Source: Acidobacteriaceae bacterium (GTDB lineage: Bacteria; Acidobacteriota; Terriglobia; Terriglobales; Acidobacteriaceae). From it: 64,000 bases of DNA. Positions within the stretch are counted from its first letter, which is position 1. Each line of letters opens with the position of its first letter. Positions 1-64,000 of this stretch are shown in pieces. The position numbers were made by a program, and so were the translations under genes. The stretch lies in NCBI GenBank assembly GCA_021323655.1, contig JAJPKO010000043.1:22337-86336 (forward strand), read 5' to 3'. The notes below the pieces were generated by a model. It did not search any database. It had not been told where the DNA came from and worked only from the letters and a program-made list of their open reading frames with translations.

Positions 1-390
1 GACGAGACGTCCATGCTGCACGCCTTTCAATCCGATCAGATGGCCTGCGAACTCCTCCACCCGTTGGGATTTGCCATGGACGATGAGGACTTCCAGGCAG
101 GAATCACGGTTAAGATGAGCATGGCTGGTCGAAACCACCAGATCGTGGTTTGCGTGCTGCAGTTCGGTCAACTTCTCGGTTACGCCGTGAGCATGATGGT
201 CGTAGATGAGCGTGACGGTTCCTACTACGATCGCGTTAGGAACTGCCGTCCGTTCCGCAACCAGGCGATCGCGAATCAGATCGCGAAATGCCTCGGATCG
301 GTTGGTATAGCCAAGCCGGGAGATGAAATGGTCGAAGCGTTCGAGGAGGTCAGAATCGAGTGCAACTCCGATTCTGCTAAGGACTCCCAT
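1..390 (-). CDS. nikR: Nickel-responsive regulator NikR, C-terminal few residues beyond window edge
   Basis: Own translation from the ATG at 390 gives MGVLSRIGVALDSDLLERFDHFISRLGYTNRSEAFRDLIRDRL, a ribbon-helix-helix N-terminus. Further on, QHANHDLVVSTSHAHLNRDSCLEVLIVHG aligns with the NikR His/Cys nickel-site region. There is no stop in the window, so it is absent from the ORF track. Confidence 0.85.
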   Translation of the reverse strand, partial: MGVLSRIGVALDSDLLERFDHFISRLGYTNRSEAFRDLIRDRLVAERTAVPNAIVVGTVTLIYDHHAHGVTEKLTELQHANHDLVVSTSHAHLNRDSCLEVLIVHGKSQRVEEFAGHLIGLKGVQHGRLV

Positions 391-565
391 GGTCACTCCT
401 TAGAAGAAAATCGCCTCTCCATAGGGAACCGGAGAATAGCACGATTCCAAAATTCGTGGCACAACACTCCATTATTATTGCGAACCCAGATGTGGCATTA
501 TGACGGTCGTCACAAATCGTGTCCCAGATAGAAACAAATTTCATTCCATCAAGTGAGGTGAGTCG

Positions 566-1639
566 ATGAGAAGTGCTGCGCGCCTCAAGATGGGCTACTA
601 TCCGCTGCCTGAAAGCGAAGGGAAAAAGCTTCGCACACTCCTATCATTCGCCGACCAGGCTTCAGTGGTCGATCCCTGCGTCGGACAAGGCACAGCGCTA
701 GAACTTGTGACCAGCGATGCTTTCGTTCGACGCTATGGCATCGAACTTGATGCCGAGCGCGCACGCATCGCCAGTTCAAAAGGCATCGAGACCATCCAGG
801 GAAACACATTCGACGCCATTGCGAAGCCAGAATCGTTTTCTCTTGTCTACTTGAATCCGCCCTATGATTCTGAGATCGGCTCCATCGGCAATCGGCGCAT
901 GGAGGTAGTGTTTCTGGAACATGCCTACCGCTGGCTGCGAATGGAAGGCGTTCTGATTCTGGTGATTCCGTTCGAGCGGCTGCATGACTGCACCGGAATG
1001 CTGAGTTCGCACTTTGCCAACTTGAGCGCCTTTCGCATGACGGAGCTCGATTCGGTTCAGTACCGGCAGACCGCCATCCTCGGCATTCGCCGCGACATCA
1101 GAGGCTCGGCCGTCGAGAACAACAAACGACAATTGCAGAGTCTTGGCCTCTACGGAAGCTTCCAGAAACTGCCTGAGTTGCAGCCAGGTGCCTGCCCGAC
1201 CTATTCCGTGCCGCCCTCGGGCGAAGCGGCCATAAGCTATCGCGGCCTCCCGTACGATCTTCTGGAAGACTTGTTGCCGCATTCTGGAGCATGGAGGCAG
1301 GTAGCTCCTCTGCTGTTGCCGCACGATGATGTGGCAACCGGCCGGCCCATAACCCCGCTGCATGGCGGCCACGTTGGTCTCTTATGCACTGCAGGGCTGC
1401 TTAATGGTGTTTTCGGCGAGGGAGAGAACCGGCACATCGCGCGCTGGCGGTCGGTCAAGCTCGTGACAACCTTTGTTGAAGAGGACGGGGACGCCGAGAT
1501 CATTCATCATCGAGAACGCTGGACCAATGAACTACGCCTGGTTTACGCGGATGGAAGAACACTCAAGTTGACGGAGACTCCGGTGAAGAAGGAGGAGAAC
1601 GCCGATGGAGAATGCACATCTGCGGCTCGGGCTGCTTGA
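566..1639 (+). CDS. N6-adenine DNA methyltransferase-like protein (NPPY motif)
   Basis: VVDPCVGQGTALE looks like an AdoMet-binding motif I. VYLNPPYD is the catalytic motif IV of amino-methyltransferases. A GAGGTGA SD precedes the ATG at 566. Confidence 0.65.
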   Translation: MRSAARLKMGYYPLPESEGKKLRTLLSFADQASVVDPCVGQGTALELVTSDAFVRRYGIELDAERARIASSKGIETIQGNTFDAIAKPESFSLVYLNPPYDSEIGSIGNRRMEVVFLEHAYRWLRMEGVLILVIPFERLHDCTGMLSSHFANLSAFRMTELDSVQYRQTAILGIRRDIRGSAVENNKRQLQSLGLYGSFQKLPELQPGACPTYSVPPSGEAAISYRGLPYDLLEDLLPHSGAWRQVAPLLLPHDDVATGRPITPLHGGHVGLLCTAGLLNGVFGEGENRHIARWRSVKLVTTFVEEDGDAEIIHHRERWTNELRLVYADGRTLKLTETPVKKEENADGECTSAARAA

Positions 1640-2255
1640 GTACGTGCGCATTACAGAAAAGACCTCGACACGCATTCGCCTTCGGGTCGATCGCTATATG
1701 GGGGAGGGCCGGCAGGCGCATCTGCTGAGCGTCTTTGGAAATGATTCGGACGTGGGCACGATTACTGCGGCCGTTCACGAGAAGGCTACATTTAGCCTTA
1801 CCTTTCCCGATGGCACTACAAAAGAGGTCTCGCTCGGCGAGCGCGCTTCTTGCTACAAAGGCGCGGTAACTCTGCCGGGGCGGAAGCATCCTGTCCGTCA
1901 CCTAGTGGCCGTGTCTCAGGAGCTACACACGAACGGAACTTCGGGCAGGACGCTTCTGTTGCGCTACCGAAGGGAAGAGGCGTGGTCAACACTGGTCAGC
2001 TTCCTCGGTCTTCCCGCGGTTCCCGCCTGGTCTGATCATGTCCTGGGAATTGTCGAAGGAAAGAAGCGGATCGAGGAAATTGACGGAATCGGCTGCGAGC
2101 CGGTGCTGGTTTCAGCGGCCACGGAAGAGGTGCTCGAGTGGATCGGCGAGGGGCTGCGCTCAGGAGCTGTGGCCTTTCCGAGCGAACCTGGTGCTGCTGC
2201 CTGGCCGCGGCCGTCGATTGCGGAGTTGCTTGAGGTTTCGTCTGTATCTTACTGA
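1605..2255 (+). CDS. Hypothetical protein (start uncertain, overlaps methylase 3' end)
   Basis: 216 aa ORF with no recognisable motif. It lies co-directionally between the methylase and the DUF433 gene. Confidence 0.4.
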   Translation: MENAHLRLGLLEYVRITEKTSTRIRLRVDRYMGEGRQAHLLSVFGNDSDVGTITAAVHEKATFSLTFPDGTTKEVSLGERASCYKGAVTLPGRKHPVRHLVAVSQELHTNGTSGRTLLLRYRREEAWSTLVSFLGLPAVPAWSDHVLGIVEGKKRIEEIDGIGCEPVLVSAATEEVLEWIGEGLRSGAVAFPSEPGAAAWPRPSIAELLEVSSVSY

Positions 2256-2354
2256 TAGTTTGTTGCTTGACTGGCTATTTTGCTTCTGTGGTCGAATTGC
2301 GTTAATTGTTCTCCTGGAGGAGATGAATTATGATAGAGAGCATGGAGGTCCCCA

Positions 2355-2990
2355 ATGGAAGCCGCTATCGAGAGTCTGACAACCAGCGAGGCAGCCATCG
2401 CGGCAGGCGTGACGGTTGCCAAGATCAACCGGATGATCGACAAACGGATCTTGCCGAAGATGCTTTACAAAGCATCGCAGAACCGAACCGTTCGCAAAGA
2501 TGCTTGCCTCTGGATCGCCTTCTACTTCGAAACCGAAGACGTGTTGACTTCAGGTGCGCGTGTCAAAGCGATGCGGAACGCGCTGGCGCACAACCACTCC
2601 TGGACCGAGCTGCGCCAATGCAAGTTCGAAGAGTCCCGCACGGTGCAGGTTTTGCTGTCCTCCATCTGGGACGACGTGGATCGCCGCCTGAACCAGCTAA
2701 GGCAGGCACAGGAACTCGTCATCGAAGACCCGGAGATACTGCGCGGCACACCCGTCATTCGAGGAACGCGCATCCCGGTGTACGACGTTGCCAGTCTGGT
2801 CGATGCCGGGACGCCACTTGAGGAATTGCGAGAGATTTACCCCAAGCTCACGCCATCGCAGATCGAATTGGCTTCGATGTACGCGAAAGCGAACCCACAA
2901 CGGGGCCGTCCACGGCGTCGGCACCCGTCCAAGAGCCTGTCGGTCTCAATTTCCAAGAAGCGACTTCGTAGCTCCTCATTAGGAGGCTAG
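2355..2990 (+). CDS. DUF433-domain protein with N-terminal HTH-like extension (antitoxin-like)
   Basis: The C-terminal ILRGTPVIRGTRIPVYDVASLVDAGTPLEELREIYPKLTPSQIELASMY is the DUF433 signature. A GGAGG SD lies upstream of the ATG. Confidence 0.7.
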   Translation: MEAAIESLTTSEAAIAAGVTVAKINRMIDKRILPKMLYKASQNRTVRKDACLWIAFYFETEDVLTSGARVKAMRNALAHNHSWTELRQCKFEESRTVQVLLSSIWDDVDRRLNQLRQAQELVIEDPEILRGTPVIRGTRIPVYDVASLVDAGTPLEELREIYPKLTPSQIELASMYAKANPQRGRPRRRHPSKSLSVSISKKRLRSSSLGG

Positions 2991-2994
2991 AAGT

Positions 2995-3426
2995 TTGCCG
3001 AAAATCCTGATCGACGAAAACCTGAGCCCTTAGCTGACGGCCGACGCACAGCAGAGGGGCTTTCTGTGTTCGCACGTCAACCATCTCGGCAAGACAGGCA
3101 CCAAAGACTGGGAACTCAAGCGCGTCATTCTGGAAGGCGACTGGACATTCGTTACCAATAACAGCACCGACTTTCGCGGGCCTGCGAATGAACCAGGCTC
3201 TTCTGGCGAATACGCGGACGTGCGCCTGCACGCCGGCTTGATCTGCATCGATGCGCCATTTGGCTTGAACCTGGACCTGCAGCGGCAGATCTTTGGACTG
3301 ATCCTGGACGAACTCGCGAAGGATGGCGACCTCACCAACCAAGTACTGCAAGTTGATGTGAGGAAAGACGGTCGAGTCGAACTCGAGCGCTTTGCTCTGC
3401 CTGCGGAAGAGGCTGACCGCTCCTAA
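2995..3426 (+). pseudogene. DUF5615 / Mut7-C-like PIN-type toxin homologue interrupted by in-frame TAG (3031-3033)
   Basis: Own translation from the TTG at 2995 gives LPKILIDENLSP*LTADAQQRGFLCSHVNHLGKTGTKDWELKRVILEGDWTFVTNNSTDF... The KILIDENLSP start and the TxDxDF-like segment are typical of DUF5615 partners of DUF433. It is in the same frame as track ORF 3220..3426. Confidence 0.6.
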
Positions 3427-3542
3427 GCAGCCCACTCATCTCCTGGTATCCTCAAAGAGAGAAACTCCCTCCTCATCGTGAGCGATCTCTGACTCGCGCC
3501 TGAATAATCCATCCCAAAAGCCAGCCTGAAGGAGGTGTCCGC

Positions 3543-5849
3543 ATGGAGACGACCTTCGATTACCTGCGCCAGTTTGGCCCTCTTCTGGCCGAGCGCATCC
3601 TCGAAACCTATCCTCCTCTCCAAAGCACAAAAGATCCGGTCGCACCCGGTCTCGCCGGGCTGCTGCGCAAAGCGCTACCCGCGCAGGCGGTGGCCATTAC
3701 CGGCACAGCAAAGTATCTCCGCAACGCCAAGGCTGCACGCATTGTCGCCGAATGTGGGGCGGGGAAGACGTTTATGGCCTTGGGGACGATCCATGTGCTA
3801 TCGGAGGGGCAGCCAACAACGACGCTGGTGATGTGCCCATCGCACATTACACACAAATGGGCGCGCGAGGTCCTCTTCACTATTCCGCGTGCCCGCACTT
3901 TCCTCATCGAAGACATGCGCAATGGCGGCGATCCCAGCCGTCCACACGGCGTGTGCGAGGTGAAGCTGAAGAATGGCAGAACTGTCTACGAGGGCAAGCG
4001 GCTCGCGCTGTCGGATATGCGGCAGATGGGCCGTAAGGAATGGCGGACGCGGTTTCCCGGACCGACGTTCTTCATTACCGGCAAGGACAAAGGCAAGCTC
4101 AGCTACTTCTGGGATCACGTCTACCTCAAAGCAAAGTCCGGTCCCAACCTCGGTGGTGTCATCAATCCCGATTCGGGGCTCGCCGTTCTCGATTCGGAGA
4201 TGGAAAAGCTCACCGCACTCGATTTCAGGGAGAAGGTAAAAGTCTCGGAATCTCTAACTGCCCGAAAAGGCGGAACTACTAGGTTTTCGGCGCTCTGGCA
4301 GGCGGACCGCAACAAGATTCAGCGCATGGCGCCCATCGAGTACATCGGCCGCTACATGGGCGGATGGTTCGACTTCGCGATTGCCGACGAACTGCATCAA
4401 CTGGCCGGCGACACCGCACAGGGCAACGGACTCGGCGTCCTCGGCCGTGCAGCGCAGAGATTAATCGCGCTTACAGGCACATTGATGGGCGGCTATGCCG
4501 ACGACCTCTTCAACGTCTTCTACCGCATGGAACCACGCGCCATGGTGCGCGAAGGTTTCGCCTATGGAGGCCAGGGACGGAGGGACTTTCAGGAACAATA
4601 CGGCGTTCTTGAAACCATCGAGAAGATCGAAAGCACGGACAACGCCTGCTCGCGGGCGACGAAGAAAACGGTGCGCGTCCTCCGCAAGCCGGGTGCCTCG
4701 CCGTTGCTCTTCGGCAAGTTCCTCATGAACACGACGGCCTTCCTGGCTCTCGAAGACATCTCCGACAACTTGCCTCGCTACGACGAGAGCGTGATCTCAG
4801 TCGATATGGACGAGACACTCCAGCAGGCCTACGAAAAGCTCGAAGAGGATATCCGCTCGGCGATGCGAGAGCATCGCGGCAACAAGAGCTTGATGAGCAT
4901 TCTGCTCAATACGCTCCTGTTATATCCCGACTACCCTTACGACTTCGACGAGATCTGGGCACGTGTTTTTGATCCGCAAACGCAGGAGTTCGTAAAGTTT
5001 CTGGTCACCACACCTCAAAACCTCACGCCGGATGCGCTGTACGCAAAAGAGCGCGCCCTCATCGCGGATGTGAAGGAGGAACTGCGCCAAGGGAGGCGGT
5101 GCCAGATTTATGCAACGTACACAGGCGAAAAGGATGTCAACGCACGCCTCGAAGCTGTTCTACGCCGGGAGGGCATCCGGGTTGCGGTACTTCGTTCCTC
5201 GGTGCCCACCGACAAGCGTGAGGATTGGTATGACCGCCAACTCAAGGCCGACACCGAAGTAGTTGTGTGCCATCCGAAACTCGTCGAAACAGGCCTCGAC
5301 CTGCTCGCGTTTCCGACGCTTTACTTCTACGAGACCGGATATTCGTTACACACCCTGCGCCAGGCGAGCAGGCGGTCCTGGCGCATTGGGCAAAGATTTC
5401 CGGTGCGGGTGAAGTTCGTGACCTACTCCGGGACGATGCAGGAAACGTGCCTTCGGCTGATGGGCAAGAAGATGCTGGTGGCCCTAATGATGGAAGGCAA
5501 GTTCTCCGGCGAAGGATTGCAGGCGCTTGACACAGACGAAGATCTGATGAGCGCCATGGCGCGCGAATTGGTAGAGAAGGCTGGTGTAGGTGAGTCCGCC
5601 AATGCTGTATGGAGAGAACTCGATCAGGAGCGCGAAAAGATCCAGCCGCGGCCTGCCGCCATGGAGCCTGAACAGGAAGAGGAGCTAGCCCCGGTGCTCA
5701 ATCTGCCTGAGGCGTCCGAACCGCAGCCAGGGCCCATGGCTTTCGGCATTCATCTGATGGAACCGCCTTCTGCGGCGAAGAAGCGGAAGAAAGCTCCGGT
5801 TTGGCCCACGGCTAAGGAAACCGATGCGCAACTCAGCCTCTTCGACTGA
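3543..5849 (+). CDS. SNF2/DEAD-like superfamily 2 helicase
   Basis: Walker A is ECGAGKTFMALG, motif II is ADELHQLAG, and the helicase C-terminal motif VI-like segment is LRQASRRSWRIGQ. An AAGGAGG SD lies 8 nt before the ATG. Confidence 0.8.
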   Translation: METTFDYLRQFGPLLAERILETYPPLQSTKDPVAPGLAGLLRKALPAQAVAITGTAKYLRNAKAARIVAECGAGKTFMALGTIHVLSEGQPTTTLVMCPSHITHKWAREVLFTIPRARTFLIEDMRNGGDPSRPHGVCEVKLKNGRTVYEGKRLALSDMRQMGRKEWRTRFPGPTFFITGKDKGKLSYFWDHVYLKAKSGPNLGGVINPDSGLAVLDSEMEKLTALDFREKVKVSESLTARKGGTTRFSALWQADRNKIQRMAPIEYIGRYMGGWFDFAIADELHQLAGDTAQGNGLGVLGRAAQRLIALTGTLMGGYADDLFNVFYRMEPRAMVREGFAYGGQGRRDFQEQYGVLETIEKIESTDNACSRATKKTVRVLRKPGASPLLFGKFLMNTTAFLALEDISDNLPRYDESVISVDMDETLQQAYEKLEEDIRSAMREHRGNKSLMSILLNTLLLYPDYPYDFDEIWARVFDPQTQEFVKFLVTTPQNLTPDALYAKERALIADVKEELRQGRRCQIYATYTGEKDVNARLEAVLRREGIRVAVLRSSVPTDKREDWYDRQLKADTEVVVCHPKLVETGLDLLAFPTLYFYETGYSLHTLRQASRRSWRIGQRFPVRVKFVTYSGTMQETCLRLMGKKMLVALMMEGKFSGEGLQALDTDEDLMSAMARELVEKAGVGESANAVWRELDQEREKIQPRPAAMEPEQEEELAPVLNLPEASEPQPGPMAFGIHLMEPPSAAKKRKKAPVWPTAKETDAQLSLFD

Positions 5850-5906
5850 GTTTTCGCAAATTCAACCCAAAGATACAGTTTCAAGATTCAGTCAGGAGGT
5901 GACATC

Positions 5907-6320
5907 GTGAGTGAGCAACAGGAGAAGATTCGCTGCCGAGGTTGTGAACTGGTTCAGTGGAGCGACCGGAAGAATTGCAGGCGTTGCGGCGCCGTGTTGC
6001 CTGAGCAGGTCGTGAAGATCGTCGAGCGGATTGTTGAGAAGGTTGTAATCCGCCAGGACGCTGAATGTCTCGCCACACTTGAGCAGGCTCAGAAGCTGAT
6101 CGCAATGGCATCGGAACGTCTAAGCCTAAAGACATTCGAACCAGTGTCTCCGCCTCAACCAAATACCTCGTTTCCGACGATGGCAGAGGCGGAACGGGCG
6201 CTCATTCTTGCGGCCTTCCAGAAATCGCGCCGTAAACCTCTCGAAGCCGCGCGGCTGCTCGGGATCGGGAAGACAACCATGTACCGGAAGTTGCGTGAAA
6301 TAAAGGGGATGGCAGCGTAA
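5907..6320 (+). CDS. Zinc-ribbon plus Fis-type HTH DNA-binding protein
   Basis: The N-terminal CRGC..x13..CRRC forms a zinc ribbon. The C-terminal LEAARLLGIGKTTMYRKLRE is a Fis-family HTH. The start is a GTG preceded by AGGAGG. Confidence 0.6.
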   Translation: MSEQQEKIRCRGCELVQWSDRKNCRRCGAVLPEQVVKIVERIVEKVVIRQDAECLATLEQAQKLIAMASERLSLKTFEPVSPPQPNTSFPTMAEAERALILAAFQKSRRKPLEAARLLGIGKTTMYRKLREIKGMAA

Positions 6321-6424
6321 TTTTCGTCAGTATTGTCTGGCATCTATGATGCCTCGATAATGGGAGGTGGTTGACCAAGTGGCACTATTAGAGCGATAAT
6401 TAACTTGTCAACTGGAGGCTCACC

Positions 6425-7330
6425 ATGGTCACATATTCTTCCCATCCCAAAACCCTGGATGAGGTTCAGGCCGCCCTCCAAAAGCACCTCGGCGATCCGG
6501 GCAGAAAAAAGCCCAGCTATACGATTGACCGTCCTTCGCCCAACGCGAACCGGCTCTGCTTGGTCTCCCACGCCATGAACGACCTCCGCTACGAGGTGCG
6601 TCCGGATCTGCTGCAGATCGTCGCAAAGTCCTGGCGTCTTCATTTGTATCTCGACCCCTTCCTCGTAAGCTCAGAATTTGCCAAGGACAAATTTTGCCTC
6701 TTCATTGAAACTCATCCAGACGCTGACCACAGGCATTTCAGCTCGGTGTTGCGCGAACTGACCACGACCAAGCATCCGGCGTTCTACTCGCGGGTTCTGC
6801 GGGCATTCCGCCGTCTGGAAAACAATCTTCCCGCCACGCTGATCGATGAAGCGACGGCGGCGCCCACGGATTATCTGGTGGCGGTCGAAGCGCTGAGTTC
6901 AGCTCCCGAAACCACCGAACTGATTGCAGAGGACCCTTTTGTCGCTGCGAAGTTTCGCGGTCTCAAACGGAAGCAGCAGATGCTCGAAGCGTCCGGTGGG
7001 GCGCTGACTTCTGAGCAGGTTGCCGAGATTCTCGGCATCTCGCGGCAGGCTGTCGACAAACGGCGGGCTGCCGATCAACTCCTGGCGTTGACGCAGGGGA
7101 GGAGAGGGTACAGCTATCCCAGCTTCCAGTTCGAAGACGGTAAGACCATCTCGGGGCTCGAAGAGGTTCTCGCGGCACTCAAAGATCTCGATCCGTGGAT
7201 GCAGATGGTGTTCTTCAGCAGTCCGCACGAGCGGCTGGAAGGAAAGACTCCTATCGAAATACTCAAGAGAGGACGGGCGAGCGATGTCAAGGCTGCGGCC
7301 AGCGGATACGGCGAGCAAGGAGCCGTATGA
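6425..7330 (+). CDS. Xre/ParS/MbcA-type antitoxin (C-terminal DUF2384) with about 190 aa N-terminal extension
   Basis: The C-terminus LTSEQVAEILGISRQAVDKRR...PHERLEGKTPIEILKRG matches an HTH plus a DUF2384 toxin-binding domain. Its stop overlaps the RES gene start (ATGA). Confidence 0.65.
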   Translation: MVTYSSHPKTLDEVQAALQKHLGDPGRKKPSYTIDRPSPNANRLCLVSHAMNDLRYEVRPDLLQIVAKSWRLHLYLDPFLVSSEFAKDKFCLFIETHPDADHRHFSSVLRELTTTKHPAFYSRVLRAFRRLENNLPATLIDEATAAPTDYLVAVEALSSAPETTELIAEDPFVAAKFRGLKRKQQMLEASGGALTSEQVAEILGISRQAVDKRRAADQLLALTQGRRGYSYPSFQFEDGKTISGLEEVLAALKDLDPWMQMVFFSSPHERLEGKTPIEILKRGRASDVKAAASGYGEQGAV

Positions 7331-7944
7331 CGGATCAGCCAGGGGATCACCCGCTTCCTCATCGGGAACTCACGTCGCAGACACCGCTAATTTTTACGGT
7401 GAAGAGTAGCGATGTGCTCTATCGCCATCACCGCGCCGACAAGGATCCCATCTATTTCGGAACGAGCGGCAACAACCGCTTTGACGATCCGGATTGCCGA
7501 GCGGGTCACGCCTTCGGCGTGCTCTATTCCGGTGAAGACCCGCAATGTTGCTTCATCGAGTCCTGCGGCGGAACGACGGGAGTGCCTGCGGTCTCAGGGG
7601 CCTACCTCGATGCGCGCGCCATGGCCACGCTCGAGCTGACAGAAGATCTTCACTTCGTCGATCTCTACTCAACTGGAGGACTGACGCGGATTGGCGCCGA
7701 TGGCCGGCTTTTCACAGGCTCGTACAAAATCGCGCAGCGGTGGTCACGAGCATTGCGCGCTCATCCGTCTAAACCCGATGGAATCCGATACCCATCCCGC
7801 CATGACCACACACGCATCGCGTATGCGATCTTTTCGCGCCCTCCGTCAACGTTCAAGACCGGTTCACTTGGTTCCTTGATGGCACCCGGCAACAGAGCGC
7901 TTCTCGACGATATTCTTTCGCTTTATCAAGTCGAGCTGCTTTGA
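7327..7944 (+). CDS. RES-domain toxin (ParT/MbcT-like NAD-targeting family)
   Basis: Candidate RES-domain motifs, recognised by eye only, are NNRFDD (Arg), CFIESCGG (Glu) and IRYPSRHD (Ser). The ATG at 7327 overlaps the antitoxin stop by 4 nt. Confidence 0.7.
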   Translation: MTDQPGDHPLPHRELTSQTPLIFTVKSSDVLYRHHRADKDPIYFGTSGNNRFDDPDCRAGHAFGVLYSGEDPQCCFIESCGGTTGVPAVSGAYLDARAMATLELTEDLHFVDLYSTGGLTRIGADGRLFTGSYKIAQRWSRALRAHPSKPDGIRYPSRHDHTRIAYAIFSRPPSTFKTGSLGSLMAPGNRALLDDILSLYQVELL

Positions 7945-7970
7945 CGCAGTTCGGCTTCATTCCTCTAAAA

Positions 7971-8004
7971 ACATAAGGTCAGCTTCGGCTGGCCTTATGT
8001 TTTG
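7971..8004 (+). terminator. Rho-independent terminator after RES gene
   Basis: ACATAAGGTCAGC-TTCG-GCTGGCCTTATGT forms a 13 bp stem with one G-U pair, followed by TTTTG. Confidence 0.7.
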
Positions 8005-8018
8005 CCTGTGAGGGCGAC

Positions 8019-8549
8019 ATGCCGAAAGGTCCGTTTCTTCCATCCGCGTTTGTTTCGACCAAGTTCTCTTCGACAGCCGATAAGGCAGACTTTGGCAACG
8101 CACTGCTGCACTTCTTGGAAGCCAACTGCTCTCAGGAGTTGTTTACGAAAAGGCTCTACAACCGGCTCTCGATGACGTTTGGGCACATCGCTCATTATGA
8201 TCGCGCAGGGTTCTACGACACCTGGTTCACACGGGCACGGCATAAGGCGGCATTTATTGAGAAGACGCTGCGCTGGCCCTGTCACGGTGACCCGGAGTAC
8301 ACGTTCAGCGATGTTGAACATGCAATCCAGCGGGTGATGCGGGAACGCAACTATCTTGCCCGTTTCGAACTGAGAGCCGCGGACGAATTGCGTACTGCGG
8401 AACTCAAGGACCTTGAGCGACTGGAAGCGAAGTACCGCGCCCAGAGACCGCTTGAGGGTGCCACCGCCGCAAATGAACTTGCAACTCCGACCATGTCTGG
8501 CACAGTGAGCACTCCTCCCGAAGCCCCTATCCAGATCAGCCTGTTCTAA
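8019..8549 (+). CDS. Hypothetical protein
   Basis: 176 aa ORF with no recognised motif. It lies directly upstream of the PRTRC genes. Confidence 0.45.
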   Translation: MPKGPFLPSAFVSTKFSSTADKADFGNALLHFLEANCSQELFTKRLYNRLSMTFGHIAHYDRAGFYDTWFTRARHKAAFIEKTLRWPCHGDPEYTFSDVEHAIQRVMRERNYLARFELRAADELRTAELKDLERLEAKYRAQRPLEGATAANELATPTMSGTVSTPPEAPIQISLF

Positions 8550-8650
8550 CCAGCCCATTCGAGCGTGAGCGAGACAGTGGTAAGCATGCGTTTGCAGTCG
8601 GGGCCTGTTCCTAACCTCACCTCAACCACATCCTCTTAAGGAGATACGCG

Positions 8651-8863
8651 ATGAGCACCCTGAAAGCCGAAGCCCTGGCGCGCGAGTTCAACTACAAGGG
8701 GATCCGCATCCCGGATCCCGGTCCTGACCTGACGGTCGAGCAGGTGCGCGATCTGCTCACCCCAAATTACCCGGAGATTGCCACGGCGACTGTCTCTGGT
8801 CCCGAGGCGACCGGGTCTGTCCTCCGCTACACCTTTAGCCGAGCCATTGGCACCAAGGGCTAA
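8651..8863 (+). CDS. PRTRC system protein C (ubiquitin-like beta-grasp)
   Basis: 70 aa. NYKGIRIPDPGPDLTVEQVRDLLTPNYPEIATATVSGPE...YTFSRAIGTKG matches my recollection of the TIGR03738 family, including the C-terminal GTKG. Confidence 0.75.
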   Translation: MSTLKAEALAREFNYKGIRIPDPGPDLTVEQVRDLLTPNYPEIATATVSGPEATGSVLRYTFSRAIGTKG

Positions 8864-8866
8864 GTC

Positions 8867-9085
8867 ATGCCGCCAGAGATAACGACTGCGGAGGAGTTGA
8901 TTACTTTCTTCGAGAAAAAGGCGACGGCTCCACCTCCGGCCTCCAGCCGTCTGCTCGCGAGGCACCTCCAATGCAAAGCATCTCTCACGGTCGCGCAGCT
9001 CCTCAGCGATGCAATGGAACGACACGCCGGCCGAGACAGCCATCCTCTCGCTGTGCCATCGGACCTGTTGCCTCCTCTGGGGTAG
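8867..9085 (+). CDS. Small hypothetical protein between PRTRC C and F
   Basis: 72 aa ORF that starts 4 nt after the protein C stop and ends 20 nt before the proposed protein F start. Confidence 0.35.
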   Translation: MPPEITTAEELITFFEKKATAPPPASSRLLARHLQCKASLTVAQLLSDAMERHAGRDSHPLAVPSDLLPPLG

Positions 9086-9105
9086 CAACACTCGCGCCCG
9101 CTTTT

Positions 9106-10059
9106 ATGCAGGCGCTGCCTGTGCTCGCAGCGATTCCAACCGCCTACGATCACGAACTCCGCGCTGAACTGCTCTACGATCTTTGTGCTGCGTTGGTGCG
9201 CGAAGGGCTTGCAGGACCGGAACTGTGGCGAAAGTGCGGAGGAAGCTCAGTCGTCTTTGCCGAAAGAGCCATTATGGAATCGATCGGCGAAGATCGATGG
9301 AACCTGCTCCAGCGCAACGTCGAGTACCATCTCTCGGTCAGCGATGTAGCCGAGCAGGATGGCGAAGAAACCCTTGTTGGCCGCGGCCGACTGGCAGTGA
9401 CCATCGAATGTGGCGGCGCTGGATACCTCAAGATCGGTCCGGCGATTGCGGCACTCGAAGAAGAGGTCGCGGGATTGGGAGCAGCTTTCTACTGGACGCT
9501 CATCTATGCGTTGTACCGCGTCATGCGCATCTATGGCCACGACGACGCCCTCCAGTACGAGGAACGAATGCGAGAGTACGCCGAAGAGGACGAGGAAAGC
9601 CGCGGACAGTACGAATTTCCCGAGGTCGAGAAGGCGTTGCCGGAGTGCATTCGGAAGAGTCTCAAGAAGGACGACCACCGCGGTTTCGTCCGGGATGCGC
9701 GGCGTCTTCTCGCACAACATCGGAACGGAAAATACCGTTCTTGGATTGAGCATGTTTTGAAGATCGCTCGACTCTCGCGGGTAAGGATGCGATCGAACTC
9801 TTGCGTCCGAGAAGATGGTGGGTACGACAGTATTCCGTTGCCGTCTCTGCTGGTTGCCTTCAAGGACCACGATGCCGTGGTCGCCTGTTTCGATGAAGAA
9901 AGCCAGTATATGCTTGAAGGCGATGCGGAGCCGAGTCTGAGCCTGACCTTCTCCCCAAGGAAACCTGAAGAGGTCAAGCAGGCGATACAAGCGGTCCGCC
10001 GCTTCGTCGCAGTCAATACCGAGCTGTTTGAGATGGTTGAGGAATTGAAGAGGTCATGA
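9106..10059 (+). CDS. PRTRC system protein F (start chosen at in-frame ATG 9106 rather than track start 8971)
   Basis: The call rests on size, position after protein C and acidic helical content. The 8971 start would overlap the preceding ORF by 115 nt. This is a family call from memory. Confidence 0.5.
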   Translation: MQALPVLAAIPTAYDHELRAELLYDLCAALVREGLAGPELWRKCGGSSVVFAERAIMESIGEDRWNLLQRNVEYHLSVSDVAEQDGEETLVGRGRLAVTIECGGAGYLKIGPAIAALEEEVAGLGAAFYWTLIYALYRVMRIYGHDDALQYEERMREYAEEDEESRGQYEFPEVEKALPECIRKSLKKDDHRGFVRDARRLLAQHRNGKYRSWIEHVLKIARLSRVRMRSNSCVREDGGYDSIPLPSLLVAFKDHDAVVACFDEESQYMLEGDAEPSLSLTFSPRKPEEVKQAIQAVRRFVAVNTELFEMVEELKRS

Positions 10060-10094
10060 TTAAGGCTATGTATGTCTCCCGTGCTCGAGCAAGT

Positions 10095-10838
10095 TCAATC
10101 TCCCATGGGTTCAAACGACCCGAGGAGGGGACTGCGGATCTCTCGTGGAGGTGTAGGTGTCCACCTCAGTGAGGGCGAACGTTCGTTGAGCCACTGTGCC
10201 AGACGCTCAAGCATCAGAACGGAACTTGAGACTAGCATGGGAGCCCCCAACCTCTGACCTAACTGCGCCAGCGGCGATGTATTTTGGTTGAGCGTGAGAA
10301 TAACCTCGAGCGATAACCCCACAATAAATAACAAGGTGATCCCCAGGAAATAGAGCCGTCTATTTCTATTTCCATAGAGAAAGCTAAAGAGGCCCCGGGT
10401 TCCAGCTTTCCATTCTGCGAAGAGAAAACCATCGTTATGGCCACCACCCCGCTCGCGTATCTCACAGTGAGTCAGACTAAGCTTTGGATGTTCTCCGGCA
10501 CCGAACTCGGTGAGAAGATCGACGAGCAGAGCATGGCCGGTGGGAACTAGGAGCCTTAGTTGCGGATTCCGAAGCCGTAGGAGCAGTTCCTTATTGTCGA
10601 GCACGCTCACGGAAGCGACTGTCCCATCTAACGCGTGTCGTGCAACAAATCGTACCGTCCTTTGGAAGCGGTGCAAATCAACCTCGGACATGTCGGCGAT
10701 TAGGGCATCAATTATGTCTGTTCTTTCAGCTGCGTCATCGGTTTCTATGAGGCTGTGCCTAGAAAAGGCAAGGCTCACCTCTCGAGCGACTTGGTCTTGC
10801 CAAGTTTCGGCTGCACGCAGGACGGCGATGATTCTCAT
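10095..10838 (-). CDS. Single-pass membrane protein, candidate effector partner of the TIR protein
   Basis: 247 aa with one hydrophobic helix, LYFLGITLLFIVGLSLEVILTL, near residue 170. Its ATG overlaps the TIR gene stop (ATGA). Confidence 0.55.
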   Translation of the reverse strand: MRIIAVLRAAETWQDQVAREVSLAFSRHSLIETDDAAERTDIIDALIADMSEVDLHRFQRTVRFVARHALDGTVASVSVLDNKELLLRLRNPQLRLLVPTGHALLVDLLTEFGAGEHPKLSLTHCEIRERGGGHNDGFLFAEWKAGTRGLFSFLYGNRNRRLYFLGITLLFIVGLSLEVILTLNQNTSPLAQLGQRLGAPMLVSSSVLMLERLAQWLNERSPSLRWTPTPPREIRSPLLGSFEPMGD

Positions 10839-11575
10839 ATCGTCGTGCCTCCAACTGTCACATGGCGTTGGTGCCTAGCGCCGGCAACATCGTCCCAGCT
10901 CAGGTCAAATTCTTGGCTGTCTGGGGCGGGTTGGCGAAGGAGGGTCCTGCCCTGGCCCGCCTGCAGAGATTGCCCTACGATAGCAACGAGCCACTCAGGT
11001 GTACCACCTGTGGCGGGCACAACGCCCAAATTAGAGATGGGCGTATTCGATGTATTCTTGAACTCCAGTGTGCGGCCGACAGCTTTGACCTCCAACGCAT
11101 CACTAGGAGCCTGGAACTTCTTTGCAAGCTGGAGGAGTGGTTCTTTATCGATCCCGCCACTGTACTCGAGTGAATTGGCGACGGCCTCTGCCAATTGCAG
11201 CCAACCGCTCTCGGTTTCTAGTGCTGGTGCTTGTAGTTCATCGAGACTCCACGGCAATCTCGATGGAGGCATATGAACAGCACACGGTATTATCCGCTTG
11301 TCATAAGCGAATGCAGCACCTATTTCAAAAGCCACCTCTTTGCTTTTGGTCGCTGCTGGCGTGCACCAGAGCACCACCAAGCTCGCATCACGGATTGCTT
11401 CGAGGATTACCTGTCGCCATTTTTCTCCCGCCTGGATCGCAGTGCCGGAAGAAGTGTTGAAGGTGCGCACTCTGTGCGAAAAGGCTTGACGAAGAGCGTA
11501 TGCAAGCGCATTGGCTTCATCTCTGTCCTCAGAGGAGTGGCTGACAAAAATAGGTCCAGTCACAAAGCCTCCCAT
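10835..11575 (-). CDS. TIR-domain protein with about 110 aa C-terminal domain of unknown function
   Basis: IFVSHSSEDRDEANAL begins the TIR domain. LVVLWCTPAATKSKEVAFEIGAAF carries the conserved SxxVxFE segment with the catalytic-position Glu. Confidence 0.7.
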   Translation of the reverse strand: MGGFVTGPIFVSHSSEDRDEANALAYALRQAFSHRVRTFNTSSGTAIQAGEKWRQVILEAIRDASLVVLWCTPAATKSKEVAFEIGAAFAYDKRIIPCAVHMPPSRLPWSLDELQAPALETESGWLQLAEAVANSLEYSGGIDKEPLLQLAKKFQAPSDALEVKAVGRTLEFKNTSNTPISNLGVVPATGGTPEWLVAIVGQSLQAGQGRTLLRQPAPDSQEFDLSWDDVAGARHQRHVTVGGTTI

Positions 11576-11817
11576 GGGTAGGAATGGTGTTTGCCTTTGA
11601 TGAATGCGTAAAAGCCATTGTATGCGAAATCTCCAACTTTGATTCGGAAGAATCAGACTCTCTAAGTCTGATGCGGATGGAGCGCTAGATTAGGTCAATT
11701 TAGGCCCGCTCAAACTGGCGATTTCGATCGGGACGTTTGTGGCACTCTGGCCCAAAAAGGTGAATGCCCGACGCCGGGTTCTCGGAATACTCCACAACTG
11801 CCGTTGGGAGGCACGGT

Positions 11818-12525
11818 ATGCAGGTACACATCTCGATCGGGGAGAACCATCGCTTCGAGTTGCGTGAGGCGCTGCTCGTCTACGGAGACCGCCAGCGGAG
11901 ATTTGTGACCCGGCACTCGGTCGTGCTGCATGACGGTGCGCCGCCAACTCTCGAACCTGCGCAGCCCCTAACCCTCGGCTTCGTCGAGTCGCTTGTTCGC
12001 TCGCTTTCGGGAGGCTCCACGGCCGAAGTGCTTCCCGAGAACGTGCTCGCCAAGGGCGAACGCATGATTGTCTGGTGGACCCCGCGATGCCGCCGCCAGA
12101 TGTTCTACGAAAACTCCGAACAGAAGGCCATACAGCTGAACGGCTGCGTGTTTCCGCAGCCGCCGCTGGTGTGGCGAGTTCAAAACGGCGATCTTAAAAT
12201 TCGTGCACTCGCCGAGAACAAACGACCGTGCGCTGCTACGACGCTCGCCGTCGCACCCTTTTGGAATCTTTCGGAAGACGGCCGTGTCTGCACCGGTTCG
12301 ATGCGCCGTCCCGACAATGACACGGTAGCCTCGATTCCGGAGTGGGAGAGAGGTTTCTATGAGAGTGCTTTCACGCACGCAAATGTCGGCCGATTGACAC
12401 GGCATCGCGGCGGTTTCGAGGGGTTGTGGAACGAACTCATAAACCAGCGCAAGCCGTTTCCCGAACTCACACTGATCCAGTTGCCGCAGACGCTCGCGCA
12501 ATTCGTGCGAGGAGAAAGGAGGTAG
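11818..12525 (+). CDS. PRTRC system protein B (E2/UBC-like, conserved Cys)
   Basis: APFWNLSEDGRVCTGSM resembles the HPN-x-G-x-C catalytic loop of E2 folds. It lies immediately upstream of the ThiF gene. GGGAG lies 7 nt before the ATG at 11818; the track start at 11764 has no SD. Confidence 0.55.
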   Translation: MQVHISIGENHRFELREALLVYGDRQRRFVTRHSVVLHDGAPPTLEPAQPLTLGFVESLVRSLSGGSTAEVLPENVLAKGERMIVWWTPRCRRQMFYENSEQKAIQLNGCVFPQPPLVWRVQNGDLKIRALAENKRPCAATTLAVAPFWNLSEDGRVCTGSMRRPDNDTVASIPEWERGFYESAFTHANVGRLTRHRGGFEGLWNELINQRKPFPELTLIQLPQTLAQFVRGERR

Positions 12526-12526
12526 G

Positions 12527-13345
12527 ATGCGTGTCGAACATACCTTGCCTCCCGATCTTTTGCAGAACCGCGCGGTCCAAATTCTTATCATCGGCGCAGG
12601 TGGGACCGGAAGCGCGATGGTGATGGGACTGCCATACCTCGATCAGGCAATGCGGGTGTGGGGCCACCGCTACGGACTCGCCGTCGCTTTGATGGACGCC
12701 GACATAGTATCGGAGACTAACTGCGTCCGCCAGCCCTTCTCTCTGTCCGACATCGGCCAGAACAAGGCGACAGTTCTGATCAATCGCATTAACCTCTTCT
12801 GGGGCACAAACTGGCAGGCCATCCCGAATCAATTTCATGCGCGCTCCTTCGAGCGACACTACGATCGCTGCCCGGACCTCGTGATCGGCTGCGTGGACAC
12901 CCGCGCCGCGCGGCGGGCGATAGAAGGCTCCTTTTCGCACGCTCTGAACCGCGTTTGCTATTGGCTTGACCTTGGCAACAGCGCGGCCAGCGGTCAATAT
13001 GTCCTCGGCCAGCCGCTCAACGCGCGAAACCGCAGGAGAGCGGAGCGGCTGCGTACGGTGAGTGAGTTATATCCAGAGATTGTGAACGAGAATGCTGGAG
13101 AAGATGCGTTGCCGAGTTGCTCTGCTGTCGAAGCGCTCGAGCGCCAGGAACCGTTCATCAATCAGACGCTCGCCGCAAGCGCACTCGCGATGCTCGCGCA
13201 ACTGTTCCGCTACGGAAAACTGCAACACCATGGCGCCTTTTTCAACGCCAGGACGGGGCAGATGTGCGCCCTGCCGATCGACCCGGCGCTGTGGCGCAAA
13301 ACGAGAAGGCGGACTAAGAGATCGCAGAGCGGCAAATTGACGTGA
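12527..13345 (+). CDS. PRTRC system ThiF-family (E1-like adenylyltransferase) protein
   Basis: ILIIGAGGTGSAMV is a Rossmann GxGxxG loop, and DADIVSETNCVRQ is the ThiF/MoeB-type motif. An AGGAGG SD is present. Confidence 0.75.
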   Translation: MRVEHTLPPDLLQNRAVQILIIGAGGTGSAMVMGLPYLDQAMRVWGHRYGLAVALMDADIVSETNCVRQPFSLSDIGQNKATVLINRINLFWGTNWQAIPNQFHARSFERHYDRCPDLVIGCVDTRAARRAIEGSFSHALNRVCYWLDLGNSAASGQYVLGQPLNARNRRRAERLRTVSELYPEIVNENAGEDALPSCSAVEALERQEPFINQTLAASALAMLAQLFRYGKLQHHGAFFNARTGQMCALPIDPALWRKTRRRTKRSQSGKLT

Positions 13346-13406
13346 TAACTGCATCGGGAATGCAGGATGTGTGCTAAGTATTCGTAGACACGTTTGGAGC
13401 GCTTCT

Positions 13407-13730
13407 ATGAAGATGACTCTCGATCCCGATCTCGCAAATGAAGCAAAAGCTCTCGTCGCCCTAGCCTTTCGGAATGGCCCGATTGAAGAGCTTCATGCAG
13501 GCATTGCCCGCCCCGTCTGCAGCGGCAAGACCGAAATCTTCCACATCTCCGATGAGGAGATGAGGCGCCTGATGAAGTCCGCCGTCAATGCACTCTACCG
13601 GCTTTTGTGGCAGCGAGAGTACGATCCTGCGCATTATCAGGAGAACATGACGCTCGGCCGTCGTTACACCCTGCACTGGGACGATCCAGAGATGAGACAA
13701 ACCTCTCGGAAGAGATCGCGTCCCACGTGA
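13407..13730 (+). CDS. Hypothetical protein
   Basis: The ORF has a GGAG SD 7 nt before the ATG at 13407. No motif is recognised. Confidence 0.4.
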   Translation: MKMTLDPDLANEAKALVALAFRNGPIEELHAGIARPVCSGKTEIFHISDEEMRRLMKSAVNALYRLLWQREYDPAHYQENMTLGRRYTLHWDDPEMRQTSRKRSRPT

Positions 13731-13755
13731 GACACATTCCAAGGAGAGTATCCCA

Positions 13756-14286
13756 ATGTTCAAAGAGCTTGCTCCGTACTTGCGGCAGCGCGCTGTCTTG
13801 CTGACGGTCACCAACGTAGAAGAAGACCAAATTCGTGTCAACGTCATTCCACAAAAGCTGAAAGATGGCGAGAACACTGCGCTGACCACGCCTCTAACCA
13901 TAACCGGGACCGCGGGGGACCTTGACCGCGATCTGCCTGCCACGCTGGTCAACTTTGTTTCCGCACACCTGCAATTGAAGAACACACTCGACCGCGCTAA
14001 GGCGGAGATGGAAGCTGCCGCGAAGACCGCTCAGGCAGAGGCCCGCGCAAAGAGTAAAACGACGGCGATGAAACCTATTCCGAAGGGGGAGCCTGCGAAG
14101 GCTGCGGAGACCGCTACACCAGCACCGCAGGCGAACCCTGTGCCTCCGAGGACTGCGAGCCTCTTCGACGCGGGCGCACATGCCGCAGTTCCTGCTCCTG
14201 AGGAAGTCGAGGAAGAGGAGATTCACGGTGAAACCAACGAAACGGAAGAGGAAGGCGACGACGAAGGGTTTGATGAGGCCGCGTGA
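13756..14286 (+). CDS. PRTRC system protein E
   Basis: MFKELAPYL...LLTVTNVEEDQIRVNVIPQKL..ALTTPLTITGTAGDLDRDLPATL is followed by an Ala/Lys/Glu-rich tail. This matches my recollection of TIGR03741. Confidence 0.6.
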   Translation: MFKELAPYLRQRAVLLTVTNVEEDQIRVNVIPQKLKDGENTALTTPLTITGTAGDLDRDLPATLVNFVSAHLQLKNTLDRAKAEMEAAAKTAQAEARAKSKTTAMKPIPKGEPAKAAETATPAPQANPVPPRTASLFDAGAHAAVPAPEEVEEEEIHGETNETEEEGDDEGFDEAA

Positions 14287-14322
14287 ACTGATGCCCTGAC
14301 CTTCCTCAAAGAGGTGGTTACG

Positions 14323-15400
14323 TCAATCAACCAGCGGTTGCTCCACCTGTGTATCCAAATCAGGTCTTGCGTCGAAGAAGTTGCCAAGCCCGACTTCGAC
14401 CAGACGAAATCTCTCTACGGGATCGAGTGACACTCGATCCCGAAGCGAGAGGGCGATCTCTGTTAATTCCTCACAGGACGCCGGCGGGAGTGGAGGAGTG
14501 AGGCTTCGAGTGAGGATCTGGAACTCGGCCGTCTTGAGCTTCAGAACTACCGTGCGCGCAAATCCTCGTCTCTTTGCGTGAGGCCGCCCACGTCTTCTCG
14601 GCAAGCCTCCGGATCATCGGTTCGGTTTCAGCCAACAACACGTCCTGATCGAAGGTGTCCTCGGCCGAGATGGACTTCGTCGGCCGGTTCGATTGGACCG
14701 GATTCTCATCGATTCCGCGGGCCAACTCATATAGCCGCTGTCCGTAGCGCCCGAACGAGCTCTGCAATTGCTCAAGGGACCGCGCGCGAACCTCCCCCAC
14801 CGTGCGCAGTCCAAGCTTGGCCAGTCTCGCCTCGGCGACCTTCCCCACACCCGGAATACGGCCGACCGGCAGGGGCGTCAGAAACTCTTCCACCTCGGCG
14901 GGCTGGATGACAAAAAGCCCGTTCGGCTTGCGCCAGTCGGAGGCGATCTTTGCCAGGAACTTGTTGGGCGCGACACCGGCAGACGCGGTGAGATTTAGCT
15001 CCTCCCGAATCTGCTGCCGAATTGTGCTTGCAACCTTGGTTGCCGTGGCAAGGCCGCTCTTGTTCTCCGTGACATCGAGATAGGCTTCATCGAGCGATAA
15101 CGGTTCGATCAGATCGGTGTGTCTTAAGAAGATGTCGCGCACCGCGCGGGAGACCGCGCGATAGCGCGCGAAGTCCGGCGGAATGAAGATGGCCTCTGGG
15201 CAAAGGCGCTCCGCGTAGCCCGCGGCCATTGCCGACCGCACACCGAAGCGCCGCGCTTCATAGGGAGCCGCGCAGACGACAGAGCGTTTGCCCTTCCAGG
15301 CCACGTCGACTGGCTTGCCGCGCAGCTCCAGGTTGTCGCGCTGCTCGACCGAAGCATAGAACGCGTCCATGTCGATGTGCACAATCTTCCGTACGCTCAT
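14323..15400 (-). pseudogene. dinB: DNA polymerase IV with a frameshift near 14560-14580
   Basis: IVHIDMDAFYASVEQRD, SLDEAYLDVT and ASAGVAPNKFLAKIASD are Y-family polymerase motifs in ORF 14471..15400. The little-finger segment GFARTVVLKLKTAEFQILTRS continues in another frame (ORF 14323..14604). Confidence 0.8.
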
Positions 15401-15519
15401 CCTGTCTCCATGGTAGGATGGCGAACCCGACGCGAATTGCCTCTTTCGCGATAAAGCAAATCACCTCGAATTCCCCCCAAAAAGCCTATCCACAACTGAA
15501 AACCAGAAGGAGGACGGCG

Positions 15520-15951
15520 ATGAACTTTGTCTTCCACGACGGCGGCCGTGCCGCTGCAGGCTACAGGTGCGCGACCGGCGATTGCGTCACGCGGTCCATT
15601 GCGATTGCGACCGGCAAGCCCTATCAGGAAGTCTACGACGCGCTCAATCGACTTGGGCAGACGGAGCGCATTACCAAACGGAAGAAGAAACGCTCGAGTA
15701 GCCGCACCGGAGTTTTTCGCGCAACGTATCAGCGTTACCTCGAATCGCTCGGCTGGCGTTGGACCTCGACGATGTCGATTGGCACGGGGTGCCGGGTGCA
15801 TCTGCGGGCATCGGAGCTTCCGCAGGGACCACTCCTGGTCAAGGTCTCACGGCATCCGACTGCCGTGATCGACGGCGTTCTCTACGACACGCACAACTGC
15901 TCGCGCAGCGGAATGCGTTGCGTCTACGGTTACTTCTCTCTGAGGCCTTAG
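15520..15951 (+). CDS. Conserved hypothetical protein (MGE-associated type)
   Basis: MNFVFHDGGRAAAGYRCATGDCVTRSIAIATGKPYQEVYDAL follows AGGAGG. The longer track ORF starting at 15229 is Arg-rich read-through. Confidence 0.5.
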   Translation: MNFVFHDGGRAAAGYRCATGDCVTRSIAIATGKPYQEVYDALNRLGQTERITKRKKKRSSSRTGVFRATYQRYLESLGWRWTSTMSIGTGCRVHLRASELPQGPLLVKVSRHPTAVIDGVLYDTHNCSRSGMRCVYGYFSLRP

Positions 15952-16095
15952 CCGCGCACTCCATCCTGGGGTCGCAACTGGCCACTGCCGAGATTCCATT
16001 CGACAATGCATCGGTCTTTGCCGCGCAAGCCTCGTGGCCATGCTGCGCCCCTCACCCTGCAACGAACGACCAACCGGCAGTAATGGAGACCTCAG

Positions 16096-17190
16096 ATGCT
16101 TCTGACGATGGAATCGAAGACGGCCGCAACTCACAAGCTCGAACAGCTGATCGCGCAGGGGCGAAGCAGAGCGGGCGAGGTTGTGGACCATGTGATGAAC
16201 AACCAACCGAGCGACCGCCTCGCCCGGGGCGCAGAACTCAGCTTCACTCCGGATCCAGGAGCGAATGCTGTGCTTATCGAATACCCCGGCGAACACGCGG
16301 GCGGCATCCGGCAGCGGCTTCACCGCCATTCCGTGCAGCAGATGGCGCAGACCACGGACCTGCCCATCAAGTTCATCGACAGCCTGCAGCAGACCGCCGA
16401 GCCGTGGGCACGCGAACTGCTTGCTCACAATCTCAAGACAGTCTTCATCAACCGCTTCGCCAAGAGCCGCTATCTCTTGCGCTCGGTCAATGGCGAGGTC
16501 AGGGGTTTTCTTTCGGACCGATATCGGCGTCTCGACTCGCGGCCGATCATCGAGGCATTCGCGACCGCTGTCCAGCAGAAGGGCGCACTGCCTTACGACG
16601 GCTACGTCACAGACACTAAGGTTGCCTTGCAGGCGGTTATGCCCGAGGTCTACGAGCCGATTCCGGGCGAGATGGTCGCCTACGGCCTGAGCCTCGAAAA
16701 CTCGGACTTCGGCAATGGCGCGCTCTCCGTCCGGGCCTATCTACTGCGGATCTGGTGCTCGAATCTCGCGATCACTCAGGAGGAGATGCGGCAGGTTCAC
16801 CTGGGCCGGAGACTGGACGAATCGGTCCTCTACTCGCAGCGTACTTATGACCTCGATGCGGAGACAACGGTCAGCGCCCTGCGGGACGTGATCGGCTCTC
16901 AATTGAACGCGGACGGGCTTCGCCGGCGGATGGACTCGGTTCGCCGGGCTCAAGAACAGAGTGTGGACGCCGGCTCCGCCAGGGATCTGCTCCGCAAGAC
17001 GCTGCTCAAGACCGAATCGGACGCAGTGATCGAGGCCTACAACTCGCCCGACACGCAGAACCTGCCAGCCGGCAACACGACTTGGCGCCTCTCAAACGCA
17101 ATCTCCTGGGTAGCTGGGAACACCGGCGATCCGGAGCGGAAGCTCGCACTGATGAAGTTCGCCGGCGAAGTGTTGCCGATGGCAGCGTAG
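16096..17190 (+). CDS. DUF932-family protein (phage/plasmid-like)
   Basis: LSLENSDFGNGALSVRAYLLRIWCSNLAI resembles the DUF932 core (NSxDGSxA...R.xCxN). The size and MGE context fit. Confidence 0.55.
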   Translation: MLLTMESKTAATHKLEQLIAQGRSRAGEVVDHVMNNQPSDRLARGAELSFTPDPGANAVLIEYPGEHAGGIRQRLHRHSVQQMAQTTDLPIKFIDSLQQTAEPWARELLAHNLKTVFINRFAKSRYLLRSVNGEVRGFLSDRYRRLDSRPIIEAFATAVQQKGALPYDGYVTDTKVALQAVMPEVYEPIPGEMVAYGLSLENSDFGNGALSVRAYLLRIWCSNLAITQEEMRQVHLGRRLDESVLYSQRTYDLDAETTVSALRDVIGSQLNADGLRRRMDSVRRAQEQSVDAGSARDLLRKTLLKTESDAVIEAYNSPDTQNLPAGNTTWRLSNAISWVAGNTGDPERKLALMKFAGEVLPMAA

Positions 17191-17200
17191 GGCGGTAGTA

Positions 17201-17224
17201 AGGTGGAGGCTTTGGCCTCCACCT
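17201..17224. terminator. Perfect hairpin between convergent genes (possible bidirectional terminator, no clear U-tract)
   Basis: AGGTGGAGGC-TTTG-GCCTCCACCT. Confidence 0.4.
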
Positions 17225-17264
17225 CAAACCTTCTACCTCTTGACGGATTTCTTGGCTGTCTTCT

Positions 17265-17492
17265 TTACGGCCTTTTGGGCAGCTTCTTCGCTGGGGCCTT
17301 CTTAGCCGCTTTCTTTGCAGATTTCTTCGCAGCTTTCTCGGCGAGAGCTCTCTTCACTCCATGTCCCCAGCCGCCAGCAGCTTCTCTCTGGCGAGTGACA
17401 ACGTGGACCTGCGATTCAGCTCGTTCCTGCTTCGTGACTGGGAAGGCGAGCTTCGCCAAAGAGGACAGACTCAGGAATTCCGGCGGATTCAC
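17265..17492 (-). CDS. Small protein with Lys/Ala-rich histone-H1-like tail
   Basis: The GTG start overlaps the upstream stop (GTGA). The tail is AEKAAKKSAKKAAKKAPAKK. A K/A-rich continuation, KAVKKTAKKSVKR, exists in another frame past the stop. Confidence 0.35.
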   Translation of the reverse strand: MNPPEFLSLSSLAKLAFPVTKQERAESQVHVVTRQREAAGGWGHGVKRALAEKAAKKSAKKAAKKAPAKKLPKRP

Positions 17493-18034
17493 TCTCGGCA
17501 GGACGTAACGAGAGGAGAAACGCTGACTTCATCCGGCTCCGTGAGTTCATTGGCAACAGGACCATAGGTGACCACGGGATATGCTTGCGGCTCGAAATAG
17601 TTGATCGAGAAGAGCGGCCAGCCCAGAATCTGCGACTCTGCAATCTTCATCGTCTTGCGCACGTCAGGCCAGATCCAGCGCTTCTTATACTCGAACTCGA
17701 TCGCCTCGTAAGAGTGGAGATAAATATCCCAGCGCCTTGGCCAGTACCGGAGCCGCAGGTTCGCCACCCGCGCTTCGCCGGAGTTCAGGGTAATGGTATG
17801 CGTCCTCTCTTGGCTCTCCGTGAGCTGAAAGGACTTCGTGCCGGTGAGGCTCTCCTCGCTCGTCTCAGTAAACTCGTACTCCGTTTTAGCGAGGAGTTCA
17901 GAGCCAAGTTTGCCTGAGAATCCCGGCGCTTTTACACCAAGTTCCGAAGTGACCTTGGACGAGAGTTGATCGAGCACTCGCTGCGAGACCGCGAAGCGAA
18001 GACCGGCGGTCATCGTGTCTGTGAGAACCGTCAC
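17489..18034 (-). CDS. Hypothetical protein
   Basis: 181 aa ORF that is translationally coupled on both sides by GTGA overlaps. No motif is recognised. Confidence 0.45.
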   Translation of the reverse strand: MTVLTDTMTAGLRFAVSQRVLDQLSSKVTSELGVKAPGFSGKLGSELLAKTEYEFTETSEESLTGTKSFQLTESQERTHTITLNSGEARVANLRLRYWPRRWDIYLHSYEAIEFEYKKRWIWPDVRKTMKIAESQILGWPLFSINYFEPQAYPVVTYGPVANELTEPDEVSVSPLVTSCRE

Positions 18035-18303
18035 TGTCTGTGCGCGGTTTCGATCGAGATGCAGTCAACCGAGACTGGGTGACTCTCCTTGATATTGCCA
18101 TCGCGGTACTCATCGAGCTCGTGATGCACGATCAGAAGTCGAACTCGGACCGCGGAATGACGGTCTCGCACCTTTTCCAGCTCGATTGAACGGTCAGGTC
18201 TTTTGCGGGCAGATCGTCCCATGTCTTGCTGATCGAACTCACAAACCCTCCGAGAACCGATGGCGCCAGTACGAAATATCAAGGCTGCAGTGTGACCTCC
18301 CAA
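18031..18303 (-). CDS. Small hypothetical protein (start uncertain)
   Basis: First ORF of a three-ORF minus-strand string. Confidence 0.3.
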   Translation of the reverse strand: MGGHTAALIFRTGAIGSRRVCEFDQQDMGRSARKRPDRSIELEKVRDRHSAVRVRLLIVHHELDEYRDGNIKESHPVSVDCISIETAHRQ

Positions 18304-18389
18304 CTTTAACTTGTTCGCCGACCTTCAGGCGATATCTCTGAAGGGACGATGCTTGACGCGCACCGCCCCCTCCTAACAGGAGTGCGTCC

Positions 18390-18992
18390 ATGTCCCAAGC
18401 ACCCACACTGTCGCTGTTTGAGATCGACGCCGAACTCAATGACCTCTCCGAAGCAATTCAAGAGGCGTGCGAGCAAGGCAGCGCGATCCCCGATGAGCTT
18501 CAGGAACGTTTCAACCAATTCTGCGCAATGCGGGACGACAAGACTGACCGCATTGGTCGATTTATTCGCATGATGGAAGCGCGCGAACAGTTCTGCCGCG
18601 GCGAGGCGAACAGGCTAACGGAGCGAGCCCGAGATGCGGCCGGCAAGGTCGAGCGGACCAAGAACATGGTCCTTTATTACCTGTTGAGCCGAAACCTGCA
18701 GAAAATCGAGGGGCAGCAGTTCACTCTAAGAGCACAAAAGAACAGTCAGGATTCGGTGAAGATCACCGACCAAGCTGCGATTCCAAGATGTTACTGCAGG
18801 ATTGAGGCGCGGATTGCGGGCGTCATCTGGGAGACGATGTTATCCCTACTGCCGGATGAGCTTGCCAAGACGCTGGAATCCTCCGTTCTGGAGACCCGGC
18901 CGGACAACGACGCGATCAAAGCGGCGGTGGCGCAGAACGCAATCGTCCCGGGAGCGGACGTGCGAAGGGGAACACACCTACGAGTCGCGTGA
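18390..18992 (+). CDS. Siphovirus Gp157-like protein
   Basis: A coiled-coil N-terminus (LFEIDAELNDLSEAIQE..) plus the C-terminal SVKITDQAAIPRCY pattern resembles the Gp157 family. The call is from memory. Confidence 0.4.
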   Translation: MSQAPTLSLFEIDAELNDLSEAIQEACEQGSAIPDELQERFNQFCAMRDDKTDRIGRFIRMMEAREQFCRGEANRLTERARDAAGKVERTKNMVLYYLLSRNLQKIEGQQFTLRAQKNSQDSVKITDQAAIPRCYCRIEARIAGVIWETMLSLLPDELAKTLESSVLETRPDNDAIKAAVAQNAIVPGADVRRGTHLRVA

Positions 18993-19084
18993 TGTAAATC
19001 GAACACCACTATTAGAGGGACATGAGGTGCCCCTGGTTTGGGTCGGGTCGTGAGGGAAGACCGGAATGCTAATGTCGAAGGGGT

Positions 19085-19768
19085 ATGTCCAGCAAGTTAC
19101 CTACGGCGGGTAAAGGCGATCGCGAAGATGCTCGAGACGTCATCAGTGATCTCTTTAGAAGCATGGAATTAATGGTCACTCATTACGACGATCAAGCCAT
19201 CAAGATTGCAAAACGAATCGATGGAACCGCGTTTTATCCCGGCGGCGTTGGCCTTTGGAGAGGACTACACACGAAGGGCCCGATGCCCGACTACTTTCCA
19301 AAAGACCCCGTTATCATGCTGGCCCACAATTTCGATGCCGAGCTTCTATTCAATGATTCGGTAGATCGAGGCATCGAGAAAATGGATAGCGGCACGTGGA
19401 AGGGATTGCTTCAATATTTGTCGATTTCCGGGCTCGCGCCGGAGCGATGTTTCTTTACCAATGTGTTTGTAGGGTTAAAGCCAGGCAGAAAATCACGTGG
19501 CCCATATGGAGGGTCTGGAGAACACAAGAAGCAGTGTCGTGACTTCCTCGAATATCAGTTGCGAAGGACGTGTCCCTGCCTCGTCGCTGTTCTCGGTACA
19601 CCAGCCTGGGAACAGTTCAATATGCTTGAGTGTTCATACCCATACGTGAGCCTTCAACACCCTTCCTATGCCTCAAATTTCGGTTGGGAAAGCGAGCGAG
19701 GGCAAGCCATTATCCGAGAAAACAGTCAGAAGCTAGCCGATGCCATCAAGACCCATGGATGTTTATGA
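19085..19768 (+). CDS. Uracil-DNA glycosylase superfamily-like protein
   Basis: CFFTNVFVG and LVAVLGTPAW resemble UDG-fold motifs. The support is weak. Confidence 0.3.
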   Translation: MSSKLPTAGKGDREDARDVISDLFRSMELMVTHYDDQAIKIAKRIDGTAFYPGGVGLWRGLHTKGPMPDYFPKDPVIMLAHNFDAELLFNDSVDRGIEKMDSGTWKGLLQYLSISGLAPERCFFTNVFVGLKPGRKSRGPYGGSGEHKKQCRDFLEYQLRRTCPCLVAVLGTPAWEQFNMLECSYPYVSLQHPSYASNFGWESERGQAIIRENSQKLADAIKTHGCL

Positions 19769-20593
19769 AACTCGGCAATGGATAACCGCATCGGCCTTGG
19801 ACACTGTTCCATGTTCGAAAAACAACGTGTGTTCTTCGCCGCCTAGCTCGACGCCAACGGCAGACGACTGGCCGCCATGGATTTGTGGGACATAGCCACC
19901 GAACAGGACGGAGGCCAGATGTTGGAAGAGGCCCGCGCCATCGCCTGCCGAATCTTCGCTGCCTGTCCCAGTACCTAGACCGCCGGTGCGACTTCCCCCG
20001 CGCCGCATTTTTTCGGAACGATGTAAATAAACTCAATCGCTCAAACCTCACATATCCAACCACGGCCTCCTCCGCCTGACCTCGTACTTCCCCTAGTGCG
20101 AAACTCAACCAGCGAGTTCTATTCTTGATCGGTGCAGAAGCCGCTGAGTGAACACATCGCCAGACTGGAAGAGAAGATCGTGATTCTCAAGCGGGAATTG
20201 CGAAACCCTGATCTCGCTGAATATGAGAGAACCGAGCGGGAGGTTTCTCTGCTTAATGCAGAGCAAGCTCTCAAGCTCTTTCGCCTCGCCTATGACTTGG
20301 CGCAGCGGCTCTGACTTTCCGACTTGATCAACTAGCCCTCTCGCCACTATGTAGTATTTTTCTTATGTACGGCACCTGCTTCTAGACGCCGACCCTGCCC
20401 AACGCACCCCCGCCCGCCAGGACACTCCTCTCGCCGAAGCCCTCCTCCGGCTCGAAGATCCCCAACCGCCCCCGCCGCCCCTCAGCCGACAGGAAGCCCT
20501 CCTCCGCGAACTGTCTGAAGCAGGCGACTTCCCGCTCCCGCTCCTCAAGCTGGCCGTCGCAGAAATGAACGAACACGATCCCGAGAAGAGAAG

Positions 20594-20941
20594 ATGCCTG
20601 GTATCCCGCCAGATCACGTACTGGCGATCATGCGCCTCAAACAGTGGGCCTTCGAACGAACCTTACTCCGCCAGGGAAACACCGCCCGACTCAAGCGCTC
20701 CGGCTGGCGCGAGCGCCGACTCCGCGAAAGCGACTCCCGCCAGGTCCGAGTCCTAGACTTCGAACGCGCGCTCGCGCAGCTCGATCCCAGAGCAACACTC
20801 CTGGTGCTCACCTATCGCGACAAAGTGCGATACGAAGACATCGCCGCAGTGCTCGGTTGCTGCGTCCGCAAAATCGCCTACCTGCTCCCCGCCACCCGCC
20901 GCCGATTGACCGACATCCTCGACCGTCTCAACCTGCTGTGA
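20594..20941 (+). CDS. Sigma-70 region-4-like HTH protein (possibly 3' part of a frameshifted longer gene)
   Basis: LLVLTYRDKVRYEDIAAVLGCCVRKIAYLLPATRRRL resembles the region 4 HTH of ECF sigma factors. Confidence 0.35.
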   Translation: MPGIPPDHVLAIMRLKQWAFERTLLRQGNTARLKRSGWRERRLRESDSRQVRVLDFERALAQLDPRATLLVLTYRDKVRYEDIAAVLGCCVRKIAYLLPATRRRLTDILDRLNLL

Positions 20942-21581
20942 TTTCGCTCACATCCTGACCCTTACAATCATGAAACCATCGTCTGCATCATGTGGGCGAA
21001 TTCTGGCTATCTGTTCGCGGCCCGCGTGGTGTTTCCAGGCGAAACGCCAGAATCTGACTCGGCCATCTGTCTTGATACCTCTGACCTCCGTCGGCTTCTC
21101 CACTACCGCCTGGAAGTGCTGGAGGCTGCGTTGCGTGAACTCGCAAGGTTACAGCGCAATGCAGCTCAAGGCACCTTCGCAGAGTACAGCCATGCGACCC
21201 GAACTCTCCTTTACCTACGACGTCGATATCCGCCCCATCGCCGGTAAGTGCACCGCATGCGGCGAGCTGATGCCCACACGCCCGTCAGACGCCCGCGACA
21301 ACGTAGACGCCATTTCATGGTTCTCGCAACACTTCATCGTTCATCACCAACTCAAGCACTCGGCGCCGCTCGATCCCGAAGTAGCTGACACACTGCAGGC
21401 GCATGCTCAATGAGCATCCAGCCTGATCACGACCTCCTCCCAACGCTTCGCGGTATGCGTGAGAAGCTTGACGGCGATCCGGCGTCGCGCGGTCCATCGC
21501 TCCAGGAGCTCTACACGCTCATCGTGCGTCGCATCGCCGAGCCCGAAGAAGCGCAAGCTCCTGCCCACGCTGGAACCCACC

Positions 21582-22160
21582 ATGCCTAGGCCGACGCCAA
21601 CTCCAAAGCACGACATCCTGCACCTCTACTCGATCGGCTCGAAGCTCAAGACGCTTCGCAACAACAAAGGCCTCACGCTCTCCCGCCTCAGTGCAGAAAC
21701 CGGACTGTCAACGGCGCTGCTCTCCAAGCTCGAAACGGACCGCATGCTTCCAACCCTGCAGACACTCGCGAAGATCTGCCGTGTCTACGGAGTTGACTTC
21801 GGCCATTTCTTCGTCGGTGCCACTCACCACTCGCTGGCGATCACGCGCAACGCCTACGTCATCGCCGAACGCCGAGAGCAGCCCACAGCAAGGCAAACCC
21901 CATTGCACGCTGTCACCTCGGGCAGCAAACAACTTTCCAAGCTCATCGATATTCCGGTTGAGGCCACGTTCCAACTGGCTGAAGGCAGAGCCAGGACTCA
22001 GCTCACCGCTTATGTTCTGGACGGCATGCTCCACATGCGCGTCGCAGGATCAGATGAAGTGCTTCACACTGGCGATTGCTTCGTGCTGGACACCGACGCG
22101 GCGGTGACGTGGAGCGCCCCCGCCTCTCGCTGCCGCGTCCTCGCCGTCTTCGCGCAGTAG
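21582..22160 (+). CDS. XRE-family HTH regulator with C-terminal cupin domain
   Basis: IGSKLKTLRNNKGLTLSRLSAETGLSTALLSKLETDRMLPTLQTLAKICRVYGV is a classic HTH_3 domain. The C-terminal beta-rich segment fits a cupin. The start is set at the internal ATG at 21582. Confidence 0.7.
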   Translation: MPRPTPTPKHDILHLYSIGSKLKTLRNNKGLTLSRLSAETGLSTALLSKLETDRMLPTLQTLAKICRVYGVDFGHFFVGATHHSLAITRNAYVIAERREQPTARQTPLHAVTSGSKQLSKLIDIPVEATFQLAEGRARTQLTAYVLDGMLHMRVAGSDEVLHTGDCFVLDTDAAVTWSAPASRCRVLAVFAQ

Positions 22161-22761
22161 TCAGGATGCTACCGTTCATGCCGCTTCTCTGGTGGAGCGG
22201 CCGCCCTCGGAGATTTCCTGAGCGTCGATATCGATTTCCTCATCTCTCTTACCACGATCTTGCAATTCTTGGATCTCTTCACTGATCATTCCCACGAATG
22301 CTCCTACAGGAAACCGTTCCTCACCGAGTCCTGCGGCGGTTCTTAGTGCTCGCTTTGGCGAAGTGCCAAAAGGAGCCATCCGTGACGCCTGTTTTCTGTT
22401 AGTTACGACTTTCCTGTGCGCCGTCACGGCAGAGATCGCGGGTTCGAGGCCGTCGCCCCGCGATAAATCTAAAAGAGTTGTGGAATGATTTTGACCAGCG
22501 AAAACTAGCGAAATTAGGTACAAGTTGCACCCGATTGCACCCAAGAATCCGTTGCATCCTTATATAAATCTCTGACGTCATTGAGACGAAAAGACCAATG
22601 ACATGACCGTACGCGCAGCAACTCCACGAGTTGGCTTCTCTGTAGAAGAGCTTTGTGGCAGCATCCTTCTTTCACTCACGGTTGTCATCGGGTGCAAGCC
22701 GAGTCAAGAAGCTGTCGATTCTGCCCGGGCTTCACGTGGTTCCACTTGAGGTTCCGGCGTC

Positions 22762-23232
22762 TCAGTCCTCTTCAGTCTGAGTGATCAGGTAGCGCTCGTA
22801 TCCGATCTCACCGATCTGATGGACCTGCGCTTCGAGCCAGTCGACGTGGCCCTCTTCATCACGAAGCAGCTTCACGAACAGGTCGCGGGACCCGTTGTCG
22901 CCGCTTTCTACGCACACTTTGATGGATTCGTTGTAGGAGGCCACAGCTTCGTGCTCGAGGCCAAGATCCGACTCAATCATCTCTTTGACGGATTTGCCAA
23001 TGGTCAGCGACATCGGCTCCATCTTGGGAATGCCATCGAGGAACAGGATGCGCTCCATCAGCATTTCCGCATGCTTCATCTCGTCAATCGACTGCTTCTT
23101 AATGTATTTCGAGTACTTCTTATAGCCCCAGTTCTCCGCCATTTCAGCGTGGAGAAAATACTGGTTGATTGCTGTCAATTCGTCGCGGAGAGCCTGATTC
23201 AGATGCTCGATGACCTTTGAGTTTCCTTTCAT
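22762..23232 (-). CDS. bfr: Bacterioferritin
   Basis: MKGNSKVIEHLNQALRDELTAINQYFLHAEMAENWGY...DEMKHAEMLMERILFLDG is a near-consensus Bfr sequence with the ferroxidase-site Glu/His pattern. Confidence 0.9.
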   Translation of the reverse strand: MKGNSKVIEHLNQALRDELTAINQYFLHAEMAENWGYKKYSKYIKKQSIDEMKHAEMLMERILFLDGIPKMEPMSLTIGKSVKEMIESDLGLEHEAVASYNESIKVCVESGDNGSRDLFVKLLRDEEGHVDWLEAQVHQIGEIGYERYLITQTEED

Positions 23233-23482
23233 AGGAGCCCATCCTTAAAGAGAGGAGTTGAATACCAACGTTTGCGTTTGCTCCATAGCCTATCACCGTT
23301 GACCGACGGGTCGCTTCCCTGTGATTTGTGCTTTCTGAGCGGGGCGGTGTCCGCATTCCTCCGAGGCAAACAATGGTTTGGTGCTGAGGCGCAATTCAGG
23401 GACATGCGTGTCATGGGACATATAATCGGATGAGGAAAAAGCCCTGAGAAAAGCTCCCCAAAAGCGCGTCGACGATGCACCA

Positions 23483-23947
23483 GTGACCGGCAACGATCTG
23501 CTCAGTGTTGCGGAACACGTTCTCGCCGGGTATCTCCGCGAGAAGGGCCTGAAGCAGAGTGGCAAACGCGATAAGGTGCTCGACGTGTTCCTCAAAACGC
23601 GCGACCACTTGAGTACGGAAGAACTGCACCAACTCGTCAAGGAGAAGGATCCGAGCATCGGGTACACCACGGTCTACCGCACTCTTAAGCTGCTTGCCCA
23701 GTGCGGACTTGCGTTCGAAGTCGATTTTCAGGACGGGGTCGTCCGCTACGAACATAGCCTGAACCGCCGCACACATCACCACATGGTCTGCACATCGTGC
23801 GGCGACTCGGTTGAGTTCTTTGCCTCCGAACTCGACAACGTGCAGCGTCGAATCGGCAAAGAATTCCGGTTCCGGCCTTTGCGCCACACATTCCAGATCC
23901 TTGGAACCTGTCAGACCTGTCTCAAGAAGAATCGGTCTGCAACCTAG
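23483..23947 (+). CDS. fur: Fur-family metalloregulator
   Basis: A winged-helix segment (ELHQLVKEKDPSIGYTTVYRTLKLL) is followed by HHHMVCTSCG and a C-terminal CQTC zinc site. Confidence 0.85.
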   Translation: MTGNDLLSVAEHVLAGYLREKGLKQSGKRDKVLDVFLKTRDHLSTEELHQLVKEKDPSIGYTTVYRTLKLLAQCGLAFEVDFQDGVVRYEHSLNRRTHHHMVCTSCGDSVEFFASELDNVQRRIGKEFRFRPLRHTFQILGTCQTCLKKNRSAT

Positions 23948-26900
23948 AATGTGAACTTCGCAGCTACTTGTATCTGTCGCGGAGCGTCGGCGTTCACGAT
24001 CCGGCCGAAGTTCGTGCTGTCTGGGTTTCCGTTTACCGCTTCAGGGCCAAAGAACTGCGCGTGATTGAAAACGTTGAACGACTCGGCGCGCAGCAGCAGT
24101 GCGCGCGATTCACCGATCGTGATCTTCTTCTCCAGAGCCATGTCGAAGTTCTCCATTCCGGGACCGTAGAAGAAACGCCGATGCGCATTGCCGACCTCGC
24201 CCAGCGCAGGCATTGCGAAACGCGAAGTATCGAAGGCCGGATGTCCGTCGCGCGGATTCATATGAAGGCCGAGATTGCCTCCAAGGTAGTTCGGCGTGTC
24301 GACTCCATTGTTATTGATTCCGTTGGGCATTGAACCGATCAGCGACGTGTCGTCATTGTTGAAGAGTGTCACCGGCATTCCCGTAGTAATTCGCGTAATT
24401 CCCGAGACCGACCATCCCTGGAAAAGCGCGCGCGGGCCTGCGACTATCTTGTCGAGTGGAAGGGGCGCAATATAGATGATCGCGAAATTGTGGCGCACAT
24501 CGAAGGCCGAAATCGCCTTGATGCTTGGCTCAATCGGATTCACTTCCTCGGACAGGCTGGAGGAATTGTCGAGCGACTTGGCATAGGTATAGGAGCCCAA
24601 CACCTCGCCGATGCGGCTGCGGTGCTTTACGGTAATGTCCATCGCGTTGTAATTGCTCCAGCCGATCGTCTTCTGATACGTGATGCCATCGAATTCGGGA
24701 CCAAACGGTCCGCGAGCTTCGACTGTGGTCCCATCCTGTCTGGTGAACAAGCCGCCTTCGCTGAAGGGGCCGCAGGTATTGGAGCCGGACGCGACCTGAC
24801 TGGGGTCGCTCACGCTTAAGCAGCGCTCGGCATTGCCGGGTGAAGCCGGGGTGAGAACAAGCAGGTGATGTGCGCGGGCGCCGACATAGCCAAAAGTGAG
24901 TGTGCTTCCGGGGCCGATTTCACGCTCAATCGAAGCGTTGTAGCTCTCGGTGTAAGGCGAGGCGTTGCGGTAATAAAAAGCAGGGTCGCCGGTGATCGGG
25001 GAATACTTCGACCAATCGACAGTCGTGTTCGAATGCTGCCGCGATGCGCCGAAGGCAGGAATCGGCGATGGGAAAGGCTGCCCATTCGTGGCTCCGGTAC
25101 TCGCCGAGACAAATGGTTCCTCAAACAAGGGATGCCCAACCGTGCTGTCGTAGTCGTATCCATAAGGCGGACACGCGCTCATGATCCCCGCCGATAATCC
25201 TTCGAATGCCGTGTAGAAAACACCATAACCGACGCGCAAGTTGGTTCGTCCTGGTCCACCAAACAAGCGCTTGGCCCACTCCCTCGTCCAGGTTGGCGCG
25301 TAAGCGATTCCAAATCGCGGAGAGAAGTTGGACCAATTCGTGGGCGAGAGCGTGCTCGGTACGCCTTGATCGCCGGGGAAGACCATGCCGCTGGGGGCGC
25401 CCGGATACACCTCCGATTGCTGGTCGAGCACGAAAGTCTGCAACTGGTTGTACTTCTCGCGCCAGGGCGGCAGCATGTCCCACCGCACGCCATAGTTGAA
25501 TGTCAAGTTGCTGCGGGCCTGCCAAGTATCCTGTGCAAACACGCCGGTATACTTGTTGCGGATGTAGAAGCCGCTTGCATCGCCCTGCTCATACGTGCTG
25601 GCCACGCCAATCAGATAGTCCGCGAAGTCTAGACCTGTTTCCGATCCCTGGAACACAAACGATCCGTTGTTAATTGAATTCGAGTCGATGTTCACCTGAT
25701 CGATATGCCAGTTTGTGCCCGCCTTGAGTGTGTGGTTCCCAATCGCTTTCGACAGAGATTCGGTCACTTGGTAAGTGTTGTTCACTTGGCGCTCCCCGGT
25801 CACATCCACGCCGATGGTGAAGTCATTGAAAGCGACGTTCTCGATTCCTTCAACCGATGGGTTGAGGGGAACTATACCCAGCGTTCCGTTGCCTTCTACA
25901 AATCCTTGCGACGCCAACGATGGTCCCACGCCACCCACTGGCTGGCCAATCTTGTTTGCGTTTCTCATGTAGCTGAAGTGCAGCTCATTGACAAGCGATG
26001 CGCCAACAGCCTTCGTCCAACCGAGATTTGCAAGCTGAGCGCGACCCCGCGAGATGGCATTGAAGCCAGGAACATTGGCGCCGCCTTGCGCTGTCGGATA
26101 GGGATTATTCAGCTGATATGCATCGCGAAAATAGTAGGCGGAAAAGTTGCCCGATTTCGTCGTCGAGTCCAATCGGAGCGCAGCTTTGTTATCTGTGAGG
26201 GTCTGGTTTTCGCGCGAGGTCGAGAACACGTTGCTTCCGATGTTTGGCGCAGGAATGTATTGGAGCAAAGCCTTCGCCGGAGCCGACCAGGCTCGATCCG
26301 GAACAACACCGTTTGGAAAGACGCAGGTCGCATTGGATTGGGTACAGGTTGCCGTGTAGTACGGCTCGCCCGTGGTGATCGTCCGTCCCAGACGCTGGCT
26401 TAGGAGAGTCGCGAGATAGTCGCCGCTTACCTTGCCGGTGAGTTGGGTCAACTGATCACCAAGATCTCCATTGCGGTTGGCAAGGGAGGGAACTGCAATG
26501 TGTCCGTTCTCGACTCCTTGCGTCATTCTCGTTCCCTGGTAATCACCGAAGAAAAAGAGTCGGTCACGGAGGATGGGTCCACCTAATGTCCCGCCGAACT
26601 GGTTTCGATCATACGCAGCACGTTCGCGCGCAAGGAAGTTCGTTGCATCGAAATTTGTATTCCGAAAGAACTCGAATGCGCTGCCATGCAGATTATCTGT
26701 TCCAGTCTTGGTAGTGACGAGCACTTGTCCGCCGCTGAAATTCCCATACTCGGCACCGAAGTTGCTTGTTAGAACCCGGAATTCTGCGATCGAATCCAGA
26801 TTGGGGATCACACTCGCGATGTTGTTGAAGTCTTCTTCGACGGAGCTACCATTGACGGCAAATCCGTTTGCTGTCTCTCGTTGGCCGCTGACAGAAACAT

Positions 26901-27489
26901 CGCCCGGATTCAGATCCCCGGAAGGAGGAGTGGTCGTGCAGCCGGACATCACGACGGCATTCGATTGCTTGGAACTTTGAGGAATCACGCCAGCCTGCAG
27001 GCCGAGAAGATCGGTGAAACTTCTTCCATTCAAGGGAACTGCCACCAGCTTCTCCTGTGCCATCCCGCCCCCCACTTCAGTTGAGGAAAGGTCCAACTGG
27101 GTTCCGGCAGCGCTGACTTCGACGCTTTCCCGGTGCGATTCAACCTGTAGCAAAACGTCGAGATGAACTGGTGTCGACGAATCCAGAGCGATGCCTTCCT
27201 GGGTATACGGCCCGAAGCCAGCAGCCTCAACATCAATCCGATACGCGCCGGGAACCAGCTTGAATTCGAATCCGCCGGTTTGGTCGGTTTTGGTCGTTTG
27301 CGCTTTGAACGCGCCAGTCTTCTGAATGCTCACCAAAGCGCCCGGAACGAGCGCTCCGCTAGGATCGGAAACGGTACCGGAAAGCTGTTGCAAATCACCG
27401 GCGAGAACGGCCCTCGAAGCGAGCGCCAGAATTGCCATGGTGGCCAGGATACGAAGCAGAAAGAAAGGAGACCGGAAGTCACTCATCAT
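23944..27489 (-). CDS. TonB-dependent receptor with N-terminal carboxypeptidase-regulatory-like domain
   Basis: A signal peptide is followed by GTVSDPSGALVPGALVSIQKTG...GAYRIDVEAAGF (CarboxypepD_reg). The plug contains LNGRSFTDLL, and the protein ends with an aromatic residue (KFTF). Confidence 0.85.
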   Translation of the reverse strand: MMSDFRSPFFLLRILATMAILALASRAVLAGDLQQLSGTVSDPSGALVPGALVSIQKTGAFKAQTTKTDQTGGFEFKLVPGAYRIDVEAAGFGPYTQEGIALDSSTPVHLDVLLQVESHRESVEVSAAGTQLDLSSTEVGGGMAQEKLVAVPLNGRSFTDLLGLQAGVIPQSSKQSNAVVMSGCTTTPPSGDLNPGDVSVSGQRETANGFAVNGSSVEEDFNNIASVIPNLDSIAEFRVLTSNFGAEYGNFSGGQVLVTTKTGTDNLHGSAFEFFRNTNFDATNFLARERAAYDRNQFGGTLGGPILRDRLFFFGDYQGTRMTQGVENGHIAVPSLANRNGDLGDQLTQLTGKVSGDYLATLLSQRLGRTITTGEPYYTATCTQSNATCVFPNGVVPDRAWSAPAKALLQYIPAPNIGSNVFSTSRENQTLTDNKAALRLDSTTKSGNFSAYYFRDAYQLNNPYPTAQGGANVPGFNAISRGRAQLANLGWTKAVGASLVNELHFSYMRNANKIGQPVGGVGPSLASQGFVEGNGTLGIVPLNPSVEGIENVAFNDFTIGVDVTGERQVNNTYQVTESLSKAIGNHTLKAGTNWHIDQVNIDSNSINNGSFVFQGSETGLDFADYLIGVASTYEQGDASGFYIRNKYTGVFAQDTWQARSNLTFNYGVRWDMLPPWREKYNQLQTFVLDQQSEVYPGAPSGMVFPGDQGVPSTLSPTNWSNFSPRFGIAYAPTWTREWAKRLFGGPGRTNLRVGYGVFYTAFEGLSAGIMSACPPYGYDYDSTVGHPLFEEPFVSASTGATNGQPFPSPIPAFGASRQHSNTTVDWSKYSPITGDPAFYYRNASPYTESYNASIEREIGPGSTLTFGYVGARAHHLLVLTPASPGNAERCLSVSDPSQVASGSNTCGPFSEGGLFTRQDGTTVEARGPFGPEFDGITYQKTIGWSNYNAMDITVKHRSRIGEVLGSYTYAKSLDNSSSLSEEVNPIEPSIKAISAFDVRHNFAIIYIAPLPLDKIVAGPRALFQGWSVSGITRITTGMPVTLFNNDDTSLIGSMPNGINNNGVDTPNYLGGNLGLHMNPRDGHPAFDTSRFAMPALGEVGNAHRRFFYGPGMENFDMALEKKITIGESRALLLRAESFNVFNHAQFFGPEAVNGNPDSTNFGRIVNADAPRQIQVAAKFTF

Positions 27490-27519
27490 GAAGCAGCTCT
27501 CTTGACTCTCTTATGAAAG

Positions 27520-27534
27520 TGAAAATCATTTTCA
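27520..27534. promoter_or_regulatory. Fur-box-like perfect palindrome upstream of the TonB-dependent receptor
   Basis: TGAAAATCATTTTCA lies 31-45 nt upstream of the ATG at 27489. It shares the AATCATT core of the Fur consensus. Confidence 0.4.
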
Positions 27535-27935
27535 AGATAGTCTTTGACTGACCATGTGGCAGTGACAGGGGTCACAATGCCGATCATTTCGGTCCGGATT
27601 GTGAGAGGTCGCGCGGCTCGGGGTCCGACGAGACAGATAATCACGTCGAGAGAGAAGCTTGGCCTACGCTGGATGAAGGGCGATAACCTTACGGGAAGTT
27701 GAGTTCAGAATGGCTTGCACGCCATCCTTGGAGTTTGCCAGTGGTGACTCGAAGCTTTGGATCTCTGAGTTTCCAATCTGTCGAGGCCAGCGACACTATA
27801 TCTCTGCCTAAGCGGCGAAGCAGATTGTGGCAGATGCACGTCAATTGCACTCCGATGGGATTTCCCGGCGATTCCTTTGCCGTTGAAATGCTGTAGAGAG
27901 AACGTGGAAAAGGGCTCGGTCGCTATCGGCTCGGA

Positions 27936-29611
27936 TCATGTGGTGACTACAAAAGGTCGCATCATGTCGTTGTCCTCATGCTCGAGCATATGGCAGTGGA
28001 ATACAAACTTGCCGGTGTAGCCCTCGAACTTGACGAGGATGGAGAGGATCTCGTTCGGTGTGACAATTGCTGTATCTTTCCAGCCTGATTCTCCGGATGA
28101 TGGAGGGCGTACCAAACCAACCGGCTGGATGTTCCCTTTGGCGAATTGCATATAGTCAAAACCCTGCCGGTGCAGAACCTGAAACTGAACCAGATGAAGG
28201 TGCATGGGATGCGCGTCTTCCGTCGTGTTGATAAAGCGCCACTTCTCAAGTGTTCCAATCTTCACGATCTCGGTCACGGGGTCGTCATACCCCCTTTCAT
28301 TGATCTTCACGCCGAGAGATCGCCCGTGCTCGTCCATGTGTTCCACCAGCACGAAATCTCTCGTTTTGATTGCGTCCTTTTCCGAATACTTAGCAAAAGG
28401 CAAAGGTGACGAGCCCACGCTGAACACTTTCAAAGGTGCCTTACTCGGTTTTCGTGGAAGTATGACTCGGAATTGCATCAGCTCGTCCATACGCGGTGCA
28501 TTCATCGCCATTGAAGCCCACCCAGGGTATGGCGCTGGTGCATTGTTCATCATGGTCACTGTCTGGTTATCGAGGCCCGTGAAGTCAACTAGAAGGTCGG
28601 CGCGTTCTGCAGGCCCGAGCAAGATGGATTGCATGGTCGCTGGTTTCGGCAGTGTGCCGCCGTCAGAGCCGAACTGAATGAACGTTAACAAGATGCAATG
28701 TCGGTGGCTCGCCTGGCAAGATTGAAACGCAAATCGAAGAAGCGCGTATTCGCCGCATTCAGAACGCGCAACCGATAAAGACGCGGCTCGACATCTAAAT
28801 ACGGGCATATCCTTCCATTCACGACGGGATATTTACCCAGGAATTCAGGTCCCCATATGCCCGGAGCCAAGGGAATGCCGTCGTCGTTCACCGGCGCATA
28901 GACAAGCTGCCCTTTACCATCCAATGTGCGGTCCTGGACGATGAGCGGGACTTCATATTCGTCTGCGGGCAAGGAAAGAGACCGTTCTTCCTCGTCACGC
29001 AGAAGGTAGAGGCCGGAGAGTCCTGCGTAGACGTTCAACCTCGTGATGCCAACTGCATGATCGTGATACCAGAGCGTCGCGGCCCGTTGTTCGTTGGGGT
29101 ACGTGTAACGAACCTTATTGCCAGGTGTGAACCAATTCTCTGGGAGCCCATCGCTTTCCGAAGACGTACGAGCTCCGTGCAGATGTGGAACGGTTCGAAC
29201 CTCAGGCGCAGGGGGCATAGCGCCATGGATATGCGGATCCACCTTGAACAGATGGTGTGTGGGCAGCCGGTTCTCCCAAACAACCTCTACGCGTTCGCCT
29301 CGGATCGCTTCGATTGTCGGTCCGGGGTACCGCCCTTCGAACCCCCAGATCCTTGTAGGCGGGAGTGAGGAGTGGATGGTCTGCATCTTCTCTTCCATGC
29401 GCACTCTGTAGACCGTTCTTGACCTATGCCGCTCCATCGGCGCGAGGCGCGCTGGGATCGGAAGAGGATCTACAAAACCAAAGAGAGACGGACCATCGGG
29501 ATCTGCTTGCTGTTTCTGAGTATTCGACTGTGATCCGAAGTACCGAGGGGCTAAAAGGGAACAGGCTGCCGTAGTTTGCTTTAGGAATTCTCGCCGACTA
29601 AGTAAAGACAT
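27936..29611 (-). pseudogene. Tat-exported multicopper oxidase (CotA/bilirubin-oxidase-like) split by one frameshift between about 28683 and 28720
   Basis: SRREFLK is a Tat signal. Copper motifs are HLHG, WYHDHA, HPMHLH and HCHMLEHEDNDMM. The N-terminal part is ORF 28685..29611, and FIQFGSDGG continues in ORF 27936..28808. Confidence 0.8.
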
Positions 29612-29682
29612 GTCACCTCAAAGCAGTTGATGCACAACATTTGCAATCGCGAACTAACATCCGGAGCATGAGAAATCGCTGA

Positions 29683-30363
29683 TCACATCTCAGCCCAACG
29701 CCGAAGCAGGTTGTGATAAACGCCGGTTAGCTGCACCCCGATCGGATTGCGATGAGATTCTTTTGCTAACCGCTGAATTGCCGTGTCGAGATCATAGAGA
29801 AGAGTTCGATCGCCATCGGCCCGGATCATGCTCTGAATCCAGAAGAACGAGGACACTCGCTCGCCGCGCGTCACGGGGGTGACGTGATGAAGACTGGTCG
29901 CTGGATAGAGCACCATATGCCCAGCAGGCAATTTGACGCTGTGCATCCCATAGGTGTCTTCCACAATCAATTCGCCACCATCGTATCGATCGGGAGCCGT
30001 CAGGAAGAGAGTTGCTGAGACGTCGGTTCGGATGCGCTGGCCCGTTGAGGCGAGCGAGCGAATCGCGGTGTCGACATGCGTTCCGAAATGTCCGCCTCCG
30101 GTGTAGCGATTGAACATCGGTGGAAAGACCTTGAGTGGCAGCGCAGCCGACATAAACAGGGGCGACCGCGCCAAGGCCGCCAGCACCATTTCGCCAAGCT
30201 TCACGGCTGCCGGATGGGACTCCGGGAGCTGGAGGTTTTCTTTGACTGCTTGAGCCTGGTAGCCGGCAGTCAATTTGCCGTCAACCCACTCGGCAGCATC
30301 GAGAATCGCGCGTGCCTGCGTCAGTTCTTCGCTGGTCAAAACATCGGGAATCGTAATCAACAT
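29683..30363 (-). CDS. Fe(II)/2-oxoglutarate PKHD-type hydroxylase (PiuC/YbiX-like)
   Basis: [10 protein letters not shown]...[15 protein letters not shown]...[11 protein letters not shown]...[19 protein letters not shown] carries the HxD...H facial triad. The start is set at the ATG at 30363. Confidence 0.8.
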
Positions 30364-30427
30364 GAATTTGGAACTCCAAGAACCTTTGCCGTCGAAACGC
30401 TTCATGAATTGCTTGAAATGGTCAGAG

Positions 30428-33046
30428 TCATTTGAAACGGAAGTTAATGCCGAACAGAGCACTGGCTCCCGCACCGGGAATCAGATGGCTGGGGTGAGGC
30501 AAATCGATGTAGAAGCGATTCAGGATGTTGTTGACGTTGGCCTGAAACTCGAACTTTTCGCCGATCGGGCGCTTGAGCATCGCGCTGAAAACCCAGTAGC
30601 CGGGGACCTGCCTCATTGCCACGCTGGTCACCACATATCCGGGTCCGTTCGGATTGGGCACGAAACCGGTCGACACATAAGGAACGGTGGAACTTGCCGT
30701 TCGGCTTCCGACGTAGTTACTCCCAACGCCGCCGTTCAGCCGCCATGGCAGGCGATGGGTGACGAATAGATTGAAAGTCTGCTTCGGCACGTTTGCCAGT
30801 GGGTACCCTACCGCAGCCGGAAAGAATCTAGAGAAGATGACATCGCTATCGAGATAGGCGTATCCAGCAACAAGGTCCATGCCATGAGGAAGCCTGCCCA
30901 CAAGGCTGACCTGCGCACCATTCACAACCTGGTTTCCGGCCGCCACGATGTTGTTCGAGTTGGTCGGATCAGTTTCGCGAGCGTTGTCCTTCTCGGTTCG
31001 AAACCAGGCACCCTCAAGCAACAAGCGTTGATTCAGAAATCCCCACTTGGCTCCCGCTTCATAGGATTCGTTCTCTTCGGGAACGGCCGTGTCCTGACTG
31101 AGCGCCACGCTGAGGCTGATCGATTCAGCCGCTGGGTTAAAGCTGGTGCCGTAATCGAAGTAAATGCTGCCATGTGATGAAGGCTTGTACACGATTGCGG
31201 CTCGATAGCTCGGCTGCTGGTCCAGTCTGCTGATCGGGGGCACGGCCGCGGTCGCTGTCCCCCCAGCTGGTGGCGTGGGCTGGTAGAGGTTGTAGTCGGT
31301 ATCAAAGCGGTCCCAGCGCACACCGCCGGTGAGTTCAAATAGGCGCCCAAGCTTCATCGCGTCGATGAAGTAGAGTCCCACGCTCTTCGATTTGGTATGA
31401 ACGATGGAAGTGATATAGCCGGTTCCCGAAAATGGCTGTTCTTCATTTGGGTTGAGGAGCGTTGTGTCGGGCACCGTGTTTTTCTTGTTAATCGTGTAGC
31501 TGTAGCGGATTGGATTTGAAATCTCCTGCCCACCCTCAGCGCCGGCCACGAAATCGTTGTGAATCCCGGCGATCTTGAACCGGGAACTCATCTCCACCTG
31601 ATCCCACAGTATTCCCTCAACGCTCTTGACCTGAATCTGATTCCGATTGACTTGGGTAATCTGATCCGCAGCTGTCTGCGGTGTGTAGGGACAGGAAAGC
31701 GCTGAGTTGTAGGACAGCGTGGGCAGGGAGGAGACCACGCCCCCTACGGGAACGCTGAGCGATGCGTTGGAACAAATCTGCGGCTCAGTGATCTGCGCCT
31801 TTCGTGGATAGTTGGCGGCGCGCGCAATAGTGTGAACGTTGAGGTTTGGCTTGAAGTCGTGTTCGACTCTAAAGGTGAGAATATCGTCGTTGGTCTTCAG
31901 GTAATTCTCGTCGGCAAAACCGAAGTAGCTATGCCGATTCGCCGGTGCGACGCTGTTGAAGAGCCAGGGCAATCCATAGTCCGGCGTGTCGTCTTCCGAG
32001 AGGTGCTCGTAACTCAACGTTGCGGGCGTTCTAGTTCCCAATCCGATCGAAATCGATGGCGCGATGCCGAACCGCCGCACTTCAGCCGCATCGCGCCCAG
32101 CCACTCCCGCTTCTTCCGCCATGAAATTGGCGCGAAATGCGGTACCGCCCAGCACGTCCTCAAGCGGGCTGTTGAGATCCGCTGTAAGGCGCCGCGTCAG
32201 ATCTGTCCCGAACTGAGTTTGCACATTGACGAACTTCTCGGAACCTGGGACTTTGCTCTCCTGGTTGACGACACCGCCTGTTGAGCCTCTTCCGAACTGG
32301 ATTCCTGCCGGGCCTTCCAGCGCCTCAACCTGCTCGAAGTTGAACGAGTCCCGATAGTAGCTACCGAAATCGCGAATCCCATCGAGGAAGATGTCATTTC
32401 TGGCGGTAAAGCCGCGGATGGTTAGATTGTCGCCCTGCGCGCCAGCTTCTCCCGCGGCGAGACTGATGCCGGGCACATTTCTGAGCGTGTCGCGCAACGT
32501 GGACAAGCCTTGATCCTGCATGACGAACTGAGGGACCACGGTCACACTCTGGGGAGTGTCGATGAGAGGTTCGGGAAACTTCTGCATGGATACGAAATCA
32601 GCAATGGAGGCATTGACTGAAACCGTGTCATTCGCCTGGACGCCGATGATAAATGTGTCTTGACCTTCAAGGCGGAAGTTCAATCCTGTGCCATTGAGGA
32701 GAAGCCTAAGAGCATCTTCTTCGCGGTAAAGACCGATGACCCCCGGGGAGTTGAACCCGGCCAGCGTCCCAGCGGGCAAGACGACCTTAACCTTCAATCC
32801 GGTTGTTTTCTGGTAAGAATCGATCGCTTGTTCCAGCGGTCCCGCATTGATATCAAATCGTTTCAGAGGCAATGTGGAAGGAGGGGCGCCGTCGATTCTT
32901 GGAAGTACTTTTTCAGCAGCAATGGCAGATTTGCCAGTGCCAAACGCGGCGTAGGTTGCCAGGGTTCCCATCGCGATCCAACTGCGGCGAAATGCCTGCG
33001 ATCGGATATTCCGTCCAGGATTCTTCTTGCGAGTCTTTGCCTTCAT
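30428..33046 (-). CDS. TonB-dependent siderophore receptor with N-terminal STN (signalling) domain
   Basis: The STN-like segment is [28 protein letters not shown]. Plug and barrel motifs follow, and the protein ends in FRFK. The ATG at 33046 is preceded by GGAGGAGG; the track start at 33181 is unlikely. Confidence 0.85.
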
Positions 33047-33566
33047 GGTCCTCCTCCAATTCCCTCTGATCACTGCTGGTTCCGCACACGGTCGACCGCT
33101 CACGAGCTCAAGCGAGCGTCGGGTACGCGAACATTCGGCAATTCGGTTCGGTGTGGAGGACCATTGGGCCGAAAAGCCCAACTTTATAATTCAGACAGCC
33201 TGCGGCCCACTCGGTCGCAGTCGCCAGGGTCTTCGCGGTCTCCGCCGAGAGATAAACCCGCTGGGACCCTGGTCCCTCCATCCAGTCCTGCCGATCTTCA
33301 TATACGACCAATTCGGTCGGCCTTGTTTGAATATATACGACAGTTTTAGTCCTATATCAACCCATCAATGTGAATTGCAAGAATAGAGTGGTGAACCGAA
33401 CCCGAGACGACCCCTACTTGATGGCTATGGGAGTTTGCGCCTTCAGCCACGGTGCAATGCGCAAGATTTTGAGAATCTGATCAGCCCGCGCACTTCCCGT
33501 GAAGCTCTGCCTGGTTACCGACTCACCGGCCAAGCCGCAAAGTGGCATCTAAAGGTTCTTCTGGTC

Positions 33567-34253
33567 TCACGAGCAAAAATGCGATTTCAGGGCCCCTGAG
33601 GGTTGCGATGGAGTCTGAGTCTCAAGCGCGTCTATGACCAGTTGATTCCCATCGGTCTCGACAAAGATCGCGGTAGAATCATCCACCACATAGAAATCCA
33701 GATCGAATGCGCCGATCATGGAATTGCCGCTTGTCTGCAACTCTGGGAACGAGGGGGTACCGCTGCCGTTCGAACGAAGGATCGGGCGATCCTCCAGTTC
33801 CTTCGCGCCAATGGTTCCCTGTGTCCCCGAGTCGGCAATCCCGGTGAGGTCATCCTCGCGGCCCTCGATTTTGAGGGTGGTGCTCATGCCGCCTACTGCG
33901 AGCGATATACGCAGTTGTGCTTCCGTTGTCGCTGCGGCATTGACTGTCACCTGCACTTCTTTGCTCTCGAAGTCGTGATTTACCACGAGAAGCCGATAGT
34001 GTCCTGGCGCCAGCCCTGGAACAACAAAAAAGCCATTCCGGTCAGAGTAGGTCGCTTTTTCGATTGCTCCATTCGCGTCACGGATCTCTACCGTTGCGCC
34101 GACAATTGCCGCGCCGGACGAGTCGACCACGGTTCCCGTGACCTGACACGGTGCCCCTTTGTCAGAGATCTTGCTTCGCAGAAGAGGCGCACATGTGAGT
34201 GCGGTGAGTATTACAAACCTCAAAATCGTGTTCTTGGTTGAAGCAGGGACCAT
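33567..34253 (-). pseudogene. Truncated TonB-dependent receptor N-terminal fragment
   Basis: A signal peptide and a CarboxypepD_reg domain (GTVVDSSGAAIVGATVEIRD..GHYRLLV) are present. The plug starts at GTIGAKELEDRPILR and then diverges. No barrel is present. Confidence 0.45.
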
Positions 34254-34275
34254 CGTTTCTCTCGGCCAGAATCAC

Positions 34276-35193
34276 GTCACGCATGCGAAGATTGCGACGC
34301 CGACCGTTAAGGCTGCTGACATTGTTCGTGATCCCAGCGATCTGCCATCTCCGATCGGCGATCGCGCGCCAGTCGGGATTCGCGTAACCCTCACTTCAAA
34401 GGAGTTGGTCGGAGTGCTTGATCCCACAAGTGGAACGACCTATCGCTATTGGACCTTCAATGGAAAAGTGCCGGGACCGTTCATTCGCGTTCGACAGGGT
34501 GACACAATCGAAATATCTCTCGCGAACCCTAAAGACAGCCTCATGGTCCACTCGATCGATTTCCACGCGGTGATCGGGCCAGGCGGCGGGGCAGCTCTGT
34601 TGCAAGTCCCGCCAGGACAGTCGAAGACCTTCACGTTCGGAGACACGACGCCAAAGGCTGTTCGTTTACCACTGCGGCAGCCCGATGATCGCGCAACACA
34701 TCGCGAACGGAATGTATGGATTGATTCTTGTCGAGCCGGCCAGCGGGCCTGCCCCGCGTCGATCACGAATACTACGTGATGCAGAGCGAGTTCTACACTA
34801 CTGCTCCGAAAGGCAAGTCCGGATTGCAGCAGTTCAGCGGGGAAACCTTTCGACGGAGGATGCGCAGTACTACCTCTTCAATGGAACCGTGGATTCACTA
34901 ACTAGGAGTACCCACTCCACGCCAATGAGGGCGAGACGGTGCGCATCTTTTTCGGCAATGCCGGGCCGAATGCCACTGCCTCTATGCACAAGGTCGGCGA
35001 AATCTTTACCCGCTACTACGAGTTCGGTTCGCTGAGCTCTCCGCCCCTGGAGGGAATTCAGACTGCGACGATTCCGCCGGGCTATGCGGGAAACTTCGAA
35101 GTGAAGGCCAGCGTACCTGGGCAATTCACGTTCATGGATCACGCGATGTCACGAATGGAGAAAGGCGACATGGCTTTCCTCGAAGTGAACACC
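34276..35193 (+). pseudogene. nirK: Copper-containing nitrite reductase, decayed by at least four frameshifts; N-terminal signal region missing
   Basis: NirK-like segments lie in alternating frames: HSIDFHAVIGPGGG; [27 protein letters not shown]; [17 protein letters not shown]; [16 protein letters not shown]; PLHANEGETVRIFFGNAGPN. The frame switches fall near 34650, 34748, 34845 and 34904. Confidence 0.8.
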
Positions 35194-35812
35194 CGGAAAA
35201 CACCGCCTTGGTGCATGCGGGATCACCGGGGAATTGTCACGTCCGGCCCCATTTATCGGAGAACTCTCACTACCGCTGGACTAAATCAAAGGATACAGCT
35301 CAGGTTATTAACCGTCATGACCGATGGGAGTCAGCTTGATCACCGAGGAGCAACATTTGTGAGCCAGATCGAGGCTACGTCGACCAGTGCGTCCTTCTCA
35401 CCATATTTCCGGTCGCGGCAGTCATAGATCACGTCGTTGCCTGTCTGAACGCGAGCCAGTGTGAACGCGCTCTTAAGGTCGCGGCTGTAGTCAAACATGA
35501 GGGTCATGTCTGCCACTATCCCGCTTTCTGAAGGGTTTCGATCAGTTCTTGTTTCGGTTGGTATGTACCGTCTCGTGCTTGACGAGATACGAGAAGACAG
35601 TCCTCAAAAGCGAAGGGCATCCGTTCGGCCATGATGAGTCCCATGAACAACCGGACGCCCTCCTGCGAAGGCCTCTGCCAGCGGTCATCCTTGTCACGAA
35701 GCGCGGTGGTCCAGGCAGGAAGCGGCGATCGAGCTGAGACGCCCATCGTTTCTTCGACGCGACACACCACCTTCGCAGAGCGGGATACCGTTTTTGCGGT
35801 ACCCTCCTTACA

Positions 35813-36307
35813 ATGGCGCAGCGACTGGATAGCATCACACAATTTCGAGTCGATCCGAAGGTACTGAGGGAAACGCTTCTCGTTCTACGGGAGTTCGGCA
35901 AACATTACTGTGAAGGACTTGTTCTCTGGGTTGGCAACATCAGTCGAGATTGCGTAGAAATCAGAGGGATTGCGGTACCGGATCAAACGCCACTGAAAAG
36001 CGAACACGGGGTCGGATATTTTGTAGAGGCAGACGTTCTCTTTACTTTGAACCGCCGGCTGTCCCAGGCGCAGCTCCAGCTGATTGCGCAAGTTCACAGC
36101 CATCCTAGCGATGCCTATCACTCCGAGACGGATGATCGCTATGCGATAGTCACAGCAAACGGCGGCCTATCTCTCGTAGTTCCAAACTTCGGCAACGCTC
36201 CGCCTGACCCCACGCAATGGGCAGTGTATCGACTTTTTAGTGGGGTTTGGAAAGAGCTTCAGCCAGATGAAGTTCGATCGACCATCATCGTTTCGCCCAT
36301 CGAATGA
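35813..36307 (+). CDS. JAB/MPN (JAMM) metalloprotease, candidate deubiquitinase/Ubl-processing enzyme (BilC-like)
   Basis: A Glu in CEGLVLWVG plus QVHSHPSDAYHSETD gives the E...HxHx7Sx2D JAMM motif. It is convergent with the E1 gene, with a 13 nt gap. Confidence 0.75.
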   Translation: MAQRLDSITQFRVDPKVLRETLLVLREFGKHYCEGLVLWVGNISRDCVEIRGIAVPDQTPLKSEHGVGYFVEADVLFTLNRRLSQAQLQLIAQVHSHPSDAYHSETDDRYAIVTANGGLSLVVPNFGNAPPDPTQWAVYRLFSGVWKELQPDEVRSTIIVSPIE

Positions 36308-36320
36308 TCGGTGTGTACGT

Positions 36321-37835
36321 TCATTTGTGTGACCACTTATCTCGGAAGGCGATTTGGTAGTCTTCGTCCAAGCAGATGCACCCGGGTTCTTTCGCTCTCG
36401 GAACAACCCAGACAGACGGCGGAGGAAACAGCACATCCCCCCACGTCACTAGCGTTTCGCGCTGCGATAGGTCCGCCAACTCCGGGTTGGTTCCTTTGAC
36501 CAGTTCCGCGGCCATTAGAACCCCGGCGAGCGCAGATTGATGAGCTAACGGCACGGTTTCAACTCGGTTTACGACCGGAAGTCTAATGGGAGCCGCTCCG
36601 CAGATTACATCCGTATAAAGTTCACCGAGTGGCCTTCCCTGCCATCCGGCTAGTTCAGCAGGATCGACTCCTAGCGTTCGAGCCGCCGTGGAAATATCCT
36701 GTTGCGACAGCGGCGTTCGTGTCACCCATAACGCAGCGGCCCGTTCTGGGGTAAGACCCAGCGCCCGTGCAGCTTGTTCGGTTTGCGAAAGAGAGCGTCC
36801 TTGAGGATGATACAAGCATGCGAGACAAGCCCTTTCATCTGAAGAGTGATGGCTCGACGCTCCCAAGGCGAGATCTCCCGTCCATCCATTGACAACGAGC
36901 CTTGGAAGCAACGCCTGGGCTGCTCGGCGAGTTTCTACGTTGTCCACTGAGATGCATATTGTCGGGCAGGCAATTCCGTTATGTTTATCCGCGTACTCCT
37001 CTAGGGATAATGCTGCCTTCTCCACTTTGATTGCGGAATATCGCAGCTCGCGAGCAGCAATCCAGGTTTTAGGCTTCGTGTGCTCGGCATCCTTGAACAA
37101 TCCGAGGACGTATCTCTGAAGATTAGATGCTTCGACGTGCTCCGGATCGAGCGCAATCAGGCGTCCACGGCGACCGGCATCGCGAGCAAGTGTCCACAGG
37201 GCGGAATTGGCAACGGCTCCGATTCCTGCAAGTAGAACCTCACCGAAGTCGCCTTCAGGCAAGCCTACATTATCCCTTTCCGTTTTCCCGAAGGTGAGCA
37301 AAGAGACGGAAACTTCCGCATCTGAGAAACGGTTTAAGAAGACTCGCCGAAATATTTCCGCGACTGCAAAGCACGCTGAAGCCCCCGCAGCGTATGGATT
37401 GGTTGCGCCATGCTCAGATTTGGGCGCAAACCAAAGTCGAGAGAACCACCCGTTGGCGGATGGCCAGATCCCAGCGGGCGAGGTCGTATGACCGATGCCT
37501 ATTGTTAGCTCCGCAGGTGCTGTATTGCAGAATTCAATTGCCGGGTTGATCCGAACTGCAAGTCTCCTCAATCGCTCTAGATCCTTCTGGGATCCATTTA
37601 TAGACAAGCTCGGATACAGTCGTGCAAGCAGATTCGTGGCAAGCTCGGCTGTCCACCACTCGTTTTCTGAAAGAGTTGCGCCGCACGCAAGGCCTACGCG
37701 GACATCTTTCAAGGATGCAGTTAGATCTTCGCGTCCAACGGACAGGTGACCACCAATCGCTGAATAGACACGATCGAAAAAGGGAGCGAGGGCCAATTTT
37801 AGGGCTTCTCCTCTGCCGCCCAAGTAAACTGGCAT
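36321..37835 (-). CDS. E1-like ThiF-family adenylyltransferase with N-terminal extra domain (BilD-like)
   Basis: LLAGIGAVANSALW is a nucleotide loop and ALDPEHVEASNLQRY is the ThiF motif. It also has CLACLY and a C-terminal CIC. The N-terminal 190 aa are consistent with an inactive adenylation-like domain. The start is uncertain because it overlaps the E2 gene by 37 nt. Confidence 0.7.
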   Translation of the reverse strand: MPVYLGGRGEALKLALAPFFDRVYSAIGGHLSVGREDLTASLKDVRVGLACGATLSENEWWTAELATNLLARLYPSLSINGSQKDLERLRRLAVRINPAIEFCNTAPAELTIGIGHTTSPAGIWPSANGWFSRLWFAPKSEHGATNPYAAGASACFAVAEIFRRVFLNRFSDAEVSVSLLTFGKTERDNVGLPEGDFGEVLLAGIGAVANSALWTLARDAGRRGRLIALDPEHVEASNLQRYVLGLFKDAEHTKPKTWIAARELRYSAIKVEKAALSLEEYADKHNGIACPTICISVDNVETRRAAQALLPRLVVNGWTGDLALGASSHHSSDERACLACLYHPQGRSLSQTEQAARALGLTPERAAALWVTRTPLSQQDISTAARTLGVDPAELAGWQGRPLGELYTDVICGAAPIRLPVVNRVETVPLAHQSALAGVLMAAELVKGTNPELADLSQRETLVTWGDVLFPPPSVWVVPRAKEPGCICLDEDYQIAFRDKWSHK

Positions 37836-38425
37836 CCGGACTCAGTGATGGAACACTGGAGGCTGGGAAGGTCCACGCACACGCGCCAGACAGAAAGAAT
37901 TATCGAGAAAAGATTCATACTCGGCCGATAAAGAAGCCATTCGTCTCCAGAGTGCTGAGGGTGGGAGTGGTACTCGCGAATACCGCGGACACAGAGAAAT
38001 GGCATGTGAGTCAGCGGATGATCAGCAATTAGGACTTCATGCGGACCACGACCTACGTTGTACTCCAGAGCTCGAAACATCGTATTGAACGACAATGGAG
38101 TTCCTGTCCAAGGGTTCAAAAACACCAGCGACGGCGGCTCGAGATCATAATCCGAGAGATCAAATCGCGCCGTGAAAGCAGACGGGGCAAGCGCTTCTAT
38201 ATCCTGCGCAACCAGAACAGGCGCCCCGAGGAATAAATTCCCCTGTCGTAACTGGGTTGTCCAGATGCGCAAGGGGTGATGAGCCACAAACAACAGATCA
38301 AGAAGGGGGTAGGCAGAGGAGCCTAGAAGGTATACACCGCGACGCTCGAGGTCAGCTCGCCTCTCTTGAAGTCGGGAGAGCTCTCGGTCGTATTTGGATC
38401 GATTGACCTTGGGATCAATCCTCAT
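37799..38425 (-). CDS. Prokaryotic E2-like protein (BilB-like)
   Basis: It lies between the Ubl and E1 genes. PFLCVRGIREYHSHPQH carries a conserved-looking Cys in an E2-like loop. Its ATG overlaps the Ubl stop (ATGA). Confidence 0.55.
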   Translation of the reverse strand: MRIDPKVNRSKYDRELSRLQERRADLERRGVYLLGSSAYPLLDLLFVAHHPLRIWTTQLRQGNLFLGAPVLVAQDIEALAPSAFTARFDLSDYDLEPPSLVFLNPWTGTPLSFNTMFRALEYNVGRGPHEVLIADHPLTHMPFLCVRGIREYHSHPQHSGDEWLLYRPSMNLFSIILSVWRVCVDLPSLQCSITESGCQFTWAAEEKP

Positions 38426-38703
38426 GGCCTGTGTTTCGCGCCACCTGCTCCAACGGCCAAGTTCAGATAAAGTTTTGTTCCGTTCAAAAATCCAAAATCG
38501 CTGATCTTACGGTTCACGTCCAGCAAATTTCCGCTTTCATCCCGCACCTGCCACTCTGACGCAGGCCGGCCCGTATTGCCGCTTTCTGCGAGGGCACGCG
38601 CCACTGCTTCTTTCAGAGGTGGATTTGTATTGGTCTCAACTGCGAAGCTCGCGCCATTGATTATGAACGCGAGCGTAATCTTCTGTTCAGTGTGTGCCAC
38701 CAC
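38422..38703 (-). CDS. Ubiquitin-like beta-grasp protein with internal C-terminal GG (BilA-like)
   Basis: 93 aa. It is the first gene of the operon and ends ...LYLNLAVGAGGAKHRP, a Gly-Gly followed by a 5-residue tail that a JAB protease could remove. Confidence 0.6.
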   Translation of the reverse strand: MVAHTEQKITLAFIINGASFAVETNTNPPLKEAVARALAESGNTGRPASEWQVRDESGNLLDVNRKISDFGFLNGTKLYLNLAVGAGGAKHRP

Positions 38704-38815
38704 GACCCTCCGAAGAAAAAATAAGCGGCGTTAAGGCAAAATTCTGACCCTCAGCCTTTCGTGCTCCTCATGTGATGCAAAGCCCGTATCAAAAGGAGTA
38801 CATTAACAATATACT

Positions 38816-38846
38816 TTGCTTCATTATGAGTCAAATGTGCTATATT
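38816..38846 (+). promoter_or_regulatory. Candidate MerR-type promoter (19 nt spacer) for the MerR-like gene
   Basis: TTGCTT, then 19 nt, then TATATT, with the -10 box ending 9 nt before the GTG at 38856. It lies in an AT-rich divergent intergenic region. Confidence 0.3.
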
Positions 38847-38855
38847 TAATGACCT

Positions 38856-39383
38856 GTGGAAATTGGGTTCACTGCGCGGCAAGTGATTAAGTTAACAGGG
38901 GTTCCGTATTCTACCCTCAACCTTTGGGCGAAGAACGGTCTGGTGCAGCCGAGTGTGGCCTCGGGCAGCGGAACGGGGACGGAACGCATTTATAACTTCA
39001 GCGATCTCGTCGCATTGAAGGTCGCGTTTGGATTGAGAAGATCGGGTGTTTCCACATCGGCACTCAAGAAGGTTGTGGAGTTTCTCCGTCACGACGAAAG
39101 CATGAATAAGCCCCTAGCTGAGGCTCGGCTCATCGTGAGCGGACGCGACGTCGCCATGGTGCGCGAGGGAGAACTTGTCAGTGTGCTTTCGAGGCCAGGG
39201 CAGGGTTACCTGAAGTTCGTCGTTGACCTCCCGCAAGTGCTCGGAGACCTGGTGAACGTCGCCGATGCGGCAAGGACATTTGCCCATGGAATCGCATCAG
39301 GCGAACCGATTGCAAAGACAAGCAAGAAAGGGCCGACATCCGTTCTGAGCTCAGCTTCACGCGCAAAAATCAGTAGGCGATAG
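38856..39383 (+). CDS. MerR-family HTH regulator
   Basis: FTARQVIKLTGVPYSTLNLWAKNGLV....RIYNFSDLVALKV is the MerR N-terminal HTH pattern. It is divergent from the Ubl operon. Confidence 0.7.
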   Translation: MEIGFTARQVIKLTGVPYSTLNLWAKNGLVQPSVASGSGTGTERIYNFSDLVALKVAFGLRRSGVSTSALKKVVEFLRHDESMNKPLAEARLIVSGRDVAMVREGELVSVLSRPGQGYLKFVVDLPQVLGDLVNVADAARTFAHGIASGEPIAKTSKKGPTSVLSSASRAKISRR

Positions 39384-39642
39384 GATGGCGGGAACTCCCA
39401 CAAGGTCATGTCCCGCGTCTTGCCGGGCCGTTCACAGCTTGCAGATCATGCGGGGTCGGTTCCGGCGCTTGTATGACGGGCGTGGGTTGGAGCCGCAAAT
39501 TGGACGGACTAACATTTGCTTGACTGTGCCTTAATCGGTGAGGAGACGAGTATCGCAGTCGAGGAGTGGACGCGGGAAGAGTTCCGCAAACGATGGTCGT
39601 TACGCCTTCATTGGGGTGCGGTGCGCAGAACAGGGGTTATGA

Positions 39643-40527
39643 GTGGATCAACTGGAGCAATTGAAAGAGCTGTTATCTGAGCCGAAACAGAGAATCAAAC
39701 TGCACGATTTCATTGCAGATGTTACGAGGAAACTGGTTGCCGACGTCGGCCAGGACAGGCTTCCGGTGCAAGTGTCCTCGGATGGCAATTCATTCATCGT
39801 TCGTCTTCAAGAGTATGAGCATGCCCTTCACACGGTCATTCCGCTCCAAATGCTTCTGGGCCGATGGGGATTGCAGGAACATGTCGATATCGCGGCTCTT
39901 CCATTGCGGAGACTTGCAGGCGGTATTGCGGCTACGGGCGGCAATACTTATTTGATAGAAGCGCGCTGGTATCCGATCTTTTTACTGCTTTACGCGAGCT
40001 CTATCGGCGCTATCTCTGGAAACAACTGCCAGGTTGTTTACAAACTTGCCCACGCTCCCGTGCCCAACCCCTATGGCAGAGAAAATCATGACATTCTCCT
40101 CTCTGCGGCATTTAAGGCAATGGCAGAAATCCAGGATGGATTCAAGCTTTTTCCCGGATTAGACCGCAAATACACCCCGCGAAGCGAACATGTCTACACG
40201 CTGCTTGAACCGTGCGCCGATAAGACCCTCTATCTCGGTCCCGAATATGAAGAACTCTTCGACAGGGTCGAAATCCTGTTGGCCATCGAGTACATGCATA
40301 TCGAACATCCCGAGCCAATTGCCAAGGAGGAGAGTCCCTGGGGCCCGGTCGGAAGGTTTGGGTGGAAGAGATCGTCCCGCAATCCCTTGGACCGATTGAT
40401 CGCTGAAGCTTCTGCCGCCGGGAAGAGTTGGGAACCCGCCCGCGCCGGTCTGTTCGGGAGTTCCAGCGCGAGGTTCGTCGAACTTGCAGAGGGACTTGCT
40501 CGCATGGTGCGTCGTGCTTCCTGGTGA
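39643..40527 (+). CDS. Hypothetical protein (GTG start, no motif recognised)
   Basis: 294 aa ORF, convergent with the TIR gene. Confidence 0.4.
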   Translation: MDQLEQLKELLSEPKQRIKLHDFIADVTRKLVADVGQDRLPVQVSSDGNSFIVRLQEYEHALHTVIPLQMLLGRWGLQEHVDIAALPLRRLAGGIAATGGNTYLIEARWYPIFLLLYASSIGAISGNNCQVVYKLAHAPVPNPYGRENHDILLSAAFKAMAEIQDGFKLFPGLDRKYTPRSEHVYTLLEPCADKTLYLGPEYEELFDRVEILLAIEYMHIEHPEPIAKEESPWGPVGRFGWKRSSRNPLDRLIAEASAAGKSWEPARAGLFGSSSARFVELAEGLARMVRRASW

Positions 40528-40603
40528 GTGGGGACCTGAGGTCCTTCGAATACGGTCAGTCTGGCTGGACCCAGAGAGAGTTCGCCTAAATCCAAGACTC
40601 ACC

Positions 40604-41575
40604 TCATTGAAGTGGTTGGATGAACAAATCCCAAAAGAGCTCTGCCGCGCCCTGCGGCGACAGCTTTTCTTTGTCGCGCCGTCCGTAGGACTGCATACCT
40701 AGCGACTGAAAATAGAGCGTCTGATCGTCGGCTTTTACAGAAACCGCCTCGTTCATTCCGCCGTGTCGTGGATTGTCATCCATGACATATTCAATGCTCT
40801 CAGAACTGAAGCTTCCACCAGCAATGGAGGCCGAACCCTTGCAGACCTTTTGCCCATGCTGGTACAGCGCAGCTGTGAAGTGGGTCGCATCTACCCTCTG
40901 AAAACGTTGATCGATACCTGGATTTCTCTTCACAAGCTCCTGCATCGAGTTTTCAAAGAAACGTGCGATGAATTCAAAGCCGTCGTGCCGGAATCGATCC
41001 CGGTCGAGGTCCGTAAACTCTTTTTTAACGCGGAGATTGCTCGAGCGCTGGCCGCCGAGCGACTCCGAGACATCGTCCATCCACACCGGCTTGGAAAGCA
41101 CTGCGGACGGGGAAAGCGCCAATTTGTGCTCTTCCCCAAGCTCCTTCACTGCCGCCTTTATGGCGCGCTCCACATCGAGGAATGCTTCATCGATGTTTGC
41201 CCAAGTCGTGATCGGCTTGCCGTCGCGTGGGACAGCCAGTAGTTTACCGAAGGGCAGATCGTGCCAGTCGCAAGGCCGAAGAATGATCGGGATCACACGC
41301 GCGTCCCCCTTTTCGTGTCGCTCGATGGCACGCGCCATCTCGCGCTCATAGCAGTAGTCCGAGGCGATGAAGTCTGAACTCACCAGAAGTAGAATTATCT
41401 GCGAGGCATTGAGGTTCCGGTCGATTGCATCCCCGACCGGAGTGCCGGCAGTGATCCGGCGATCGTGCCAAGTCGCGATCAAATCCTGCCGCTTGAGTGT
41501 TGCAAGATGGACTTCCAATTGATTTCGAAGCGTCTCATCCACATGCGAATAGGAAAAAAATAGGTTGGGAGCCAT
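40604..41575 (-). CDS. TIR-domain protein with about 180 aa uncharacterised C-terminal domain
   Basis: LFFSYSHVDETLRNQLEVHL...IILLLVSSDFIASDYCYEREMARAIERH...VIPIILRPCDW is a near-consensus TIR_2 domain with the catalytic-position Glu. Confidence 0.8.
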   Translation of the reverse strand: MAPNLFFSYSHVDETLRNQLEVHLATLKRQDLIATWHDRRITAGTPVGDAIDRNLNASQIILLLVSSDFIASDYCYEREMARAIERHEKGDARVIPIILRPCDWHDLPFGKLLAVPRDGKPITTWANIDEAFLDVERAIKAAVKELGEEHKLALSPSAVLSKPVWMDDVSESLGGQRSSNLRVKKEFTDLDRDRFRHDGFEFIARFFENSMQELVKRNPGIDQRFQRVDATHFTAALYQHGQKVCKGSASIAGGSFSSESIEYVMDDNPRHGGMNEAVSVKADDQTLYFQSLGMQSYGRRDKEKLSPQGAAELFWDLFIQPLQ

Positions 41576-41913
41576 TTTCGTATTTCCACACTTAGGTCGT
41601 ACCTAGATTTTTGATCGTTCCTGACGTTATGCATCAGAATGACTAGTGCTCAGAGATACTCTTGCAGATCGTGTTCTTGCGAAAGGCAGATTTTGATCGG
41701 CTTGGTCATGTTGGGTCCCTTCAAAGGCCGTGTTCTCCGAGCCATATTTCAAGCAGTTGCTATGGCCTCGAGACTTCACAGTCTCTTCCTGCGCGGGTCC
41801 GTTTCTTCTACAGCCAAGGGCCGTGCAAACGTAGTAGTAGTTGGCCACAACTCTCCGCCTGAGTGAGACCAGGTGAGCCCACTCGTTGCGTTCTCCAGCA
41901 ACGATCCGAAACT

Positions 41914-42075
41914 CTACTTGCCAGAGGTCTTGGCTTTGAACTTCACGTGCACCGTTTTCTTTACGGGCTTGCGGGCGTCGAAATCGACGCGCTTGCCGGA
42001 CTTAGTCCGGAATTTGACTTCCACCGGAACATTCACCTTCTTTTGAGCATCAAATTCGACCGTTTTCTTCACCAT
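41914..42075 (-). CDS. Small basic protein with internal repeat (below ORF-track length cutoff)
   Basis: Own translation gives MVKKTVEFDAQKKVNVPVEVKFRTKSGKRVDFDARKPVKKTVHVKFKAKTSGK. A GGAGG SD lies 6 nt upstream. It starts 14 nt after the XRE gene. Confidence 0.35.
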   Translation of the reverse strand: MVKKTVEFDAQKKVNVPVEVKFRTKSGKRVDFDARKPVKKTVHVKFKAKTSGK

Positions 42076-42088
42076 TTTTGCCTCCTCA

Positions 42089-42313
42089 TTAGACCTTCAG
42101 CCTACCTGCCTTTTCGACTCCGCCATCGGTCCGGTCCGTCCGCGTTCGCATGCGATTGATTGTCGCCAGTGCTTCGTCCACCGCTCGCGGCTTCTCTCCC
42201 CGTTCGATCGCGGAATACGATCCTTGGCTGATCCTCATTTTCGCCGCTACTTCCGCCTGCGTTAATCTCTTGTTGAGTCGCAGCTCTCGAACCAAGCCTC
42301 TCTTTGTAGCCAT
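42089..42313 (-). CDS. XRE-family HTH protein
   Basis: LRLNKRLTQAEVAAKMRISQGSYSAIERGEKP is a helix-turn-helix. The start is set at the internal ATG at 42313. Confidence 0.65.
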   Translation of the reverse strand: MATKRGLVRELRLNKRLTQAEVAAKMRISQGSYSAIERGEKPRAVDEALATINRMRTRTDRTDGGVEKAGRLKV

Positions 42314-43051
42314 GCAACCCTCTTTAATACAAACTGATGCTAATTGATGCAGAATAATCCAAGTGATGTCGAGCGTCAAACTTCATTGGTGTTGGCGATT
42401 GACTACGACTATCCTCTAACGGAAGCGATGGGAGTTCGGCGGCCAATGATGCAAGCTCGGTAAACTTTCCGTACTACAAATGAACCGGCTCCGCTATACG
42501 TACAGAGTGCAATCGATCTGTTGCGGACCGAGCCCCGACGAGATATGCCCACAATCTCCTGCCAAGCTCAGAGCCCCGTAGCAGATTGCGCCTCAATCGA
42601 GAGGATGACACGCGAGTCGATTAGCTCGGTAGCTGGCTGGTGCTAGGGCAGCTTGGAGACTGGTTTGCGAACCACTTCCACATACGGGAGGGAAGGATGC
42701 GGTGGAGTTGGTTTGTCGCGAAAGATTTCGGAGGGAAGATAGTGTCTGATCTCTCCGCAGAGCGGACACCGAACCACAATCCAGGAATCCGGCTGGGTGC
42801 GCACCGGCGCCGGGATATTCTCATTACCGGCTGAGGCGCGCTCTCCACCACAAATCCCGGCATCCTCCTCAGCGTGGATGGACGCGAGATCGTGGCTCCA
42901 GAGCATCCACTATTTCCGATGGGAAGGCAGACCGCGTCCAGCAACTGCTCTCCGGTGGTGTGCTTTGGCGAAAAGCAACACTGGATGTTGGCCTCAAATA
43001 GCGTGTGGTGGACGAGCGTCAGTCGTCTTTGCGAACAAGGACGATGATCAG

Positions 43052-43737
43052 ATGGTTTTTGAAAAGCTTCAAGCGCACGTCCTCGAAAAGTATCCAAATC
43101 CCGACAGGATCGGTTGCATCGATCACGAGACCTTGGAGACCTGGGTCTACTCTCCGGAAAAGCTCGATCTCTCGGATCCAAAATACCTTCACGTTCTGAA
43201 ATGCGCCGAGTGCACACGCGAGCTTATCGAACTCCGGAAGCAGCGAGACGCGAATATCGGGCGAGCTGCAATTCCGGCAGTCTCCAAGGAGAGCGAACGG
43301 GCGAGTCGGCGATGGATAGGGGTCGCCGCAGTTCTTTTTTGTTGCTTTGTAGTCGGCAGTCTGGGGTATTGGCAGATCCATTCCCGGATGGTGCCAGCCA
43401 CTCCAGTAGCGCAGACCATCGATTTAAGCCAGGACGGAACGACTCGGGGGGGATATCTCGACCGTTCCGCCGGTATTCCTTCCCCGACGTGTCGTTTACA
43501 GCGCACATTCTATTGCCGTTTTTCAATCCAGGCAGCAGCTACGTTGTCGCTGTCACATGAGACCACTATGTAGGGCCCGCAAAGGCCGCAGGGCAGGCTA
43601 CAGCCAATGTCAACGGCTTCCATGCCGACCTGACGGTGACACTTGACCTTCGTAGTTTGGGCTTAGGAACCTACTTCCTCGCTACAGTCCACGAGAGCGA
43701 TAAAGCCTCGTATTACTACCCTCTGACGGTACGGTGA
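43052..43737 (+). pseudogene. zf-HC2 anti-sigma-like single-pass membrane protein, disrupted by a frameshift at a G7 tract and an in-frame TGA
   Basis: LHVLKCAEC gives the Hx3Cx2C motif and WIGVAAVLFCCFVVGSLGYW is a TM helix. The frame changes at GGGGGGG (43446-43452). A TGA at 43558-43560 is followed in frame by DHYVGPAKAAG...LDLRSLGLGTYFLATVHESDKASYYYPLTVR. Confidence 0.55.
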
Positions 43738-43835
43738 GCGGAATCGGGGCCGGTGAAGCTCAGGGCCTTGATCCACATGTGACAGCGTTCACTTCGCTTG
43801 ACTGTCGTCGTATGCGATCATAAACTTGTTTCAGT

Positions 43836-43915
43836 GGTGACGGAGTTCACCCTTAACCGCTGTCCCCAATAGGCCGGACAGATGATGACTCCTGACAGGG
43901 AATACTGTCACGGAG
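43836..43915 (+). promoter_or_regulatory. Fluoride riboswitch (crcB motif) A plus expression-platform hairpin
   Basis: The sequence is GGTGACGGAGTTCACC CTTAACCG CTGTCC-CCAATAGGCC-GGACAG ATGATGACTCCTGAC. It has P1 GGUGA/UCACC, a loop GGAGU that can pseudoknot with the ACUCC tail, and a P3 hairpin. The tail CTCCTGACAG can instead pair with CTGTCACGGAG, which contains the GGAG SD. Confidence 0.8.
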
Positions 43916-43917
43916 CC

Positions 43918-45662
<1,745 letters not shown>

Positions 45663-45674
45663 CGAATTTGCACG

Positions 45675-45748
45675 CGGTGTTGGAGTCCACCGGAACAGCT
45701 CACACGGGCAAATGACTCCTCGAAGCGCGAAAACTTGGAGGAGTCATG
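45675..45748 (+). promoter_or_regulatory. Fluoride riboswitch (crcB motif) B with SD/start-codon-sequestering hairpin
   Basis: The sequence is CGGTG TTGGAGTC CACCG GAACA GCTC-ACAC-GGGC AAATGACTCCTC. The tail ATGACTCCTC (45712-45721) is perfectly complementary to GAGGAGTCAT (45738-45747), which covers the SD and the AT of the ATG at 45746. Confidence 0.8.
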
Positions 45749-47851
45749 CCCGAAATTGGCCCGGAGGCTACTCAAACTCGGAACCAGGGGGAACTAAACG
45801 AAGCTCAGCAGCGGCGTCTCTACGTCACTTGCTCGTACATCGATAAGCTGCTCGTAGAGATAGAACAGGTACTCCACGAGACGGCTTCGCCGTCCCCTTT
45901 CCCGCGTCACGTCATCGACATCACACCCGCGCAAGCGCGCGTGCTCGAAGATCACATTCGCCGTATTCGCGAACAGCTCTTGCGAACGCTTGACTGGCAA
46001 CAAATGAAGCCCGAATCACCGGAAATTCCGGCTACGCGGTCGGTCCTAACGCATCTCGAGTTCATCGACATTGCGGTTGAGGAACTCAAGCCAAGCTACA
46101 TGCGCGGTTCGGGAACAGTTCCCACAGACGCTGTCGATGAACTGACCGGTGTGGCCCACGAACTCCGATCAGTTGTGCAGAGCATGCAGCGCTATATCCG
46201 CCAGGAGTTTGGAACCAACCTTCAATCCCGCTTGGAATCGCTGGAGCAGACTGGCCATGATGTGGCTCTCCTGCGTGAACTCGAAGAGATCATTACTCGG
46301 CACGGTCTGGTTGAGTTCCGCTCTCGGATTGGTTCTCTCGCTCATCGCCTGGAGGACAACAATCTCGAAGTAGCGCTTTTTGGACGGGTCAGCTGCGGAA
46401 AATCCTCACTCCTGAATGCGCTTCTGGGAACGGCTGTCTTACCGGTGGGTGTCAATCCGATCACAGCCGTCCCAACGAAGTTGCGTTTTGGAAATGCCTT
46501 GCGAGCCGAAGTGACCTTTGGTACCGGCCGCGCGGAGGAGGTTTCCCTTGAGGAATTCGCGCAGCTGATCAGTGAGCAGGGAAACCCCGGAAATGCCCGG
46601 AGCGTTGTCCGCGCGATGGCGGAAGTACCATCGCCACGCCTGAAGAAAGGCATCCTTCTGGTCGATACGCCAGGTCTCGGCTCGCTCGCACGCCGTGGTG
46701 CTGCAGAGACTCTGGCCTATTTGCCGGCCTGCGATCTTGCCTTGGTGCTAATCGATGCCGGTGTGTCACTTAATGATGAAGACATCGGGACACTCCGCTT
46801 GCTTTACGAAGGCGGCATTCCGTCGATTGTGCTCCTCAGCAAGGCCGATCTTTTGCGAGAAGGCGATCTGCACCGGGTTACCGAGTACGTCCATGCGCAA
46901 TTGAAACGCGAACTCGGGATCAATACCCAAATCCATCCTGTCAGTTCCTTGCCGGAGTACTCTCTCCTGCTCGATCAGTTCTTTGAACGTGAGTTGTACC
47001 CGAGATTTGAGCAGGCCCGTAGTCTGCGCGAGGCTTCAGTCGCCAGAAAGATTGGGTCGCTTCGAGATTCCGTGAGTGCGGCTCTTGAGACCTCGCTGAA
47101 CCGCGAGAAGCGAGGGCGAGAGGTTATAAGTGCACTCGATGCTCATGACATAGAAGCACGGCTTCGCCACATCAACGGAGAAATCGGAGAACAGCGAACC
47201 CTGCTCAGTCAGGCGTTTTTTGAGCTTGGCGAACGCCCGGACGTGATCGTGGCAGAGCTTGCCGAGATGGTCACTCTGCGAATTGCTTCAGGCGAAAAGA
47301 GGCACTTCACTCCATTTGAGATATCCGAGTGGACCCACGATACAGTGCAGAGACGAATAGACGAGGCGATTGCAGGGGCCAGGAGCAGGCTGATGAGATC
47401 CATCGAGACATTAACAGAAATCGCCAGGGAAATGTCACGCTCCGACGTGCCTTCGAATGAAGACGCGGAACTACTTTTGCGTGAGGTGCCGCGGTTTGAG
47501 ATTGAAATCATCCCAGTAAAAATTGAGGCCGCCCGCTGGAAGTGGTTAGGAAAACGCATTGTGCGAGCGTTGGTGAAGAGCAACTTGCGGGAATGCCTTG
47601 GACCCTTGCTCAAGGACGAACTGCATCGCTACGAACGTGCGCTCGATCTGTGGACGGAGCAGGCGAGCAGAAAAATGGTAGCTCTTGTGAATTCATATGC
47701 GGACGCTTATCGCGCGCAGCTCAATCGTGTACGGGGGCTATCAGGAGGTGGCGAGACATCACCGGAGCTGGCTCAAGACCTTGCTCGGCTTCTGCGTTGG
47801 AATTCTAGTGAGCGCTCCGACAGCAAAACGCGCCTAGCGATGAACGAATAG
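45746..47851 (+). CDS. Bacterial dynamin-like GTPase
   Basis: G1 is GRVSCGKSSLLNALLG, G3 is LVDTPGLGS and G4 is LLSKADLL. Long helical regions flank the GTPase domain. Confidence 0.75.
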   Translation: MPEIGPEATQTRNQGELNEAQQRRLYVTCSYIDKLLVEIEQVLHETASPSPFPRHVIDITPAQARVLEDHIRRIREQLLRTLDWQQMKPESPEIPATRSVLTHLEFIDIAVEELKPSYMRGSGTVPTDAVDELTGVAHELRSVVQSMQRYIRQEFGTNLQSRLESLEQTGHDVALLRELEEIITRHGLVEFRSRIGSLAHRLEDNNLEVALFGRVSCGKSSLLNALLGTAVLPVGVNPITAVPTKLRFGNALRAEVTFGTGRAEEVSLEEFAQLISEQGNPGNARSVVRAMAEVPSPRLKKGILLVDTPGLGSLARRGAAETLAYLPACDLALVLIDAGVSLNDEDIGTLRLLYEGGIPSIVLLSKADLLREGDLHRVTEYVHAQLKRELGINTQIHPVSSLPEYSLLLDQFFERELYPRFEQARSLREASVARKIGSLRDSVSAALETSLNREKRGREVISALDAHDIEARLRHINGEIGEQRTLLSQAFFELGERPDVIVAELAEMVTLRIASGEKRHFTPFEISEWTHDTVQRRIDEAIAGARSRLMRSIETLTEIAREMSRSDVPSNEDAELLLREVPRFEIEIIPVKIEAARWKWLGKRIVRALVKSNLRECLGPLLKDELHRYERALDLWTEQASRKMVALVNSYADAYRAQLNRVRGLSGGGETSPELAQDLARLLRWNSSERSDSKTRLAMNE

Positions 47852-47863
47852 GGAGACAAGCAC

Positions 47864-48241
47864 TTGGAGAAATATTTCTATATCGCGATTGGAGGTTCGC
47901 TCGGGTCGATCGCCCGATACTGGGTCGGTACAACTGTGTCCGACCGCCTTGGTTCTAAGTTCCCTTATGGAACTTTCATCATCAACATTTCGGCCTGCAT
48001 CATTATCGGATTTGCGATCACGTGTTTGGGAAAGCACGTCGAATTGAATCCCGCATGGCGTTTCTTAATCCCGGTAGGATTCGTGGGCGCATACAGCACG
48101 TTTTCAACCTACGAATGGGAGACGCTATCGTCGATTCGGACAGGTGCATTCGCTCTCGCGGTTCTCTATTCGTTAACGAGCGTGGTTTTGGGAATTCTGG
48201 CCGCATGGGCCGGCGCCATTCTCGCGGAGGTGATCACGTGA
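47864..48241 (+). CDS. crcB: Fluoride ion channel CrcB/FluC
   Basis: IAIGGSLGSIARYWV, YGTFIINISACIIIGF and GFVGAYSTFSTYEWE are canonical CrcB motifs. The protein is 125 aa. Confidence 0.9.
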   Translation: MEKYFYIAIGGSLGSIARYWVGTTVSDRLGSKFPYGTFIINISACIIIGFAITCLGKHVELNPAWRFLIPVGFVGAYSTFSTYEWETLSSIRTGAFALAVLYSLTSVVLGILAAWAGAILAEVIT

Positions 48242-48804
48242 GAGCACATCGCCAAATCGTGCTTCATCAGTCCATCGAGGAACTCTTGCACGAGCCGGGA
48301 TGCCCGTTCTGCCGCTTTCTGAAGGATTTCCAGGCAGTTCATCTGCAGGGAGATTCCGCCAAGGAAATCCGTCGGCTCTGTAACTTTCACGCTTGGGGTG
48401 TGGCGGCGGTACAAGATGCCCAGGCGGCAGCGGACGTCTTCCTGACCCTGGTCAATGATGACGGATCAGTCCCGGGGCAACGGCCGGACTGCGACGTCTG
48501 CCGCAAGGTCATAGAGGAAGAGGATCGGAGAATTCGGGAGTTGGTCACCATGCTGGGAAAGCCTGATGTGGTGAGGTGGCTGCGAATGGAGGCCGTCTTC
48601 TGCATTCCGCACGCCGTCAAACTACGTCAAAAAGTGCCACTGACACTTACGGCGCGAATCGACGTGATCATTCGGAATTATCGTGAACAACTGAAGGACG
48701 AACTGATCCAATTGCGGAATGATCCGAGCCCTGATCGGTCAGGGTGGGGCGCACTTGGACGGGCTGCGGAGTTTTTAGTTGCGCAACGGGGACTCAGGAT
48801 ATAA
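48238..48804 (+). CDS. Cys-rich (CxxC / CxxH x2) protein of unknown function
   Basis: The GTG at 48238 overlaps the crcB stop (GTGA). Motifs are CPFC...CNFH...CDVC...CIPH. The track start at 48022 lies inside crcB. Confidence 0.5.
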   Translation: MRAHRQIVLHQSIEELLHEPGCPFCRFLKDFQAVHLQGDSAKEIRRLCNFHAWGVAAVQDAQAAADVFLTLVNDDGSVPGQRPDCDVCRKVIEEEDRRIRELVTMLGKPDVVRWLRMEAVFCIPHAVKLRQKVPLTLTARIDVIIRNYREQLKDELIQLRNDPSPDRSGWGALGRAAEFLVAQRGLRI

Positions 48805-48813
48805 GGAGGAAGA

Positions 48814-49581
48814 ATGCTGAACGTGGGGAAGGCTCTTAAAGTAGCCATCTACATCAGTGAAGGATCAACTCATCATGGGGTCGCGACATACTCCAGCATT
48901 CTCGATTTTCTATTCTATCGGGGCGTGTCGGGAGCAACGGTGACAAAGGGCATCGCAGGATTCGGCGCTGACCACCATATTCACACTTCGAGATCTGTTG
49001 AAATATCTGATCGTCTTCCATTGAAGATTGAGTTCATCGAGTCGCGTGAAAAGGTGAATGAGTTGCTTGGCAAGCTGGAAGAACTGGTCGGTACCGGAAT
49101 GATCGAGGTACAAGAGACAACGGTAGCCAAACCCGCCCAGAAAACCAAACCGAAAAGTGATACTGCTCCAGCTCACCTAAAGATCGAGGGCAAGGCCAAG
49201 ATGATGCGGATCTACATTGGCGAAGCAGACCGCTGGAGAGACAAACCGCTCCACACGGCCCTTATGGAAGCTATGCGCGCAAACGACATTGCCGGGGTTA
49301 CCGTTTATCGCGGCATCCTCGGGTATGGAGCGCATCGCAGGCTGCACAAGGACCGCGCACTTCATCTTTCCCACGATTGCTCAATCATGCTGTCAGCCAT
49401 TGATACAGAGGAGAAGCTCCAGGCATTTATGCCAATCGTGGAGCAGATGGTAGAGGAGGGCTTGATCGTTCTCTCTAACGTCGACATCATCAAGTACGCC
49501 TATCGTGCCGAAGGGTTAGATCAGCCAGAAGTAGTTCCTTCTTCTTCCCACACACCTGTGCAAGGAGATCAAACGCCATGA
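48814..49581 (+). CDS. Tandem DUF190 (PII-like, crcB-associated) protein
   Basis: There are two repeats of the pattern [LKVAIYISEG...GVSGATVTKGIAGFG] and [MRIYIGEADRW..KPLHTALMEAMRANDIAGVTVYRGILGYG]. Confidence 0.7.
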   Translation: MLNVGKALKVAIYISEGSTHHGVATYSSILDFLFYRGVSGATVTKGIAGFGADHHIHTSRSVEISDRLPLKIEFIESREKVNELLGKLEELVGTGMIEVQETTVAKPAQKTKPKSDTAPAHLKIEGKAKMMRIYIGEADRWRDKPLHTALMEAMRANDIAGVTVYRGILGYGAHRRLHKDRALHLSHDCSIMLSAIDTEEKLQAFMPIVEQMVEEGLIVLSNVDIIKYAYRAEGLDQPEVVPSSSHTPVQGDQTP

Positions 49582-49940
49582 AAGAGCAATTTGAGGCGAG
49601 GATGTTGCGTATTCATTTTGGTGAAGGAGATAAATGGCAGGGCAAACCACTGCATGAAGCGATTGTTGCCAAGTGTCAGGAACTTGGCTTGTCGGGCGCA
49701 ATCGTCTACCGGGGGATTGAAGGCTACGGAACGAGCACGCGAATTCATCATGCGAGTCATTGGAAGTTCTCAAAAGACGCTCCCATTATGGTGAGCATCA
49801 TTGATCAGGAGGAGCAGATTGACAAGCTGCTCCCTCACCTGGATGCCATGGTTGAAGAGGGACTGATCGCGATGTCCCGCGTGGAGGTGATCCGCTTCTC
49901 AAGAGGCCCGGTGAAAGAGGCGCCTGCTAAGTCACAGTGA
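49578..49940 (+). CDS. DUF190 (PII-like, crcB-associated) protein
   Basis: LRIHFGEGDKWQGKPLHEAIVAKCQELGLSGAIVYRGIEGYG. It overlaps the previous gene through ATGA. Confidence 0.7.
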   Translation: MKEQFEARMLRIHFGEGDKWQGKPLHEAIVAKCQELGLSGAIVYRGIEGYGTSTRIHHASHWKFSKDAPIMVSIIDQEEQIDKLLPHLDAMVEEGLIAMSRVEVIRFSRGPVKEAPAKSQ

Positions 49941-50175
49941 AGCAGTACAGCAACAGCGGAGCGGCCGAAGCGATTGAGCTGAGCTACGACTCGGCTGATC
50001 TATGTGATGTGTTCTTCGAGCTAACCTGCAGGGCATCAGCATAAGCGATATCACAAACTGGCAAAAGTGGAGTCGGCTGGATACTTGGGAGACGTGAGGA
50101 TCCAAATCAGCTCCTACACGAAGGTAGTCGTTACAAATTGGCGACCACAAGACTGTTGGAATCTACTGAAGGAGC

Positions 50176-50637
50176 ATGGACATAATGACAAAGGCCTTTT
50201 TTCAACGGGCTCTTGTAGGGGCCGATGGAACAGATGCCTCTCAACTGGCAATTGACGTAGCGATCGCACTTGCGAAGCGATTTGGTTCAGAGCTTCACTG
50301 CATCGGCGTCATCAGGCCCCCCAGTCCCGAAACGGAAGCAGAAGGGGTCGGATTTGAGCAGCTTGAACGAGATCACAAAGCGATTCGGGACCAAGTAGGT
50401 AGTTGTGCAGACAGAGCACGCGGCGAGGGAGTCCAAGCGATCACAGTCGAGCTTGACGGTGATCCGGAATCAGTCATTGAGAATTACGGTCTCGAGAACG
50501 AATTCGACATTATCATCGTTGGGCACCATCATCTGAACCGCTTCCGGCGCTTCCTCGAAGGATCTACCTCCGACAGCCTGGTCGAGCATTCTTCAGCTTC
50601 TGTTCTCGTTGTACGAGCCCCATCTCAAGAATCGTAA
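50176..50637 (+). CDS. Universal stress protein (UspA family)
   Basis: The C-terminal DIIIVGHHHLNRFRRFLEGSTSDSLVEHSSASVLVVR is the Usp ATP-binding-type motif G-x2-G-x9-GS. Confidence 0.8.
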   Translation: MDIMTKAFFQRALVGADGTDASQLAIDVAIALAKRFGSELHCIGVIRPPSPETEAEGVGFEQLERDHKAIRDQVGSCADRARGEGVQAITVELDGDPESVIENYGLENEFDIIIVGHHHLNRFRRFLEGSTSDSLVEHSSASVLVVRAPSQES

Positions 50638-51061
50638 ATGAACAGCGGTGGTGCGAGTTCTGATCCGAAGCCAGTGGTACAGCCAATGCGATGATCGGTC
50701 CCCTAGGAACTCGCACTCGGGATAATGCGCGATGCGCCCTTCAATCTTGCTTCTGGAATGGCTGGTGGACCGTGGCGTGTGTCGAGTTTCCGTTCGCAGC
50801 GATGGGATCGCTGAGGCGATTCATCCTTTTCTCGGGACGAGAAACCTTGGCAGGTCAGGCGGTCTTGATAGGTTGGAAAGCTACTGCGCTGGAACCCGAA
50901 GGGGAACTCTAAGGATATAGTTCGTTGCAGTAAGGGTAAATGCACCAAGGTGCTTGGATAGAAAACTGGAAAGCCACGCGCGATTATCCGGACTGTCCAT
51001 GCCTTTGCGATCACGTGCTCGAGAAGGAAGTGAACTCCCGGAGGGGCAAGTTGAATTATTA

Positions 51062-53203
51062 CTATGTTGCTCTGTAGACAAACAGTACCAGGAGAAGGAA
51101 TACAAGTACGTAAACGACGTAAGCGTTAAGTTTGCCGTGATGCATACCGGCAAGGAAATCGGCGATTCCTCGCGCTGCAGCCCCCACAGGTTGCAGGATG
51201 AGCCGGTCCACGACATGGATCTCCTCGCGTTGTCTGTGAATGGCCGTCCGAAAATGTACCGCAACCGTTTGACGCGTGTCCTCGACGATGTTTGGCCGAA
51301 AGATGGCCTGAAAGACTACACGGACGGGATTGGAGAAGCCGGTTGGCGTGTATGTCAAGAGCGGAAGAAGCCGCGGAATGCCCCCCGCCCAGACTGGGCG
51401 TTTCACCAGGGTACGTTGCCGCGTCAAGCGCCGGAATACGAACCATGCGGCGGCGAACAATATCACCAATGCGATGATGCTGTAGGAAGGCGACATGGCG
51501 AAGACTACCGGATTCGTTTCACCTCCACGGAGAAGCACGACCAATCCACGGCCTGGAACCAAGCCCCTGCCGGTCTGCGCACCTAGATTGTGGAAGTCTG
51601 CGAGGAATGCGGGAGGCAATTGTGCATTCTCGGGAGTCGCCGTAAAGAACGGCTGCACAAGTGCCGTGGTAACGCTGGCTCCGGCAAGAGATTCCACGCT
51701 CTGGTTGAGGATCGGCAGGACGTAGGTTGGAAGGATTCCCAGCAGTAGGCAGATAACGGCCAGAAAGGCTAAAGGAAACTTGCTCGTTGCCTGCGCTTTG
51801 ACGTGAAGCTCCCAACTGCCTCTGCGGATGCCAAGAAAGTTCATGGCGTAGGTCTTTACAAAACAGGTCACAGCCAGTGCCGCGGTCAGTGCCAGAGCGG
51901 CGCCGCAAAGTGCAAAGACGATTCTCACGGAGGTGGACGCGAGGACCGCGCTGCGCAACAGCGATTGCAGGGTCATCCACTCACTGACAAATCCATTGAA
52001 TGGGGGCACTGCGGAAATTGCCAGGCAGCCGATAAGAAAGATGGCAGATAATTCCGGCAGAAATCTGGCTAGGCCGCCGAGTTGGTCCATTTCGCGTGTA
52101 CCTGTTGCGGCTTCTACATGTCCTGCGCCCTCGAAAAGCAGTGTCTTGTAGATCGAATGATTCACCATGTGATAAAGCACCGCGGAAAGCGCGAGTGCTG
52201 CGGCAACTGGTTGACTGAAAGCCCGAAAGACCAGAAAGGCACCCAGGGCGGCGACAATAATGCCCGCATTCTCGATCGAGCTGTGAGCGAGCATCGTTTT
52301 CATGTCGCCGTCCGTTGTTGCATATAGAATCCCCACGAGCGCGGTGATGCTGCCGGTGATCAACGCCACCAGGCCCGTCCCGTAGCCCGCGTGCATGAGA
52401 TCGGCATTGAGGCGCAGGATTCCATAAAACCCGAGATTGAGTGTGATGCCAGCGAAGACAGGTATGAAGATAGGCGGGGCGGCGGTATAAGACCGCGGCA
52501 ACCAGAAATTGACCGGGACGAGGCCGGCCTTCACTCCGAAGCCAAAGAACCCCAGTAGGAACGGCAACCAAAGCGTGTCTGGCGAGAGCGTTGCACATGC
52601 CGAGCGCAAGGCCGTAAACGAGAAGTCCGTCGCGGAACGGGCAAGTAACAAAAATGCCACCGCAACCGCAAGAAATCCCGCTTCACTCATTGCCAGCATG
52701 ATGTAACCGGCAGACTTGTCCAGTTGTCCTTTTGGATCGTAGTTGATCAGCAAAAAGCAGAGACTGGACATGCATTCCCAGCTAATCAGGAAGAGGACAA
52801 TGTCGCCGGCCACGAGAATCAAGACCACCGCAGCCATGAGCGCAAAATAGAGAATCGCGTAATAGAGGTGGGGATGCGCTTCGTCCGTCTGATGTTTGAG
52901 GAAGCTCCCTGCGAATAACGAAACTGAAAAATAGACGACTCCGGAAACGAGAAGAAAAATGGACGAAACGGAATCGAGATGAATGGTGAAGCGCCCAAAT
53001 CCATCGAGCGTCCAAAGCGCAGCTTCGAAGGGCTGGCCCATCAGCAGCACAGATGCTGATGTCAGGACCATAAGGATCGACGACAGCGCACCGGCAATAG
53101 ACAGCACCGTTGGAACCTGCTTGTGGCCAAGCAACGCCGAAGCGAAAACTCCTGCTGCGCAAGCGACGAAGATCGCAACCAGGAATGAGCCGGTAATGGT
53201 CAT
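51062..53203 (-). CDS. HyfB/NuoL-like antiporter-type membrane subunit
   Basis: 713 aa polytopic protein. GFFGFGVKAGLVPVNFWLPRSYTAAP and HSSIENAGII are characteristic of NuoL/M/N-Mrp-type subunits. Confidence 0.8.
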   Translation of the reverse strand: MTITGSFLVAIFVACAAGVFASALLGHKQVPTVLSIAGALSSILMVLTSASVLLMGQPFEAALWTLDGFGRFTIHLDSVSSIFLLVSGVVYFSVSLFAGSFLKHQTDEAHPHLYYAILYFALMAAVVLILVAGDIVLFLISWECMSSLCFLLINYDPKGQLDKSAGYIMLAMSEAGFLAVAVAFLLLARSATDFSFTALRSACATLSPDTLWLPFLLGFFGFGVKAGLVPVNFWLPRSYTAAPPIFIPVFAGITLNLGFYGILRLNADLMHAGYGTGLVALITGSITALVGILYATTDGDMKTMLAHSSIENAGIIVAALGAFLVFRAFSQPVAAALALSAVLYHMVNHSIYKTLLFEGAGHVEAATGTREMDQLGGLARFLPELSAIFLIGCLAISAVPPFNGFVSEWMTLQSLLRSAVLASTSVRIVFALCGAALALTAALAVTCFVKTYAMNFLGIRRGSWELHVKAQATSKFPLAFLAVICLLLGILPTYVLPILNQSVESLAGASVTTALVQPFFTATPENAQLPPAFLADFHNLGAQTGRGLVPGRGLVVLLRGGETNPVVFAMSPSYSIIALVILFAAAWFVFRRLTRQRTLVKRPVWAGGIPRLLPLLTYTPTGFSNPVRVVFQAIFRPNIVEDTRQTVAVHFRTAIHRQREEIHVVDRLILQPVGAAARGIADFLAGMHHGKLNAYVVYVLVFLLLVLFVYRAT

Positions 53204-53206
53204 GAA

Positions 53207-53962
53207 TCAGGGTCTCCCTTCGGAGATTGGTCTCGGACTGTTCAACGATTTCCTTCCTGCAACCACCAGAAGCCCATGCAGTATTGCCAGAGGAGGCGGC
53301 GGGTTGCCTGGAACTTCAAAATCGACCGGCAAGACCGCGCTCACTCCACACGCGCACATGAAGCTTTTGCCGAAGACCCCGCCTGCTATAGCGCAGCCGC
53401 CGACGGCCATCACCTTTCTGGTGGTTGGCATGGCTTCCCAGGTCTTGAGCAGTGGTCCGCGCATGTTCTCGCTTACCGGCCCCACGACAAGCAGAAGGTC
53501 TGCGGTGCGAGGAGTGGCGGTCAAAAAGAACCCAAGGCGATGCATGTTGTAGAGAGGGTTGTTGAGCTGCTTCACCTCATGAAGGCAAGCGCCGCAGTCT
53601 CCGGCATCCACGACCATGATGTGCATCGACTTCGCAAAGGACGCTGGGAAGGGGAGCGCCTCCTTTCCATCTGCAGGCAAGCGGGTCCATTCATAGCCAG
53701 TTTCCCAGTTCATGGGGGATTGCAAGGAGTGCAGACAGAGTTGGCAATGCACGCATTTCCCGGGATTCACGTAGGTTGATTTCCCATGGGCGACGATCGC
53801 ATCGGTCGGACAAATTTCAGCGGCGAGTTGGGCCTCTTCAACTGTCGAAAAATCGGTGTTCACCGGACGTCCTGGTGAGACTCCGGGCGTGTTTTCCGCT
53901 CGCGCGGGGTAGCGAGTCGATTGAATGCCTTTGCGCAATCCGTGCCAGAACCAGAAGCTCAT
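53207..53962 (-). CDS. NuoB/HycG-like small subunit fused to a single-cluster ferredoxin-like N-terminus
   Basis: ICPTDAI plus CVHCQLC form the ferredoxin-like part. VVDAGDCGACLHE and AVGGCAIAGG are NuoB-type. The usual PGCPP is PGNPPPP here, so the fourth Cys is absent. Confidence 0.7.
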   Translation of the reverse strand: MSFWFWHGLRKGIQSTRYPARAENTPGVSPGRPVNTDFSTVEEAQLAAEICPTDAIVAHGKSTYVNPGKCVHCQLCLHSLQSPMNWETGYEWTRLPADGKEALPFPASFAKSMHIMVVDAGDCGACLHEVKQLNNPLYNMHRLGFFLTATPRTADLLLVVGPVSENMRGPLLKTWEAMPTTRKVMAVGGCAIAGGVFGKSFMCACGVSAVLPVDFEVPGNPPPPLAILHGLLVVAGRKSLNSPRPISEGRP

Positions 53963-53974
53963 CGTGAGCCACCT

Positions 53975-55600
53975 CTACCGATCACATTCGGTTGCGGACA
54001 GCCCGAAAGTTGCAAGAATGATCGGGAAATCCTGAAACGCGAAATTCTCTGCCGCAACGTGAAACCCGAGCCAATTGTTGAAGGACGGCGTAATTGCCCG
54101 ATATCGCTCGACAATCCCTCTTTCGTCCACTCGCAGCCAGTGAAGGGCGGCGCCTCTTGGGGCTTCTGTCCATCCAAGTGCAGCACCCGCGTGATTTACT
54201 TCATAGGCAACACGAACGGGACCCCCCTCCAACGTGTCGGCAACTTGATGGATCAGTCTCGCCGACTGTGTCGCTTCCGCAAAAAGGATGCGCAGTCTGG
54301 CATAGCCATCGCCCTCTGTCTCGCAGGGAACATCAAACGCAAGTCGTCCGTAGCCAGAATAGGAGCACGCCCGCCGCAAGTCGCAGTGCTGAGCGGAAGC
54401 ACGACCAATTGGGCCCACGAGATTCAGATCCCGGGCGCTCTCTCCAATGACGACCCCCACGTCCTCAAGACGGTCAAGGAAACTGCTGCTCAAGCGAAGC
54501 CGTCTCTCCAGGATGCGAAGATCGCTCTCCGCCTTATCGACTGTGGCGAGCAACGTTTTGCATTGCTCCAATTCGAAATCGCGATTCAGTCCGCCTGGAG
54601 TGTTCAGCCCGAACAGGTAGCGGTGATCCGTGAACACACAGGAGGCGCGGAGCAACTGCTCTTCGATGATCGACGCTTGTGCGGCAGCGACGGCCAGCGC
54701 GGTGGACTCACATATCGCCGCGATCGCACCTGCGTGGTGTCTCAATCGTTCCAGTTCAGCAAGCAGAACCCGAAGAGCCGCGGCTCGTGGCGGCGCCTCG
54801 ACCGCTGCAATTCTCTCGGCAGCGAGACAGAAGGCGAGCGAATGGGCAAATGCGGAGGTGGCAGCAAATCTTTCTGCCAGGAGGAGCGCATCCGGAATGC
54901 TGCGGCCCTCTGCGATCTTTTCGACGGCCCGGTAGTTGTAGAAAAGTCGGGGAGCCGCACGGATCACATCTTCACCGACCGTCTCGAGCAAAAAGTGCAA
55001 GGATTCCCCAATGCCGCCCTCGTATACGGGGCCAACCGGCATCGCGAACGAGCCGGGGTCTCCGACAACCAACAATGGCTGCCACTCCAGGTCCACTTTG
55101 CGCTCGAGTTGTGGACGTTCGGCCGAAAAGGTCTTGCGCATCGGATCGATGCCCTCGTGCCAGATCTGGTCGTGCAAGACAAAATCGCCGAGCCGCGGGT
55201 GGTTCTCGAAATGGATTCCAAACAGATCCTCTATTTCGCGTTCATGCCAATCTGCGGCGTGTACCTCGGTGACAATGCTGGGCAGGGTCTTTGTCTCAAG
55301 CGCCATCGAGAACTCTACATCGATCCATCCCGACCCAGGCAGGAGAAACGTGTAGTGGATCTGCCAATGGTTTGAATGCTCCTCGGCCGTGATTCCACCG
55401 AACAGGCAGCCGTGTTCCCAAAAAAGAAATTGAGCCAGGGTCGGCAGCGCACTTGGCTGACCAACTGAAAGCGTCAGAATAAAATTCGCGCCCGCTCTCA
55501 GTTGGGCAACCTGGTCTCCGAATCGCTCTACGATCATGCCTGTCAGATCGGCCAAGCCTGCTATATTCCCTCCGGCAATGGGTGAGGAATGCGTTGCCAT
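53975..55600 (-). CDS. NuoC-NuoD/HycE-like large subunit lacking the NiFe-binding cysteines
   Basis: The NuoC-like part contains WHEREIEDLFGI. The NuoD/HycE-like part has ERFAATSAFAH where hydrogenases have RxCGxCxxxH, and a C-terminus GLSATECDR instead of DPCxxCxxR. The ATG at 55600 is preceded by GGGAGGA. Confidence 0.75.
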   Translation of the reverse strand: MATHSSPIAGGNIAGLADLTGMIVERFGDQVAQLRAGANFILTLSVGQPSALPTLAQFLFWEHGCLFGGITAEEHSNHWQIHYTFLLPGSGWIDVEFSMALETKTLPSIVTEVHAADWHEREIEDLFGIHFENHPRLGDFVLHDQIWHEGIDPMRKTFSAERPQLERKVDLEWQPLLVVGDPGSFAMPVGPVYEGGIGESLHFLLETVGEDVIRAAPRLFYNYRAVEKIAEGRSIPDALLLAERFAATSAFAHSLAFCLAAERIAAVEAPPRAAALRVLLAELERLRHHAGAIAAICESTALAVAAAQASIIEEQLLRASCVFTDHRYLFGLNTPGGLNRDFELEQCKTLLATVDKAESDLRILERRLRLSSSFLDRLEDVGVVIGESARDLNLVGPIGRASAQHCDLRRACSYSGYGRLAFDVPCETEGDGYARLRILFAEATQSARLIHQVADTLEGGPVRVAYEVNHAGAALGWTEAPRGAALHWLRVDERGIVERYRAITPSFNNWLGFHVAAENFAFQDFPIILATFGLSATECDR

Positions 55601-55601
55601 C

Positions 55602-57047
55602 TCAATGTCCTCCCAATTGCTGCGCCGCAAGTGTCATGAGCGAATGAACAGGTCCAGGAATGTATACCCCGAGAAGTAGGACTGGCGCGACAGCAATAAG
55701 GACCGCCGTTCGGCAACTTCTGGGCGCCAATGCTGGAGTTGCAACATGCGAGGGTTCGCCGAACAACATGCTGTTCACCTGCAGGAAAATGGCTATGAAT
55801 GCGATGACAATTAGGACAGCAAGAATGATGACAGCGGCACTATGCCCTGATCTGAGGCCAGCAGACAAGATTGAAAACTCACTGAGAAAGATCGGAAATG
55901 GCGGCGCACCGGCGATCGCGAGCGAACAAAGCAGTAGCGCGCCGCCCGCAAACGGGGATATACGGAACAGCCCCCGCACCTGGCTGATATCGCGCGTCTC
56001 GAGTGCCAGCAAAACCATCCCTGCTGCGTAGAAACACAGGGACTTGGTAATCGAGTGATTCAACATCTGAGCAACAGCCCCATAGGCCGCAGCGTGCGTT
56101 GCGAAGCCGGTCGCGGTGAGAATGATTCCCATGTGTTCTACAGTGGAGTAGGCGAACATGCGCTTGTAGTCGCGCACCTGCAAGAGCAGGAATGCCGCGA
56201 TCCCCACAGAGAAGAGGCCCACGATCACCATCCACTCGCCGATACGCGCCTCGGGCGAGCGCAGAACGATGGAGAGCAGCCGCAAGACAGCGTACAGAGG
56301 AATCGTGGTCTTCATCCCCGAGAGCACAGCGCATATCGGAGTGGGCGCCTGACTATGAGCATCTGGGAGCCAGGTGTGCATGGGTGCAAGCCCGGACTTG
56401 GCACCGAACCCCACAAAGACCAGCAGAAATGACAATTTCAATAAATTGGGCGACATGGTTGAGGCCATCACATAGAGGCTTTGCCAGGTCTCGGCTGTCC
56501 CCCCGCCGCTGGTGCGAAATGCCCAATAGAGGGTCAAAAATCCAAAGAGCGAAATTGGCGCTCCCATGATGGTCAAGATTGCCATCTTCCAGGCGGCCTC
56601 GAGAGCGCCTGGGGTGCTTTCATACCCGACCAACAACGTCGCAAACAACGTGACCAACTCCACGGCCACCCAAACGAGATTGACCCGAGCCAACGAGGGA
56701 ACCGCCACCAGCGAAAAGACGAACAGATTGTAGTTCGAATAAAACCACCACAAGCGTTCCTTGGACTCGGTTTCGTGCTGCATATAGCCGCCAGAATAGA
56801 TAGCGGCAACGATGCAGACAAAAGTGACCATGACGAGGAGAAGAGCGCTCAGGCCATCCGCCTCAAACCATCCAGCAATCGCGATGAAGCGTCCGTTCAA
56901 GAGAACCTGCCACGCAGTAACACACGCGGCTGAAAGGGTAAGCGCAAGAATGACTATCGTTATAACCCAAGCCATGCGGCGCAACGGCGGGAGCCAACAC
57001 AAGAATGCGGCAAGGAGCGGCAGCGACACAGCAAACATTAGTGCCAT
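55602..57047 (-). CDS. HyfF/NuoN-like antiporter-type membrane subunit
   Basis: 481 aa polytopic protein. GFGAKSGLAPMHTWLPDAHSQAP and STVEHMGII are present. Confidence 0.8.
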   Translation of the reverse strand: MALMFAVSLPLLAAFLCWLPPLRRMAWVITIVILALTLSAACVTAWQVLLNGRFIAIAGWFEADGLSALLLVMVTFVCIVAAIYSGGYMQHETESKERLWWFYSNYNLFVFSLVAVPSLARVNLVWVAVELVTLFATLLVGYESTPGALEAAWKMAILTIMGAPISLFGFLTLYWAFRTSGGGTAETWQSLYVMASTMSPNLLKLSFLLVFVGFGAKSGLAPMHTWLPDAHSQAPTPICAVLSGMKTTIPLYAVLRLLSIVLRSPEARIGEWMVIVGLFSVGIAAFLLLQVRDYKRMFAYSTVEHMGIILTATGFATHAAAYGAVAQMLNHSITKSLCFYAAGMVLLALETRDISQVRGLFRISPFAGGALLLCSLAIAGAPPFPIFLSEFSILSAGLRSGHSAAVIILAVLIVIAFIAIFLQVNSMLFGEPSHVATPALAPRSCRTAVLIAVAPVLLLGVYIPGPVHSLMTLAAQQLGGH

Positions 57048-57730
57048 GTCCGGGGCTCCTCTCGCAGTTCACTCATGGCAGCGGCTTCGGTCGTCCCGAC
57101 CGTTCTGGTGATGTTCCTGGTTAATACACCAACAACCACAACAATCAGAATTACGTCGATCGCAATGGCGAGTTCGGCAATCAATGGAAGATCCGGAGCA
57201 ATCGCGATGCCGGCGAAAAAGGCGCCGTTCTCCATTGCGAGAATGCCAATGAGTTGGGGAATAGCTTCGCGGCGTGCGACCAGCGAATATGCACCGATCA
57301 ATAGTCCCGCCATGCCAATGGGCAAATTCGCCTGTACAACCGGGTCCTTTGCGGCCGTCACAAGAGGGCCGACCAGGAACTCTGCAGCAATTGCAAGCGA
57401 TAGTGCAATCAATAGTGACGTGGGAATGTTGATGAGTTGGTCGATCTCGCGGCGCTCATAGAGATCCGCCGGCAGCATCCGTCTGAGAACCCACGGGATC
57501 GTGATTACTTTTGATGCGATCATGATGCAGCCAAGAGCCAAGAGGTCGATTGAACCGCGATTGAACCCGATTAAGAAGGCAGACGCTGCCACGAAGAGCG
57601 ATTGAACAACGAGAAATCTTAAAACACCCTGTACCTGACGGGTCGTCACCATCGCAAAGGCTGCTAATAGGACAAGTCCCGCGGCCAAGGCGTTGAGTCC
57701 CTGAATAAGCTGTGTGTGAGCGCTTACCAC
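57038..57730 (-). CDS. HyfE-like membrane subunit
   Basis: 230 aa. IGILAMENGAFFAGIAIAPDLPLIAELAIAIDVIL matches the HyfE/NuoK-like pattern. Confidence 0.7.
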   Translation of the reverse strand: MVSAHTQLIQGLNALAAGLVLLAAFAMVTTRQVQGVLRFLVVQSLFVAASAFLIGFNRGSIDLLALGCIMIASKVITIPWVLRRMLPADLYERREIDQLINIPTSLLIALSLAIAAEFLVGPLVTAAKDPVVQANLPIGMAGLLIGAYSLVARREAIPQLIGILAMENGAFFAGIAIAPDLPLIAELAIAIDVILIVVVVGVLTRNITRTVGTTEAAAMSELREEPRTWH

Positions 57731-57743
57731 CGGCGACTCCTTT

Positions 57744-58703
57744 CTAAGCAGCCGAAGCTGAAAAGATGCTCGCGATCATCGCTGCCACAGAGATGATGAA
57801 TGCGGCTCCAAGAAACTCGCTAATGCGAAAGAGGCGCAACTTCGCGAGAGAGGACTCGATCATGACGAGGACGATCGTGAACAAAAGAATCTTGAGCAGT
57901 ATCAAAGGAATCGCGAGCAGCACGTGGACAGGCTGCACATCCCCGGCCAGGCCCCAAGGCGCCAGAAGGACGTTGAGGAAGATACAAGTGAGCACCAGAA
58001 ATTTCATTTGGCCGCCCCACTTCATCAAGGCGGCGCCGCGACCCGAGTATTCAAGCCCTTTCGACTCATCGATCATGGCGAGTTCAAAATGCCCCGTGGG
58101 GTTGTCGACGGGGACCTTTCCACCTTCGGCAAGGATCAGCATCAGGAAGGCAATCAGCAACAGAATGTGCGCAGGAGAAAAGAATGCGGCTGGGCTCGCG
58201 ACCCATTTCTGCTGAACAATGTACGGAATCGTGGATTGGGCTACGAACGAGACGGTGAAAAAGACAATCATGAACACCGGCTCGGCGAGGAACCCCACCA
58301 TTCGCGTTCTGCTCGCTCCCATAGGACCGTATGGGTTTCCGGTATCGACGGCCGCAAGGGCGGCAAAGAAACCGCCAAGTCCGAGAAAGAAGCCGCCGGC
58401 GAGCATATCGCCCATAAACGCAAAAGCTAGGGGATAATCCGTGAGGACCGGTATCAGGCTCGCGACGAACAGCGGCACGATGAAAACCAGGTAAGGCGTC
58501 ACGCAAAAGATCCACGTGGTTTCCGAGGAGACAACCTCGTCTTTATGAAAAAGCTTCCAGAGATCCCGATAGGGCTGAATGATGCTGGGACCGCGCCTGC
58601 TCTGAACCATTTCTTTGAACCGGCTGAGCATGCCAGAGTACAAGGGCGCGAAGCCAAGTACGAAGAGAAGCTGAACGAGGTTATACAGAATTGTCCGTGC
58701 CAT
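57744..58703 (-). CDS. HycD/HyfC/NuoH-like membrane subunit
   Basis: APLYSGMLSRFKEMVQSRRGPSIIQPYRDLWKLFHKDEV is the typical HycD/NuoH N-terminal motif. It is the first gene of the operon. Confidence 0.8.
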   Translation of the reverse strand: MARTILYNLVQLLFVLGFAPLYSGMLSRFKEMVQSRRGPSIIQPYRDLWKLFHKDEVVSSETTWIFCVTPYLVFIVPLFVASLIPVLTDYPLAFAFMGDMLAGGFFLGLGGFFAALAAVDTGNPYGPMGASRTRMVGFLAEPVFMIVFFTVSFVAQSTIPYIVQQKWVASPAAFFSPAHILLLIAFLMLILAEGGKVPVDNPTGHFELAMIDESKGLEYSGRGAALMKWGGQMKFLVLTCIFLNVLLAPWGLAGDVQPVHVLLAIPLILLKILLFTIVLVMIESSLAKLRLFRISEFLGAAFIISVAAMIASIFSASAA

Positions 58704-58903
58704 CGGAACTCCCCTGAGTTTTGCAGTTGGACTGACCGCTGAGGTTCGAGAAATCCGCTCGTTTCTTGCATTCAGCAGCGGCGTACTGCGATTAGAAGCG
58801 CCAATGGACCAAGACGCCCCCGAGTCGGCGGAGGTGTCTCGAAGAGAAAATCTGATTTGGAAGGTTTGAATCTTGGGGTGGACTTTTGGACTCTTCTCTT
58901 CAC

Positions 58904-58970
58904 GGCGCGACTCCTATGAGGTAGGAATCATCAGCCGTGAAGGCGGTTATCGGTGGAGTTCCATCACCGT
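58904..58970 (-). promoter_or_regulatory. Fluoride riboswitch (crcB motif) C, minus strand, about 215 nt upstream of the Hyf-like operon
   Basis: The minus strand reads ACGGTGATGGAACTCCACC GATAAC CGCCTTCACGGC TGATGATTCCTACC. The tail TCCTA can pair with the downstream TAGGA of a TAGGAG SD that precedes the GTG at 58903. Confidence 0.75.
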
Positions 58971-59140
58971 CCCGACATGTGCTGCCAACATATTGAACCG
59001 CAAGAACCTACTTGTCAAGGCGACCACCGCCGCCACGGCATATCGCATCCAGCGTCAGCGCGATCGGAGCAGTGCGCCCCGGACGTGATTCGGCGCGTCA
59101 TTGACAGTCCACCACACCGGTCACGATACTGACTGGGAGC

Positions 59141-59212
59141 GGGTGTTGGAGTCCACTCTGATACGCCCCTCCCACGAGGGGAAGATGACTCCTGCGAGTA
59201 GGACAGCAGGAG
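59141..59212 (+). promoter_or_regulatory. Fluoride riboswitch (crcB motif) D with SD-sequestering hairpin, upstream of the MutS-related pair
   Basis: The sequence is GGGTG TTGGAGTC CACTC TGATACG CCCCTC-CCAC-GAGGGG AAGATGACTCCTGC. The tail ACTCCTGC is perfectly complementary to GCAGGAGT (59205-59212), which contains the AGGAG SD. Confidence 0.8.
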
Positions 59213-59218
59213 TTGACT

Positions 59219-60877
59219 GTGCCAACGAACCCCGCCAATCGCCCAGCCCCGGAGCCCCGGCTACAAAGCAACCCTCCAGCAATCACTCCAGGCAACGAGA
59301 CAAACCCTGATGCTTCAGCCTTTCACAGCATCCTGACCGAGTGTCAGGATGTCGACGGGCAGTCTGAGATCCAGGAAGCTCCTGGATTCTTTAGCGATCT
59401 CAATCTCGATCAGATCGTCGGCACGATCACGGCCGGACGAGAACAGTACGATTTGAAGCCACTCTTCTATACGCCCCTAAAGACCGTTGAGGCTGTTCAC
59501 TATCGGCAGGACGTCTTCCGCGATCTTTCAGGGAATTTCCGCCTATTGGAACTGGTTCGTTCATTTGCGGAAAGAATGCGGGAGATGCGAACTCTTCTCG
59601 CGATTTCCGAAAAGCGATACTACAAACGTCAAAAGCAAGCCGCCTTTCTCGATGCCGTTGAAACATACTGCAATACTGTCACGGTGCTTAAGGAAGGCCT
59701 GCTCTCCACAGGTCCTGCGTCGCGAGGATTCCAGGCGCTTCGCGGTTTTCTTGTCCGCTACACCGGCTCAGAAGAGTTCACCAGCCTGAAGAAGGAAACG
59801 GAGCGGGTCAGAGCAGAGCTCGCGAAGGTCCGATATTCGCTTCACATCCATCAGGGGCGTGTCACGGTCAACCGCACTGACACGGAAGGCGACTACAGCG
59901 AGGAAGTTCTCAGAACCTTCGAAAAATTCCGGCAGACGGATCCGCGAAGCCATCGCTTCAAGGTTCCCCTATCGATTGAGATGAATCACATTGAGGCACG
60001 AATCCTCGATCTGGTCTCCGCATTGCATTCGGAAGCATTTGCCCGCCTAGACGCGTATTGCGACCGATACCGCAACTACTGTCATCAGCTGATTGCCAGA
60101 TTCGATCGCGAAGTACAGTTCTACATCGCCTATCTCGAACAACTGGAACAGTTGAAGAAGGCAGCGCTTCCGTTCTGTTTCCCAGGCGTGAGCAGCCATT
60201 CGAAGGAAGTGCAGGCGCTCGACACCTACGATGTTGCGCTTGCGAATCAGCTGATTCATGCCCGGAAAGATGTGGTTAAAAACAGCTTTTGCTTGAACGA
60301 ACCCGAGCGCACTTTAGTCGTCTCTGGGCCCAATCAAGGCGGGAAGACCACGTTTGCGCGCACCTTTGGACAGCTACATTATCTGGCGGCTCTGGGCTGT
60401 CCGGTGGCGGGCATCTCAACAAAATTATTCCTATTTGATCGACTCTTTACGCACTTCGAGAAGGAAGAGGACATTCAAAATCTACGCGGGAAGCTTGAAG
60501 ACGAGCTGATCCGCATCAACGAGATTCTTGAGAATGCGACAGCGAACAGCATCCTCATAACGAACGAGAGCTTTTTGTCGACGACGATGAACGACGCTCT
60601 CTTTCTCAGCCGCGAGGTGATGAAGCGGATCGCCGCTCTCGATATGCTTTGCGTGACTGTTACGTTTCTCGATGAATTGGCTTCATTCAACGAAACGACT
60701 GTAAGCATGGTCAGCACGGTGAATCCCACGGATCCGCAGCAGCGGACATTCAAAGTGATCCGGAGACCGGCTGATGGCCTTGCTTACGCAGCAGCGATCG
60801 CCGAGAAATATCACCTGACCTACGAGGCAGTGAAGACGCGGGTAGGTGCGAGGGAAAGCGAGGTGAACGAGTCATGA
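59219..60877 (+). CDS. MutS-related ATPase (domain V type, no mismatch-binding domain recognised) 1
   Basis: Walker A is VVSGPNQGGKTTFARTFGQL. The Walker B-like segment is SILITNESFLSTT. The GTG at 59219 lies 6 nt after AGGAG; the track start TTG at 59213 has no spacing. Confidence 0.7.
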   Translation: MPTNPANRPAPEPRLQSNPPAITPGNETNPDASAFHSILTECQDVDGQSEIQEAPGFFSDLNLDQIVGTITAGREQYDLKPLFYTPLKTVEAVHYRQDVFRDLSGNFRLLELVRSFAERMREMRTLLAISEKRYYKRQKQAAFLDAVETYCNTVTVLKEGLLSTGPASRGFQALRGFLVRYTGSEEFTSLKKETERVRAELAKVRYSLHIHQGRVTVNRTDTEGDYSEEVLRTFEKFRQTDPRSHRFKVPLSIEMNHIEARILDLVSALHSEAFARLDAYCDRYRNYCHQLIARFDREVQFYIAYLEQLEQLKKAALPFCFPGVSSHSKEVQALDTYDVALANQLIHARKDVVKNSFCLNEPERTLVVSGPNQGGKTTFARTFGQLHYLAALGCPVAGISTKLFLFDRLFTHFEKEEDIQNLRGKLEDELIRINEILENATANSILITNESFLSTTMNDALFLSREVMKRIAALDMLCVTVTFLDELASFNETTVSMVSTVNPTDPQQRTFKVIRRPADGLAYAAAIAEKYHLTYEAVKTRVGARESEVNES

Positions 60878-62418
60878 AAGTCTTCCTCATGTTTCGGGAC
60901 CACGACTTTGTCCTCGACGAGGGTATCCCGGAAAATGCGCAAGAAACGATTCAGGATCTTGAGTTGAACACCCTGTTTCGGGCCGTGGCTGGCGGCGATG
61001 ATTTTCTACTGCAAGTTGCGAAAGGTGCCGTGCTCGCAAGCCTCAAGAATCGAGAATCCATCCTTTATCGGCAGGAGGTGCTTGCGGACTGCCTGGCATT
61101 CCCCGACATTGCGCGAGATCTCTACGCTCTCGCAGTTGATGCCATTGAACGCGAGAGCCGGATCTGGGGTTGGTTCGCGCTTTCTTCTCCGGACTCGCTG
61201 CTGCACCGATCGGTCGAAGCTTTGGGACTTCTTATTGGGTTGCTTGAGCGCCTAAGAAAACTGGCTGATGAACACAGTTCCAAATTCCGCTCAGAAGGCT
61301 TCCGGTGGTTCTTTGGCATGGCCACTCAGGAACTGTCCGATAGCTACCTGCAAGCTGTGAAGGACCACCTGGTAAGACTGGAGTTCCGCGGCGGCGTTCA
61401 AATGAGCGCCGATCTGGGGCGCGATTTTCGAGGCTCCAATTACACTCTCCACAGCCTTGAGGTAGAGGCACTGGGTTGGTTCGAACAGGTCCGGGAATGG
61501 GTCGGCCAGATCACGCGCAAAGATGACTCGGGGCTGTCATTCGACGTTGACCCACGCGACGAGGCGGGCTTCCGTGCATTGGAAGCGCTCAGAACGGAGG
61601 GGATCGCCAATGTCGCTATTGCGTTGGCGCAATCGAGCGATCACATTCTTAGTTTCTTTAAGGCGCTGCGATTGGAATTGGGATTCTATATAGGATGCCT
61701 AAATCTGCGGGACAAACTCGCCGCGAAACAGGAGCCCTTCTGCATTCCAAATCCACTGCCAGAGAAAGACGAAGTACTTCGGTGCCAGGGAATCTACGAC
61801 GTTTGCTTGACCCTGAACACAGCCGAGCGGGTGGTCGGCAACGACGTCTGCGGGGAGAAAAAAGCCTTGGTTGTGATTACGGGCGCCAACCGCGGCGGCA
61901 AGTCGACACTCTTACGGAGCTTTGGCGTGGCTCAGCTGATGATGCAGTGCGGCATGTTCGTACCGGCGCGCGAATTCCATGCGAATGTCTGCCAGGGCAT
62001 CTTTACCCATTTCAAGCGAGAAGAAGATGCCAGCATGAAAAGTGGCAAACTGGACGAAGAACTCAGCAGAATGAATGCCATTGTAGAGCGAATTACACCT
62101 CGTTGCGTGCTTCTTCTAAATGAGTCGTTTGCTTCAACCAATGAGCGGGAGGGGTCGGAAATCGCCAGACAGATCGTTCGCGCTCTCCTTGAAAAACAGG
62201 TAAAGATTCTCTATGTCACGCACATGTTCGATCTGGCGGATGGGTTTCATCGGCAGCACATGGAGTCTGCACTCTTTCTTCGTGCCGAGCGCCTCGAGGA
62301 CGGCACGCGTACTTTCCGCCTTTTGGAAGGGGTGCCTGAGAGAACCAGCTATGGGGAAGATCTGTTCCGGCGCATTTTTCAGGCTGAACCTGAGAGCCTT
62401 CAGCCCACCGCGCAGTGA
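60874..62418 (+). CDS. MutS-related ATPase (domain V type) 2
   Basis: Walker A is VVITGANRGGKSTLLRSFGVAQLMMQCGMFVPA. The Walker B-like segment is VLLLNESFASTNEREG. Its ATG overlaps the upstream stop. Confidence 0.7.
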   Translation: MKVFLMFRDHDFVLDEGIPENAQETIQDLELNTLFRAVAGGDDFLLQVAKGAVLASLKNRESILYRQEVLADCLAFPDIARDLYALAVDAIERESRIWGWFALSSPDSLLHRSVEALGLLIGLLERLRKLADEHSSKFRSEGFRWFFGMATQELSDSYLQAVKDHLVRLEFRGGVQMSADLGRDFRGSNYTLHSLEVEALGWFEQVREWVGQITRKDDSGLSFDVDPRDEAGFRALEALRTEGIANVAIALAQSSDHILSFFKALRLELGFYIGCLNLRDKLAAKQEPFCIPNPLPEKDEVLRCQGIYDVCLTLNTAERVVGNDVCGEKKALVVITGANRGGKSTLLRSFGVAQLMMQCGMFVPAREFHANVCQGIFTHFKREEDASMKSGKLDEELSRMNAIVERITPRCVLLLNESFASTNEREGSEIARQIVRALLEKQVKILYVTHMFDLADGFHRQHMESALFLRAERLEDGTRTFRLLEGVPERTSYGEDLFRRIFQAEPESLQPTAQ

Positions 62419-62477
62419 TGATCCGACAAGGAGTAATGAAATAAGAATTCAAACTGCGGTCACGATGGATACCGGGA

Positions 62478-63689
62478 ATGGACCTTGTCGACAAAAACAT
62501 CGACCGACATAACAACCGGCCGCCGAACCCGAACCACAATGCGGCTCTCAGATTCGTTCTGCTCATTGGTGTGCTGAGCTTCTTTGCCGATTTCACCTAT
62601 GAGGGCGCTCGCAGCGTATATGGCCCGTTTCTCGCTAGTTTGGCAGCGAGCGCGACGGTGGTCAGCATTGTCGCAGGTTTCGGCGAACTGGTTGGATACG
62701 GTTTCCGCCTAGTATCGGGACGGTGGGCAGACCGGACCGGAAACTTCTGGCCCATCGCAATCTTCGGCTATTTTGTGCAGTTGCTCGCAGTACCGGCTCT
62801 GGCCCTGGCGCACAACTGGCCGACCGCTGCGGTACTGATCATCCTGGAACGGTTTGGGAGAGCAACTCGTAATCCGCCTCGTGATGCGATGCTTTCGCAC
62901 GCCGGCAGCGAGATCGGCTTTGGCTGGGCCTTCGGCGTACATGAGGCCCTCGACCAGTTTGGTGCTCTTTTTGGGCCGTTGCTGGTGGCTGCGATCCTGG
63001 CATGGCGGGGAAGCTATCGTCTCGCTTTTGCAGCCTTGCTTATCCCAATGACCATTTGCTTGAGCATGGTTTTGATCGCGCGGCATATCTACCCGAGGCC
63101 GCACGACCTAGAGGTCCAGGCCGGAAACGTGAAGACGAAGGGGCTTCCGGGCACCTTCTGGACGTACTTGGCTGGCGCAGCGTTGGTCGCGACAGGATTC
63201 GCCGATTTTCCGCTAATTGCCTACCACTTCACTCGGGCATCGACTGTGCCGAAAGACATCGTGCCGGTTGCATATGCAATTGCGATGGGCGTGAGCGGAA
63301 CTGGATCACTCGTGTTCGGCAGGTGGTTCGATCGTTTTGGAGTTGTTATTCTTATCCCTCTGACACTCATCGCTTCAGCTTTCGCTCCCCTGGTCTTCCT
63401 GGGAGGCTTTTGGCCTGCCTTGATTGGCGCAGCAGTGTGGGGGCTTGGCATGGGTGTGCACGAGTCGATCATTCCCGCGGTCGTTGCGCCAATGGTCTCT
63501 TCGGATCGGCGCGCTTCCGCATACGGACTCTTTACCGCGGGATACGGGATCTTCTGGTTTATCGGCAGCGCCATTATGGGGGTTCTTTATGACCGCTCGG
63601 TGTCAGGAACGGTCATCTTCTGTGTGGCAACCCAACTGGCTGCGATTCCATTGTTTCTCGCCGTTAGACGGCGGACAATTCCGGGGTAA
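62478..63689 (+). CDS. MFS transporter
   Basis: 403 aa with about 12 hydrophobic segments. SGRWADRTG is the MFS loop 2-3 type motif. Confidence 0.75.
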   Translation: MDLVDKNIDRHNNRPPNPNHNAALRFVLLIGVLSFFADFTYEGARSVYGPFLASLAASATVVSIVAGFGELVGYGFRLVSGRWADRTGNFWPIAIFGYFVQLLAVPALALAHNWPTAAVLIILERFGRATRNPPRDAMLSHAGSEIGFGWAFGVHEALDQFGALFGPLLVAAILAWRGSYRLAFAALLIPMTICLSMVLIARHIYPRPHDLEVQAGNVKTKGLPGTFWTYLAGAALVATGFADFPLIAYHFTRASTVPKDIVPVAYAIAMGVSGTGSLVFGRWFDRFGVVILIPLTLIASAFAPLVFLGGFWPALIGAAVWGLGMGVHESIIPAVVAPMVSSDRRASAYGLFTAGYGIFWFIGSAIMGVLYDRSVSGTVIFCVATQLAAIPLFLAVRRRTIPG

Positions 63690-64000
63690 AAACCACTTCG
63701 GCCATTCATCGACTTTAATCATTCCTCGAAGGACGAGGCTTGAGGCCGAGCGCAGAGCAGTAATCCAGGCCGAAACCGTTTATCCGAGCAAGAAATTCCA
63801 AAACCCCAATAGCAGGTCATTTTTGGCGTCAATACCAAGCGTCCGATTGTGGCAGGAAGTACAAAGGAGCGGCCGCAACGTGCTTTTAACCACGCCCAGA
63901 AATCAATGCTCGGTTTGAAAGTCGTGTTCGAATGGAAGCGGGGATGAGCCGCTCGCCGGCGGCGTGGATCTTTAGTTGACGATCCAAGCACGTCGAATGC

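Follow-up and report, generated by a model that had tools for sequence, protein, structure and literature searches.

How two divergent fluoride-class aptamers could control the genes on either side of them, when one of the two faces a short leader ORF and not the first structural gene, is the question raised by a 515-nt intergenic region in the DNA analysed here (a stretch of 64,000 nucleotides from a soil acidobacterium, referred to as the window). Aptamer C, on the minus strand, points towards a six-gene hyf-like operon, and aptamer D, on the plus strand, towards two MutS-like genes. The original observation of two aptamers and a leader ORF was confirmed. The reading we favour, at a probability of roughly 0.65, is that both aptamers are fluoride ON switches, D gating the Shine-Dalgarno sequence (SD) of the first MutS-like gene directly and C relaying its decision to the hyf-like operon by way of the leader ORF (uORF).

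Two outward-facing aptamers and the genes beside them

The two aptamers lie 170 nt apart by the coordinates of the original prediction, and back-to-back promoter-like sites are found in the same region. The site assigned to the hyf-like transcript (58990-59018, minus strand) consists of a -35 element TTGACA (59018-59013), a 17-nt spacer and a -10 element CAATAT (58995-58990). It was not listed by our consensus scan because the -10 element matches at only 3/6 positions, but TTGACA followed at equal spacing by CAnnAT is kept in all relatives of the C clade. The site ends about 13 nt upstream of C, which places the predicted transcript start a few nt before the aptamer. The site assigned to the MutS-like transcript (59101-59130, plus strand; TTGACA, 18 nt, GATACT) scored 10/12 in the scan, and many orthologous loci retain the GATACT element immediately in front of their D-type aptamer. 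All related sequences compared, here and below, come from metagenome assemblies.

Aptamer C (58915-58977, minus strand) is a full-scoring member of the fluoride riboswitch family RF01734, with 53.8 bits over model positions 1-64 of 64 (E = 4e-12 in a search of the whole window; gathering score of the family, 34 bits), and it is predicted to bind fluoride and to switch. It sits in the 5' leader of the operon, and in the predicted fold its expression platform competes with the 3' strand of the pseudoknot. The alternative, OFF-state hairpin (58898-58942) is formed by pairing of UUCACGGCUGAUGAUUCCUA with UAGGAGUCGCGCCGUGAA. Its 5' half, which uses GAUUCCUA, is made up of the 3' strand of aptamer stem P2 and the pseudoknot strand. 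This hairpin hides the initiation signals of the leader ORF, namely its SD (58916-58911) and its start codon, GUG (58903-58901). It folds at -26.9 kcal/mol (z = -6.45), none of 200 shuffled sequences folded as well, and its pairing is maintained through G-U wobble in relatives. The proposal that C gates the SD and start of a 43-codon ORF is thus upheld; the SD itself, TAGGAG, is present as originally described, but at 58916-58911 and not at 58915-58910. A scan of the minus strand for terminator-like sites found no intrinsic terminator after aptamer C. Since the alternative hairpin buries the leader SD and GUG, fluoride would be expected to switch leader translation on.

Aptamer D (59133-59201, plus strand) is less readily recognized. 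Against RF01734 it scores 20.7 bits, below the gathering score (E = 0.003 in a search of 801 nt), and it was absent from the whole-window search at E ≤ 0.5, so that Rfam alone does not establish it. A strict regular expression was dropped, as was a profile of canonical aptamers run with nhmmer, since they missed the D-type aptamers and also hyf-side variants with an inserted hairpin; Rfam and a covariance model of our own were used in their place. A covariance model built only from sequences outside the clade of the window (R1) scores D, at 59136-59198, with 77.8 bits (E = 3e-19). Further comparative support comes from 23 distinct D-type sequences located upstream of orthologous MutS-like genes; these sequences keep P1, P2 and the pseudoknot. 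Pairing is retained in 89.4% of cells, compared with 46-58% in slid controls, and four pairs of P2 show changes on both sides; the GGAGU/ACUCC pseudoknot is invariant and hence uninformative for this test. The orthologous aptamers score 27.2-43.7 bits on RF01734, and four of them (L131, L087, L107 and L027) exceed 34 bits. The two divergent aptamers originally proposed for this region are supported, C by the RF01734 match and D by the other-clade model, and D is a member of a variant class whose position in front of orthologous MutS-like genes is conserved.

In D, GUUGG replaces GAUGG, AAGAUGA replaces CUGAUGA and, in the J12 segment, GAUAC replaces UAACC. Compared with the consensus AACC, the J12 of D in the window (AUAC) is changed at two positions; within the clade of the window this segment varies (GAUAC, UAUAU, AAAAUAC), whereas UAACC is retained in sister sequences. 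In the T. petrophila aptamer, A6 and U38 form a reversed Watson-Crick tertiary pair (bioRxiv 10.1101/2024.06.23.600262). The equivalents of these nucleotides, mapped by eye from the consensus and not from a structure, are U and A in 23/23 D-type sequences. The equivalents of the second tertiary pair considered, the reversed Hoogsteen pair A40-U48 (T. petrophila numbering), are both present in D by the same mapping. The D-type aptamers would accordingly keep an A-U tertiary pair with its partners swapped.

The expression-platform hairpin of D, at 59187-59214 (plus strand; stem ACUCCUGC/GCAGGAGU, in which GACUCCUGC pairs with GCAGGAGUU), masks the SD AGGAG (59208-59212) of the first MutS-like gene. 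It folds at -16.7 kcal/mol (z = -3.0), and CUCC/GGAG masking is also found in orthologs of the locus, in agreement with the earlier claim that D can mask this SD. In the predicted switch, the 3' strand of the pseudoknot (ACUCC) would pair with the SD when fluoride is absent; fluoride, if bound by D as we predict, would allow the pseudoknot to form and free the SD, making D an ordinary translational switch. The gene it would control starts, as originally stated, at GTG 59219, the conserved start, whereas the mechanical ORF list opens it at TTG 59213. It is the first of two overlapping genes encoding MutS domain V (Pfam MutS_V; 59219-62418 on the plus strand, with the genes at 59219-60877 and 60874-62418), and the pair is conserved in relatives.

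On the other side, the operon (51062-58703, minus strand) encodes, by Pfam matches and with equal gene order in the source contigs, NuoH-like, NuoK-like and antiporter-like proteins, a fused NuoC/D-like large subunit, a NuoB-like protein and a second antiporter-like protein. Public annotation labels the product a group 4 [NiFe] hydrogenase or formate hydrogenlyase. Membership of this group was judged by the four NiFe cysteine ligands of the large subunit (N-terminal RxCGxC and C-terminal DPCxxC). The 551-aa large subunit contains no CxxC anywhere in its sequence, and RVCGICGFAH of E. coli HycE (7z0s_E) aligns with RFAATSAFAH of the window. With the cysteine ligands missing the label was not adopted, and the putative product is filed here only as a Hyf/complex-I-like membrane complex.

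The leader ORF gated by aptamer C

The leader ORF is located at 58772-58903 on the minus strand. As originally described, it starts at a GUG, comprises 43 codons (VKRRVQKSTPRFKPSKSDFLFETPPPTRGRLGPLALLIAVRRC) and ends in a UGA 68 nt before the hyfC-like ATG at 58703. Some annotation pipelines list it as a gene. Its conservation in related genomes, a check that the original prediction had named, is clear: a GUG-initiated ORF is found at the gated site in 25/25 distinct relatives with a C-type aptamer, and GGAG followed 5-9 nt later by GUG is invariant in these leaders. In 16 of the 25 the uORF has 41-44 codons and ends in RRC, SRC, LRC or CRC followed by UGA, the common C-terminus being ...(L)(I/V)AVRRC-UGA. 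The UGA follows a Cys codon in all 16, with synonymous changes among CGC, CGG, CGA and CGT and between UGC and UGU.

Frames +2 and 0 of the leader are open over similar lengths (median 42 versus 43 codons), so that openness alone is weak evidence for coding; the case was built instead on conservation of the stop, on the pattern across codon positions and on the excess of synonymous differences. In the last 8 codons, differences at the three codon positions are 2.09, 1.54 and 4.33, and synonymous differences amount to 8.1 in frame 0 compared with 3.8 and 3.3 in the shifted frames. We conclude that the 43-codon leader ORF is real, and that it is probably translated. A second ORF, opening at the AUG after the uORF stop (UGAAUG, 58771-58499), was considered and rejected, as the junction is kept only in one related locus (L007).

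From the leader to the operon

The position of the uORF stop relative to the hyfC-like start differs between relatives. In 41/75 related loci with a gated uORF, the stop overlaps the start (AUGA or UGAUG). The uORFs of these loci range from 16 to 71 codons and encode unrelated peptides, and for a gated ORF to end exactly on the hyfC start despite such different lengths, maintenance of the reading frame is needed. The overlap speaks for a relay in which translation of the uORF passes on the decision of the switch, and the earlier suggestion that leader translation controls the operon thereby gains strong, if indirect, support. Given this overlap, the relay in most related Acidobacteria would be direct, by termination and reinitiation. 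In the clade of the window, the stop is instead located 66-77 nt upstream of hyfC (68 nt in the window, with no overlap), although three members of the C-type clade (L016, L017 and L098) have uORFs that extend to the hyfC start. Three natural layouts can be distinguished: a stop overlapping the start, a stop 17 nt upstream, and a stop about 70 nt upstream with the RRC-UGA end.

According to the favoured reading, C does not act on hyfC directly; fluoride would turn on translation of the leader, and this translation would relay the decision to the six genes of the operon. How the last step could operate in the window is less evident. The 68-nt spacer (58704-58771, minus strand) contains an SD of hyfC's own, GGGGAG (58714-58709), which is strong and lies 5 nt upstream of the ATG. 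With this SD and without stop/start overlap, the sequence of the window does not make it evident that hyfC depends on the uORF. The likeliest mechanism, to which we give somewhat less than even odds, is the protection from Rho that was originally suggested: ribosomes translating the leader would occupy a segment rich in C and poor in G, and would so prevent premature Rho-dependent termination. The candidate Rho-utilisation region, identified from composition windows, is found within the uORF at 58804-58907 (minus strand). Its 78-nt windows contain 32-36% C and 15-18% G (C/G 1.9-2.1) and belong to the top 2.4% of operon windows, and the first 90 nt of the uORF have a C/G ratio of 1.28-2.13 in 25/25 relatives. 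The excess of C over G is, however, confined to codon positions 1 and 2. Its absence at position 3 means that it lends no specific support to a rut site, and selection at the nucleotide level for a C-rich leader was rejected on the same ground; the skew may instead reflect the composition of the peptide.

Unmasking of the hyfC initiation region, or reinitiation downstream, could take the place of the Rho step. Ribosomes translating the uORF would then open structure around the hyfC SD and AUG, or reinitiate about 68 nt further on, and the clade of the window would represent a loosened version of the stop/start-overlap design of its relatives. The dominance of overlap coupling among the 75 loci and the three C-type uORFs that reach hyfC speak for such a relay by translation alone, as does the predicted ensemble of the window, in which uORF sequence accounts for 69% of the hyfC SD/AUG pairing (e.g. 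CCAUUGG with CCGAUGG). No conserved structure of this kind was found, however: RNAalifold on 16 relatives predicted zero pairs between the uORF end and hyfC, with no covariation, and although the RRC and stop codons can often be paired by eye with a segment 35-50 nt downstream (e.g. CCGCUG/CAGCGG), the partner is inconsistent. Holding the uORF unpaired raised the accessibility of the hyfC SD from 0.32 to 0.43 in a partition function calculation, a small gain that is inconsistent across the 25 leaders. Furthermore, hyfC has its strong SD, and 66-77 nt is a long distance for bacterial reinitiation. We consider a relay by translation alone unlikely in this clade.

The conserved end of the uORF invites readings in which the peptide itself matters. 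It could serve the fluoride response as a functional micropeptide, or it could stall ribosomes in a programmed manner, active through its C-terminus and with regulation of hyfC as a secondary effect; the third-position differences of the last 8 codons, two to three times those at the first and second positions, and the 16/16 Cys-UGA ends with synonymous Arg and Cys changes speak for such a peptide. Most of the ORF evolves almost neutrally, with non-synonymous differences far above synonymous ones, and peptide identity among relatives is 24-56% where that of HyfC is 88-97%. Selection at the amino-acid level is limited to the last ~7 residues, and uORFs of sister clades are unrelated in sequence and length. 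The peptide has no Pfam match, a profile search of 5.8 billion proteins returned only two matches, both unnamed and of 43 aa, and G occupies codon position 1 in 15% of uORF codons compared with 36% in normal genes. The original suggestion of a functional peptide is thus mostly unsupported, and we regard this reading as quite improbable. The same C-terminus would act differently in a two-stage relay, in which the riboswitch licenses initiation on the uORF and the nascent ...AVRRC, followed by the invariant UGA, then delays the ribosome at termination. The paused ribosome would keep Rho off the neighbouring RNA, in the manner of TnaC, or keep the spacer unfolded. This variant is improbable too; if true, it would turn a weak translational decision into transcriptional control of a 7.6-kb operon, and no earlier riboswitch is known to us that works with a peptide programmed to stall termination. 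Finally, the ORF could be incidental, with C acting on the transcript directly, e.g. by uncovering or concealing a Rho or RNase site, and GGAG being a mere anti-pseudoknot strand. The open +2 frame would fit, and the hairpin can explain conservation of the N-terminal part, which has no third-position excess. The invariant succession of GGAG and GUG, the conserved stop with synonymous changes before it, and the gated ORFs of other clades that end exactly on hyfC all argue against an incidental ORF, which we judge very improbable indeed.

Relation to known riboswitches and leader ORFs

To our knowledge, fluoride riboswitches are a textbook model that has been studied almost entirely as terminator or simple SD-masking switches. 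The switch in front of the 'formate hydrogenlyase-like' operon would instead gate a leader ORF, both in the window and in related Acidobacteria; we found no report in the literature of a riboswitch-gated uORF for fluoride riboswitches. With the arrangement described here, the relay from a riboswitch to a uORF would cease to be known from mycobacterial B12 switches only. The three layouts form a natural, phylogenetically replicated series that could be used to test translational riboswitch control of a long operon and its link to Rho polarity. Moreover, the MutS-associated aptamers define a variant that is missed by Rfam and in which the partners of a known tertiary pair are apparently exchanged, and a fluoride-regulon 'hydrogenlyase' lacking the NiFe site in the window organism bears on the role of this operon in fluoride stress.

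The crcB motif (RF01734) has been linked to mutS-like and formate hydrogen lyase genes since 2010 (PMC2864571; PMC11139923). Both aptamers of the window precede, within 5' leaders, genes of classes that are on record for the motif, C as a full-scoring member and D with the P1/P2/pseudoknot architecture and the 3' GAUGACUCCU core, and both are predicted ON switches whose pseudoknot strand competes with the expression platform. They differ from the motif in that D scores below the threshold, carries U/A for A/U at the A6-U38 positions and has an altered J12, in that the platform of C gates a leader ORF and not a terminator or the first structural gene, and in their head-to-head arrangement 170 nt apart.

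The closest precedent is a B12 riboswitch of M. tuberculosis. The ppe2 riboswitch controls uPPE2, a short and partly conserved uORF, by masking its initiation region (Kipkorir et al. 2024, PMC11260477), and it was demonstrated experimentally that translation of uPPE2 is required for ppe2 expression, with an AUGA overlap leading to termination-reinitiation (PMC11260477). Likewise, the platform of C masks the SD and GUG of a uORF, and an AUGA-type overlap recurs in the 41/75 relatives. The B12 switch is an OFF switch, whereas C is a predicted fluoride ON switch, and ppe2 has the overlap and no SD, whereas the window has a 68-nt gap and a hyfC SD.

Control of Rho-dependent termination by leader peptides is exemplified by tnaC-tnaA of E. 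coli and by the mgtA leader of Salmonella, with mgtL and a Mg2+ riboswitch. A short leader ORF, an untranslated spacer and a structural gene are common to these systems and the window, where occupancy of the leader by ribosomes is likewise proposed to decide Rho loading, and, as in TnaC, the C-terminus of the peptide is conserved and its stop codon is an invariant UGA. In tnaC and mgtL the signal (Trp, Pro or Mg2+) is sensed by the ribosome or peptide, whereas here the sensor would be the riboswitch, which gates initiation, and the tna spacer is ~220 nt, much longer than the 68 nt of the window. A further parallel is the SAM-II riboswitch of Sinorhizobium meliloti metA, described as 'controlling translation at a distance' (PMC9373788); there, reportedly, the directly gated start is not that of the main gene, as in the leader gated by aptamer C.

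Aptamers C and D and their masking platforms

Judging from their layout, aptamers C and D both appear to be arranged as 5' leader ON switches. Aptamer C, on the minus strand ahead of the leader ORF and the hyf-like operon, is a canonical fluoride aptamer in Rfam (58977-58915 (-), 53.8 bits, E 4e-12). A promoter-like site (TTGACA-17-CAATAT, minus strand) ends about 13 nt before it, and another (TTGACA-18-GATACT, plus strand) ends 3 nt before aptamer D, its plus-strand partner ahead of the MutS-like pair; both sites are kept in relatives. The original prediction that each aptamer can sequester a Shine-Dalgarno sequence (SD) agrees with predicted folding. In D, the SD of GTG 59219, the start of the first MutS-like gene, is masked by pairing between GACUCCUGC and GCAGGAGUU (-16.7 kcal/mol, z -3.0), and in C the P2 3' strand and the pseudoknot strand bury UAGGAG (58916-58911) and GUG 58903 in a much stronger hairpin (-26.9 kcal/mol, z -6.45, 0/200 shuffles as good). 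No terminator-like element was found downstream of C.

Aptamer D (59133-59201 (+)) scores 20.7 bits in Rfam against a threshold of 34 bits and is visible in local search only. In 80 genome and 80 metagenome loci, the regions ahead of the MutS-like orthologs include 23 distinct sequences that share GGGUGUUGGAGUCCAC..., a G+C-rich P2 and (A/C)AGAUGACUCCU; these follow directly on a conserved -10 box (GATACT) and precede an SD-masking hairpin. On these sequences the fluoride fold leaves 89% of cells paired, against 46-58% with slid partners, and four P2 pairs have both sides changed. The Rfam scores of aptamers of MutS-like orthologs run continuously from 43.7 to 27.2 bits, so that D appears to sit at the bottom of a gradient and not to be an isolated weak match. 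Furthermore, a covariance model built from 16 sequences only, all outside the clade of the window, scores D at 77.8 bits (E 3e-19) and also recovers both Rfam-level aptamers and a fourth site. All D-type sequences carry U at the canonical A6 position and A at the canonical U38 position. In the aptamer of T. petrophila, A6 and U38 are joined in a tertiary pair of the reversed Watson-Crick type (bioRxiv 10.1101/2024.06.23.600262). The partners appear to have been exchanged with the tertiary pair preserved, a lead rather than proof since the positions were mapped by eye. The main ground for doubting full function of D is J12, which in the window's clade is GAUAC, off the consensus AACC and variable among close relatives. 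D is nevertheless quite probably a genuine variant of the fluoride-class aptamer.

The fourth site is D-like (GGUGUUGGAGUCCACC...GGGCAAAUGACUCCU, 45670-45725 (+), 28.5 bits, E 6e-6 with the same model) and is not reported by Rfam at E<=0.5. Its flanking genes are enolase and the dynamin-like GTPase, and a masking hairpin (CUCC/GGAGGAG) precedes ATG 45746.

In ~24/80 species-level loci, covariance model and Rfam place a second, opposite-strand fluoride-class aptamer no more than ~650 nt ahead of the hyfC-like gene; in L107 the two lie just 47 nt apart. Different genes occupy the divergent side (MutS-like pair, dynamin-like GTPase, pyrophosphatase, enolase or metallophosphoesterase), and thus the pair appears to be a common assembly mode of the fluoride regulon in this phylum and no special bidirectional device. 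Each of the paired switches has its own promoter-like site and platform. Upstream of the MutS-like gene in L162, the P2 of a fluoride aptamer holds three tandem 17-nt units (CCCGTTGGTTGACGA) between ...GAAAATG and CCCGTTGGGCTGATAACTCCT. In L089, a site at 1917-1961 (-), near a MutS-associated fluoride aptamer, resembles the Acido-Lenti-1 sRNA family at a score below threshold (28.2 bits, gathering score 37).

Gated leader ORFs in the window and related loci

The 43-codon leader ORF (58903-58772 (-)) proved to be conserved in related genomes, a check that the original prediction had proposed. In 25/25 distinct leaders with a C-type aptamer, a GUG lies 5-9 nt after GGAG and opens an ORF of 36 codons or more. 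Sixteen of these ORFs have 41-44 codons, open with V(K/R)(K/R)IVQK and close with (L)(I/V)AVRRC-UGA 66-77 nt ahead of the hyfC ATG; five have 62 codons and a 17-nt gap to hyfC, and three extend to the hyfC start. Pairwise differences in the last eight codons are 2.09/1.54/4.33 by codon position, with synonymous CGC/CGG/CGA/CGT and UGC/UGU changes and an invariable UGA stop. The N-terminal codons lack this third-position-type pattern; pairing in the platform hairpin accounts for their conservation and is retained via G-U wobble where Lys is replaced by Gly. Counted over the whole ORF, frame 0 has 8.1 synonymous codon differences versus 3.8 and 3.3 for shifted frames, non-synonymous differences predominate and the coding signal is weak. 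We conclude from these comparisons that selection would mainly see the act of leader translation, plus a short C-terminal motif. An AUG abutting the stop (UGAAUG) opens a 90-codon ORF (58771-58499 (-)) reading over the hyfC start in another frame; it is probably incidental, the junction being kept only in one relative (L007).

Across the related loci, metagenome assemblies throughout, the hyf-side fluoride aptamer of Acidobacteria gates a uORF (16-71 codons) in nearly all cases, and the peptides of different clades are unrelated in sequence. In 41/75 gated-uORF loci the stop overlaps the hyfC start (AUGA or UGAUG), a count inflated by relatedness that does not represent 41 independent events. 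Such an overlap is characteristic of termination-reinitiation coupling, which has been demonstrated experimentally for the ppe2 B12 riboswitch of M. tuberculosis with its uPPE2 uORF (PMC11260477). Given the overlaps and this precedent, a relay of the riboswitch decision via leader translation appears well supported for the family. Verrucomicrobial and betaproteobacterial loci have terminator platforms instead, or the operon is placed behind crcB-DUF190.

In many Acidobacteria, P1 and J12 of the hyf-side aptamers are separated by an additional G+C-rich hairpin (GGCAAAGGAGUUUGCC-UUCCCGGUGAAAGCCGGGAA-AAAGCGCC...; e.g. L013 3700-3791, L026 3708-3799 and L052 3734-3818), and these aptamers still score above the Rfam threshold (34-46 bits). 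In the window, the platform (GACUCCUGACAGGG...CGGAGCC AUG) of a further fluoride aptamer, A (43827-43901 (+), Rfam 39.1 bits), gates ATG 43918; the ORF opened there ends at 44433 and spans the enolase start (44358). Upstream of hyfC in L009, L014 and L019, an aptamer of the A type gates a 6-codon mini-ORF (MSRPDP, VSRPNP and MSRRHP, each followed by a stop), after which come a second SD and a uORF ending on the hyfC start. Gating of uORFs therefore does not appear to be confined to aptamer C.

Coupling of the leader ORF to hyfC

In the window the leader ORF stops 68 nt upstream of hyfC, which is preceded by its own strong SD (GGGGAG, 58714-58709). Our leading but tentative reading, with a probability of about 0.4, is that leader translation would shield the transcript from Rho. 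C is abundant and G scarce over the first ~90 nt of the uORF (C/G 1.9-2.1 in 78-nt windows, top 2.4% of operon windows), and this C-richness is common to 25/25 relatives (C/G 1.28-2.13). uORFs stopping short of hyfC also tend to be C-richer than overlapping ones, a tendency confounded by phylogeny. However, the skew of C over G is confined to the first two codon positions and absent from the third, and may therefore be a by-product of the Pro/Gln/Ser/Leu-rich peptide.

Coupling of the uORF to hyfC by translation only is somewhat unlikely. Structural unmasking could act in this way, as uORF sequence accounts for 69% of the pairing predicted for the hyfC SD/AUG in the window, but no conserved structure was found among relatives and the predicted gain in SD accessibility is small. 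A function of the peptide itself, or stalling, is improbable: the peptide matched no Pfam family and only two unnamed 43-aa proteins in a collection of 5.8 billion, and the composition of the ORF is atypical (G at codon position 1 is 15% versus 36% in normal genes), although some annotation pipelines call it as a gene. That the ORF is incidental is the least credible reading.

Gene content and known systems

The window belongs to a metagenome genome of Acidobacteriaceae (Terriglobia), and the contigs identical to it, like its 96-97% relatives, all come from the same group. The surrounding cluster is a typical fluoride regulon set, with enolase, dynamin-like GTPase, CrcB, DUF190, Usp, the six-gene Hyf/complex-I-like operon, two MutS-domain-V genes, an MFS transporter and a pyrophosphatase. 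Just upstream of it, and unrelated to the finding, a TIR-domain protein is encoded (40604-41575 (-), Pfam TIR_2, E 1e-12). The large subunit of the hyf-like operon (53975-55630 (-)) is named formate hydrogenlyase subunit by public pipelines, yet has zero CxxC motifs, and RVCGICGFAH of E. coli HycE aligns with RFAATSAFAH. The complex is thus predicted to be incapable of carrying a NiFe site. It is probably an ion-translocating complex related to hydrogenases, which bears on the presence of 'FHL' genes in the fluoride regulon. HyfC-like proteins are 75-97% identical across 80 species-level genomes; those of Acidobacteria are 75-77% identical to those of Verrucomicrobia, Betaproteobacteria and Desulfobacterales, unusually high across phyla, which suggests horizontal spread of the fluoride-associated operon.

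The crcB motif has been linked to mutS and 'formate hydrogen lyase' genes since its discovery (PMC2864571), an association restated in a 2024 review (PMC11139923), and riboswitch-controlled uORFs coupled to the main gene are known for mycobacterial B12 switches (PMC11260477). A full-text search of open-access papers and preprints found none in which a fluoride riboswitch and a uORF or leader peptide are both mentioned. Since the aptamer class, the gene associations and the relay principle are already known, the novelty is limited to the apparent combination of a fluoride riboswitch with a gated uORF relay, the distinct gap-type layout with its conserved RRC-UGA end, and the putative D-type subclass missed by the curated Rfam model. 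The coupling signature of M. tuberculosis ppe2/uPPE2 is shared by 41/75 relatives, whereas the window has the 68-nt gap and hyfC its own SD.

Follow-up and report, generated by a model that had tools for sequence, protein, structure and literature searches.

What do two adjacent MutS-like genes do behind a fluoride riboswitch? We addressed this question for one locus in a window of 64,000 nucleotides from an Acidobacteriaceae bacterium (contig JAJPKO010000043.1). Judged by its sequence, the gene pair is MutS4A/MutS4B, an ancient, translationally coupled pair of paralogues of the MutS superfamily. MutS4 was defined by two adjacent genes, with the stop codon of A overlapping the start codon of B, and by a MutSac domain (Lin et al. 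2007, PMC2190696), Thermoanaerobacter being one genus named in that paper; the pair in the window falls within this definition. In addition, "mutS" is listed among the genes of the crcB motif, which lies upstream of it (Weinberg et al. 2010, PMC2864571). The subfamily name (2007) and the link between the crcB motif and mutS (2010) were already known, and the original prediction contained neither. It is correct that no function of riboswitch-linked MutS-like genes is established in the literature within our reach, and for no MutS4 protein did we find there that its fluoride dependence, dimerisation, ATPase activity or substrate had been tested by biochemistry or genetics. The only experiment found that bears on a DNA target is a single heterologous assay, in which a MutS4 operon of M. 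yongonense raised the frequency of homologous recombination in M. smegmatis (PMC5742357).

The explanation we prefer, at somewhat better than even chances, is that the two proteins form a heterodimeric clamp ATPase that is induced by fluoride, has remodelled, asymmetric ATP sites and, as we infer, probably acts on nucleic acid.

The features of the locus are listed in Table 1. The stop codon of MutS4A and the start codon of MutS4B overlap in the ATGA at 60874-60877, and the two proteins are paralogous, with 29% identity over 224 aa (E 1e-25). The originally proposed GTG start at 59219 was upheld, as AGGAG lies 6 nt upstream and relatives conserve the GTG and not the TTG. The order MutS4A-then-MutS4B with a 4-nt overlap was found in essentially every related locus having both genes complete, and a Thermoanaerobacter locus (L039) has the same coupled arrangement. 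Two possible MutS4A-MutS4B fusion proteins were seen, which could be frameshift artefacts. The window sequence was matched in DNA metagenome runs only.

Table 1. Positions of the features of the MutS4 locus in the window
Feature	Position	Strand	Remarks
Canonical fluoride aptamer	58915..58977	-	Rfam 53.8 bits; back to back with aptamer D
Promoter-like TTGACA-18 nt-GATACT	59101..59130	+	directly 5' of aptamer D; 10/12 matches
Predicted variant fluoride-riboswitch aptamer (aptamer D)	59133..59207	+	P1, P3, pseudoknot; covariance models
Predicted expression platform hairpin ACUCCUGC/GCAGGAGU	59188..59213	+	3' pseudoknot strand pairs with Shine-Dalgarno
MutS4A ORF	59219-60877 (alternative start 59213)	+	552 aa from GTG 59219
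MutS4A Walker A GPNQGGKTT	60326..60352	+	residues 370-378
MutS4A GKLEDEL	60488..60508	+	residues 424-430; position of MutS 'STF' signature-like motif; K425 invariant
MutS4A Walker B ILITNESFLSTT	60551..60586	+	residues 445-456; N449, E450, S451, F452 invariant
MutS4A VTVTF	60653..60667	+	F483 in place of MutS H-loop histidine
MutS4B ORF	60874-62418	+	514 aa; lever, clamp, ATPase domains
MutS4B Walker A GANRGGKST	61882..61908	+	residues 337-345
MutS4B GKLDEEL	62044..62064	+	residues 391-397; signature-position motif; K392 invariant
MutS4B Walker B LLLNESFASTN	62110..62142	+	residues 413-423; N416, E417, S418, F419 invariant
MutS4B YVTHM	62212..62226	+	H-loop histidine H450 kept
MFS transporter	62478-63689	+	403 aa; Pfam MFS_1 E 1e-23

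The P-loop and Walker B motifs quoted in the original prediction are present letter for letter in both proteins. When these were aligned to PDB chains by phmmer, N449-E450 of MutS4A and N416-E417 of MutS4B fell on the Walker B Asp-Glu of MutS2 (references, T. thermophilus 7vuf and B. subtilis MutS2), and the predicted replacement of Asp by Asn thus occupies the true Walker B position in both copies. A Walker B motif elsewhere with a normal Asp was ruled out by the same alignment. The suggested survey of the Asn-Glu-Ser motif was carried out and Asn-Glu was found family-wide in both genes: it was invariant in alignments A2 and A3, practically universal at 80 genome loci across phyla, and present in 119/120 and 120/120 close homologues and at 138 of the 145 sites in 50%-identity cluster representatives. 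The homologue scan found no Asp-Glu, the remaining sites being failures of the regular expression. Among the PDB matches was the engineered E. coli MutS D693N (3k0s), a precedent for Asn in Walker B; this variant reportedly loses Mg2+ coordination and switches slowly. At the H-loop position MutS4A has Phe, whereas MutS4B has His; F483 aligns with 'vttH' of 7vuf, is invariant in the alignment and was found in 116/120 homologues. The universal coupling of A and B and this complementary degeneracy of the ATP sites (His/Phe) make the heterodimer-like pair envisaged earlier plausible.

MutS_V was the sole Pfam domain of both proteins (MutS4A, E 2e-14; MutS4B, E 2e-22), and Pfam detected no MutS_I, II, III, IV or Smr domain in either. 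AF2 models were obtained with pLDDT values of 73 for MutS4A and 82 for MutS4B, and Foldseek aligned both over their full length (about 520-600 columns; E between 1e-12 and 1e-17) with the MutS2 core of T. thermophilus (7vuf), MSH2/MSH3/MSH6, MutS and a MutS2 chain on the B. subtilis disome (7qv3_w). This check, which had been advised for the N-terminal domains, placed a MutS lever and clamp before the ATPase and agreed with Pfam that the mismatch-recognition domain is absent, as first supposed. By predicted fold, both proteins consist solely of the MutS lever (domain III), clamp (IV) and ATPase (V), preceded in MutS4A by a Pro-rich, disordered N-terminus (residues 1-34). With a net charge of about 0, the clamp regions lack a basic character; they were also modelled with low confidence, and the sequence thus gives no clear sign of nucleic-acid binding.

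The best sequence matches in the PDB were MutS2 proteins (7vuf, E about 2e-16; 7qv3/8qpp, MutS2 on collided disomes), which, together with the structural match to the disome-bound chain, suggests another target. MutS4A/B might target the ribosome or a different RNA-protein assembly, in the manner of B. subtilis MutS2 (RqcU), splitting or releasing complexes that stall as fluoride-metal complexes trap translational GTPases. The gene neighbourhood agrees with this, as no recurrent DNA-repair genes were found near the pair in 80 loci and all recurrent neighbours belong to metabolism or ion homeostasis, which also weakens a DNA-repair reading; moreover, another NTPase, a dynamin-family GTPase, is encoded in the window under the same variant type of aptamer. 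However, translation genes do not recur near the pair either, and outside the ATPase domain MutS4 resembles MutS2 no more than it does MSH3 or MutS. In MutS4 the ATPase domain is the last, whereas in MutS2 the KOW, coiled-coil and Smr regions follow; MutS2 reportedly uses the regions after its ATPase on the ribosome. We consider a ribosomal role unlikely.

The recurrent neighbours were enolase, pyrophosphatase, USP, a Na+/H+ exchanger, a Hyf-like complex, CrcB, GpmA and HIT. Enolase adjoined the pair in 22 loci, pyrophosphatase in 11 and GpmA in 7, and an enolase gene is also present in the island of the present window. Such neighbours would suit an ATP-driven protein remodeller ('reactivase') that rids Mg enzymes poisoned by fluoride, e.g. 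enolase or pyrophosphatase, of the Mg-F-phosphate complexes bound tightly to them, by analogy with the MutS-like KamC of lysine 5,6-aminomutase. The top NCBIfam match of MutS4B was indeed NF052383 (lysine 5,6-aminomutase reactivase ATPase KamC; 78.9 bits), a model of ~508 positions and so of the same size as MutS4, over positions 135-435 of which MutS4A was aligned. Nevertheless, these scores are far under the cut-off of the model (300 bits) and no better than those against MutS or MutS2 models, no one enzyme is constant as a neighbour, and a lever combined with a clamp is typical of proteins that close around nucleic acids. A literature search for the mechanism of KamC found no paper on this protein. 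A reactivase thus seems improbable.

The position of the pair directly behind a plus-strand fluoride aptamer, as originally predicted, was borne out for a predicted element of sub-threshold score (aptamer D). At the Rfam gathering score (34 for RF01734) only the minus-strand aptamer was matched; it points away from the gene pair and controls a divergent operon of the Hyf/complex-I-like type, which runs from 58703 down to 51062 and contains genes for NADHdh, Oxidored_q2, Proton_antipo_M, Complex1_49kDa/30kDa and Oxidored_q6. Rfam missed the plus-strand element at this score and also at E<=1 over 24 kb; with RF01734 it reached 20.7 bits (E 0.001) when the search was limited to 251 nt, and 21.5 bits with covariance model R1 built in this analysis. 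It has GUUGG...AAGAUGA instead of GAUGG...CUGAUGA, departing from the consensus at two otherwise near-invariant nucleotides. These low scores and departures might indicate a decayed aptamer, with the pair not fluoride-regulated in this genome and the switch of the Hyf-like operon the sole working one nearby. We find this hardly credible, because aptamer D retains P1, P3 and the pseudoknot, and the two changes appear to place it in a covarying variant class in which the long-range pair is swapped from A·U to U·A. A·U and U·A occurred in a ratio of 97:25 and A-A and U-U combinations not at all, that is, 25 independent aptamers showed the reciprocal swap and none had only one side changed; canonical aptamers are kept on other genes of the same genomes, which excludes general drift. 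In the aptamer alignment, built with a model that left out the pseudoknot and the long-range pair, 94.5% of cells were paired and 13/14 pairs had double changes, values reached in 0/500 shuffles. Orthologous loci carry an aptamer at the equivalent position. In related loci of many phyla an aptamer lay on the same strand within 400 nt upstream of MutS4A in 47/70, within 2.5 kb in 55/70 and anywhere in the locus in 63/70.

Folding predictions show that the 3' pseudoknot strand of aptamer D can alternatively pair with the Shine-Dalgarno sequence of MutS4A (AGGAG, 59208-59212). The sequestering hairpin was present in both the MFE and centroid folds (z = -3.6), and in loci L003-L006 its pairing is kept while the loops differ, with GUG conserved 6 nt after the Shine-Dalgarno sequence, which also speaks against decay. 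The promoter-like site is suggestive by its position alone, since it is a pattern match and such sites are no more frequent in the region than expected from shuffling.

The MFS gene does follow on the same strand, 59 nt after the MutS4B stop codon, as stated earlier; neither a plus-strand terminator-like site (between 62418 and 62478) nor an aptamer was found between the two genes, and the protein had no sequence match in the PDB. The proposal that it forms one functional unit with the pair was not supported, as homologues with at least 50% identity occurred near the pair in about 23/80 loci, upstream or downstream, sometimes kilobases away and often on the opposite strand, and had a fluoride aptamer of their own in L005, L029 and L038; this variation in position, strand and regulation marks the MFS gene as a neighbour within the regulon rather than a constant partner. 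As secondary carriers, MFS transporters have no known need for a cytosolic ATPase, and it is therefore very doubtful that the three proteins make up one machine, e.g. an ATPase pair regulating or energising an exporter, despite the short gap free of terminators.

According to the clamp ATPase explanation, the Shine-Dalgarno sequence of MutS4A would be sequestered without fluoride; when fluoride is bound, the pseudoknot would hold ACUCC and free the Shine-Dalgarno sequence for translation of MutS4A. MutS4B would be expressed through translational coupling to MutS4A, and the MFS gene probably by read-through. The two proteins would then assemble into a heterodimer of the MutS type whose two composite ATP sites are unequal, the one with the MutS4B P-loop and His being nearer canonical and that of MutS4A degenerate, and would work as a nucleotide-gated clamp. 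The Asn and Lys remodelling may alter the coordination of Mg2+ and the gamma-phosphate, so that under Mg-fluoride conditions the switch might differ from that of Asp-Glu MutS ATPases. In the most speculative step, the substrate of the clamp would be nucleic acid, likeliest duplex or branched DNA; if it is DNA, the role of the pair under fluoride stress would be to assist recombinational repair or restart.

Compared with known systems, MutS4A and MutS4B differ from MutS proteins at two places in the ATP sites, having Asn-Glu where these have the Walker B Asp-Glu, and Gly-Lys-Leu where these have the Ser-Thr-Phe signature-like motif. For a DNA target, the domain-I-less MutS proteins MutS2, MSH4-MSH5 and archaeal MutS5 may serve as the model for MutS4.

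Gene A and gene B are adjacent and overlap by 4 nt. A single ATGA at 60874-60877 holds both the stop codon of A and the start codon of B, and the two products are paralogues with 29% identity over 224 residues (E 1e-25). The motifs quoted in the original prediction were recovered letter for letter, GPNQGGKTT and ILITNESFLSTT in A, and GANRGGKST and LLLNESFASTN in B. Coordinates of both genes and of their surroundings are listed in the table. The window sequence was present in DNA metagenome runs only (soil and mine).

Table. Features of the gene pair and of the surrounding fluoride island in the window.
Feature	Position	Strand	Remark
Fluoride aptamer, canonical	43827-43901	+	Rfam, at gathering score; precedes enolase
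Enolase	44358-45662	+	behind the canonical aptamer at 43827
Fluoride aptamer, variant	45667-45734	+	own covariance model, 31.7 bits; missed by Rfam
Dynamin-family GTPase, 701 aa	within 45667-47851	+	behind the variant aptamer 45667-45734
260-aa protein	48022-48804	+	no Pfam family; after the GTPase
Protein with two DUF190/P-II-like domains	48814-49581	+	fluoride island
Universal stress protein	50176-50637	+	fluoride island
Fluoride aptamer, canonical	58915-58977	-	Rfam, at gathering score; leads the Hyf/complex-I-like operon, faces away from the pair
Promoter-like TTGACA-18-GATACT	59101-59130	+	pattern match only
Fluoride aptamer, variant (aptamer D)	59133-59207	+	own covariance model; directly before gene A
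Gene A (MutS4A), 552 aa from GTG	59213 (TTG) or 59219 (GTG)-60877	+	ORF call
Gene B (MutS4B), 514 aa	60874-62418	+	ORF call
MFS transporter	62478-63689	+	59 nt after gene B

MutS_V was the sole domain recognised by Pfam in each protein, and the same scan gave no match to MutS_I, MutS_II or Smr. NCBIfam returned weak, sub-threshold matches to MutS, MutS2 and KamC in the C-terminal part only; the MutS models scored 55-76 bits against cut-offs of 480-642, with coverage of the C-terminal third of the model only, and TIGR01069 (MutS2) scored 51-69 bits against a cut-off of 400. AlphaFold2 models were built on family alignments (pLDDT 73 for A and 82 for B). Each starts in the lever domain and comprises, from N to C terminus, a long helical region, a small beta element and the ATPase, and both proteins stop within about 60 residues of the ATPase core. 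A Foldseek search against the PDB gave end-to-end alignments of both models (about 520-600 columns, E 1e-12 to 1e-17) with the MutS2 core of T. thermophilus (7vuf), MSH2/MSH3/MSH6, bacterial MutS and ribosome-bound B. subtilis MutS2. These full-length matches indicate that A and B are each built of the lever (III), clamp (IV) and ATPase (V) domains of MutS, and the models place no domain I, connector domain II, Smr or KOW tail in either protein. The lack of a mismatch-recognition domain, which had been noticed from the sequence, was thus borne out by both Pfam and the fold search. Identity with MutS1, the mismatch-repair MutS, was rejected, since MutS_I and MutS_II are absent and the models begin in the lever domain. 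The first 34 residues of A (59219-59320) form a Pro/Asn-rich, low-complexity extension that is predicted to be disordered (pLDDT about 30-34); it is kept in the closest Acidobacteriaceae relatives only, and distant orthologues begin near residue 35.

MutS2 gave the best sequence and fold matches for both A and B, and a ribosome- or RNA-directed role like that of MutS2/RqcU was therefore weighed; identity with MutS2 was rejected because Smr is absent and TIGR01069 scores far under its cut-off, and we regard such a role as unlikely. Less likely still is a KamC-like reactivase for fluoride-poisoned Mg enzymes. KamC (NF052383), which is about 510 residues long, has a MutS domain-V ATPase and lacks domain I, is the best NCBIfam match for B. 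KamC identity was rejected on the scores (78.9 and 41.8 bits, where the cut-off is 300) and on the gene context, as no aminomutase genes were found in the window region or among the recurrent neighbours of the pair; a literature search on KamC found nothing relevant. An anti-phage defence reading was also discarded, because the PADLOC defence-system models gave only P-loop-level matches at E>0.003.

By gene layout and domain content the pair is a member of MutS4, a family named by Lin, Nei & Ma (2007, NAR; PMC2190696) for adjacent MutS4A and MutS4B genes in which the A stop overlaps the B start and only a MutSac domain is present. At that time it was known from a few distant bacteria including Thermoanaerobacter, plus Thermoplasma and Ferroplasma, and its function was unstudied. 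Both the gene overlap and the domain content of A and B (MutS_V by Pfam, domains III-V by fold) agree with this definition, and nothing essential differs from it. In a BLAST sorting, every related locus separated cleanly into one A-type and one B-type gene, and the Thermoanaerobacter locus (L039) carries an orthologous pair of the same layout with 52-55% identity. The family matched at least 587 species-level genomes and forms 893 clusters at 50% identity (E<=1e-30), so that it has grown well beyond the five species recorded in 2007.

The ATP sites of this family carry a distinctive signature. When the proteins were compared by phmmer with solved MutS2 structures, N449-E450 of A and N416-E417 of B fell on the Walker B Asp-Glu. 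The replacement of Asp by Asn proposed for both copies is therefore correct, and the refuting case, a Walker B elsewhere with a normal Asp, does not hold. The original prediction had also called for a survey of relatives, and this showed Asn-Glu to be a family-wide character: it is invariant in the A and B family alignments, occurs in A and B alike at practically all of the 80 related genome loci and in 119/120 and 120/120 close homologues, and was found at 138 of the 145 P-loop sites among representatives of 50%-identity clusters, where Asp-Glu was not detected. Similarly, the 'STF' signature-like motif of MutS is replaced by Gly-Lys-Leu in both proteins, with an invariant lysine (K425 in A, K392 in B). 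At the H-loop, B retains the histidine (H450), where A has Phe (F483). Both proteins possess Walker A and the Glu at the catalytic position, and their fold is clearly that of MutS. The two subunits of a MutS dimer complete each other's ATP sites; together with the His/Phe difference, this means that an A/B pair should have two unequal ATP sites.

The fluoride riboswitch ahead of the pair was less easy to establish. No plus-strand aptamer before gene A came out of Rfam scans, whether run on the entire window or on 40-64 kb, and none appeared at E<=1 over 24 kb. Taken alone, these scans would mean that the pair is not under a riboswitch, a view that two further searches overturned. Canonical aptamers in the 80 related loci were located by a regular expression, and 18 of them were aligned to give a covariance model, which found 144 aptamers in about 1 Mb of related loci and four in the window, aptamer D among them. 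RF01734, when run on 251 nt only, then also found aptamer D with 20.7 bits (E 0.001), under the gathering score of 34. The original placing of the pair under a fluoride riboswitch is thus upheld by both models, below the Rfam gathering score, and aptamer D is predicted to bind fluoride. At 58915-59207, two aptamers on opposite strands point away from each other, with 155 nt between their 5' ends, and lead divergent operons, the Hyf/complex-I-like genes (58703 down to 51062, minus strand) and MutS4A/B (plus strand).

In aptamer D, the P1 and P3 helices, the GGAGU/ACUCC pseudoknot and the long-range pair can all form. It belongs to a variant subclass in which G-A-UGG...C-U-GAUGA is changed to G-U-UGG...A-A-GAUGA (U/A type), and we take the swapped positions to correspond to A6·U38, a reversed Watson-Crick pair of long range in the T. 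petrophila structure. Over 133 aptamers, this pair was A/U in 97 and U/A in 25, never A/A or U/U, and no half-swapped forms were seen. In the alignment of the 133 aptamers, 94.5% of cells were paired and double changes occurred at 13 of 14 pairs, values reached by 0/500 shuffles; the pseudoknot and the long-range pair, which lay outside the model that built the alignment, were counted in this test. A decayed, non-functional aptamer D, as its score under the Rfam gathering value might suggest, is hardly to be expected, since it is a member of this covarying subclass. Besides the window, the subclass was seen in L003-L006, L008-L013, L015, L017, L018, L020, L021, L024, L028, L029, L031 and L035. 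Between 18 and 21 of the 25 U/A-type aptamers precede MutS4A, in Acidobacteriota/Bryobacterales loci whose aptamers are otherwise canonical; in the window one stands before the pair and another before the dynamin-family GTPase. RF01734 scores the subclass below its gathering threshold and Rfam therefore misses it, which is a side result of this work. In the window, both variant aptamers precede P-loop NTPases, and both canonical ones precede genes of other kinds (enolase, the Hyf-like operon).

The pseudoknot's 3' strand, ACUCCUGC (59188-59195), is complementary to GCAGGAGU (59206-59213), which holds the Shine-Dalgarno (SD) sequence AGGAG, 6 nt before GTG 59219. The minimum-free-energy fold includes the resulting SD-sequestering hairpin (z = -3.6). 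The nearest relatives, L003-L006, have the same hairpin with different loops, and both the GUG and its spacing from the SD are conserved, which fixes the start of A at GTG 59219, as originally proposed. The alternative TTG 59213 abuts the SD, is not conserved in relatives and was rejected. As the SD can pair with the pseudoknot strand, a translational ON switch is implied, in which stabilisation of the pseudoknot by fluoride would leave the SD free.

Linkage of the pair to fluoride aptamers extends well beyond the window. The order A then B with a 4-nt overlap was found in most of the 80 related loci, from Acidobacteriota, Planctomycetota, Chloroflexota, Firmicutes (Moorella, Thermoanaerobacter and Pelotomaculum), Actinomycetota, Thermotogota, Bacteroidota and archaea. 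Usable upstream DNA was available for 70 loci, and distances were taken from the conserved start of A. A same-strand aptamer lay upstream within 400 nt of this start in 47 loci (67%) and an aptamer within 2.5 kb in 55, and 63 (90%) had at least one aptamer somewhere in the locus; the linkage spans Acidobacteriota, Firmicutes, Chloroflexota, Planctomycetota, Actinomycetota and archaea. In a Streptosporangiaceae locus (L052), an extra MutS4B-like gene (4867-6441, +) downstream of the A-B pair has its own fluoride aptamer at 4533-4599.

The genes that recur near the pair make up the classic fluoride regulon: universal stress protein (24 loci), MFS transporter (23), enolase (22), Na+/H+ exchanger (17), Hyf-like subunits (8-15), pyrophosphatase (11), HIT (9), CrcB (7) and GpmA (7). 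DNA-repair genes were not recurrent near the pair in these loci, and a fixed third partner was rejected, because the immediate neighbours of A and B vary by locus. Three other proteins were also seen repeatedly near MutS4 in loci of Acidobacteriota, namely a small AAA/STAND-like ATPase (9 loci), a HEAT-repeat protein (8) and a metallophosphoesterase (6); coordinates given for these neighbour proteins are 6294-7049 in L003, and 2124-3071 and 3076-3798 in L011 and L012. Within the window, four aptamers belong to a fluoride island about 20 kb long, in which enolase, the dynamin-family GTPase, the tandem-DUF190 protein, the universal stress protein and the Hyf-like operon accompany the MutS4 pair.

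In our literature search, the sole experiment found on MutS4 was that of Kim et al. (2017; PMC5742357), in which the MutS4 operon of M. yongonense raised recombination of an rpoB fragment in M. smegmatis. The acquired Type I island of M. yongonense described there contains MutS4A/B, enolase and six NADH-dehydrogenase-like genes, and its fluoride link went unnoticed. As this gene set is that of the island in the window, a re-reading as a fluoride-response island, not a recombination module, is suggested.

The original prediction proposed that the pair and the MFS transporter may form one functional unit. The transporter is a generic MFS_1 protein by Pfam with weak NCBIfam matches, and a PDB sequence search with it found no relative. 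The 59-nt gap between B and the MFS gene contains neither a plus-strand terminator-like site nor an aptamer, so the gene is probably on the same transcript as the pair. Across loci, the MFS gene lies upstream or downstream of the pair, adjacent or kilobases off; at least seven loci have it on the opposite strand, and in three (L005, L029 and L038) it comes with a separate aptamer. A single machine including the transporter is very improbable given this freedom of position, strand and regulation, and the MFS protein is a fellow member of the regulon and not a fixed subunit. The earlier observation is upheld and its interpretation largely right, with the exception of the transporter as part of a unit. 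The MFS start at 62478 has no clear SD; a three-codon mini-ORF, ATG AAA TAA, lies behind a strong AAGGAG in the B-MFS spacer (62436-62444, +) and may be due to chance or act as a coupling device.

We propose the following mechanism. Fluoride would stabilise the pseudoknot of aptamer D and free the SD, so that A is translated; B would be translated by coupling to A, and the MFS gene by read-through. A and B would pair as a MutS-type heterodimer whose two composite ATP sites differ, one being near-canonical and the other degenerate. Two proteins, P0246 (1026 aa) and P0256 (942 aa), both representatives of 50%-identity clusters, join a MutS4A-like half and, after it, a MutS4B-like half in a single chain and, if genuine fusions, would support an A-B complex. 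They were not accepted as proof of interaction because their junction regions do not align, which is compatible with a frameshift artefact at the 4-nt overlap. By analogy with E. coli MutS D693N, the Asn/Lys rewiring may alter the handling of Mg2+ and of the gamma-phosphate. In the most speculative step, drawn from the other MutS proteins that lack domain I, the clamp would act on duplex or branched DNA and, under fluoride, support recombinational repair or restart. Neither the net charge of the lever and clamp regions nor their conserved Lys/Arg residues were informative on nucleic-acid binding; the clamp is not basic, and this and the absence of repair genes recurring nearby count against action on DNA.

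A joint reading of protein and aptamer, which we consider improbable though worth stating, is that MutS4A/B is a fluoride-adapted nucleotide switch, based on the invariant Asn-Glu Walker B and a trans-acting Lys at the signature position, and that the U·A-swapped aptamers are tuned sensors of fluoride or sensors of another ligand. Possibly, the ATP sites escape the trapping by ADP·MgFx/AlFx that blocks Asp-Glu P-loop NTPases, and a MutS-type clamp activity would then stay available during fluoride stress; it is also possible that the protein cycle is gated by metal-fluoride binding itself. The swapped aptamers may have a different fluoride threshold and possibly recognise a different ligand species.

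'DNA repair (mutS)' was already listed among the genes of the crcB motif (Weinberg et al. 2010; PMC2864571), yet MutS4 has no known function. MutS is absent from a 2024 review of fluoride resistance, and our literature search found no paper joining a fluoride riboswitch with MutS function. The linkage seen here is strong, and the vague label 'DNA mismatch repair protein' can now be turned into concrete experimental questions on the ATP site, the heterodimer, the substrate and NaF.

Among known systems, the closest parallel to the Walker B change is E. coli MutS D693N (PDB 3k0s, among the phmmer PDB matches), which has the same Asp to Asn replacement. It is an engineered loss-of-function mutant, whereas the Asn of MutS4 is a conserved natural state accompanied by Lys at the signature position. 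Lebbink and co-workers are said to have found in 2010 that D693N loses Mg2+ coordination, switches slowly on ATP and gives no repair in vivo. MSH4-MSH5 (MutS-gamma) and archaeal MutS5 resemble MutS4 as MutS proteins without domain I. Both are ATP-gated clamps on branched or duplex DNA, and MSH4-MSH5 is an obligate heterodimer of paralogues. A and B show no specific sequence affinity to either; both keep the canonical Asp-Glu, and we know of no fluoride link for them.

Like the pair, MutS2 (7vuf; B. subtilis MutS2/RqcU on collided ribosomes, 7qv3) lacks domains I and II and folds into lever, clamp and ATPase. MutS2 forms a homodimer, has Walker B Asp-Glu, the STF motif and the H-loop His, and carries a C-terminal KOW/coiled-coil region plus Smr, whereas in MutS4 the A/B pair shows Asn-Glu and Gly-Lys-Leu and lacks any C-terminal extension. 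Aptamer D shares with the crcB motif (RF01734) P1, P3, the GGAGU/ACUCC pseudoknot, the 5'-UTR position and a 3' pseudoknot strand shared with the expression platform; it differs in its sub-gathering score, in its swapped-pair subclass and in a platform that appears to sequester the SD and not to form a terminator. MutS4 as described in 2007 (PMC2190696) matches the window pair in its overlapping paralogues, in the MutSac domain as the only one recognised by sequence and in its patchy occurrence in distant bacteria and some archaea. The family name and the riboswitch link were already published; new here are the strength and breadth of a systematic fluoride-aptamer linkage and the family-wide ATP-site signature of Asn-Glu, Gly-Lys and the His/Phe asymmetry between A and B.
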